A stretch of DNA of 31,476 nt from contig JBJTTJ010000037.1 in the NCBI GenBank assembly GCA_046080125.1, positions 1 to 31,476 on the forward strand, in the 5' to 3' direction. Both the position numbers and the translations under genes were made by a program. This document shows, piece after piece, positions 1 to 31,476 of the stretch. The stretch is from Cuspidothrix sp. GTDB taxonomy: Bacteria; Cyanobacteriota; Cyanobacteriia; Cyanobacteriales; Nostocaceae. The notes under the pieces were generated by a model that saw only the letters and a list, made by a program, of their open reading frames with translations, had not been told where the DNA came from and did no database searches. Within the stretch, counting starts at the first letter, position 1; every line of letters begins with the position of its first letter.

Positions 1-106
1 GGATTTCGGGTTCGCGCTTAATGGCGTTTGCCCGCATATCGAAGTTAGTCTTGGGTAAGTTGACGGTATCTTTGTATTTTCCAGTTTCGGTCACAGGTTC
101 ATGCCT

Positions 107-235
107 AAATGTAGGTGTGCAGGTTATCCGATCAATTATAAGTCGTCGGTTGGGTTGAGAAAACCCAACAACGCTTAAACGCTTATTGGTATTTTGGGGT
201 TAATGTTGGGTTTCACTTCGTTCTACCCAACCTAC
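107..235. repeat. Hairpin-containing dispersed repeat, copy R1 (upstream flank of the 3-gene cassette). It holds AAATGTAGG, a GGTTGGGTT-N5-AACCCAAC hairpin, GGTATTTTG, and the 28-mer GTTGGGTTTCACTTCGTTCTACCCAACC
   Basis: The 28-mer at 205-232 is identical to 2317-2344. The upstream hairpin at 148-169 matches the one at 2265-2290 in arrangement. R1 carries an extra ~33 bp (116-147) relative to R2. Confidence 0.6.
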
Positions 236-353
236 GGGAGCATAGGTAGAGCGAATTCCAAATAGTTTAGTCCTGAAACGATGTCTATACAAGCTTTTTA
301 ACTCTAAATTGTAAAACAATAACAAAATTAATAAAATTACTTAAAATATATAT

Positions 354-382
354 TGACAACTTTTGCTAGATAAAGCTATATT
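354..382 (+). promoter_or_regulatory. Sigma70-like promoter candidate: TTGACA, 17-nt spacer, TATATT
   Basis: Consensus -35 TTGACA (354-359) and -10 TATATT (377-382) with a 17-nt spacer, about 70 bp upstream of the first cassette gene and preceded by an AT-rich tract. Confidence 0.45.
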
Positions 383-451
383 GTCTGATATACAAATTTA
401 GTCAAACGATGAATAATATGTTTGTACTATTGCATTGAGAGGAAAAAGCAC

Positions 452-883
452 GTGAGTTCTTTTAAGCAGCTCCCACTATCAGACCTTAGAGAGAGCTTGC
501 CAAAGTTCAAGCGTCAAGTTCAGTTAGGGATGAAGAGAATTGCAGCTACCTATTATGGTCAAGTAGTTGCATTCTTAGTTCCTTTAAAGGATTTAGAACA
601 AGCTGAAAAAGATGGCGCTATTAGTAAAAGTGAAGAAATGTCTTTATCGGATTTCCGGCTACATTTAACGGAATGTTGGGAACGGTTACAAATGGATGTT
701 GATTGTATTTATGTAACGTATCATACGCGCAGAGCAGTAGCTTTTGTTAGCCCTCGTCTTACAAATTATCTTTCAATTCCAATTTCAGAAGTGGCTCATA
801 AGCTTCTTGCCATAGATAGCGGTCTTATTCAAGTAGAAAGTTTACTCAAGGAAGAAATAATTCATGTTCAACATCAAAGCTGA
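452..883 (+). CDS. Protein with two tandem Phd/YefM-antitoxin-like repeats (hypothetical). A GTG start at 452 is preferred; TTG at 422 is the alternative
   Basis: GAGAGG sits 9 nt upstream of GTG 452. Two internal repeats each have LSD[LF]R...[AV]VAF[LV]xP, matching the Phd/YefM N-terminal pattern (…lsevldrv…pvaVLvs.edye). The stop overlaps the next ATG by 20 nt. Confidence 0.55.
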   Translation: MSSFKQLPLSDLRESLPKFKRQVQLGMKRIAATYYGQVVAFLVPLKDLEQAEKDGAISKSEEMSLSDFRLHLTECWERLQMDVDCIYVTYHTRRAVAFVSPRLTNYLSIPISEVAHKLLAIDSGLIQVESLLKEEIIHVQHQS

Positions 884-1748
884 GTCAGAATTGCAAAAAC
901 AACTAAATAAACTAGAAGACTATTATCCTCCCGAAGTTTGTGTGGAATTTAATCAATTTCTAGAAATTCTGAGGAGAGATGGCCAATTTAGCAAAACAGA
1001 TTTTTATGATGTTAATACAAACCAAATTTCTGGACTGACTTGCAACTTATTTTACAGACCTGACTTTGAGAAAGGGGAAGTTTTAATAATTGCATTGAAA
1101 GTCAAGCCAGCAGACGTATTTAGACAGAGATTTAATATTAGGGATGAATGGGATGATAAGGATGTTCTAGAATCTATTCCCCAGTACGATAAACCAGAAA
1201 AAATTGTTAAGGCTATTGAGTTAATTCATCAAGGAATCCAAGATTCTTATGAATTAGGTTATGAATTAGGACATAGAGGCAAGAAAAGAGAATATATTTC
1301 TCGACACGGACAGTATGCGAAGCACGCTATCGAGCAACTTGAACTGATTGTAATAACTCGAAAAGGCAGACAATACCTAGTAGAACTAACAGAAAAAGGC
1401 AGGAGAATTGCTGAAGGAATTAATGATGAGTTAAAATTAAGATTGCTCTATGAAGCTATGTTGCACTATCCTCCTGTTTGGCGAATTATTGTCGCCGTTT
1501 CAGAAAGAGATAGTCAACTAAATGATGGAATACTAAATGATGAATTAGTTAAAAATATAGCTTTTCCAGAAATATTGCGAGGTGCTGATACAAGTAATCG
1601 TCGTTCTCAGACTTTAAAAAACTGGATCAAGCGGATTTCCAAGTTTTCTGGAATTCCTATACGTCTTCACAATAGTGGTATGCAGCTTACTATCCCAATG
1701 CTATATGCTGAAAATGAATATAACAATGAAAACACAGAGGAAGACTAA
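864..1748 (+). CDS. Fusion protein: an N-terminal RelE/ParE/YoeB-like region (weak), a central MarR-like winged-helix segment (…ITRKGRQYLVELTEKGRRI…) and an unassigned ~90-aa C-terminus
   Basis: AAGGAAG RBS precedes ATG 864. There is a 20-nt overlap with the upstream CDS and 23-44 nt with the downstream one. The motif LFYRPDFEKGEVLIIALKVK resembles the RelE/YoeB C-terminal beta-strand region. RHGQYAKH fits R-x6-H. Confidence 0.5.
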   Translation: MFNIKAESELQKQLNKLEDYYPPEVCVEFNQFLEILRRDGQFSKTDFYDVNTNQISGLTCNLFYRPDFEKGEVLIIALKVKPADVFRQRFNIRDEWDDKDVLESIPQYDKPEKIVKAIELIHQGIQDSYELGYELGHRGKKREYISRHGQYAKHAIEQLELIVITRKGRQYLVELTEKGRRIAEGINDELKLRLLYEAMLHYPPVWRIIVAVSERDSQLNDGILNDELVKNIAFPEILRGADTSNRRSQTLKNWIKRISKFSGIPIRLHNSGMQLTIPMLYAENEYNNENTEED

Positions 1749-2217
1749 AATATATGATTTTAAGAGCCAAGAGTTCATAGGTAAGAATGGTGAAAATATT
1801 CTTGATAAATGGCTTGGCTCTATCTATAAAATTTTAGATGTTTCCACGGTTAAAAAGTATCAAAATTCTGGTATAGACAGAATTTTGATGCGTCCCGATG
1901 GAAGCACTGTCAGCGTTGAGTATAAATTCGATTTAGCTTCATCAAGAACAGGAAATTTATTCTTTGAAACTGTCTCTGTAGATAATAAAAATATTCCTGG
2001 TTGGGGATGGCTATCACAGGCTGAATACTGGATATTTTTACTACCAACGATGGAAGTATTAGTAGTTGAGCCGGGAAAAATGAGAAATATGATTTGGTGT
2101 CATCGTTGGGAACTCCAAGAAAAGGAAATTCAGAACGTAGGCTATAAAACTTTAGGAATTCCTATTCCTTTATCTAAAGTTAGAGAAATTGCTTACTACA
2201 TCGTGCAACTAAATTAA
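1714..2217 (+). CDS. Small protein with a PD-(D/E)xK nuclease fold (Hjc/Mrr/VRR-NUC-like motif pattern: GENILDKWL … NSGIDRIL … VSVEYKFD). In-frame starts at 1705/1714/1726 (ATG) or 1675 are all possible
   Basis: An E … D … E-x-K motif series has spacing typical of the restriction-endonuclease-like fold. It overlaps the end of the previous CDS in the same operon and shares its AT-rich composition. Confidence 0.5.
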   Translation: MNITMKTQRKTKIYDFKSQEFIGKNGENILDKWLGSIYKILDVSTVKKYQNSGIDRILMRPDGSTVSVEYKFDLASSRTGNLFFETVSVDNKNIPGWGWLSQAEYWIFLLPTMEVLVVEPGKMRNMIWCHRWELQEKEIQNVGYKTLGIPIPLSKVREIAYYIVQLN

Positions 2218-2257
2218 ATAATTCATAAGTTAAGAGAACCCGACACAAACCATTAGC

Positions 2258-2344
2258 AAATGTAGGTTGGGTTGAAGAACGAAACCCAACACCACCAATC
2301 GGTATTTTGAAATCATGTTGGGTTTCACTTCGTTCTACCCAACC
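2258..2344. repeat. Hairpin-containing dispersed repeat, copy R2 (downstream flank of the cassette)
   Basis: Same element order as R1 and an identical 28-mer (2317-2344). It lies 45 bp after the cassette's last stop codon. Confidence 0.6.
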
Positions 2345-2756
2345 AAAGGCGGGTGTCCTGATGGTGCGTTTGTACTAATAACTCTCATATAACAGCCACT
2401 CTTCATTTTGTCTCCAACCGACGAGATCGCCTAACTTCAAATAATTAAGGATTTATATGGATTACTTATATAGGGGTCGGCAAAATGCCTGTGCCAGATG
2501 ACAATATTTTTGGTTATTATCACGGTTCGCTGTAACAACTTTGTCCAGAGGGTAAGTAAGATCCGAATGATCAGACTTGTGTAGAGAGGTTCTGGGGGAA
2601 CGTCTCTACATATTGGTTTAATTAAGTGTAAGTGAGATAGCCAAAATGTGTACTTCTTGACTTTTGTATTTTACTGGTTATCGAGGGTATTCGAGATCCT
2701 TGCCTTAGCATAAGACAATTTTTGAAGCCCACCTACTTATCTGAAATTCAGATTAC

Positions 2757-3146
2757 TTACTCACCCTCTAGCAAAGCGCGGTATTCATCTGCTGTCATAG
2801 CATCCTCAATTTCAGCAGCATCATGGATACGCACTTTGATAAACCAACCTTCTCCATAGGGATCATCAGCGACTTGTTCAGGAGATCCTATCAAAGAATC
2901 ATTCCGTTCTATGACAGTACCACTAATGGGTGAATTTAGTTCTTCGACAGCTTTTACTGATTCAATTGTACCAAATGTATCTCCTACAGCGATCGCAGCA
3001 CCAATTTCTGGCAGTTCCAAAAAGACAACATCACCTAATTGATCAACAGCAAATTCAGAAATACCAATAGTAGCAATGTCACCATCTAGACGAACATATT
3101 CATGGGAATCTAAGTATCGTAAATCTTGGGGATATTCAAAGGACAT
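2757..3146 (-). CDS. gcvH: Glycine cleavage system H protein
   Basis: 129 aa. Lipoyl-attachment context …GTIESVKAVEELNSPISG… with canonical GcvH N-terminus and length. Confidence 0.9.
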   Translation of the reverse strand: MSFEYPQDLRYLDSHEYVRLDGDIATIGISEFAVDQLGDVVFLELPEIGAAIAVGDTFGTIESVKAVEELNSPISGTVIERNDSLIGSPEQVADDPYGEGWFIKVRIHDAAEIEDAMTADEYRALLEGE

Positions 3147-3227
3147 ATCACTTTCACTTCCACGTTAAAAAATAGTGTTACAAGAGTAACCTAAACCACA
3201 TTATTCCTCAAAAAACCTCAAAGCAGA

Positions 3228-4364
3228 TTAGTTATTAACACGATTCCTTGAGCGATAAAATGGACGTTTCACCACCACCGTCGAGAACACTTTACCCCGA
3301 ATATCCACCTCTAGCTGCTGTTTGAGGGTTGCTAACTCAGTGGGAACATAAGCTAAAGCAATGGGATAACCAAGGGTAAGAGAAAGAGTACCACTAGATA
3401 CTTCCCCAACAATTTTACCCGAGGATAATACAGAGTAGCCATGGCGGGGAATATTCCGTCCTTGTGTTTGTAAACCCACGAGTTTACGGTGTACTCCTTG
3501 GTGTTTTTGCTGGATTAACAGTTCTCGCCCAATAAAATCGCCTTTAGTATCTAAATGTACTAACCAACCCAAACCAGCCTCTAGAGGTGTGGTGGTATCA
3601 TCAATATCTTGACCATAAAGTGCCATAGCAGCTTCTAAGCGTAGGGTATCTCTACAACCAAGTCCACAGGGGATAACACCAAGATTATATAGAGTTTGCC
3701 ATAGTTGTATCCCCACGGATTGATCTATCATAATCTCAAAACCATCTTCCCCAGTGTAGCCAGTACGCGCCAGAAATGCGTGTTTACCAAAAATGGTTGT
3801 TTCTAAATGACCAAAAGCCTTAATGGGTGATAAATCATTTGTAACTAGGGATTGAAGATAATTAGTAGCTGTTGGACCTTGAAGGGCAATTAAGATTTTA
3901 TTCCGTGAAAGGTCTTGAAATTCAACAACATCAGGATCAAGATGTGCTAAGATCCATGTTCTATCTTTATCTGTAGTTGCGGCATTGACAATAATTACCA
4001 CCTTTTGGATACCATTGCTATTTGTACCTTGGTAATAAATAATGATGTCGTCAATAATTCCTCCTTGCGGGTTGAGTAATACAGTGTATTGTGCTTGTCC
4101 AGGTTGTAGACGACTTAAATCGGAAGGAACTAAATACTCAAGTTGGGAAATGGCATTTTTACCTTGGAGGGTAAATTTGCCCATGTGGGAGATATCAAAC
4201 ATCCCAGAGGCATTTCTAACGGCGTGGTGTTCTTGGGTAATACTGGTATATTGTATGGGCATTTCCCAGCCACCAAAGCTGGTAAATTTAGCCTTGAGTT
4301 CTACAGCGGTTTGATATAGAGGGGTTCGCGCTAGAGAGGGGGTAATATTTTCTTGATTAGCCAC
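3228..4364 (-). CDS. gcvT: Glycine cleavage system T protein (aminomethyltransferase), GTG start
   Basis: 378 aa. Conserved N-terminus RTPLY…GGWEMPIQY and GcvT folate-binding regions. Immediately upstream of gcvH on the same strand. Confidence 0.9.
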   Translation of the reverse strand: MANQENITPSLARTPLYQTAVELKAKFTSFGGWEMPIQYTSITQEHHAVRNASGMFDISHMGKFTLQGKNAISQLEYLVPSDLSRLQPGQAQYTVLLNPQGGIIDDIIIYYQGTNSNGIQKVVIIVNAATTDKDRTWILAHLDPDVVEFQDLSRNKILIALQGPTATNYLQSLVTNDLSPIKAFGHLETTIFGKHAFLARTGYTGEDGFEIMIDQSVGIQLWQTLYNLGVIPCGLGCRDTLRLEAAMALYGQDIDDTTTPLEAGLGWLVHLDTKGDFIGRELLIQQKHQGVHRKLVGLQTQGRNIPRHGYSVLSSGKIVGEVSSGTLSLTLGYPIALAYVPTELATLKQQLEVDIRGKVFSTVVVKRPFYRSRNRVNN

Positions 4365-4512
4365 AGATAGTTATTTATATTTACTTGGGATAATAGATCA
4401 ACACTTATTTATCCTACGGGATAGCTTCTAATTTAGCAGAGAATTATTTCTGACTCCCTAGTGAGGTTTAATGATTAATAGTGGAATTGTTGAGATTTAT
4501 TAAGCAAAAATT

Positions 4513-5010
4513 ATGAAGTATTGGCAAATAGTCCTTAGCTGTGTATTAACTGTGGGAGTATTACTATTCCCTGTTTCAGCGCAAGCGGCAAGTTCTTCTA
4601 ATGTTACCAGTTCTCTTTTGAACAAGGCAGTTCCTGGTCAGGACTTTTCCGGTAAAAGTTTAATTGGTAAGGAGTTTACAAGTGTCAAATTAGAAAATAC
4701 TAACTTTAGTAATGCTGATTTACGAGGTGCTGTATTTAATGGCACTTTATTAGATACTGTCAATTTCCATGGTGTGGATTTTAGTGAAGGTATTGCTTAT
4801 TTAAGCAAGTTTAAAGATACTGATTTAAGTAATGCCATCTTTAAAGATGCAATGATGTTACGTTCCACCTTTGATCAAGTTAATATCACTGGTGCTGATT
4901 TTACTAATGCGATTTTAGATATGGTACAGGTGAAAAAACTTTGTCTTAACGCCAGTGGTATAAATTCTCAAACAGGTGTAGATACTCGCCAATCCCTGGG
5001 ATGTAAATAA
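4513..5010 (+). CDS. Pentapeptide-repeat protein with N-terminal signal peptide (thylakoid-lumen/periplasmic Rfr type)
   Basis: Signal peptide …VSAQA, then A(D/N)LxxA-type pentapeptide repeats. The C-terminal Cys pair (…LCLNASG…SLGCK) is shared with the paralog at 19222-19728. Confidence 0.8.
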   Translation: MKYWQIVLSCVLTVGVLLFPVSAQAASSSNVTSSLLNKAVPGQDFSGKSLIGKEFTSVKLENTNFSNADLRGAVFNGTLLDTVNFHGVDFSEGIAYLSKFKDTDLSNAIFKDAMMLRSTFDQVNITGADFTNAILDMVQVKKLCLNASGINSQTGVDTRQSLGCK

Positions 5011-5020
5011 AAACATTTAT

Positions 5021-5042
5021 CCCCTTCTCCGTCAGGAAGGGG
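5021..5042. terminator. Bidirectional intrinsic terminator hairpin between the convergent pentapeptide gene and cheA-like gene
   Basis: CCCCTTC-TCCGTCAG-GAAGGGG, a 7-bp GC-rich stem, flanked by T-rich runs on both strands. It abuts the cheA-like stop codon. Confidence 0.5.
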
Positions 5043-7970
5043 TTAATTTATGGACACTGTTTCCTCAATCTGGAAAATAATTTCCTCCAATGTTTTCAAT
5101 AATTCTTGTTCATTGTAAGGCTTAGAGAAATAGGCTTTTGCCCCTAATTGCATAGCTAATTGACGATGTTTACTACTACTACGAGAGGTCAACATTACCA
5201 CAGGAATATGTTTTAATTGTGCATGATTATTAATACGTTCCAAGAAGCTATAACCATCAATGCGTGGCATTTCAATATCACAAATTACCGCTTGAATTTG
5301 TAACCCACTTTCTAGCTTCTCCCAAGCTTCTTGACCATCTTTGGCTTGTTCTACTTGATAGCCACCTTTTTCGAGAGTTAAAGCTAGATAACGCCGTACA
5401 TTGATTGAATCATCAACAATCAAAATAATTCCTTTTTGTCGGGTAGGTCGGCTGATATTAGCTACTTTTGGCGGTTGCAGGAAAGCAGTTTGCAATCTTG
5501 TGGTTGGTAGTTTATTACTGAGATAGGGACCTTGACCAGTCGTTAGCCATAATACTAAATCATTTGTGTTTACTAGGGGAACTACTCGACCATCACCCAA
5601 AATAGTACAGTTATTGAAACCGCTAGGTAGGGGGATATTGCCTTCTACTTGACGAATTGCTACTTCCTGTTCACCCCAACAGCGTTCTACTTGAACGGCA
5701 ATTTGTTGATGATCCTGTTTAATTATTAATACGCTGGTTGCATTAATAATAGGGGGGGTTTCTAATTCCCAGTTATTGTAATGAGAACAATTAAATTCAA
5801 AGTAACTATTGAGGCGTAATAATGGTAATTGAGTGTTTTGCCAATGAATAAATGCCTTACTATCTTCATAGAAAATTTGCTCATTTGCTAACAAGAAAAT
5901 TTCCTCAATTACATCTGTGGAGAATGCCAATAGTAAACGATAATTGCGATCGCCGCAAGCATCAGTTTCTACTAATAATACTCGCGCTACCGATAGAGTA
6001 AATGGTACAGATAATGTAAATTTTGTTCCTATGCCAGCTTGAGTATCAACGTTCACATCTCCCCGCGCTATTTTCAGGTTATTTCGGACTACATCCATTC
6101 CCACTCCCCGACCGGATAAAGCTGTTACCTGTTCCGACGTACTAAAACCAGGTTCAAAAATTAATGATAGTAGTTCTTCATCAGTAGCAGTTGCTAATAA
6201 AGTATGATCCAAACCCATTTTTACGGCCTGATCACGAATTTTTTCTACCGCAATGCCTCGACCATCATCACGGATAGTAATTATTGTGCGATTACTATGA
6301 TAAGCAGCTTTAATTTCAATTAAACCTTGTTCGGGTTTTCCTTGGTTTTTCCGTGTTGTAGGGTCTTCAATGCCATGATCAAAAGCGTTACGTAACAAGT
6401 GCATTAATGGCTCATTTAAAGCTTCTAAAATACTCCTTTCAATTAAAGTATTTCCGCCTTCAATTTTTAATTGCACATTTTTGCCATACTCAACATTTAA
6501 GTCTCTAATTGCCCTGGGAAAACGTTCTACTAAATCAGAAAAAGGACGCATCCTAATTTGGGTTAATTGTCTTTGTAATTGTTTCGATGTTTTATTTAAT
6601 TTCCGCGCTATTTGATCCGTATCATCAACACTTAATTGAATATCACTGGTAACTTCTGCTAATTGCACAAGAGTTTCCATCATATTCTGAGATAATAAAT
6701 TTAATTTTTGCTGGCTATCTGACTCTAAAATAGTATTTTCTGTTTCTTCATTTACGTGATTATCATTAATGATTTTTGCATAAGCTATCCGCATTTCTTG
6801 ATTTTCTTCATCAAGAGTACGAACTCTTTGACTTAGACTTCGCACTAATTTACGTAGTCTTTCTACTTGCACATTTAAGCCATTACGTTGAATAATTACC
6901 TCTCCAAATAGATCATTAATTCTTTCGAGATGTTTGCTAGGAACTCTAACTGTATTTTCCTGATTTTCTCTTTCTTTATGGAGTGGGTTAGTATCGTTTC
7001 TACTTTCAGTATATTTAGTATCTACAGTATCTACTGTATCTCTTTCTGGATGATTAGCAAAATCACCAGCATTAATATCTGGGGATAATTGGACATTTTC
7101 TAATAATTCTAAATCCGAAATAACTGGTTTCTTTGACAGAGGATCAGCTTGACTCGCTAACATATTTATTTGTAGGGAGCCTTGATCATCAATAATTTGA
7201 CTTAGATCAATTTTTTTAGGTAAATTACCCCATTGATTACTTAATACTAAAGCTTGCGATCGCCGCCATGCTTGTAATGCTAAATCAGCAATTTCTAAAC
7301 AGTGATTAGGATAGATATCTAAAGAACGGCTGACTGATTTACATAGTTCGGTAAAAGCCGTTAACTGAAGCATTTCTCCTAAACCAGCCAACTCATTCGC
7401 CATCATGGCTAAATCCGATCTAATCCCTGACGTATTATTATTTTTTAATCTTGCTTCCAGACGTTTTAAATATTCTTCAACTTCAGTTTCAAACAATAAA
7501 GGGATAAATTCTTGACCATCTTCCGATGATAATAAGGTCGTAATATTTTCTGGTGTGGGTTCACCAAGACGCTGATAAAGTTGATCAAAAACTGGATAAC
7601 AGACCTTTTCTAACCAAATATGATCTAAATTATTACCCTTAGCAAGTAATTCGACAATTTGCCTGAGCCAATCCACAGCAGATAGTAATAAACTTTGTAA
7701 ATGAGTATCAAATTCTAGAGAATTTTTCTGAGTCTTTAAAACCTTAAAAGCATCTTCCAAGCGATGGGCTAAATCACTTAATACACGGAATCCCATCATT
7801 GCTGCGCCGCCTTTAATCGAATGGGCGGCTCGCATGGCTGCGTTAATATGTTCTAATTCAATCTGTCTGCTATTATCAATTTCTAGTAAAATTACCTCTA
7901 AAGTATTGAGATAATCAGTGGCCTCTTCTAGAAATTGCATTTGGATTTCCAATTCTTTATCTTTAGACAT
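5043..7970 (-). CDS. CheA-like hybrid histidine kinase (Hpt – dimerisation – HATPase – CheW-like – C-terminal REC; PilL/TaxAY/HmpE-like)
   Basis: Hpt motif HSIKGGAAMMGF. HATPase N-box HLLRNAFDHGIE and G-boxes. CheW-like region. C-terminal receiver ILIVDDS…DIEMP…, 975 aa. Confidence 0.88.
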   Translation of the reverse strand: MSKDKELEIQMQFLEEATDYLNTLEVILLEIDNSRQIELEHINAAMRAAHSIKGGAAMMGFRVLSDLAHRLEDAFKVLKTQKNSLEFDTHLQSLLLSAVDWLRQIVELLAKGNNLDHIWLEKVCYPVFDQLYQRLGEPTPENITTLLSSEDGQEFIPLLFETEVEEYLKRLEARLKNNNTSGIRSDLAMMANELAGLGEMLQLTAFTELCKSVSRSLDIYPNHCLEIADLALQAWRRSQALVLSNQWGNLPKKIDLSQIIDDQGSLQINMLASQADPLSKKPVISDLELLENVQLSPDINAGDFANHPERDTVDTVDTKYTESRNDTNPLHKERENQENTVRVPSKHLERINDLFGEVIIQRNGLNVQVERLRKLVRSLSQRVRTLDEENQEMRIAYAKIINDNHVNEETENTILESDSQQKLNLLSQNMMETLVQLAEVTSDIQLSVDDTDQIARKLNKTSKQLQRQLTQIRMRPFSDLVERFPRAIRDLNVEYGKNVQLKIEGGNTLIERSILEALNEPLMHLLRNAFDHGIEDPTTRKNQGKPEQGLIEIKAAYHSNRTIITIRDDGRGIAVEKIRDQAVKMGLDHTLLATATDEELLSLIFEPGFSTSEQVTALSGRGVGMDVVRNNLKIARGDVNVDTQAGIGTKFTLSVPFTLSVARVLLVETDACGDRNYRLLLAFSTDVIEEIFLLANEQIFYEDSKAFIHWQNTQLPLLRLNSYFEFNCSHYNNWELETPPIINATSVLIIKQDHQQIAVQVERCWGEQEVAIRQVEGNIPLPSGFNNCTILGDGRVVPLVNTNDLVLWLTTGQGPYLSNKLPTTRLQTAFLQPPKVANISRPTRQKGIILIVDDSINVRRYLALTLEKGGYQVEQAKDGQEAWEKLESGLQIQAVICDIEMPRIDGYSFLERINNHAQLKHIPVVMLTSRSSSKHRQLAMQLGAKAYFSKPYNEQELLKTLEEIIFQIEETVSIN

Positions 7971-8014
7971 TATTCCTTGTTCCTTATTTATGGGTTGCTT
8001 TAATAGTTAGGAGG

Positions 8015-10621
8015 TTAATTAACCGAAAAAGTTTCTAAAGTTTCCTTTAATTCCTGTGAAACATCTACTGCTTTCTCTAAAGATTGATAAATTTGACGAT
8101 AATTATCACTACTACGAGTGGAGATGCTGTTCATTTTTTCGATAGTTTGGCTCAGAAGTTGTGATGTTTGTAATTCGGATGCAGTCGAATTTAAAATAGA
8201 GTTGCTCAAGCTATCTATCTGTTGTGATACATCGAGAATTTGTTGTAACTGCTGTTTTACATTTTTAATCATCTGGCTACTTTCAATAACTCGATTATTT
8301 CCCATAGTCATTGTTTGTAACATTTCGCTGGTTTCTTGCTGAATGTTGGTAATTATTTCTTCGATTTCCTGAATTACGGTAGCACTTCTACCGGCTAATT
8401 CTCCTACTTCTTCAGCTACTACAGCAAAACCTTGGCCTTCTTCTCCTGCTTTTGCCGCCTCAATTCCAGCATTAATTCCTAGTAAATTAGTTTGCATAGC
8501 AATTTGATTAATGATAGAAACTACACGAGAAATTTGTTGGGAAGATGCCCCTAACCATTTTAATTTTTTAGTTGTTTCCTCAACTGTTTCCTGGATTAAT
8601 AAAATATTTTGCAATGTTAACTCCATTGCTGCTTGAGTATCTATAGCTTTATGATTGCTTTCATTAACAATTTTAACAGTTTGCTGCGCCATATTTCCTA
8701 TAGATTGAAGAGCAATTGTCATCTTGTTAATGCTTTCTAAGCTGTGGTTAAGTTGTGGTTCTATCACTGTTTCTGCTGTGAGTTGTTTGAAGGAAATATT
8801 CACCTCACTTACAGATTGTTGAATTTGGTTGATAATTGGCTGAAGATTATTCTGAAAATCGTGTATTTCTAAACTATCTTGACTATTATTCACTTGTTTA
8901 TTTGCTGTTAATCTTTTAATCTGGTCTACCAGATAGGATTGTTCTAAAGCATAACCTATTTCCATTACTATCTGTGTCAAGAAACTAATTTCTTCTTGTT
9001 GCCAATTATGGCAATTTTGACAATGATGAACAATTAAAAAGCCTTTAATTTCTCCATGAATGAAAATTGGTGCAGTGATACTGCTCTGAACATACAATTT
9101 TTTCAGCCAGTCAAGATAACTATTAGTTATATTAGTAGCTGTTTCTGAATTGGATATGATTTGTAATTGAGGATTTGCTGCTAGTTCTTGCCAATGAGCA
9201 TCATTATTATATGCACCCAGGATTTTTTCCCAAGTCCCATTTATTGATTCAGCAACAAATTTTCCTGTTTGATTATCTTTACTAAGCTTATAAATTATTA
9301 CTCTGTCTGCTTTAAGGATTTGAACAAGTTCCGAAACTACTGTTTGATAAATGTATTCAGGCTGAAAATGCAAGCGCATTTTTTTAGTAATATTTAAAAT
9401 TAATTCTAGCCATTGCATTTCTCTTGCTGGGTATTCATCTAGCTTGGCTGCATTGAGATGTCTGTCCTCTTGGCTACCCCTTAAATTACCTAGAGATGTA
9501 TCATTTTTATTCTTAATTCGTTGACTTAATATGGCTACTACCAAAGTCATTAATAATGCGATTAGTGGAGTTGTACTGGCAATTAATGTTAAAAATTCTC
9601 TTTGAGGTTTAAAGGCAATAGTTGTATCTTTAGCCAGGATTAATTGCCAATTGGTTTCTGGTAAATCTGCTAATTTGCGAAATGGTATATAACTGATTAA
9701 TTCTTGTTTTCGATTAGTTTTAGCAATTGCCGTAAATGTATCAATATTTTTCGCTTTTAAAACATTAGCTAAAGCTGGATATATTTCCATAGCATCTTTC
9801 CCAAATAAATTTGTCTGGGAACTGATAACGATTTTTCCTGTTTCATCTAAAAAATAATATGTATCATTTGTATAGCCTCGTACTACTTCTTCTAAGGTTT
9901 TTAAGGGTATACGAGTTCTAACTATACCAATAGTATTGCCCTGGTCTTTAATAGGTGCAGCAATATAAATGACTGCACCTATATTGTTTAGAAAAACAGG
10001 TTGACTAATAATCGAAGTATTTTTTCTAATTGCTTCTTGAAAATAAAGCTGTTCGTTTTCTGGGGTTAAAGTTTCTCCTGCTGATTGAATGATTACTTGT
10101 CCCTTCAGATCAAATGCAGCTACACTATCATAAACTTTACTTGTTTTTATTAGTCGGTTTAAAGAGTCTTTTGTTTCTAGATTAAATCGAATTGTGTTAA
10201 CTTTATCTACTAAATTTGCTTGTGCAGATGGTGTTTTTTTAGGGACAGTATTTTTATCCAACCAGAAGAAGTTAGGTAATACTTGAATATCTCCATGGTG
10301 CTTCTGAATCAGACTATTGACTGTATCATTAATGCTAATGGCTTTAGTTTCTTGAGATGTGATAATTTGTTTAGTAATTAAGTTGCTACCAAAAATATAA
10401 GCGATCGCACCGATTCCTAATACTGGCAAAGTGCCCACAGCTATAGACAAGATTATAGATTTGGTACTTAACCTAAATTTACTAACATATTTCAAGGCGA
10501 GATTTTTACTATTCTCTGGAATAGATTTTTCTGGTGTATTATCTATAGGTTTAGTGGAAGTAATCAAGGTTAGTTGATTTTGAGGATCTGTGTTTTGTTT
10601 GATATTAGTTTTATTGAACAT
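8015..10621 (-). CDS. Methyl-accepting chemotaxis protein (PilJ/HmpD-like). Two TM segments flank a ~300-aa extracytoplasmic region, followed by a GAF domain and an MCP signalling domain
   Basis: Highly conserved MCP signalling core …[29 protein letters not shown]… A GAF-like region (…[11 protein letters not shown]…). Two hydrophobic helices near residues 55-80 and 340-365. Confidence 0.88.
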
Positions 10622-10683
10622 ACATTAGTCACCCTGCATAGAAAGTAGATAAAAACATTTAACACAAGATTTCCCAGTATTAA

Positions 10684-11175
10684 TTAGGAGTTAATACGAA
10701 GAATATCTGATTGTAAAATCTGTACTGCATCTAATACCAATAATATTTCTTCTTGTTGCACTATACAACCACACAAGAAAGGTACTAAACTAGATGCTAC
10801 CTGTCCTACAGGAGAACGAATATCATCAACAGTAAACTTAGTTGTTCCTTGAACTTCTTGGACAACCAAACCTAAGATCATTGATTCTATTTGAATAACA
10901 ATGATGTTATACTGACGTAAGCGATAATCAAGAGATTCCAAATTAAACATCTTAGGTAAATCAACTACCCAGATGATATGACTACGCCAATTCATTAATC
11001 CTAATATACAAGGGGGCATATTGGGAACTGCTGTAACAGATGTCACAGGTGTTACAACTGCCTCCTGAGTATGACTAATGGATAAAACAGCACCTGTTTG
11101 TTGATTGAGTTGAAATTTCAGATAGCTATCTTCTGGTTGAGAATGTGTACTGGGATGGTTGAAATCAGTTTGCAT
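10684..11175 (-). CDS. CheW-like coupling protein (PilI/HmpC-like). The ATG at 11175 is preferred; the longer GTG start at 11265 is possible
   Basis: CheW domain (…LKFQLNQQTGAVLSISHTQEAV…ILGLMNWRSHIIWVVDL…). The first 30 aa of the long ORF are not CheW-like. Confidence 0.75.
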   Translation of the reverse strand: MQTDFNHPSTHSQPEDSYLKFQLNQQTGAVLSISHTQEAVVTPVTSVTAVPNMPPCILGLMNWRSHIIWVVDLPKMFNLESLDYRLRQYNIIVIQIESMILGLVVQEVQGTTKFTVDDIRSPVGQVASSLVPFLCGCIVQQEEILLVLDAVQILQSDILRINS

Positions 11176-11469
11176 CTTTTGTATGAGGATGATGAAAATT
11201 AGTTTATAGGGTTTTTTGCTGGAGTCAAATACTTTAACCCCATTGTAGGAAACTACGGTGTACACAGAAGTTTAATCAAGTGGCCTAAATATCTGACCGC
11301 ATTGTTTGAAGAGTTACCTTTAATTTTAGAGAATATAGTTACCCAGAGATAAAGTTTGTATAAAAGTGGGAAATTCCGGCGCTCACCTTCTAGAGTACCT
11401 ATACCTGCAAGTGTTTATAGACCAGTCTCTGACTGGGGATAATCAGATAGAGACTCTGCTTTTATTATT

Positions 11470-11513
11470 ATTAACTAAAATTACCGTAGCGATGCCTACT
11501 AGCAAGGCATCGC
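11470..11513 (-). terminator. Candidate intrinsic terminator downstream of pnp
   Basis: On the minus strand, an 8-bp GC-rich stem (GCGATGCC / GGCATCGC, 9-nt loop) is followed by UACGGUAAUUUUAGUU. A second AT-rich 13-bp inverted repeat (11514-11526 / 11546-11558) lies between it and the pnp stop. Confidence 0.4.
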
Positions 11514-11568
11514 GGATTTTAGATTTGTGATTCATCCCTAATCTAAAATCTAAAATCCAATCAGTGGT

Positions 11569-13725
11569 TTAACGGTTTACTGATGCTGCTTCCCGTGCTG
11601 CTGCTGCTTGATCTGGGTGGATACCCAAGCGTGTCAGGTTAATGCGTCCCTTATTGTCAATTTCTCGCACCTTGACAATGACCTCATCACCAACAGCTAC
11701 CTCATCTTCAACTTTACCAACACGGTAGTCAGCGAGTTGAGAAATGTGAATCATGCCCTCCTTACCGGGTAAAAATTCCACAAAAGCACCAATGGGTATA
11801 ATCCGAGTCACACGACCGATATAAACATCACCTTCATGAAGTTTACGAGTCATACCTTGAACAATGTTCCGAGCCTTCTTAGCCCTATTTTCATCCACTG
11901 CGGAAATAGTGACAGTACCATCATCTTGGATATCAATTTTAGCACCAGTTTCTTCAGTGATACCCTTAATAGTTTTGCCACCAGGTCCAATGACCAGACC
12001 AATCATGTCAGGATCAATCTTAATCGTTAACAGACGTGGAGCAAAAGGTGAAGTTTCTTCTCTGGGGGTGTCAATAGTTTCCAGCATTTTCTCCAGAATG
12101 TGCAACCGGGCAGATTTGGCTTGGTTGACAGCTTGGGCAATTACCTCTAAAGATAGACCAGATATTTTCATATCCATTTGCAAAGCTGTAATACCGCTAT
12201 CTGTGCCGGCAACTTTAAAGTCCATATCACCCAGGAAATCTTCAATACCTTGAATATCAGTGAGGACTCGTACTTCATCTCCTTCCTTAATTAAACCCAT
12301 AGCCGCACCACTGACGGGTTTGGTAATTGGTACACCGGCATCCATGAGAGAGAGAGTAGAACCACAAACTGAACCCATAGATGTAGAACCATTAGAAGAA
12401 AGAACTTCTGAAACGACGCGAATTACGTAGGGGAACTGGTCTTTAGGTGGTAATACAGGTAACAAAGCTCTTTCCGCTAATGCACCATGGCCAATTTCTC
12501 GTCTACCGGGGGCGCGTAATGGTTTAGTTTCGCCCACGGAGAAGGGAGGGAAATTATAGTGATGTAGATAACGCTTGGCTTGGTCTAATTGTAAGTCATC
12601 ACTCAAGTTTTGGGCATCACCCGGAGTCCCTAGAGTACACATTGATAGGACCTGAGTCAGTCCTCGGTTAAATAGACCGCTACCATGAACTCGTTTAGGG
12701 ATTAAACCTACACGGCAAGACACAGGGCGGACTTCATCAAGTTTGCGACCATCAACGCGGATGTTATCTTCAATAATTTGACGGCGCATCAGATATTTGG
12801 TAATACTTTTGAAAGTATTACCCAAGGCCTTAGAATCTGCTGTAGCCGCAACGCGAATGGAGTCTTCTTCTGATAAAGCGGCAATTTCTGCTGCAATGGC
12901 ATCTTTAACTGCATCCAAAGCAATATCCCGATCAGTTTTAGTCAACTCAAATTGAGCCAGGATTTTCTTAATTTGATCACCAGCGCGATCGCGGATATAG
13001 TTTTCTAATGTCTGATCCACTTCTGGGGGTACTTCTGCCACAGATTTAAGACCTAGTTCTGCCACTAAATCCAACTGAGCTTGAATTAAATCTCGTACCG
13101 CCTCATAGCCAAAATCAATTGCCTCAATAATATCCCGTTCTGGCAACTGATTCGCACCAGCTTCCACCATGATGACACCATCTGGTGAACCTGCTACCAC
13201 TAGATCCAAATCTCCTGCCTCAATTTCTGCGTAGGTAGGATTAATAATAAAATCATCACCCACTAAGCCAACCCGCACTGCGGCCATGGGTCCATTAAAG
13301 GGAATTTGGGCAATGAGGGTAGCAATTGAAGCGCCTGTCACGGCTAAGACATCCGGTGGAACTTGCTCATCCATGGACATCGTTAAGGCCACAACTTGTA
13401 AATCATCCCGTAACCATGAAGGAAATAAAGGACGAAGGGGACGATCAATCAGACGACTGGTAAGAATTGCCTTTTCCGGTGGACGACCTTCCCGACGCAT
13501 AATTCCTCCGGGAATTCTGCCTGCCGCATATAGTCTTTCTTCATAATCCACGGTCAGAGGCAAAAAATCAACGCCCTCTCTAGCGGCTGATCTTGTCGCT
13601 GTTACTAAAACAGTTGTATCACCTGATTGTATCAACACCGACCCACCTGCTTGGGGGGCCAGTAGGCCAACCGTTAGTCGAATATCCCGTCCATCAAAGG
13701 ATATTGACTTTTCAAATTCTGCCAT
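11569..13725 (-). CDS. pnp: Polyribonucleotide nucleotidyltransferase (PNPase)
   Basis: 718 aa with two RNase PH domains, KH and S1 (…[20 protein letters not shown]…). Canonical N-terminus [15 protein letters not shown]. Confidence 0.93.
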
Positions 13726-14007
13726 TCAGTTTTTTTTCCTTCTCTTGCGCGATTCTCACTCTGTGGCAATCCTAACATTTATGCAGTCTAGACGGCTTGT
13801 GTCATGAACAAACATAAAACAAAATTTCCCCAGTTGGTAGCAAGGTGGGTCTAATATCGGAGTTTGTCATCTCAGCCATATTTTTCAGCAGGATTTCATA
13901 ATAGTTCATCAATCAATTAGGATCTAATTAACCATATTGTACTTACCCTTACTATTTAAAAACAATGAAGTCGGGGATCTGGGTATGAACATAAATTATG
14001 AAATTAT

Positions 14008-14796
14008 TCAAGCGCCCATACCTGAATAGTGTTTTAAACCCATACGCCATAGTAGACGATTAGCGCCTAAAAATATGAAAAACCAGCCTAAAATTGACAA
14101 AAATCCTCCATGTAAATTTACTGGCAGTCCTACCAAAATACTAGCTGGAAAATTAATTATGTAGGGAAAAGGTGTTAGCATAGCTAGGGTTCTGATCGAC
14201 TGGGGAAAAACATCTAAAGGAGCGATTAAACCTGATAAAAATATAAAAAACAACAGCCATAAATTTTCCAAAGCTGCTGTTCTTTCTGTCCAAAATGCAA
14301 ACATAGCAAAAGTATATTGTATGATAAATCTTAAAGAGAAAGCCATAGTTAGCGCCAGTATAAATAATAATATATTAGCTAGACTTGGCAACCATATTGC
14401 TTGGGGATAGAGGACAAAAAATAATATTGATACCATTAATACAAAAGGGATTCTGGCTAATTTTTCGCTCAGATGGATAGTGATATGATGCCAGACAGGA
14501 TCTATAGTTTGTAATAATTTTAGTGATAGTTTACCTTCCAATACTTCTTTTTCAAAATCATAAATTACCCAAGCGGTAGTCATTTGTCTAGACAGAAAAA
14601 CGGCGAAAAAATATCGTATAAAATCTATCGAGCTAAAGGGGAATTTACCACTTTTAGAGGCTTGATCCCAAATACCCATCATGATAATTGGTAAAGATCC
14701 AGCTAACACCCATAATAATAGTTCTGATCTGTATTCTAGCAGATAGGCATAGTGTACAGAGAGTAAAGTGAAGAACTGCTTGAGATTTTTTTTCAT
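14008..14796 (-). CDS. ABC-2 family transporter permease
   Basis: 262 aa, about 6 TM helices with ABC-2 topology. It starts 5 bp after the stop of the upstream ABC ATPase on the same strand. Confidence 0.75.
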   Translation of the reverse strand: MKKNLKQFFTLLSVHYAYLLEYRSELLLWVLAGSLPIIMMGIWDQASKSGKFPFSSIDFIRYFFAVFLSRQMTTAWVIYDFEKEVLEGKLSLKLLQTIDPVWHHITIHLSEKLARIPFVLMVSILFFVLYPQAIWLPSLANILLFILALTMAFSLRFIIQYTFAMFAFWTERTAALENLWLLFFIFLSGLIAPLDVFPQSIRTLAMLTPFPYIINFPASILVGLPVNLHGGFLSILGWFFIFLGANRLLWRMGLKHYSGMGA

Positions 14797-14801
14797 AGGT
14801 A

Positions 14802-15785
14802 TTAGTTGTTAAATCCCGTTTTAAAAACTCTACCAATTACCTCTTCTACTGGTAGTTCTTTTACAGTTAAATCCACCACATCCAGATTAGCTAAAATTTC
14901 AGAAACAGTTCGTGTCATTGCTTCTTGTTGAACAATGAATCTGACTGATCTTCCTTCCAGCATTTGTACATCACCATAGGTTTTCAGATTTGCTAGTGGT
15001 AATGGTTGACCTAACTCGACATAAATTTCCCGATAGGGAGAAAAAGTTGCTAATAATCCATTTAATTCCCCATCATACATAAGTTTTCCATGATGAATTA
15101 ATAACACCCTTTGACATAGAGCCGTAATATCTGCCATGTAGTGACTTGTTAGTAAGATAGTTGCTTGATATAGCTGATTATATTCCTTTAAGAAATCCCG
15201 TACTCCCACCTGAGCATTGATATCTAAACCTAAAGTTGGTTCATCTAGAAATAAAACTTGGGGACGGTGTAAAAGTGCTGCTAATAGTTCAGCTTTCATC
15301 CGTTCACCCAGCGATAATTTTCGTACAGGTTGGGTTAATTTACCTGCTAAAGAGAGCATTTCTATTAGTTCCCCAACTCGACGCTGAAATTCCTGATCAG
15401 AAAGATTATAGACTGCGGCGTTAATTCTTAAAGAATCGAGGGCGGGTAAATCCCAAATTAATTGCTGTTTTTGTCCCATGACCAAGGTAATTTTTTGTAG
15501 AAATGCTTCTTGACGCTTAAAAGGAGTGAATCCGCCCACTTTAACTGTACCATGGGAGGGGTGTATTAAGCCTGTGAGCATTTTTAGAGTAGTGGTTTTA
15601 CCTGCACCATTAGGGCCTAAAAAACCGACCATTTCCCCTGGTTCAATAGTGAAAGAAACATCTTCAACTGCTGTAATATTGCGATAAGTGCGGCGAAAAA
15701 AATGGCTAATAGTTCCCTTTATTCCCGGATCTTTAATCGCTACCGAGTATGATTTACTGAGATTGTTTGCAATAATAATTGACAT
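14802..15785 (-). CDS. ABC transporter ATP-binding protein (ABC-2 / export type). Alternative start at 15815
   Basis: Walker A GPNGAGKTT, signature LSLGERMK, Walker B LLFLDEPTLGLD, H-loop. A typical N-terminus MSIIIANNLSKSY begins at 15785. Confidence 0.85.
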   Translation of the reverse strand: MSIIIANNLSKSYSVAIKDPGIKGTISHFFRRTYRNITAVEDVSFTIEPGEMVGFLGPNGAGKTTTLKMLTGLIHPSHGTVKVGGFTPFKRQEAFLQKITLVMGQKQQLIWDLPALDSLRINAAVYNLSDQEFQRRVGELIEMLSLAGKLTQPVRKLSLGERMKAELLAALLHRPQVLFLDEPTLGLDINAQVGVRDFLKEYNQLYQATILLTSHYMADITALCQRVLLIHHGKLMYDGELNGLLATFSPYREIYVELGQPLPLANLKTYGDVQMLEGRSVRFIVQQEAMTRTVSEILANLDVVDLTVKELPVEEVIGRVFKTGFNN

Positions 15786-16079
15786 ATAGGAATCCGATTT
15801 GATTCGTGAAATCATTTGTGTAGGCAGACAGGAGGCAAAAGGGTGTGAGAAGAGTGAGGAGTCAGGGAGTTGGGGGAAAAAATAAAAAATTTTTTCCTCT
15901 GACCATCCTCTGGAGTGAGAAATATTCTGTTATTGTTGAGCAATAATAAAGTTTGATGATGATCCCCAAAAAAAAAGGGCTCAAATTTGTTAATTGACAT
16001 ATACTGTCACAAAATACCATCAACAGTATAGTTATAATGAGTAACGACAGTTTGAGCCATCTACCAAAGGTTTTAAATT

Positions 16080-17144
16080 TTACAAAAGGTCAGTAAAGCG
16101 ACCATCATCTTGTAAAGTTTTGAGAATCTGCTTAATTTGCTGGGTGCGGTCTTTTTTAACTACTAGAGTGACATTGCGATCGCGGACAATCACCACATCT
16201 TCTAGGCCAATAGTAACAATGACATCATCAGGATTGGAGGCATAAACAATTGCACCTTGAGTATCCAGACCCAGGTGGGTAGCAAGTTCGACATTGGGAT
16301 GATCTTTGTGCTTGAGTAAGCGTTCAAGAGCATTCCAATCACCCAGATCATCCCATGGGAATGACACAGGTAAAACATAAGCTAGACTTGTTTTTTCCAT
16401 CAGAGCGTAATCTATGCTTTTTTTAGGTAACTGGGGGTAAATATCAGGGCCTTGTGCAGCCAAAGGTTCAATAATATCTGGTGCATGGGTGCGTAATTCT
16501 TGTAAAATAACACCTGCTCGGAAGACAAATATACCACTATTCCAGCTAAAGCCACCCGTTGCCAAAAAAGATGCTGCCGTTTCCCCGTTAGGCTTTTCAG
16601 TAAAACGGTTAACATGATATGCGGGCAAGCCCTTAAAAATACCTACTTTTTCACCTTGTTGAATATAACCATAACCAGTTGATGGGAAATTAGGTGTTAT
16701 TCCCAGGGTGACAATTGCGGCTTTAGCAGTTGCTAAATCAGTGGCAGCAGCCAAACTTTTGGCAAATACTCCTGTATCATCAATCCAGTGATCGGCGGGG
16801 AAAAAGCCAATAAGAGCGTCTTCCCCGTAACGTTTTTGAATTTCCAAACTTGTCCAAGCAACGGCGGCGGCGGTATCTCGTCCTTGTGATTCAATGAGTA
16901 AATTTGATGTTGGCAAATTGGGCAATTGTTCTCTTACCCCCTGGGAGATCGAACTAGAAGTGATTACCCAAAGGTTTTCCCAGCCTCCGGCCAGTATTAA
17001 TAGTCTATCAGCAGTTGCTTGCAATAAACTTCTAGAGCTACCATCAAAGCTTAGAAATTGCTTGGGTCGGTCTAGTCGGCTTAAAGGCCAAAAACGTTCA
17101 CCCTTTCCGCCGGCCAAAATCACAGGAAAAAATAAATTATTCAT
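16080..17144 (-). CDS. manC: Mannose-1-phosphate guanylyltransferase (NTP-transferase domain only, no PMI domain). Start at ATG 17144 rather than the ORF-track 17177
   Basis: N-terminus PVILAGGKGERFWPLSR (G-x-G-x-R nucleotide-binding motif) and overall GMP-type similarity. 354 aa from the ATG at 17144. Confidence 0.8.
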   Translation of the reverse strand: MNNLFFPVILAGGKGERFWPLSRLDRPKQFLSFDGSSRSLLQATADRLLILAGGWENLWVITSSSISQGVREQLPNLPTSNLLIESQGRDTAAAVAWTSLEIQKRYGEDALIGFFPADHWIDDTGVFAKSLAAATDLATAKAAIVTLGITPNFPSTGYGYIQQGEKVGIFKGLPAYHVNRFTEKPNGETAASFLATGGFSWNSGIFVFRAGVILQELRTHAPDIIEPLAAQGPDIYPQLPKKSIDYALMEKTSLAYVLPVSFPWDDLGDWNALERLLKHKDHPNVELATHLGLDTQGAIVYASNPDDVIVTIGLEDVVIVRDRNVTLVVKKDRTQQIKQILKTLQDDGRFTDLL

Positions 17145-17548
17145 GTTCGCATACACGCTTAATTCAAAACAATACAAGTGTTCATTTCTCTCATTTTAGA
17201 TTGTTGCCGGGGATACTAGTAAAAAATGTGGTAAGGATTACACATAGCAGAAGTTAAGAGTATATTGGTGTATCACTTTTTTTTGAAGCAAATGTTTTTC
17301 TATTGCCTCTTAGCTGTTTGCTGGTTCAGACTTCACCGAAAAAACATCTCATTGGTGTTGCTTCAATCTAAAATTTCATAGTTAGTAGAGCGGTTTCGAG
17401 GTAAATGAAGTACAGACTGAAAACCGAAACATGGCTTAGTCCAAGGTAGGCTATCAAATAGCGACTGTGTTTCACCTCCTGGCTCCTGCCTTCTGCCGTA
17501 TTAGCTTCGAGTATTTGTACCTTGTATTAACATACCTTTAAGGAGTGG

Positions 17549-19072
17549 TTGAGTGGGGAGAAAATTGTGATTAAACAAATTCAATGGTCAGAAAACCAGG
17601 TAACACCTCAACAAGTAGCAACCTCAGAACTGGAGGTGAAACAGCCACCGGTTCAGCAGTCAGAACATCAAGGATCACAGGCAAAAATTTCAGTTGCCAA
17701 TTCCCCAGTTAAAGCAAAACCGTCGGATCGATCGTCCCTGAATGTAGTTGAATCCGTGGGTGCTATTCCCAAGGAACTCTATGATCGTTTAGGATTAACA
17801 GTTCCTCGCTGGTTGCTGTGGGTATTAACTGTTGTTCTAAGTATAATTTTATCTGGTTTACTGGCATCAAGTTTAGCATTATGGACTCCACTATGGAGCA
17901 ACCTAGACCAAGCGAAAGACGATGAATTTGGTGCTAACAGACAAGATCAAGTAAAAGCGCCCAGAGATTTATGGACTAAGCTTTCCCAGTATAAACTGTC
18001 AAGACCCATGAACATTTTAATTATGGGTATTGAACCAGTTCCAGGGACTATAGAAGGTTCACCAGAAAGTTTTGCTGGTAGTAGCGACACCATGATGCTG
18101 GTTAGATTAAATCCTAGTGATAAATCTATTCGTGTCCTCTCAATTCCCAGGGGGACAATGATCGCCATCCCTGAACAGGGATTGACTAAGGTATCAGAAG
18201 CTAACGCTAAAGGTGGGCCAGTTTTAGCGGCACGAGTAGTCAGCCGCAGTCTCAGTAATGCCCCCATAGATCGTTATATCCGAATTTCGACTAGGGGATT
18301 TCGGGAATTAGTGGGTCAGTTGGGTGGGGTAGATGTATTTGTGCCTGAAACCATGAATTATCAAGATCAGACCGGTGGCTTTGGGGTCAATTTAGTCGCT
18401 GGTTGGCAAAGTCTTAACGGTGAGCAGGCAGAACAATTTGTCCGCTTTCGCCAAGAAGGTATGGGAGATTTACCCAGAGTTCAACGACAACAAGCACTTA
18501 TAACTTCTCTATTGCAACGTCTTAATAGTCCTACTGTTTTGCCGAGATTGCCCCAATTGACTCGTATTATGAGAAAGTATTTTGATACTAATCTCAGGAT
18601 GGAAGAAATGATGGCCTTGGCTAATTTTTCCGTCAATGTAGAACGGGATAATTTCCAAATAGCTATGTTACCTGGTACTTTTAGCAAATTTAGTCAAGAT
18701 TCCAATAGCTATTGGCTGAATATGACTGGTCAACAAAGCTTATTAAATGATTATGTTGGTGTAGACTTAGCTAGTCTGAAATCAGATAATCGGCCAGTGT
18801 CTATTCGTAGAGTTGCTGTTCAGAATACGACTAATCAACCCCAGTTAACGGAAAAAGTAATTACCCGTCTTAAACAAAAAGGGTTTACTAATGTTTACGC
18901 TATTGCTGACTGGCCAGATACCCAACGACAAACCCAGATCATTGTCCAAAAGGGCAACCGACAACCGGGAATTGAGTTGCGAGAAGTTCTAGGTTTAGGA
19001 GAGATTGAAGTTTCGGGAAATGGGGACTTAGAATCTGATCTGACCATTCGTATTGGTAAGGATTGGAAATAG
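17549..19072 (+). CDS. LytR-CpsA-Psr (LCP) family cell-envelope glycopolymer transferase-like protein with ~85-aa N-terminal extension and single TM helix
   Basis: LCP core …MNILIMGIEP…SDTMMLVRLNPSDKSIRVLSIPRGTM… TM helix WLLWVLTVVLSIILSGLLASS. The TTG (17549) and GTG (17566) start candidates lie near AAGGAG. Confidence 0.8.
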   Translation: MSGEKIVIKQIQWSENQVTPQQVATSELEVKQPPVQQSEHQGSQAKISVANSPVKAKPSDRSSLNVVESVGAIPKELYDRLGLTVPRWLLWVLTVVLSIILSGLLASSLALWTPLWSNLDQAKDDEFGANRQDQVKAPRDLWTKLSQYKLSRPMNILIMGIEPVPGTIEGSPESFAGSSDTMMLVRLNPSDKSIRVLSIPRGTMIAIPEQGLTKVSEANAKGGPVLAARVVSRSLSNAPIDRYIRISTRGFRELVGQLGGVDVFVPETMNYQDQTGGFGVNLVAGWQSLNGEQAEQFVRFRQEGMGDLPRVQRQQALITSLLQRLNSPTVLPRLPQLTRIMRKYFDTNLRMEEMMALANFSVNVERDNFQIAMLPGTFSKFSQDSNSYWLNMTGQQSLLNDYVGVDLASLKSDNRPVSIRRVAVQNTTNQPQLTEKVITRLKQKGFTNVYAIADWPDTQRQTQIIVQKGNRQPGIELREVLGLGEIEVSGNGDLESDLTIRIGKDWK

Positions 19073-19079
19073 TGAGTAG

Positions 19080-19200
19080 TCAGTTGTCAGTTGTAAGTTG
19101 TCCGTTGTTATAGCAACTGTTACAGATGTATTTCAAGCAAGTGTATACCGTTGAAAAATAACTAATGACAACCAAAAACTGACAACTAATAAGTAAATAA
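19080..19200. repeat. STRR-type heptamer tandem repeats (AGTTGTC/GACAACT family) in inverted arrangement
   Basis: cagttgtcagttgtaagttgtccgttgtt … caaccaaaaactgacaactaataag…cgactgacaatt. The two halves are complementary and could form a long stem-loop between the LCP gene and the pentapeptide gene. Confidence 0.6.
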
Positions 19201-19221
19201 CGACTGACAATTAACAAATTT

Positions 19222-19728
19222 ATGAACAAGAATTTCTTAAAGCTTTTGAGTTTAATATTAATTGTGATTGGAGTAGGATTTTTACTAATTATCAATTCTG
19301 AATCAGTTTTAGCTCAGGCTAATACGATTAATTACAATAATGCCAGTTTAGAAAACCGAGATTTTTCCCATACTAAGTTAGTTGGTGCGACTTTTGTATC
19401 AGCAGAAATGCGAGGTACAAATTTTCAAGGTACAAATTTAACTAATGCAATTTTGACTAAAGGTGTGTTATTAAAAGCCAATTTGGAATCTGCTAATTTA
19501 AGGGATGCTTTAGTTGATCGTGTCACATTGGATGGTGCTAATCTCAGAAATGCAATTTTTACGGGAGCGACTTTAACCCGCAGTCGCTTTTATGATGCTG
19601 ATATCACTGGTGCTGATTTTACAGACGCAATTATTGATCGTTATCAAGTATCGCTACTATGTAAAAGAGCGGATGGTGTTAATCCAGTAACAGGTATTTC
19701 TACCCGGGATAGTTTAGGTTGTAGATAG
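19222..19728 (+). CDS. Pentapeptide-repeat protein with signal peptide (paralog of 4513-5010)
   Basis: Signal peptide …SVLAQA, pentapeptide repeats, and the same C-terminal arrangement …LCKRADG…SLGCR. Confidence 0.8.
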
Positions 19729-19796
19729 GAAAGTTAGGGTGATTTACCTCACCCAAAGTTTCAACTTTTTTAAATTCTGAACATTTTGATTTAAGA

Positions 19797-19838
19797 TTAT
19801 GTAATAACGTTGGGTTTCGCTGTTACTCTACTCAACTT
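19797..19838. repeat. Degenerate copy (R3) of the GTTGGGTTTC…CTAC(C/T)CAAC hairpin repeat
   Basis: taataacGTTGGGTTTCGCTGTTACTCTACTCAAC shares the TAAT-GTTGGGTTTC head and the inverted ACCCAAC-like tail with R1/R2. Confidence 0.45.
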
Positions 19839-20075
19839 ATTAAGTTTATCAATATTTATAAGCACAATTAATATTTGCTTTGACTTGTTTAGTTTATGCA
19901 CACAAGATAGTTCTTCCTCATCAATTTCATGATAACAGACCTTTGAGGAAGTGTCAAGGGGTAAAAAAACTTTTCGCGCTCATTTTAAGCGGTTTTAAAC
20001 ATAAATAGTCAAGTTCAACATCTTGGATATCCTGATTCAGAAAAATAATAGACTACAATAAAAGTATTCTGATGA

Positions 20076-20114
20076 TATTAATGTTAGGTTTCGCTGTGGC
20101 TCTACCCAACCTAC
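20076..20114. repeat. Copy (R4) of the hairpin repeat
   Basis: tattaatGTTAGGTTTCGCTGTGGCTCTACCCAACCTAC. The tail CTACCCAACCTAC is identical to R1 (223-235). Confidence 0.5.
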
Positions 20115-20129
20115 AAATCTACAGATCTG

Positions 20130-22754
20130 CTATAAATCTGCTAATTGCAATAAATCTAGGCCTTGGGTAAAAATTTCATCAATAGGTAACATTTTCCCCT
20201 CTTGAGTCATGAATTTATGGTCTTTGGTAGCGCGAATAATTGCCCCATTTTCCAACAAGTATTCATAGACTTTTTGCTGTCCCCGATGATGCCATTGGGC
20301 GATAGGCTGAGTATAAAGTATACCATTACTATCAACTGTATACACCCGACATTGAATTTGTTTTTCGACAATTTCCCCAATTTCTAAAAATCCATATTCA
20401 ACGGTTAAAATCTGCGTTTCGTAACTTAAACAGTATTCGGCAAACTTTAACATATCCCCAAATAAATGTTCAGCGACTTGGGTTTTTACACCATTTTTTG
20501 TTGAACCATCAATAAATTTTTCCTTTTGTTTCTCCATTTCGGATACTTTCTTTTTACCCATAGCACGACGGAGTAAATCAGCTTGTCCTAAGCTATAACC
20601 AGCCATATCTTGGGCAATTTTCATAATTTGCTCCTGATATACCATGATACCATAGGTTTCATTTAAGATAGGTTGTAAAATTTGACTATCATATTCAATT
20701 TCTTCGCGTCCATGTTTACGATTAATAAATTTAGGAATTAATCCTGCATCCAGTGGACCGGGGCGATAAAGTGCAAGAATAGAGGAAATATCTTCAATAT
20801 TGGAAGGTTTTAAATCTCGGACTATTTGTTTCATCCCAGAGGATTCTAATTGAAATATGCCTTCTAAATCACCTGCTTCTAATAGGGAATAAGCTTTAGC
20901 GACATCTTGAGGTAAGCTGGTATGTTCACCTTTAGCTAATATTTTTTGTGCTTTTCTTTCCTGTCGTGTAATTTCATCAGGATCAATTCGATGGTTTTGA
21001 CTTTGTTGAATTAAATCAATAGTTTTTTGAATAAGGGTTAAATTCCGCAAACCCAAAAAGTCCATTTTTAATAATCCCAATGATTCTAAATCTTCCATAA
21101 AATATTGGGTAATTACAGAGCCATCATTATTACGTTGTAGGGGAACAAGTTCATCTAATGGTTCTGCGGAAATAACGACACCAGCAGCATGAACACCAAA
21201 GGTTTTGTTAGTACCTTCAATTCGCATAGCCATATCAATCCAGTGACGAACAGTGGGGTCATGATCATATTTGGCTTTAAATTCTGGTTCAGGGGTTTCA
21301 TCAGAAATCATCACTTTTAATTTTGTTGGTTTACCCCGAACGACAGGAATCATTTTCGCCATTTTGTCAGATTCACCGTAGGGAATATCTAATACTCTGG
21401 CCACATCTTTTAGTACTGCTTTCGAGGTGAGACGGTTAAAAGTGATAATTTGGGCAACTCGATCAACACCGTATTTTTGAGTAACATAATCAATAACTTG
21501 ATCGCGTTTATCAATGCAGAAATCCGTATCAATATCCGGCATTGATTTACGTTCAGGATTGAGAAATCTTTCAAAGAGTAAGCCATGATGTACGGGGTCA
21601 ATATTCGTAATTTTCATGGCATAGGCGACTAAAGAACCAGCCGCAGAACCTCTTCCTGGTCCGACTGGAATATTATGATCTCGCGCAAATTTGATGTAGT
21701 CCCACACCACTAAAAAGTAAGTAGAAAATCCCATCTGTTGAATCATTTTCAATTCATATTCTAATCTTTCTTTGTAGACTGGATCTACTTCGTTGCGAGA
21801 TTTGCGATTTAATCTTTCTAAAAGTCCTTGCCATGCCACTTCTTCTGCATAGTTATCTGCTGTATGTCCTGAAGGGATTGTGGGTGTAGGAATTTGGGGA
21901 TCACCCATGATGTGATAGGGTTCAACTTTATCGGCAATTTCTGCGGTTGTGGCTATGGCTTCAGCAATAATATCATCGGGTAAATGATCACGAAATAGTT
22001 GCTGCATTTCTTCAGCAGATTTGAGATATTCTGTCCCAGAATACCGCATCCGATTATCTTCACTAATGAGTTTACCTGTTTGAATACATAGTAAGGCATC
22101 ATGGGATTCTACATCAAAACAGGAGATAAAATGGGAGTCATTGGTAGCGATAAATTTAATGCCTAATTCTTGAGCAATTTTGATTATTTCTACATTGACG
22201 ATTCTATCTTCTTGTGAACCATGATCTTGTATTTCTAAATAGAAATCTTCCCCAAATACTTCTTGATACCATTTAGCGATTTTTCTGGCTGCATCTGGTC
22301 TGTTACTAAGAATTGCTTGGGGAATTTCTCCTCCTAAACAAGCGCTGGTGATAATCAAACCTTCGCTATATTGTTTGAGTAGATCTTTGTTAATACAAGG
22401 ACGGGAAAAAATGCCTTTACCTTGTACACCTTGAAGATGGGAGATGGTGGTAATTTTAACTAAGTTTTTATAACCTTTGGTGTTTTTAGCTAGAACAACC
22501 TGATGATATTTAGGACGACGTTCTTGCTTATCAATTTCACCATTAATAATATACATTTCATTGCCAATAATTGGCTTAATGGTTTTACTACGGCAGATTT
22601 TAATTAGTTCAACTGCACCATACATGACACCATGATCTGTTAATGCGATCGCTTTCATTCCTAGGGCGATCGCCTGATCTACTAACTCTGGTAGTTGACT
22701 AGCGCCATCCAGCAAACTGTAATCACTATGAATATGTAACGGTACAAAAGACAT
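20130..22754 (-). CDS. dnaE: DNA polymerase III alpha subunit, N-terminal part of the naturally split dnaE (dnaE-n), ending in the N-terminal half of the split DnaE intein
   Basis: PHP domain N-terminus [17 protein letters not shown] and polymerase core. The ORF ends …KFAEY|[15 protein letters not shown]…[17 protein letters not shown]…, which matches the cyanobacterial split-intein IntN (Npu/Ssp DnaE type). Confidence 0.9.
20133..20432 (-). other. Split-intein N-fragment (IntN, ~100 aa) at the C-terminus of dnaE-n
   Basis: Begins with Cys1 (codon 20430-20432) in CLSYET and contains the conserved TxxH block (…RATKDHKF…). It is followed directly by a stop codon with no C-extein. Confidence 0.85.
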
Positions 22755-23044
22755 AGGAGACTTGAATAAAGTAACAGAATCTTCAATATATCAGTTTTCA
22801 CCGCAGCACTTTCATCACCGGGAATAAGTCTTAACATAATAGTTCTAACATCATTTTAGCATCCGCTTGACATTTTCATAGTATTATTGTACTATATAAA
22901 TAGTTAGAAGAATCAAGAGATAAACTAATTTGCCAATTTAGAGGGACTGGAACTGATAACAGAAATCGGGGATCTTATCGCTGCTTTAAATCCTTACATA
23001 GATATTCAATTACAAACATGAATTGCAGATAGAAGGGGTTTATC

Positions 23045-24409
23045 ATGTCAGAAATAAATCACAAAATTTCCTTGTTAGAATTGATTAAAATTTTAACTCA
23101 ACATCGTGATCATATCATTTTAAATTTGCAGAAATTAAAAGCAGATTACCACAGAACTGGTATTAAAAGAGTCCGAGGTGTGAGAGACACCAATGGTAAT
23201 TTGAGTAATCCTTGGTTAAAAACAGAAAATATTTATCCTAGTGATTTTGTGCAAATGGGTGTATTTACGATAAATCGGAATACCGCAACTATTAATATGT
23301 TGATTAAACGGAAAGTAAAGCTAGTCAAATCTGAAGATCAGACACCGATGATCGAAATAGCTGGGTTACTAACAAACGATTTAGATAACTTCAATAATTA
23401 TACCATTGTCAAAGATGCAAAACTTAATATTTCTAGGTTAAATATCAAAACGAGCAACAAAAAAGTCTTTGATTTATTGCATTCTCAAGGAGTAATCATA
23501 GCTGATAAATTTGATTTTCGAGTAGAGTACACAATTGAGTTAGAGAATTTGCCCTTAGTTCCTGCCAATATCAACTTTGCTAATCTAGACGGTTTATTTA
23601 ATCAATTAGCAGAAATCAAGGTTATTGCCAGTATTTTAGCTGCTTGTTTACGCCATCAATCCGATGTATTTATGAATCCGCAAATTGAGGAATTAAAACA
23701 GCATTATTTGTCAAAAAACCTCTATCTAAATTTTCCCACAACTCCAGAATATACAGATAGGATTGATACCCATATCAGTTATAAAATTGAATTTGGTAGT
23801 CATGATATTCTGAATTTAGGTAAATTATACTCTGCCAACCAATTTTTAGCCAGGAGATATGAAGTTTACGATCAAGAAACCGGGGAAATTTTCAGCAAAC
23901 CAACTTGGGACATAGTATTTAACCCCAATATTGCTGTCAGACAAAAAGCAATTTCCAAAAGAATGAAATTAACCCCAGTTGATGATTTAATGAAACCGAT
24001 TTTTGACGATTTTCTTGGCATTAAGATTAATGGCAAAGTTGGTGCAATGCTTAACCAAGTTGGTGGACATAGTTTACCGTTATTATTATATTCTCAACAG
24101 GCAGGTAAATCTGTAAATAAAGACGATTTAATCACAGCAATGACCACAGCTTACCAAAAATTAGCTGCTGATATGCAGGAAATTTATCAAACTAATATTT
24201 CTCCTATGGTATTTTACATTGGGACAACAGGACTTTTACCGAATAAAATAGCAGCGAAGGGGATAAATGCTGATGAGTTAGCAATTAAGTATCCTCGTTT
24301 GCAATTTTCAAGACATGAACAAGCAGGAACATTTTTTGAAGTTGGTAATACCATTATTAGCGTCTATCCTCAAGCTGAGTATTACAGCGAAAAGTTGCTA
24401 AGTAAATAA
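23045..24409 (+). CDS. Hypothetical protein, 454 aa, soluble, no family recognised
   Basis: Long uninterrupted ORF with AAGGGG 5 nt upstream of the ATG. No TM segments or recognisable catalytic motifs. Divergent from dnaE-n. Confidence 0.6.
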   Translation: MSEINHKISLLELIKILTQHRDHIILNLQKLKADYHRTGIKRVRGVRDTNGNLSNPWLKTENIYPSDFVQMGVFTINRNTATINMLIKRKVKLVKSEDQTPMIEIAGLLTNDLDNFNNYTIVKDAKLNISRLNIKTSNKKVFDLLHSQGVIIADKFDFRVEYTIELENLPLVPANINFANLDGLFNQLAEIKVIASILAACLRHQSDVFMNPQIEELKQHYLSKNLYLNFPTTPEYTDRIDTHISYKIEFGSHDILNLGKLYSANQFLARRYEVYDQETGEIFSKPTWDIVFNPNIAVRQKAISKRMKLTPVDDLMKPIFDDFLGIKINGKVGAMLNQVGGHSLPLLLYSQQAGKSVNKDDLITAMTTAYQKLAADMQEIYQTNISPMVFYIGTTGLLPNKIAAKGINADELAIKYPRLQFSRHEQAGTFFEVGNTIISVYPQAEYYSEKLLSK

Positions 24410-24470
24410 ACGAATAGACAGCGCACCCCGACAAGACTATACAAAGGCAGAGTAAGAAAAAAAGAGTTAT

Positions 24471-24534
24471 TTGCATCTTATTGAGGATTGCTATAGTATG
24501 ATCAATATTGTGAAATTTTCATTCAAATCCTCAA
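24471..24534 (+). promoter_or_regulatory. Candidate promoter (TTGCAT, 15 nt, TATAGT) overlapping a 9-bp inverted repeat TTGAGGATT (24481-24489) / AATCCTCAA (24526-24534) that ends 3 nt before the DUF2805 start
   Basis: Perfect 9-bp inverted repeat separated by 36 bp. It could be an operator or a 5'-UTR hairpin for the DUF2805–photolyase-like operon. Confidence 0.3.
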
Positions 24535-24537
24535 AGT

Positions 24538-24792
24538 ATGAAACTACCTGACTTAGATAGGGAAACCATAGATAGGATCATCGAAATGGCTTGGGAAGAT
24601 AGAACACCATTTGATGTCATAGAAAAACAATTTGGACTTTTAGAAAAACAAGTAATTGCCCTCATGAGAAGGGAAATGAAATTATCTAGTTTTCAAATGT
24701 GGAGAGAAAGAGTTACTAAACGCAAAACTAAACATTTAGAAAAAAGAGAATTTATTGCCGGGAGATTTAAGTCCCAAAATCAAAAAACATAA
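24538..24792 (+). CDS. DUF2805 (TIGR03643-type) small protein, typically encoded next to cryptochrome/photolyase-family genes
   Basis: 84 aa with motif …IIEMAWEDRTPFDVIEKQFGL… 25 bp upstream of the photolyase-related gene. Confidence 0.75.
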   Translation: MKLPDLDRETIDRIIEMAWEDRTPFDVIEKQFGLLEKQVIALMRREMKLSSFQMWRERVTKRKTKHLEKREFIAGRFKSQNQKT

Positions 24793-24817
24793 ATTCACCG
24801 AAAATATAAAATTACCT

Positions 24818-26320
24818 ATGATTGGAATTTGGATATTAGGGGATCAACTTTCTTTACAACAATCAGCCTTAAAAAGTTGTCATCATCAGACAAATACACC
24901 TGTAATTTTCATTGAATCATTAAATCATATTAAAATTAGACCATATCATCGCCAAAAATTAGTGTTAATTTGGTCAGCAATGCGCCATTTTGCTGAAGAA
25001 TTAGCACAATTACAATATGTAGTTACATACAAAATAGCCACAGATTTTCAAACAGCGCTAAAAGAATGGATTAAAATTAATCAAATTACCGAATTGCGGG
25101 TAATGATACCAAATGATAAACCATTTACCCAAATAATTCAAAATTTACAATTACCTTGTGCAATTACCTTAATTCCTAATAATCAATTTTTATGGAGTAC
25201 CACAGAATTTACTAATTGGGCTAAAAGTCGTAAACGTCTGTTAATGGAGGATTTTTATCGAGAAGGAAGACGACGTTTTCAAATTTTAATGGAAGATAAA
25301 CAACCAATTGGAGGAAAGTGGAATTTAGATAAAGAAAATCGTCAACCACCTAAAGGAAAATTACATCCACCTCCAGCTAATTGGTTTACACCAGATGCAA
25401 TTACTATTGATGTGATAGAGAAAGTTAACTCACTTTCTCATTTAACTTATGGAGAAATAGAACCTTTTTATTGGGGAGTAAATCGTCAACAAGCGCTTCA
25501 GGTATTAAAGTCATTTATTCAGCATCGTTTACCAGATTTTGGTACTTATCAAGATGCAATGATTACTGGAGAACAAACGATGTGGCACGCATTAATTTCT
25601 CCTTATTTGAATATTGGTTTACTCCAACCTTTGGAAGTAATTCAAGCTGCTGAAATTGCATATAAACAACAGCAATTACCTTTAAATAGTGTAGAAGGTT
25701 TTATTCGTCAAGTATTAGGTTGGAGAGAATATATGTATGGTATTTATCATTTTGTAGATACAGAATATGCAGAAAAAAATTGGTTTGCACATACGCAACC
25801 ATTACCGGAATTTTTCTGGAATGGTGAAACCAAAATGAATTGTTTGCACCAGATTATGATACAGATAAAAAGTATAGGTTATGCCCATCATATCCAACGA
25901 TTAATGGTATTGAGTAACTTTGCTTTAATTGCGGGAATTTCTCCCCAAGCTGTGGAAAATTGGTTTCATGCGGTATTTATTGATGGTTATGATTGGGTGA
26001 TGCAAACTAATGTTATTGGTATGGGTTTATTTGCAGATGGAGGCATATTGGCATCTAAACCTTATGCTGCTTCTGCTAACTATATTAATAAGATGAGTGA
26101 TTATTGTAAAGGTTGTGTTTACAGTCACAAGGGAAGGATAGGTGAAAATGCCTGTCCGTTCAACTTCTTTTATTGGGATTTTTTAGCTAGACATAAGGAA
26201 AAGTTACAAACTCAAGGACGAATGAGTTTAATGTTAAAACATCTGGACAAAATCTCTTCAGAGGAATTGCAGTCTATTCATGAACAAGCTGAAAAATGGT
26301 GGAATTTGCATCAGAATTAA
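24818..26320 (+). CDS. Cryptochrome/photolyase-family protein of the FeS-BCP / photolyase-related (PhrB/CryB-like) type. Start at ATG 24818 (MIGIWILGDQLS…)
   Basis: N-terminus LGDQL is typical of the photolyase-related (DPRP) family. A C-terminal C-x2-C-x12-C (DYCKGCVYSHKGRIGENACP) plus an upstream Cys (NCLHQ) are consistent with the 4Fe-4S ligands of FeS-BCPs. Length is ~500 aa. Confidence 0.75.
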   Translation: MIGIWILGDQLSLQQSALKSCHHQTNTPVIFIESLNHIKIRPYHRQKLVLIWSAMRHFAEELAQLQYVVTYKIATDFQTALKEWIKINQITELRVMIPNDKPFTQIIQNLQLPCAITLIPNNQFLWSTTEFTNWAKSRKRLLMEDFYREGRRRFQILMEDKQPIGGKWNLDKENRQPPKGKLHPPPANWFTPDAITIDVIEKVNSLSHLTYGEIEPFYWGVNRQQALQVLKSFIQHRLPDFGTYQDAMITGEQTMWHALISPYLNIGLLQPLEVIQAAEIAYKQQQLPLNSVEGFIRQVLGWREYMYGIYHFVDTEYAEKNWFAHTQPLPEFFWNGETKMNCLHQIMIQIKSIGYAHHIQRLMVLSNFALIAGISPQAVENWFHAVFIDGYDWVMQTNVIGMGLFADGGILASKPYAASANYINKMSDYCKGCVYSHKGRIGENACPFNFFYWDFLARHKEKLQTQGRMSLMLKHLDKISSEELQSIHEQAEKWWNLHQN

Positions 26321-26895
26321 TGAGTTTTTTATAGTGAATTTAGACAGTGCTTGAAAAGAAGAGTAGTTTGTCGTAATATTTACTACCCTTAAAAAATATT
26401 TGATAAGTACCCAGGCAAAATTAATTGCACATAGTTATTGAAGAAAAAATCTCTGTAAACCTTACCTGTTAGCTATTCCCTCTCCTAACTATGAGATTTA
26501 TTTTTGACCTTTAAAACATCCTCTTAGATAAATTAGTATTTTTACTTTTGATATAGTGCTAAAGGATAAGAGTTGGGTTTTGACAAGATCAGTGCAATCA
26601 TATACACGTATAGGTTTAGCAGTGCTAAATCCCCACTGAGTCATTTATATTTATTTAGAGATAGTTCTTCCTTGTCAGATTTATTATATCAAAAGCAAAA
26701 TCCTTTGTCAACCCCCAATACTCTCTTTTTGGGCTTTTTTTGTAAAAGTAATTTATTTTGCCATTCTAGGATTTTCACAAAATCGGGGATCTCCTCTTAA
26801 TAATGAATTTAAGGCAAAGAAGGGGTCATTCAATGCTAACCTAAAAAATGATATTGCTTGATCACAGGTCTGTAAAGACCAACTCTCAAAAATAG

Positions 26896-28365
<1,470 letters not shown>

Positions 28366-28459
28366 TCATTGGTCATTGGTCAGTAGTCAGTGGTTTTTTG
28401 CAACTGACAACTGACAAGCAATAACTGACAACTGACAACTCACAAAGGACAACTGACAA
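28366..28459. repeat. STRR heptamer repeats forming an inverted-repeat stem-loop in the atpD–atpC spacer (TTGGTCA ×3 … AACTGAC ×5)
   Basis: tcattggtcattggtcagtagtcagtgg-ttttttg-caactgacaactgacaa…actgacaactgacaact…. Confidence 0.65.
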
Positions 28460-28873
28460 ATGACATTAACCGTTCGTGTAATTTCCCCAGATAAAACCGT
28501 TTGGGATGCCCAAGCTGACGAAGTGATTCTCCCCAGTGCCACTGGTCAGTTAGGTGTTCTCAGTGGACACGCTCCCATGTTGACAGCATTAGCTATAGGT
28601 GTAATGCGTGTTCGTGCGAGTAAAAATGCTAGTTGGCAAGCGATCGCTCTTTCAGGCGGTTTTGCAGAAGTTGATCAAGATGAGGTAACAATTCTCGTCA
28701 ATAGTGCTGAACGTGGCGACAAAATTAACCTAGAAGAAGCCCGCACTGCTTTTAACGCCGCACAGTCTGGCTTAAATCAAGTTGACGCGAATGACCGGAA
28801 AGCACAATTACAAGCAGAACAGGCATTTAAACGTGCCCGCGCTCGTTTTCAAGCTGCCGGCGGTTTGGTGTAA
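28460..28873 (+). CDS. atpC: F0F1 ATP synthase subunit epsilon
   Basis: 137 aa. Beta-sandwich N-domain (…[34 protein letters not shown]…) plus a helical C-terminus. Directly downstream of the beta subunit, as in the cyanobacterial atpBE operon. Confidence 0.9.
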
Positions 28874-28896
28874 AGTTTGAATTATTTAATAATTTG

Positions 28897-28934
28897 ATTT
28901 TGCATGGTGGTTTTTCCATCATGCAAATTTTTAT
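28897..28934 (+). terminator. Intrinsic terminator of the beta–epsilon operon
   Basis: TTTTGCATGGTGG-tttt-TCCATCATGCAAA, a ~12-bp stem (one G·U), followed by TTTTTAT. It lies 24 nt after the atpC stop. Confidence 0.65.
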
Positions 28935-29177
28935 AGCGGTTCTCAGTTGAGTAAAATACAAAAACCCCAACCCCTCCCCGCAAGCGAAGCAGGGACTTAT
29001 GATGTATCTCACCCAAGTGCATAGTTCTATATATAGGACTCCTAAAAAGTAATCAATGTATTGTAATATTTTTTAATAAATCTTAATTAATCAAAAATTA
29101 CATTAAGTTTAAGAAAAATCCCTACCCGCAGATGAAATGATAAATTGGACAAATTAGTTGCCCAAAAAGGCAAATAT

Positions 29178-31253
29178 ATGAAAAGCATTCGGTTTTCCCT
29201 CGGTAAAAGTAAACACAATAAACTATTCCGCTTGGCTGCATCTGCAATTGCGGCCTTAACCTTAACAGGTGGTATTAATACAGCCAATACGACCCTAACA
29301 AAAACACTAGCAGCAAAAGAATTAACTTCTGTATCAATTCCCCCCAGTCCGTACCAACCAGTCCTTACTCAGTCTGTAAGTCGGCCAATTCCGTATCAAA
29401 CAATGGGGATTGAACCTTTAATTATTATTCCTACCATCCTTATTGGTGGTTGTTTCTTTTTTGGTGGGTTAGTAGTTATCGGTGAACGAGAAGTTGGCAT
29501 AGTTGTCAAAAAATTCACCCTATCTGGAAAAGGACTACCCGCAGGTAGATTAATTGCCCTTAATAGTGAAGCGGGTTTACAAGCTGATACCCTAGCTCCT
29601 GGTTGGCATTGGGGTTATTGGCCTTGGCAATATGCAGTTAAAAAAGAATCAGTTGTAGTTGTTCCCCAGGGTCAAATTGCTTTAATTGTTGCTGCGGATG
29701 GTGCTTCTAACCCACCAGAAAGGATTTTAGGCAAAATTGTTGAATGTGATAATTTCCAAGATGGGCGGAAATTCTTAACTCGTGGTGGGGAAAAAGGCCG
29801 ACAAATGAGTTTCCTGACTGCTGGTACTTACCGTATCAATACTGCATTGTTTAAAGTTATTACATCTACCAATGCTAGTAGTCACGGTATGCGGCCAGAA
29901 CAATTGTATATCTATGAAATAGAACCAGAAAAGGTGGGAATTGTCACCACTTTAGATGGTTTACCAATTGCCCCAGGTGAAATTGCTGGACGAGTCATTG
30001 TTGGTCATAATAATTTCCAGAATGGTCAAAAATTCATTGATGCTGGGGGACAGCGAGGTTTACAAGAACAGGTATTGTTATCGGGGTCTTGGAATCTTAA
30101 CCCTTGGTTTGTCAATATTGAACAAGTACCCATGACCCAAATTCCCATCGGTTATGTGGGTGTGGTCATTTCTTTTGTAGGGGAAGACCAGGAAGATGTG
30201 AGCGGAGCATCCTTCACTCATGGTAATTTGGTAAATCAAGGAAACAAAGGAGTTTGGGTAGAACCATTATATCCTGGTAAACACCCACTCAACACTAAGG
30301 TAATGAAAGTTGAGTTAGTGCCCACAACTAACATTGTCCTAAATTTTACTGATAGAATTAGTGGACAACACGGTTATGATGCAAATTTAAGGGCTTTAAA
30401 ACTTCTGTCATTTGACGGTTTCAGCTTTGATTTAGAGGTATTCCAAATTATTCACATTGGTGCTTCAGATGCACCAAAAGTAATTTCCCGGTTGGGTTCA
30501 ATGCAAAATGTTATTGACCAAGTTTTACGACCAATTGTGGGTAATTATTTCCGTAACTCTGCTCAAGAATACACGATTTTAGATTTTTTGATTGCCCGAA
30601 GTGAGCGGCAAGTGGAAGCATCTGAGTATGTTAAAACTGCATTGCGGGCTTATGATGTACAGGCTGTAGATTCTTTAATTGGTTTAATTACGCCTCCGGA
30701 TGAATTGATGCATACGTTGACAGAACGTAAAATTGCGGAAGAACAACGAAAAACCTATGAAGTGCAGCAAATGGCAGAAAATCAGCGTCAAATGTTGGTG
30801 AGAGAGACTGCTTTAGCTGATATTCAGGAGGAAATGGTAAAAGCAGAACAGAATGTACAGATAGCGGAATTAAAATCTCAAGCTGCCATTAAAGAAGCCA
30901 ATGGGGAAGCTGAAGCTACTAAGCTTAGAGATTTAGCTGAAGCTGAAGGTATTTTGGCCACAGGTAATGCAAGAGCGGAAACATATAGTACAGGTGCGAA
31001 AGCTTTGGGTTTACAAGGTTACACAGCGATGCAGTTAATGCAAATTGTGGGCGATCGCAACGTCCGCATTATTCCTGATATCATTGTTGGTGGTAATAAT
31101 GGCAGCAATAATGGTTTAGCAGATGGTTTGTTGTCTATGATTCTTTTGAATCAAACTAATAGCAAAACCCATCTAGAATCGAAAATCCCCACACCCCCAC
31201 CTCTTCCTAATCCTGTAATTGCTAAAGCTGAATCTCCTAATTATAACAGTTAA
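29178..31253 (+). CDS. Flotillin-like SPFH/band-7 family membrane protein (YqiK/FloA-like), ATG 29178 preferred over the upstream TTG 29145
   Basis: N-terminal hydrophobic segments, an SPFH-like region, and a long C-terminal coiled-coil rich in A/E/Q/K (flotillin-type EA repeats). 691 aa. Confidence 0.8.
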   Translation: MKSIRFSLGKSKHNKLFRLAASAIAALTLTGGINTANTTLTKTLAAKELTSVSIPPSPYQPVLTQSVSRPIPYQTMGIEPLIIIPTILIGGCFFFGGLVVIGEREVGIVVKKFTLSGKGLPAGRLIALNSEAGLQADTLAPGWHWGYWPWQYAVKKESVVVVPQGQIALIVAADGASNPPERILGKIVECDNFQDGRKFLTRGGEKGRQMSFLTAGTYRINTALFKVITSTNASSHGMRPEQLYIYEIEPEKVGIVTTLDGLPIAPGEIAGRVIVGHNNFQNGQKFIDAGGQRGLQEQVLLSGSWNLNPWFVNIEQVPMTQIPIGYVGVVISFVGEDQEDVSGASFTHGNLVNQGNKGVWVEPLYPGKHPLNTKVMKVELVPTTNIVLNFTDRISGQHGYDANLRALKLLSFDGFSFDLEVFQIIHIGASDAPKVISRLGSMQNVIDQVLRPIVGNYFRNSAQEYTILDFLIARSERQVEASEYVKTALRAYDVQAVDSLIGLITPPDELMHTLTERKIAEEQRKTYEVQQMAENQRQMLVRETALADIQEEMVKAEQNVQIAELKSQAAIKEANGEAEATKLRDLAEAEGILATGNARAETYSTGAKALGLQGYTAMQLMQIVGDRNVRIIPDIIVGGNNGSNNGLADGLLSMILLNQTNSKTHLESKIPTPPPLPNPVIAKAESPNYNS

Positions 31254-31319
31254 GATTCAGAATCCCCGACTTCTTTGGGAAGTTGGGGATATTGAGAGTA
31301 GTGATAAAATTAAGATTAA

Positions 31320-31476
31320 ATTCTGGGGCCAAATAAGTCAACCACCCATCACTTCCCTTCGGGTAAGTGAGGGCTTGTAAAAGCCTAGTTGACCAGACTC
31401 AGTTCTTAACCGAACTACGTTAGAGGTAAGAGTTAAAGACCTACCAGAGGATGCGTAGCTAGTTCCCTGCTCTAGA
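31320..31476 (+). ncRNA. Candidate structured RNA of unknown class, truncated by the window end
   Basis: Adjacent canonical tetraloop hairpins: CACUUCC-c(UUCG)g-GGUAAGUG (~31354-31374) and GGCUU(GUAA)AAGCC (~31377-31390). No ORF on either strand. Confidence 0.2.

What the first reader, a model, noticed from the sequence alone, without database searches (positions are those of the whole stretch)
107..2344. Repeat-bracketed three-gene cassette: tandem Phd-like protein, RelE-like/wHTH fusion, PD-(D/E)xK nuclease. Candidate novel TA/defence module.
Three tightly overlapping genes (overlaps of 20 nt and roughly 23-44 nt) sit in an AT-rich stretch. A consensus promoter precedes them, and two copies of a ~90-bp hairpin-containing direct repeat flank them. 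They lie next to housekeeping gcvH/gcvT. The predicted functions are nucleic-acid-directed. Gene 1 is a doubled Phd/YefM antitoxin fold. Gene 2 joins a RelE/YoeB-like segment to a MarR-like winged helix, with a possible R-x6-H. Gene 3 is a ~165-aa Hjc/Mrr-like restriction-endonuclease fold. I do not recognise this combination or order as a described toxin–antitoxin or phage-defence family. The repeat flanks suggest it was acquired as a unit.
Basis: partly seen in the sequence, partly recalled or inferred. Interest (0 to 1): 0.82.

Follow-up and report, generated by a model that had tools for sequence, protein, structure and literature searches.

The report
Cyanobacterial Phd–RelE-fold–nuclease toxin-antitoxin-like cassette
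This is a real three-gene operon found only in cyanobacteria: an undescribed variant of a toxin–antitoxin module (antitoxin-like gene, then a RelE-fold protein fused to a restriction-enzyme DNA-binding domain, then an optional DNA-cutting enzyme). The repeats beside it are ordinary dispersed mini-elements, not its borders.

Summary
Three overlapping + strand genes are present: g1 452-883, g2 864-1748 and g3 1726-2217. They sit behind an 11/12 sigma-70 promoter and between two copies of a ~90-nt hairpin repeat.

The fold guesses were largely right.
- g1 is Phd/YefM-like with an internal duplication.

Four parts of the interpretation need correcting.
- The constant unit is the g1-g2 pair, found in every locus examined. 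g3 is present in only 13 of 22 distinct loci.
- The RelE-fold domain has no conserved catalytic residues. The conserved residues lie in DUF7226, which elsewhere is the C-terminal domain of Type II restriction enzymes.
- The repeats belong to a dispersed REPIN/MITE-like family, with more than 120 exact cores in cyanobacterial genomes. Other cassette loci lack them.
- In this window the cassette lies among housekeeping genes (ileS, gcvH/T) and is syntenic with Nodularia.

Best reading: a type II toxin–antitoxin-like addiction or defence module with a DNA-directed composite effector. It is absent from PADLOC and from the searchable literature, so I rate it a new variant of a known kind.

The parts
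2..94 (-). 5' end of ileS (isoleucyl-tRNA synthetase), the divergent left neighbour. It is not part of the cassette.
   Evidence: Translation VTETGKYKDTVNLPKTNFDMRANAIKREPEI. It aligns with the start of the IleRS gene in Nodularia L002.
145..237 (+). Left copy of a dispersed REPIN/MITE-like hairpin element. It is a bystander, not a cassette boundary.
   Evidence: A decayed orthologous copy is present in Nodularia.
310..318 (+). Conserved TGTAAAACA box about 35 nt upstream of the -35 hexamer. It is a candidate operator or regulatory site of the cassette.
   Evidence: GTAAAAC is found upstream of g1 in 8 of 12 loci, with near-variants in 3 more. Background is about 0.1 per kb per strand. In the window alone it is not significant.
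353..382 (+). Sigma-70-type promoter TTGACA-18-TATATT.
   Evidence: 11 of 12 match. It is conserved in Nodularia and D. circinale and TTGACA is present in most other loci.
452..883 (+). g1: a 143-aa antitoxin-like protein with two Phd/YefM-like repeats in tandem (about res 3-45 and 59-103). It also has a conserved tail, L-[PS]-I-P-x-S-E-V-A-H-K-L.
   Evidence: PF02604 scores 25.7 bits for the window protein (below GA 29.8), but 43 of 46 homologues match, best E 2.3e-8. Profile hit to RelB1 antitoxin 9g12_C, E 0.001. N-half against C-half by hhalign gives E 2.8e-5, prob 74%. There are 104 homologue clusters, all cyanobacterial where a source names the organism.
864..1133 (+). g2 N-terminal domain (aa 1-90): RelE/YoeB (BECR) fold without a conserved catalytic set. 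I propose it is the docking site for g1.
1173..1649 (+). g2 central and C-terminal module (aa ~104-262): winged helix plus a helical domain, equal to DUF7226. It carries the family's invariant residues R147, G149, Y151, T243, R246 and R247.
1683..1706 (+). g2 C-terminal tail motif Q-L-T-I-P-M-L-Y in a disordered segment. It is a short linear motif with an unknown partner.
   Evidence: pLDDT is below 50 from residue 271, yet Q274 and L275 are near-invariant. The motif is kept in distant members and in members lacking g3.
1726..2217 (+). g3: a 163-aa PD-(D/E)xK nuclease, translationally coupled to g2. It is an accessory component, present in 13 of 22 loci.
2262..2349 (+). Right copy of the REPIN/MITE-like element. 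It is not shared with the Nodularia orthologous locus.

Best explanation
This is a type II toxin-antitoxin-like addiction or defence module. Its obligatory core is the g1-g2 pair.

g1 is a single-chain, tandem Phd/YefM-type antitoxin. g2 is a composite effector: an N-terminal RelE/YoeB-fold domain acts as the handle that g1 grips, as YefM grips YoeB. This handle is fused to a DUF7226 winged-helix/helical DNA-binding module of the kind found at the C-terminus of a family of Type II restriction endonucleases. In most loci, including this one, a translationally coupled PD-(D/E)xK nuclease (g3) is added.

Proposed mechanism. At rest, g1 binds g2 and the complex autoregulates the strong promoter, probably through the conserved TGTAAAAC box. 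When g1 is lost or titrated (phage infection, loss of the element, proteolysis), free g2 acts on DNA through DUF7226. Where g3 is present, g2 directs or licenses DNA cleavage by g3.

Shown: the genes, their overlaps, the promoter, the three folds, the catalytic D...ExK motif of g3, constant g1-g2 co-occurrence, optional g3, occurrence in varied and often mobile contexts including plasmids, and the link between DUF7226 and restriction enzymes.

Inferred: g1-g2 binding, toxicity, DNA as the target, the trigger, and the role of the TGTAAAAC box.
For: - Gene order and 20-nt overlap are as in Phd/YefM-RelE/YoeB operons.
- g1 is Phd/YefM-like and duplicated.
- The g2 N-domain has the RelE/YoeB fold by two methods.
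- g1 and g2 are adjacent in every locus where upstream sequence exists. That covers 12 genomic or plasmid loci and 12 metagenome loci, in different neighbourhoods: next to TA pairs, an integrase, a relaxase plus serine recombinase, IS605, R-M genes, and on a 292-kb Nostoc plasmid.
- The full-length g2 family is small (about 50 clusters at 50% identity among 1.84 billion representatives). Every member that a source names is cyanobacterial.
- Family-wide invariant residues lie in DUF7226, not in the RelE-fold domain.
- DUF7226 in remote relatives belongs to DUF6996-DUF6997-DUF7226 proteins. These match PADLOC's Type II REase model over its full length (E 1e-34 to 1e-38). One is fused to a Dam-class methyltransferase. 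Other relatives are DUF7226 plus a C-terminal D..ExK..QLYEY domain.
- g3 has the PD-(D/E)xK fold with an intact motif and overlaps the end of g2.
- The promoter and the upstream TGTAAAAC box travel with the cassette.
Against: - No experiment has been done, and I could not model any complex.
- g1 is the most conserved of the three proteins (65-92% identity across orders). That is unusual for an antitoxin.
- The second half of g1 is not recognised as Phd by PDB profile search. Its Phd nature rests on the internal hhalign match alone.
- The window protein is below Pfam's gathering score for Phd (25.7 against 29.8).
- The RelE-fold domain lacks conserved catalytic residues, so if g2 is toxic the activity is unidentified.
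- In this window, and in several other loci, the neighbours are housekeeping genes.
- No hit in IMG/VR viral contigs.
- A distant g2 variant on the Crinalium plasmid has no detectable Phd-like partner.
Confidence: 0.5

Rival explanations
1. Classical RelE-type module. The g2 N-domain would be an active ribosome-dependent mRNA endonuclease neutralised by g1. The DUF7226 part would be only an autoregulatory DNA-binding appendage, like the HTH in RelE-YiaG, HigB-HigA or gp49-HTH fusions. g3 would be a passenger.
For: The RelE/YoeB fold has rmsd 2.3 Å to E. coli RelE. Toxin-HTH fusions of the RelE/ParE superfamily are documented (PMC11980606). g1-g2 stands alone in 9 loci. In the close subfamily a [KR]-x-R-F motif (R89, F90) sits in the C-terminal helix, where RelE has R81 and Y87 (the RelE residue numbers are from memory).
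Against: R89 and F90, and every other basic, acidic or His candidate in the N-domain, are lost in the wider family. Only L36, G40 and Y64 persist. There is no Pfam RelE/ParE/YoeB match (1 of 48 members at E 0.077). The strongest purifying selection is on DUF7226.
Confidence: 0.2
2. Split restriction endonuclease without a methyltransferase (Type IV/Mrr-like or solitary Type II-like). g2 would be the DNA-recognition subunit and g3 the cleavage subunit. g1 would be a controller that delays or limits expression rather than a true antitoxin.
Against: g3 is missing from 9 of 22 loci, with no common replacement. This leaves g2 without a nuclease partner, yet g2 remains conserved. No methyltransferase is linked in 20 or more loci. 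Neither g2 nor g3 matches any PADLOC REase model. This reading does not explain the RelE-fold domain.
Confidence: 0.15
3. Non-conflict function: a cyanobacterial transcription-factor pair (g1, g2) with an associated DNA-repair or resolvase-type nuclease (g3, RecU/Hjc-like).
For: Neighbours here and in Rippkaea and Vacuolonema are housekeeping genes. g1 conservation is high. g3 resembles the RecU and Hjc resolvases. ileS synteny extends across genera.
Against: Distribution is patchy, with different insertion sites even within Nostocales. The cassette occurs on plasmids and next to integrases, relaxases and IS elements. Divergent subfamilies exist at different loci. The architecture is that of a TA module.
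Confidence: 0.08
4. One reading: a unit bounded by the ~90-bp direct repeats and acquired, or excisable, through them. A variant of this is a homing-endonuclease cassette driven by g3.
For: There are two exact 27-nt cores only 2.1 kb apart and none elsewhere in 31 kb. The two copies share a GGTATTTTG spacer, and the right copy's best match is tied between the D. circinale left copy and another Dolichospermum copy. The best structural match of g3 is the homing endonuclease I-Ssp6803I.
Against: The element is a dispersed family, with more than 120 exact cores across cyanobacteria. No flanking repeats are found in Rippkaea, Nodularia or L004. The left copy is orthologous in Nodularia whereas the right one is absent and homology stops at the g3 stop codon. 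The conserved cassette starts at the TGTAAAAC box, about 70 nt inside the left repeat. g3 is optional.
Confidence: 0.05

Closest known systems
YefM-YoeB / Phd-Doc / RelBE type II toxin-antitoxin modules
   Same: A Phd/YefM-type gene lies first and overlaps a RelE/YoeB-fold gene behind a strong sigma-70 promoter. The modules are small, mobile and patchily distributed. Best PDB matches are the RelB1 antitoxin (g1) and RelE/YoeB toxins (g2 N-domain).
   Different: The antitoxin is a tandem duplication in one chain. The RelE-fold domain has no conserved catalytic residues and no Pfam membership. It is fused to a domain of about 200 aa, DUF7226. A nuclease gene is often appended.
Multidomain and fused RelE/ParE-superfamily toxins (Gerdes 2025, PMC11980606): RelE-YiaG, HigB-HigA, gp49-HTH fusions and the ptuXYZ operon
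   Same: A BECR-fold domain is fused to a DNA-binding domain. A RelE-like protein is combined with restriction-type components in a three-gene operon.
   Different: Those families were found through Pfam RelE/ParE membership, which g2 lacks. Their HTH is an Xre-type antitoxin domain, not DUF7226. ptuXYZ has a DUF262 protein and a PtuA-like ATPase, with no Phd partner and no PD-(D/E)xK gene. That paper does not mention cyanobacteria.
Type II restriction endonucleases with DUF6996-DUF6997-DUF7226 architecture (PADLOC REase_II PDLC03513), and Mrr (Mrr_N + PD-(D/E)xK)
   Same: They share the DUF7226 / Mrr_N-like winged-helix module, with the R-[HQ]-G-x-Y and T-x-x-R-R signatures, and its association with a D...ExK nuclease.
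   Different: Here the nuclease is a separate, optional gene that is not detectably homologous to theirs. There is no methyltransferase. The N-terminus is a RelE fold rather than DUF6996/6997. g2 itself does not reach the PADLOC model.
I-Ssp6803I, RecU, Hjc and small Type II REases (PvuII, ThaI, NhoI), as fold neighbours of g3
   Different: Sequence identity is 9-14%, with no sequence-level match to any PDB chain or Pfam family. g3 also has family-specific motifs (TGNLFFET, PGWGW, SQADYW).
REPINs / cyanobacterial small dispersed repeats (Bertels & Rainey 2011, PMC3116915), for the flanking repeats
   Same: Two inverted REP-like hairpin units form one long hairpin. The element is short, extragenic and present in many copies across genomes.
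   Different: I did not test association with a RAYT transposase. The exact core also occurs in some MAGs binned to other phyla.

Membership tests
Phd/YefM antitoxin (Pfam PF02604) | Sequence match to the family profile above the curated threshold | tested here: inconclusive
   The window g1 scores 25.3-25.7 bits against GA 29.8. 43 of 46 homologues match at E<=1, best 2.3e-8. The PDB profile hit is RelB1 antitoxin at E 0.001. Only the first repeat matches. The second is linked through internal hhalign at E 2.8e-5 and is not found by PDB profile search.
Phd/YefM antitoxin (Pfam PF02604) | Encoded immediately upstream of, and co-transcribed with, its toxin gene | tested here: met
   There is a 20-nt overlap with g2. 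Adjacency holds in all loci examined.
Phd/YefM antitoxin (Pfam PF02604) | Binds and neutralises the toxin; represses its own promoter | not testable with these tools
   This needs co-expression, pull-down and EMSA experiments.
RelE/YoeB (BECR-fold) ribosome-dependent mRNases | b-a-a-b-b-b(-a) BECR fold | tested here: met
RelE/YoeB (BECR-fold) ribosome-dependent mRNases | Sequence membership in a Pfam RelE/ParE/YoeB/HigB family | tested here: not met
   There is no hit for the window protein at E<=1. One of 48 homologues hits ParE_toxin at E 0.077. There is no PDB sequence hit.
RelE/YoeB (BECR-fold) ribosome-dependent mRNases | Conserved catalytic or phosphate-binding residues (e.g. YoeB E46/R65/H83/Y84; RelE K52/K54/R61/R81/Y87; residue lists from memory) | tested here: not met
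   In the broad family alignment A9 no Arg, Lys, His or Glu in aa 1-100 is conserved. Only L36, G40 and Y64 are near-invariant. R89 and F90 of the close subfamily are lost in the PCC 7108 type. I had no structure-based residue superposition.
DUF7226 (Pfam PF23871) | Profile match above the gathering score | tested here: met
   29.3 bits against GA 27 over aa 143-259. 48 of 48 homologues match, best 3.5e-14.
PD-(D/E)xK nuclease superfamily (g3) | a-b-b-b-a-b core fold | tested here: met
PD-(D/E)xK nuclease superfamily (g3) | Catalytic Asp before strand 2 and (D/E)-x-K on strand 3 | tested here: met
   D51 and E65 are invariant; K67 and E23 are near-invariant across 48 homologues. Their positions match strands 52-55 and 61-68 of the model.
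PD-(D/E)xK nuclease superfamily (g3) | Metal-dependent DNA (or RNA) cleavage | not testable with these tools
   Requires a biochemical assay.
Type II restriction-modification system | Linked cognate DNA methyltransferase | tested here: not met
   There is no methyltransferase gene in the window's cassette or adjacent to it in the loci. A Dam methyltransferase follows g2 only in the distant Crinalium variant. The methylases near L129 and L139 are on the other strand and belong to other units.
Known anti-phage defence systems (PADLOC-DB v2.0.0) | Significant match of any component to a system model | tested here: not met
   The best E-values are 0.0045 (a CARF wHTH) for g2 and 0.011 (Cas4b) for g3, with none for g1.
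REPIN / MITE-like dispersed repeat (flanking elements) | Pair of inverted hairpin units forming a long hairpin; many dispersed extragenic copies | tested here: met
   Folding z-scores are -4.4 and -5.7. More than 120 exact cores occur in species-representative genomes, with a common architecture.
REPIN / MITE-like dispersed repeat (flanking elements) | Associated RAYT or other transposase that mobilises it | not tested
   I made no search for RAYT genes in the host genomes.

The most novel reading that the evidence does not exclude
The RelE fold has been repurposed as an antitoxin-operated switch on a restriction-enzyme DNA-binding module. On this reading g1/g2(/g3) is a methyltransferase-free, TA-gated DNA-targeting immunity or addiction system. 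Self-DNA would be protected by sequestration by a single-chain Phd antitoxin rather than by modification. The invariant C-terminal Q-L-x-I-P-[ML] tail of g2 would tether the effector to a host factor such as the beta sliding clamp. That motif resembles the QLxLxL clamp-binding hexapeptide; I recall this from memory and did not test it.
Probability: 0.2. Interest if true: 0.75.

Novelty: new variant of a known kind. Interest (0 to 1): 0.55.

Why it matters
If g1-g2(-g3) behaves as proposed, it adds a family restricted to cyanobacteria to the RelE/ParE-Phd/YefM toxin-antitoxin world, with three unusual features:
- The BECR fold appears to have lost catalysis and become a regulatory handle.
- A restriction-enzyme DNA-binding domain (DUF7226, currently of unknown function) would be the business end.
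- The antitoxin is a covalently linked pseudo-dimer.

It would also give a first functional handle on DUF7226. It would supply a compact candidate defence or addiction module for bloom-forming Nostocales (Dolichospermum, Nodularia), where few phage-defence systems have been characterised. If it proves to be only a regulator pair, the finding is of minor interest.

Tried and rejected
- Rfam search of 1-2800 at E<=1 found no RNA family for the repeats or the UTR.
- Empty-site test via the exact GcvH protein: the protein is not on record, so no cassette-free orthologous site could be retrieved.
I ran a Foldseek PDB search instead.
- PDB profile searches for g2 and g3 found nothing significant. 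The second half of g1 gave only insignificant WW-domain hits.
- A Rosetta-stone test asked whether g3 is homologous to the nuclease domain fused to DUF7226 in 340-aa relatives. hhalign found no homology, and a PDB profile of those relatives was uninformative.
- I looked for an alternative third gene in loci lacking g3. The downstream genes are unrelated to g3 and to each other.
- The protein upstream of g2 on the Crinalium plasmid is not Phd-like.
- The IMG/VR viral contig scan for g2 found no relatives. In phage genomes g3 has one weak hit, Thermus phage phiFa at E 8e-4.
- Literature searches for DUF7226, DUF6996/6997 and the PCC8801_1676-1678 locus tags returned nothing relevant.
- HEPN-like 'R-x6-H': rejected, because the residues are part of the DUF7226 winged-helix signature.
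- Repeats as att sites or terminal repeats: rejected.
Full report
OBSERVATION

The region contains three + strand ORFs.
- g1 runs 452-883. GTG 452 is the likely start: it is preceded by GAGAGGA at 437-443, and the 143-aa length matches homologues.
- g2 runs 864-1748 (294 aa).
- g3 runs 1726-2217 (163 aa). Alternative in-frame starts exist at 1705 and 1675.

g1 and g2 overlap by 20 nt. g2 and g3 overlap by 23 nt. A TTGACA-18-TATATT promoter at 353-382 matches 11 of 12 positions and is the best site in the region.

Two ~90-nt direct repeats lie at 145-237 and 2262-2349. They share an exact 27-nt core that occurs nowhere else in the 31-kb window, with none expected by chance. Each copy folds into one long hairpin (z -4.4 and -5.7).

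The left edge of the window (2-94, minus strand) is the N-terminus of ileS. gcvH and gcvT follow on the right; I identified them from their translations only. The cassette's GC content is only slightly lower than that of its neighbours.

THE PROTEINS

g1. The N-terminal half matches Pfam PhdYeFM_antitox at 25.7 bits, below the gathering score of 29.8. However, 43 of 46 homologues match, best E 2.3e-8. A family profile hits the M. tuberculosis RelB1 antitoxin 9g12_C at E 0.001. The two halves align to each other by profile-profile comparison over 42 columns (E 2.8e-5, prob 74%), so a tandem Phd-like duplication is supported. The second repeat is not independently recognisable as Phd. g1 is the most conserved of the three proteins, at 65-92% identity across cyanobacterial orders.

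g2. The AlphaFold model has pLDDT 85.8 and shows three parts:
- aa 1-90 with b-a-a-b-b-b-b-a topology;
- a winged helix at aa 111-175 followed by a helical domain to aa 262;
- a disordered tail.

None of the three proteins matches a PADLOC model significantly. g2 and g3 have no sequence relatives in the PDB.

WHAT TRAVELS TOGETHER

g2 homologues form a small family. There are 71 clusters at 90% identity and about 50 at 50% identity among 1.84 billion representatives. Every member that a source names is cyanobacterial.

I examined 22 distinct loci.
- g1 precedes g2 in every locus with upstream sequence.
- g3 follows and overlaps g2 in 13 loci: this window and D. circinale, Nodularia, Rippkaea PCC 8801, Anabaena PCC 7108, Pseudanabaena PCC 6802, FACHB-472, Vacuolonema and six metagenome contigs.
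- g3 is absent in 9 loci, including a 292-kb Nostoc plasmid, Microcoleus, Anabaena azotica and a 7.6-Mb genome.
- The genes downstream of g2 in those nine loci are unrelated to g3 and to each other.

The obligatory unit is therefore g1-g2, and g3 is a frequent accessory.

Neighbourhoods differ from locus to locus. They include TA pairs, an integrase, a relaxase with a serine recombinase, IS605, R-M genes and DUF499/DUF1156/SNF2 genes, but also plain housekeeping genes. The module is therefore mobile but is not confined to defence islands. In this window the surroundings are housekeeping: ileS, gcvH/T, a chemotaxis-like cluster, PNPase and dnaE.

WHERE THE SELECTION ACTS

I aligned g2 with members down to 22% identity. 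The invariant or near-invariant residues are Q107, G124, R147, G149, Y151, L161, T243, R246 and R247, all in the linker or in DUF7226. In the RelE-fold domain only L36, G40 and Y64 persist. The [KR]-x-R-F motif of the close subfamily is lost in the PCC 7108-type proteins, which are still full-length homologues (hhalign E 2.5e-30). The RelE fold is thus probably not a conserved RNase.

WHAT DUF7226 IS ELSEWHERE

Remote relatives match only positions ~100-270 of g2. They fall into two architectures.
- DUF6996-DUF6997-DUF7226 proteins of about 430 aa. These match PADLOC's Type II restriction enzyme model PDLC03513 over its full length (E 6e-34 and 2e-38). One is fused to a D12 (Dam-class) methyltransferase.
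- Proteins of about 340 aa with DUF7226 followed by a domain carrying D...E-x-K...QLYEY, which reads as a PD-(D/E)xK motif.

A distant g2 homologue on a Crinalium plasmid is followed by a Dam-type methylase and sits among helicase, EAD1 and MoxR genes. DUF7226 is therefore a DNA-directed module that habitually works with PD-(D/E)xK nucleases. g3 is not detectably homologous to those nuclease domains.

CIS ELEMENTS

Besides the promoter, a TGTAAAAC(A) box lies 10-45 nt upstream of the -35 hexamer. GTAAAAC is exact in 8 of 12 loci, and 3 more have near-variants. The PCC 7108 and PCC 6802 variants carry tandem ACGTAAAA repeats. Background frequency is about 0.1 per kb per strand. In this window the box is at 310-318. 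It is a candidate operator.

The disordered C-terminal tail of g2 carries a near-invariant Q-L-T-I-P-M-L-Y motif. The motif is kept even where g3 is absent, so it is not simply a g3-docking peptide. It resembles the beta-clamp-binding hexapeptide; this is from memory and I did not test it.

THE REPEATS

The hits span Nostocales, Oscillatoriales, Trichodesmium, Prochloron and others. The copies share a common architecture: GTAGGTTGGGTTGAGGAACGAAACCCAAC, then 15-25 nt, then GTTGGGTTTCACTTCGTTCTACCCAACCTAC. This is a REP-doublet or MITE-like element of the kind described as REPINs or small dispersed repeats (PMC3116915). No Rfam family matches it.

Four results show that the repeats are not the cassette's boundaries.
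- Cassette loci in Rippkaea, Nodularia and L004 have no flanking repeats.
- The window aligns with Nodularia at 87% identity from ileS through the g3 stop codon. That stretch includes a decayed orthologous left copy.
- Homology to Nodularia ends at the g3 stop codon, and Nodularia has no right copy.
- The right copy is about as similar to other Dolichospermum copies as to the left copy.

The repeats are bystanders, and in this lineage the cassette looks like an old resident.

MECHANISM

Best-supported reading (confidence about 0.5): a type II TA-like module. The single-chain tandem Phd protein g1 grips the RelE-fold handle of g2 and, with g2, autoregulates the promoter. Free g2 acts on DNA through DUF7226. 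Where g3 is present, g2 directs or licenses cleavage by g3.

Rivals:
- A genuine RelE-type mRNase with an autoregulatory HTH, for which fusions are documented in PMC11980606. Confidence 0.2.
- A split, methylase-less restriction enzyme with g1 as controller. Confidence 0.15.
- A non-conflict regulator and repair set. Confidence 0.08.
- The repeat-bounded or homing-cassette idea. Confidence 0.05.

Everything beyond folds, motifs, linkage and distribution is inference.

NOVELTY

The searchable literature does not mention DUF7226, DUF6996 or DUF6997, or the Rippkaea locus tags. The survey of multidomain RelE/ParE toxins does not cover this architecture, because g2 lies outside the Pfam RelE/ParE families. 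I rate this a new variant of a known kind, with interest about 0.55.

Noticed in passing
window 145-237 and 2262-2349; loci L015, L028, L049, L059, L081, L086, L095, L036, L075, L025, L116: The exact 27-nt core of the cyanobacterial REPIN/MITE-like element also occurs in MAGs labelled Poribacteria, Nitrospirota, Pseudomonadales and Gammaproteobacteria. Exact identity across phyla is unexplained; misbinning or horizontal spread are possibilities. In Nostoc the element is often nested inside a larger MITE with ends ACAGTTCAGTTAAG...CTTAACTGAAC.
   Followed up: partly
window 310-318; upstream of g1 in L002, L129, L133, L134, L136, L138, L139 (exact) and L001, L004, L126 (near-variants): A conserved TGTAAAAC(A) box lies just upstream of the cassette promoter across otherwise unalignable loci. 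The PCC 7108 and PCC 6802 variants carry tandem ACGTAAAA repeats. It is probably the operator of the module.
   Followed up: partly
window 1683-1706 (g2 aa 274-281) and 770-805 (g1 aa ~107-118): Short conserved proline-containing motifs sit in predicted tails: g2 Q-L-T-I-P-M-L-Y, which resembles a beta-clamp-binding hexapeptide, and g1 L-S-I-P-I-S-E-V-A-H-K-L. Their partners are unknown.
   Followed up: no
L132 (Crinalium epipsammum plasmid pCRI9333.02) 4247-10693: A distant g2 homologue (32% identity, DUF7226) is followed by a Dam-class methyltransferase, a serine protease, an EAD1-domain protein and a MoxR ATPase, and is preceded by a DEAD/DEAH helicase. This looks like a different conflict system that uses the same g2 scaffold.
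   Followed up: partly
L129 (Pseudanabaena sp. PCC 6802) 5161-6020: g2 appears split or truncated here (34-aa and 191-aa gene calls) while g1 and g3 are intact. It may be a decaying copy or a sequencing frameshift.
   Followed up: no
window 20130-22754 (-): The DnaE ORF is only 874 aa and contains the PHP, pol III alpha and finger domains. This is consistent with the N-terminal half of the split-intein dnaE known in cyanobacteria. I did not check it.
   Followed up: no
window 5043-11265 (-): A chemotaxis-like cluster: a CheA-type hybrid kinase (Hpt, HATPase, CheW and receiver domains), an MCP with a GAF domain, and CheW. PNPase follows at 11569-13725. These are ordinary housekeeping context.
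   Followed up: partly
window 2581-2611: A perfect-stem hairpin, TGTAGAGAGGTTCTGGGGGAACGTCTCTACA, lies in the 400-nt spacer between the right repeat and the end of gcvH. It could be a gcvH terminator or another small repeat.
   Followed up: no

What the first reader, a model, noticed from the sequence alone, without database searches (positions are those of the whole stretch)
864..1748. Toxin-like N-domain fused to a MarR-type winged helix
In type II TA systems the antitoxin usually carries the DNA-binding domain. Here the second gene carries an unmistakable wHTH wing signature (ITRKGRQYLVELTEKGRRI) after a ~120-aa region with RelE/YoeB-like strand motifs, plus a further ~90-aa C-terminal region of unknown function. 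The nearby R-HGQYAK-H also fits the HEPN R-x4-6-H spacing, so the region could instead be HEPN-like. Either way it is a non-canonical architecture.
Basis: inference. Interest (0 to 1): 0.6.

Follow-up and report, generated by a model that had tools for sequence, protein, structure and literature searches.

The report
RelE-fold toxin fused to restriction-type DNA reader
The gene encodes a protein with a RelE/YoeB-type toxin fold joined to a DNA-recognition module otherwise found on restriction enzymes; it sits in a small mobile cyanobacterial cassette between a doubled Phd/YefM antitoxin gene and a DNA-cutting nuclease gene, an arrangement we found described nowhere.

Summary

The HEPN alternative is rejected, and "MarR-type" is imprecise.

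The upstream gene (452-883) is a single-chain tandem Phd/YefM antitoxin. The downstream gene (1726-2217) is a PD-(D/E)XK nuclease with an intact D..ExK motif.

A-B-C is a mobile cassette found only in cyanobacteria. A-B also occurs without C in four lineages, so A-B is the core pair.

The RelE-fold domain has no sequence-level similarity to RelE or YoeB, has no family-wide catalytic residues, and is the fastest-evolving part of the cassette.

Best reading, with moderate confidence: this is a YefM/YoeB-derived pair in which the toxin fold acts mainly as the antitoxin-controlled switch of a DNA-targeting module, which is usually partnered with the nuclease.

It is a new variant of a known kind. 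Interest is moderate to good.

The parts
145..237 (.). Left copy of a ~90-nt hairpin-forming (MITE-like) repeat that flanks the cassette
   Evidence: There is a direct repeat with 2262-2349. The core GTTGGGTTTCACTTCGTTCTACCCAAC occurs exactly twice in the window against 0 expected. It folds as a long hairpin with z -3.8 to -4.3.
310..316 (+). TGTAAAA, a copy of the conserved upstream motif YGTAAAA (candidate operator or UP-like element)
   Evidence: The motif is present in forward orientation upstream of the promoter in 22 of 24 non-redundant loci. Its density is 5.2/kb against 0.15/kb in the background.
353..382 (+). Promoter-like site TTGACA-18-TATATT
   Evidence: It matches 11 of 12 consensus positions and is the best site in 100-2500. 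A TTGACA at the same relative place is seen in most homologous loci.
421..430 (+). TTTGTACTAT, a 5'-UTR motif shared by the main clade (GTAC core)
   Evidence: It is conserved between -10 and the ribosome-binding site in L001, L016, L017, L024 and L027. The resemblance to yefM-yoeB operators is from memory only.
452..883 (+). Gene A: 143-aa single-chain tandem Phd/YefM-type antitoxin (repeat 1 aa ~4-46, repeat 2 aa ~62-104) plus a ~40-aa C-terminal tail. It has a GTG start and overlaps gene B by 20 nt.
   Evidence: Pfam PhdYeFM_antitox matches at E 1e-5 (25.7 bits, below the 29.8 cutoff), and all 30 of 30 orthologs match. The profile hits the antitoxin chain of PDB 9g12 at E 5.8e-4. One half aligns to the other at E 2e-5. 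The GTG start is supported by conservation from MSSFKQLP. PGAP names the Nostoc ortholog 'prevent-host-death family protein'.
864..1139 (+). Gene B, aa 1-92: RelE/YoeB-fold domain
1140..1193 (+). Gene B, aa 93-110: acidic linker ending in the conserved IPQ(Y/A)DxPxK start of DUF7226
   Evidence: pLDDT dips to 72-82 here. P106, Q107, D109, P111 and K113 are conserved, also in restriction-enzyme-linked DUF7226 proteins.
1194..1388 (+). Gene B, aa 111-175: winged helix. The recognition helix 142-158 carries the invariant R147/Y151, and the wing is 162-175.
   Evidence: R147 and Y151 are invariant across all DUF7226 proteins aligned.
1389..1658 (+). Gene B, aa 176-265: helical second half of DUF7226, with invariant T243, R246 and R247
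1659..1748 (+). Gene B, aa 266-294 and stop: conserved tail (..IPIRLxxxGxQLTIPMLY) predicted as disordered, a probable docking peptide. It overlaps gene C by 23 nt.
   Evidence: pLDDT is below 50 from residue 271, yet G263, I264, P265, I266, Q274 and L275 are at least 90% conserved. The tail is kept in loci that lack gene C.
1726..2217 (+). Gene C: 163-aa PD-(D/E)XK nuclease (start at ATG 1726, alternatively 1711)
2262..2349 (.). Right copy of the flanking hairpin repeat
   Evidence: Homology to other Dolichospermum/Anabaena genomes stops at 2344, the end of this repeat.

Best explanation
Gene B (864-1748) is the second gene of a mobile, cyanobacteria-restricted cassette that descends from a YefM/YoeB-type (Phd/RelE-type) toxin-antitoxin pair.

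Shown:
- Gene A encodes two Phd/YefM domains in one chain plus a C-terminal tail.
- Gene B encodes a RelE/YoeB-fold domain tethered by an acidic linker to DUF7226. DUF7226 is a winged-helix plus helical DNA-recognition module. In other bacteria it is fused to PD-(D/E)XK nuclease domains of restriction-type enzymes.
- In most loci a third, overlapping gene C encodes a stand-alone PD-(D/E)XK nuclease with an intact active-site motif.

Inferred mechanism:
- The tail of A grips the RelE-fold domain of B as YefM grips YoeB.
- The A-B complex sits on the operator motifs upstream and keeps the operon low and B inert.
- When A is lost (proteolysis, or shut-off of synthesis during stress or infection), B is freed. 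It engages DNA through DUF7226 and, where C is present, brings or licenses its DNA cleavage.
- In this reading the RelE fold is mainly the antitoxin-controlled switch and not a conserved RNase. Residual RNase activity in the window's own clade is not excluded.

For: A-B is the core pair:
- A-B-C is colinear in 23 of about 30 informative gene-C loci and in L001, L002 and L053.
- A-B occurs without C in four lineages, including a Nostoc plasmid.
- A accompanies every B with an intact N-domain except L052.

DUF7226 as a nuclease-linked DNA reader:
- The profile search finds it C-terminal to DUF6996-DUF6997, which carries a D..EAK motif. It also finds it fused to PDDEXK_11, and N-terminal to another ExK domain.
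- One such gene lies between two DNA methyltransferase genes.
- The C-half resembles FokI.
- This part of B is basic (median pI 9.4).

C as a nuclease.

Switch rather than enzyme:
- The N-domain is the fastest-evolving part (16-30% identity where A keeps about 50% and C about 54%).
- It has no family-wide K/R/H/Y at active-site positions.
- The A tail diverges in step with it.

Cis elements travel with the cassette.
Against:
- C occurs alone with an intact ORF in five genomes. C also occurs with an N-truncated B and no A in two genomes. A nuclease that needs A for safety is therefore not demonstrated.
- A-B pairs without C show that B must have a role of its own.
- The main clade, which includes this window, keeps D46, K81, K/R87, R89 and F90. 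These lie near where RelE and YoeB have catalytic residues, so an RNase activity may persist.
- One B homolog (L052) lacks A and sits next to a Dam methylase.
- No hit in PADLOC or in phage genomes ties the cassette to defence.
Confidence: 0.45

Rival explanations
1. B is a genuine RelE/YoeB-type mRNA interferase. A-B is an ordinary type II toxin-antitoxin pair whose toxin carries an extra DNA-binding module, for operator binding or localisation. C is an accessory or hitch-hiking nuclease.
For: - The RelE/YoeB fold.
- A Phd/YefM antitoxin upstream with overlapping genes.
- A-B stands alone in four lineages, one on a plasmid.
- The main clade conserves D46, K81, K/R87 and R89.
- Two-domain RelE toxins with Phd/YefM antitoxins have been described (bioRxiv 10.1101/2023.12.08.570793).
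- Loss of A coincides with loss of the N-domain in L042 and L043.
Against: - None of these residues is kept in the 17 far-clade proteins, which keep the same architecture and partners.
- There is no sequence-profile similarity to any RelE/ParE/YoeB family.
- The N-domain is the least constrained part of the cassette.
- Its only family-wide polar invariants are two glutamates on helix 2.
Confidence: 0.28
2. B plus C is a split, methyltransferase-less restriction-type endonuclease. B is the DNA-recognition subunit and C the catalytic subunit. Its own genome is protected by the host's orphan Dam-class methylation. A and the RelE fold act as a controller that delays or gates nuclease activity.
For: - DUF7226 and C-like nucleases recur next to Dam-class methyltransferases: P0227 between two MTase genes, P0233 fused to a Dam fragment, L052 B-like next to a Dam, and L048 C-like next to an MTase.
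- DUF7226 is fused to PD-(D/E)XK domains in both orders.
- The B allele is swapped as a unit between otherwise identical cassettes (dS 0.376 against 0.011 and 0.021), as seen for specificity subunits.
- The family is restricted to cyanobacteria, where GATC methylation is widespread (from memory).
Against: - There is no methyltransferase in the cassette or nearby.
- The DNA-contact residues of DUF7226 are invariant rather than diversified.
- A-B exists without C, and C without B.
- There is no sequence relation between C and the nuclease domains fused to DUF7226.
- Methylation sensitivity is untested.
Confidence: 0.15
3. B is only a transcription factor. The RelE fold is a protein-interaction domain, and A-B regulates C or other genes without any toxic activity.
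For: - A confident winged-helix module.
- A conserved upstream motif.
- The Rippkaea ortholog is annotated 'putative transcriptional regulator'.
- There is no conserved catalytic set in the N-domain.
Against: - Patchy, mobile distribution with different flanks in each genome.
- Frequent frameshifts in B or C.
- Presence on plasmids.
- TA-type gene order with a Phd antitoxin.
- The DUF7226 relatives are nuclease-linked, not regulators.
Confidence: 0.1
4. The region around R147-H154 is a HEPN RNase motif.
For: The spacing R-x6-H is present in this one sequence.
Against: H154 is not conserved (H/Q/S/T/D). R147 and Y151 are shared with all DUF7226 proteins, including restriction-enzyme domains. 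The segment is the recognition helix of a winged helix followed by a beta wing. No HEPN profile or HEPN structure is among the matches.
Confidence: 0.01

Closest known systems
YefM-YoeB / Phd-type antitoxin with RelE-type toxin (e.g. M. tuberculosis RelB1-RelE1, PDB 9g12; E. coli YefM-YoeB, 2a6q)
   Same: Antitoxin gene first, toxin-fold gene second, and the genes overlap. The A profile matches the 9g12 antitoxin chain, and the B N-domain matches the 9g12, 2a6q and 7v6w toxin chains. There is a promoter-proximal operator-like motif.
   Different: The antitoxin is a tandem, single-chain double Phd domain. The toxin fold has no detectable sequence similarity and no family-wide catalytic residues. 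It is fused to a 160-aa DNA-recognition module. A nuclease gene usually follows.
Two-domain RelE/ParE toxins with a C-terminal 'Shared Domain' and Phd/YefM antitoxins (bioRxiv 10.1101/2023.12.08.570793)
   Same: A RelE-fold toxin extended at its C-terminus by an extra domain, paired with a Phd/YefM-type antitoxin. The extra domain is proposed to contact other factors.
   Different: That domain is a 70-75 aa three-helix bundle, mainly in Actinomycetes. Here the extension is DUF7226 (winged helix plus helical subdomain, about 160 aa), the system is cyanobacterial, and it has a third nuclease gene.
Modular restriction endonucleases: FokI, and the uncharacterised DUF6996-DUF6997-DUF7226 and PDDEXK_11-DUF7226 proteins
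Mrr-type (type IV) enzymes: Mrr_N winged helix plus PD-(D/E)XK
   Same: A winged-helix reader together with a PD-(D/E)XK nuclease and no cognate methyltransferase. Mrr_N matches weakly in 8 of 54 homologs.
   Different: The matches are below threshold. The nuclease is not of the Mrr_cat family (no Pfam match). The two parts are separate genes.
Three-gene toxin-antitoxin systems (e.g. PaaR-PaaA-ParE, toxin-antitoxin-chaperone); comparison from memory
   Same: A RelE/ParE-fold protein within a three-gene, autoregulated cassette.
   Different: In those systems the third gene is a regulator or chaperone, not a nuclease, and the toxin is a single domain.

Membership tests
RelE/ParE toxin superfamily | Fold: strand, two helices, then a three- or four-stranded antiparallel sheet (with or without a C-terminal helix) | tested here: met
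RelE/ParE toxin superfamily | Match to a sequence profile of the superfamily (Pfam ParE_toxin, YoeB_toxin, HigB etc.) | tested here: not met
   There is no match for the window protein. One of 54 homologs matches ParE_toxin at E 0.077. hhalign against RelE and YoeB gives probability below 1%. A PDB sequence search finds nothing.
RelE/ParE toxin superfamily | Conserved catalytic or RNA-binding residues (RelE K52/K54/R61/R81/Y87; YoeB E46/R65/H83/Y84) | tested here: inconclusive
   Family-wide, only E24, E28, L36, G40 and Y64 are conserved. The main clade keeps D46, K81, K/R87 and R89; the far clade keeps none. No residue-level superposition was available.
RelE/ParE toxin superfamily | Growth inhibition neutralised by the cognate antitoxin | not testable with these tools
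   This needs expression experiments.
Phd/YefM antitoxin family (gene A) | Match to PF02604 and to solved Phd/YefM-fold antitoxins | tested here: inconclusive
   The score is 25.7 bits against a gathering score of 29.8. All 30 orthologs match, with best E 4.1e-7. The profile hits 9g12_C at E 5.8e-4. A second internal copy is detected. No structure model was made for A.
Type II toxin-antitoxin module | Adjacent, co-oriented, overlapping antitoxin and toxin genes that travel together between genomes | tested here: met
   The overlap is 20 nt. A-B are together in all but one locus with an intact B. Flanking genes differ between genomes. Plasmid copies exist.
DUF7226 (PF23871) | Score above the Pfam gathering threshold | tested here: met
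   29.3 bits against 27, covering aa 143-259. All 54 homologs match, with best E 3.5e-14. The signature residues PQxD, R147, Y151, T176, G179, T243, R246, R247 and W254 are shared with other DUF7226 proteins.
MarR family | Match to MarR profiles and the MarR dimer architecture | tested here: not met
HEPN | Conserved R-x4-6-H motif in an all-helical bundle | tested here: not met
   H154 is variable. The segment is the recognition helix of a winged helix. There are no HEPN matches.
PD-(D/E)XK nuclease superfamily (gene C) | Restriction-endonuclease-like fold with a D...(D/E)xK motif | tested here: met
Type II restriction-modification system | Cognate DNA methyltransferase encoded with the endonuclease | tested here: not met
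   There is no methyltransferase in 1-4500 or among the ten other large ORFs scanned (4513-22754). None appears in the cassette in any locus with A-B-C.
Known anti-phage defence systems (PADLOC-DB 2.0) | Match of any of the three proteins to a defence-system model | tested here: not met
   Only chance-level matches were found (E at or above 0.0045).

The most novel reading that the evidence does not exclude
A toxin-antitoxin pair has been rewired into the control switch of a split restriction-type nuclease. B reads DNA through the same module that Dam-linked restriction enzymes use. C cuts. The host's own orphan adenine methylation, not a cassette-encoded methyltransferase, protects the chromosome. 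The doubled Phd antitoxin gates the whole device through a catalytically dead RelE fold. This would be a methyltransferase-free, antitoxin-gated restriction or abortive-infection system specific to cyanobacteria.
Probability: 0.15. Interest if true: 0.75.

Novelty: new variant of a known kind. Interest (0 to 1): 0.55.

Why it matters
RelE-family toxins are normally single-domain RNases that rely on the antitoxin for DNA binding. Here the toxin fold is welded to a restriction-enzyme DNA reader. It is paired with a single-chain double antitoxin and usually followed by a DNA nuclease.

If the toxin fold serves as a regulatory handle, this is a clear natural case of a toxin-antitoxin interaction being reused as a switch for a different effector. 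That would link toxin-antitoxin modules and restriction-type nucleases.

The work also gives a first functional context for two uncharacterised families: DUF7226 and the gene C nuclease family, which has no Pfam model. It offers a compact three-protein system that can be tested directly in E. coli or Anabaena.

Tried and rejected
- **HEPN reading:** rejected on conservation and fold.
- **MarR membership:** rejected.
- **PDB sequence searches with B and its profile:** no match. With the C profile: only a chance match.
- **PADLOC, NCBIfam and PHROGs:** no informative match.
- **Phage genomes:** no B homolog. Viral contigs: only two remote C-like matches.
- **Rfam on 1-2800:** nothing.
- **hhalign of the C profile against nuclease domains fused to DUF7226 (P0232, P0227, P0260):** no relation.
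- **The search for related loci with the B alignment:** failed for lack of a conserved stretch.
- **AlphaFold database fold library:** unavailable.
- **Net charge of the N-domain as a test of ribosome binding:** uninformative, range -5 to +8.
- **Literature searches for DUF7226, DUF6996/6997 and related phrases:** zero papers. Makarova 2009 (PMC2701414) does not describe this system.
- **Stand-alone N-domain relatives:** only truncated fragments in the 1.84-billion-protein profile search, so there is no evidence for split versions of B. The apparent split in Pseudanabaena PCC 6802 is a frameshift.
Full report
**1. The observation**

It is a real gene.
- The 5.8-billion-protein search returns 71 homologs. 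All come from cyanobacteria and nearly all are 280-300 aa.
- The alignment of 54 of them (A1) has 58% mean column identity.
- Against a diverged allele in a sister genome, dN/dS is 0.15.

**2. What the protein looks like**

An AlphaFold2 model built on A1 is confident (mean pLDDT 86.7, pTM 0.82; only 271-294 fall below 50).

Residues 1-92 run strand 3-6, helices 8-15 and 23-39, strands 46-49, 52-56, 60-67 and 72-80, then helix 82-90.
- Foldseek agrees: E. coli RelE 4fxe_E has target TM 0.73, rmsd 2.3 and probability 1.0.

It is not detectable by sequence.
- No Pfam toxin family matches. Only one of 54 homologs gives ParE_toxin, at E 0.077.
- Profile comparisons with RelE and YoeB give probabilities below 1%.

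After an acidic linker (93-110) comes a winged helix: helices 111-122, 128-134 and 142-158, with the wing at 162-167 and 170-175. A helical subdomain follows, reaching about residue 262.

Together these two parts are Pfam DUF7226 (29.3 bits against a cutoff of 27; 54 of 54 homologs). They are not MarR.
- MarR structures superpose only on the winged-helix core, with rmsd 8-12 A.

The stretch R147-HGQYAK-H154 is the recognition helix.
- R147 and Y151 are invariant in every DUF7226 protein aligned.
- H154 varies.

The HEPN idea is therefore rejected.

The last ~30 residues are conserved (GIPIRLxxxGxQLTIPMLY) but modelled as disordered. This is typical of a docking peptide (inference).

**3.

*Gene A (452-883).* It starts at a GTG, as shown by conservation from MSSFKQLP in distant genomes. 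It overlaps gene B by 20 nt.
- All 30 orthologs match PhdYeFM_antitox (best E 4.1e-7; the window copy scores 25.7 bits, under the 29.8 cutoff).
- The A profile hits the antitoxin chain of PDB 9g12 at E 5.8e-4. This is the same complex whose toxin chain is a top structural match of the B N-domain.
- PGAP calls the Nostoc ortholog 'prevent-host-death family protein'.
- The two halves of A align to each other (E 2e-5). A is therefore a single chain with two Phd/YefM domains and one ~40-aa tail.
- A YefM dimer binds one YoeB (established knowledge), so a fused double domain with a single tail would reproduce that stoichiometry (inference).

*Gene C (1726-2217).* It overlaps B by 23 nt.
- It has no Pfam family.
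- D51 and E65 are invariant. E23, K67 and E81 are at least 90% conserved.

**4. What DUF7226 does elsewhere**

A profile search of 1.84 billion representatives finds only 92 proteins. About half are members or fragments of this family. No stand-alone N-domain family appears.

The remainder match only profile positions ~100-266. They fall into these groups:
- Proteins of 420-440 aa with DUF6996-DUF6997-DUF7226. DUF6997 carries a D...EAK motif.
- One protein with PDDEXK_11 plus DUF7226.
- Proteins with DUF7226 first and another ExK domain after it.
- Short stand-alone forms.

Links to methyltransferases:
- One DUF6996-DUF6997-DUF7226 gene lies between an N6_N4 and a D12 (Dam-class) methyltransferase gene.
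- One is fused to a Dam fragment.

DUF7226 is thus the DNA-reading end of restriction-type PD-(D/E)XK nucleases. By the logic of domain fusions, B and the adjacent nuclease C are expected to work together (inference). C itself shows no sequence relation to those fused nuclease domains.

**5. Distribution**

*Gene-C-centred loci.* A pattern scan of one genome per species with gene C gave 35 loci. Of these, 34 are cyanobacterial and one is a remote Anaerolineales match next to a methyltransferase. About 30 have enough flank to judge.
- 23 carry A-B-C in order. Four of these have frameshifts in B and/or C.
- Five carry C alone with an intact ORF.
- Two carry C with an N-truncated B and no A.

*Gene-B-centred look-ups.*
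- Three more A-B-C loci (L001, L002, L053).
- Four A-B pairs with no C at all: Nostoc plasmid pn2, Anabaena azotica, a 7.6-Mb assembly, and Microcoleus.
- One B-like gene without A, beside a Dam methylase on a Crinalium plasmid.

A-B is therefore the core pair, and C is a frequent but separable partner.

Flanking genes differ from genome to genome.

In the window the cassette lies between ileS and gcvH. It is bracketed by two copies of a ~90-nt hairpin repeat. Homology to sister genomes stops at the end of the right repeat.

**6. Evolutionary rates**

Across 20 triads, B diverges far faster than A or C. Within B, the RelE-fold domain diverges fastest: 16-30% identity where A keeps about 50% and C about 54%.

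Conservation in the N-domain:
- Family-wide, it conserves only E24, E28, L36, G40 and Y64.
- The main clade (54 sequences, including this one) also keeps D46, K81, K/R87, R89 and F90.
- The 17 far-clade proteins keep none of these.

The tail of A diverges in step with the N-domain.

Between the window and Anabaena sp. CRKS33, A and C are almost identical (dS 0.011 and 0.021). B has dS 0.376. This is an allele replacement confined to gene B.

**7. Cis elements**

- A strong promoter-like site lies at 353-382 (11 of 12 consensus positions).
- Just upstream, a motif YGTAAAA (310-316 here) occurs in 22 of 24 non-redundant loci. Its density is 5.2/kb against 0.15/kb in the background.
- The main clade also shares TTTGTACTAT in the 5'-UTR (421-430).

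Which protein binds which site is unknown.

**8. Interpretation**

*Shown:*
- a RelE/YoeB fold fused to a restriction-type DNA reader;
- a doubled Phd/YefM antitoxin upstream;
- a PD-(D/E)XK nuclease downstream;
- a mobile, patchy, cyanobacteria-only distribution.

*Inferred (confidence about 0.45):* A holds B through the RelE fold and represses the operon. Loss of A frees B to engage DNA and, where C is present, to direct or license cleavage. The RelE fold acts mainly as the switch.

*Main rival (about 0.28):* the N-domain is still an mRNA interferase, at least in the window's clade, and DUF7226 is an add-on. The stand-alone A-B pairs and the clade-specific basic cluster speak for this reading. 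The loss of that cluster in the far clade and the weak constraint on the domain speak against it.

*Third reading (about 0.15):* a methyltransferase-less restriction device protected by host Dam-type methylation. The recurrent Dam neighbourhood of DUF7226 and C-like nucleases suggests it, but nothing tested here demonstrates it.

*Other readings:* a purely regulatory role is unlikely (about 0.1). HEPN is refuted.

**9. Novelty**

No paper in the searchable library mentions DUF7226, DUF6996 or DUF6997.

The closest published idea is that of two-domain RelE toxins with a different, smaller C-terminal 'Shared Domain' and Phd/YefM antitoxins (bioRxiv 10.1101/2023.12.08.570793).

The present architecture is a new variant of a type II toxin-antitoxin module, with links to restriction enzymes. 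It is not a new category.

Noticed in passing
window 145-237 and 2262-2349: Two direct copies of a ~90-nt hairpin-forming repeat bracket the three-gene cassette and occur nowhere else in the window. Identity to Dolichospermum/Anabaena genomes (L014, L015, L023) runs from position 1 to exactly 2344, the end of the right copy, and then stops. The repeat therefore marks a rearrangement or insertion boundary.
   Followed up: partly
L023 5600-6056 (Dolichospermum circinale AWQC310F), compared with window 1-213: In this genome the same cassette lies next to ileS. It is followed by a 90%-identical partial duplicate of the ileS 5' end and upstream region. Nodularia (L053) also has ileS-A-B-C. The window instead has gcvH/gcvT on the right.
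   Followed up: partly
window 864-1748 versus L015 4133-5020: Between two otherwise almost identical cassettes, only gene B is diverged (dS 0.376, against 0.011 for A and 0.021 for C; dN/dS 0.15). This is an allele replacement confined to gene B.
   Followed up: yes
window 310-316, and the same relative place in 22 of 24 loci: A motif YGTAAAA, often in two or three tandem copies such as AAACGTAAAAAACGTAA, sits just upstream of the -35 box of the cassette promoter. It is about 35-fold enriched over background. The binding protein is unknown.
   Followed up: partly
window 452-883: Gene A is an internal tandem duplication of the Phd/YefM domain in one polypeptide, a ready-made pseudo-dimer with a single tail. 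Literature searches for such single-chain YefM antitoxins found nothing relevant.
   Followed up: partly
P0192 (362 aa, metagenomic representative): One sequence reads from the second Phd repeat and tail of A straight into B in a single ORF, because A's stop codon is lost. It is either a natural A-B fusion or a sequencing error.
   Followed up: no
L043 2134-5486 (Anabaena cylindrica UHCC 0172) and L042: A and the first ~50 codons of B are deleted, while the DUF7226 part of B and gene C stay intact. The remnant abuts an ATPase gene (366 aa) and a 280-aa gene of unknown function, which may be another defence pair.
   Followed up: no
L048 4605-6547 (Anaerolineales MAG): This is the only non-cyanobacterial relative of gene C. 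It is a C-terminal domain of a 281-aa protein, directly followed by a large DNA methyltransferase gene, which is a restriction-modification-like context.
   Followed up: no
L052 (Crinalium epipsammum PCC 9333 plasmid pCRI9333.02): A full-length B homolog (313 aa) without A or C lies between a DEAD/DEAH helicase gene and a DNA adenine methylase gene. These are followed by genes for a serine protease, an EAD1-domain protein and a MoxR ATPase, which looks like a conflict-system neighbourhood.
   Followed up: no
window 20130-22754 (-): An 874-aa ORF covers only the PHP, NTPase and finger domains of DNA polymerase III alpha. This is probably the N-terminal half of the split dnaE known from cyanobacteria (from memory). 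The other ORFs scanned, up to 22754, are housekeeping (gcvH, gcvT, CheA/MCP/CheW-like genes, PNPase, an ABC transporter).
   Followed up: no
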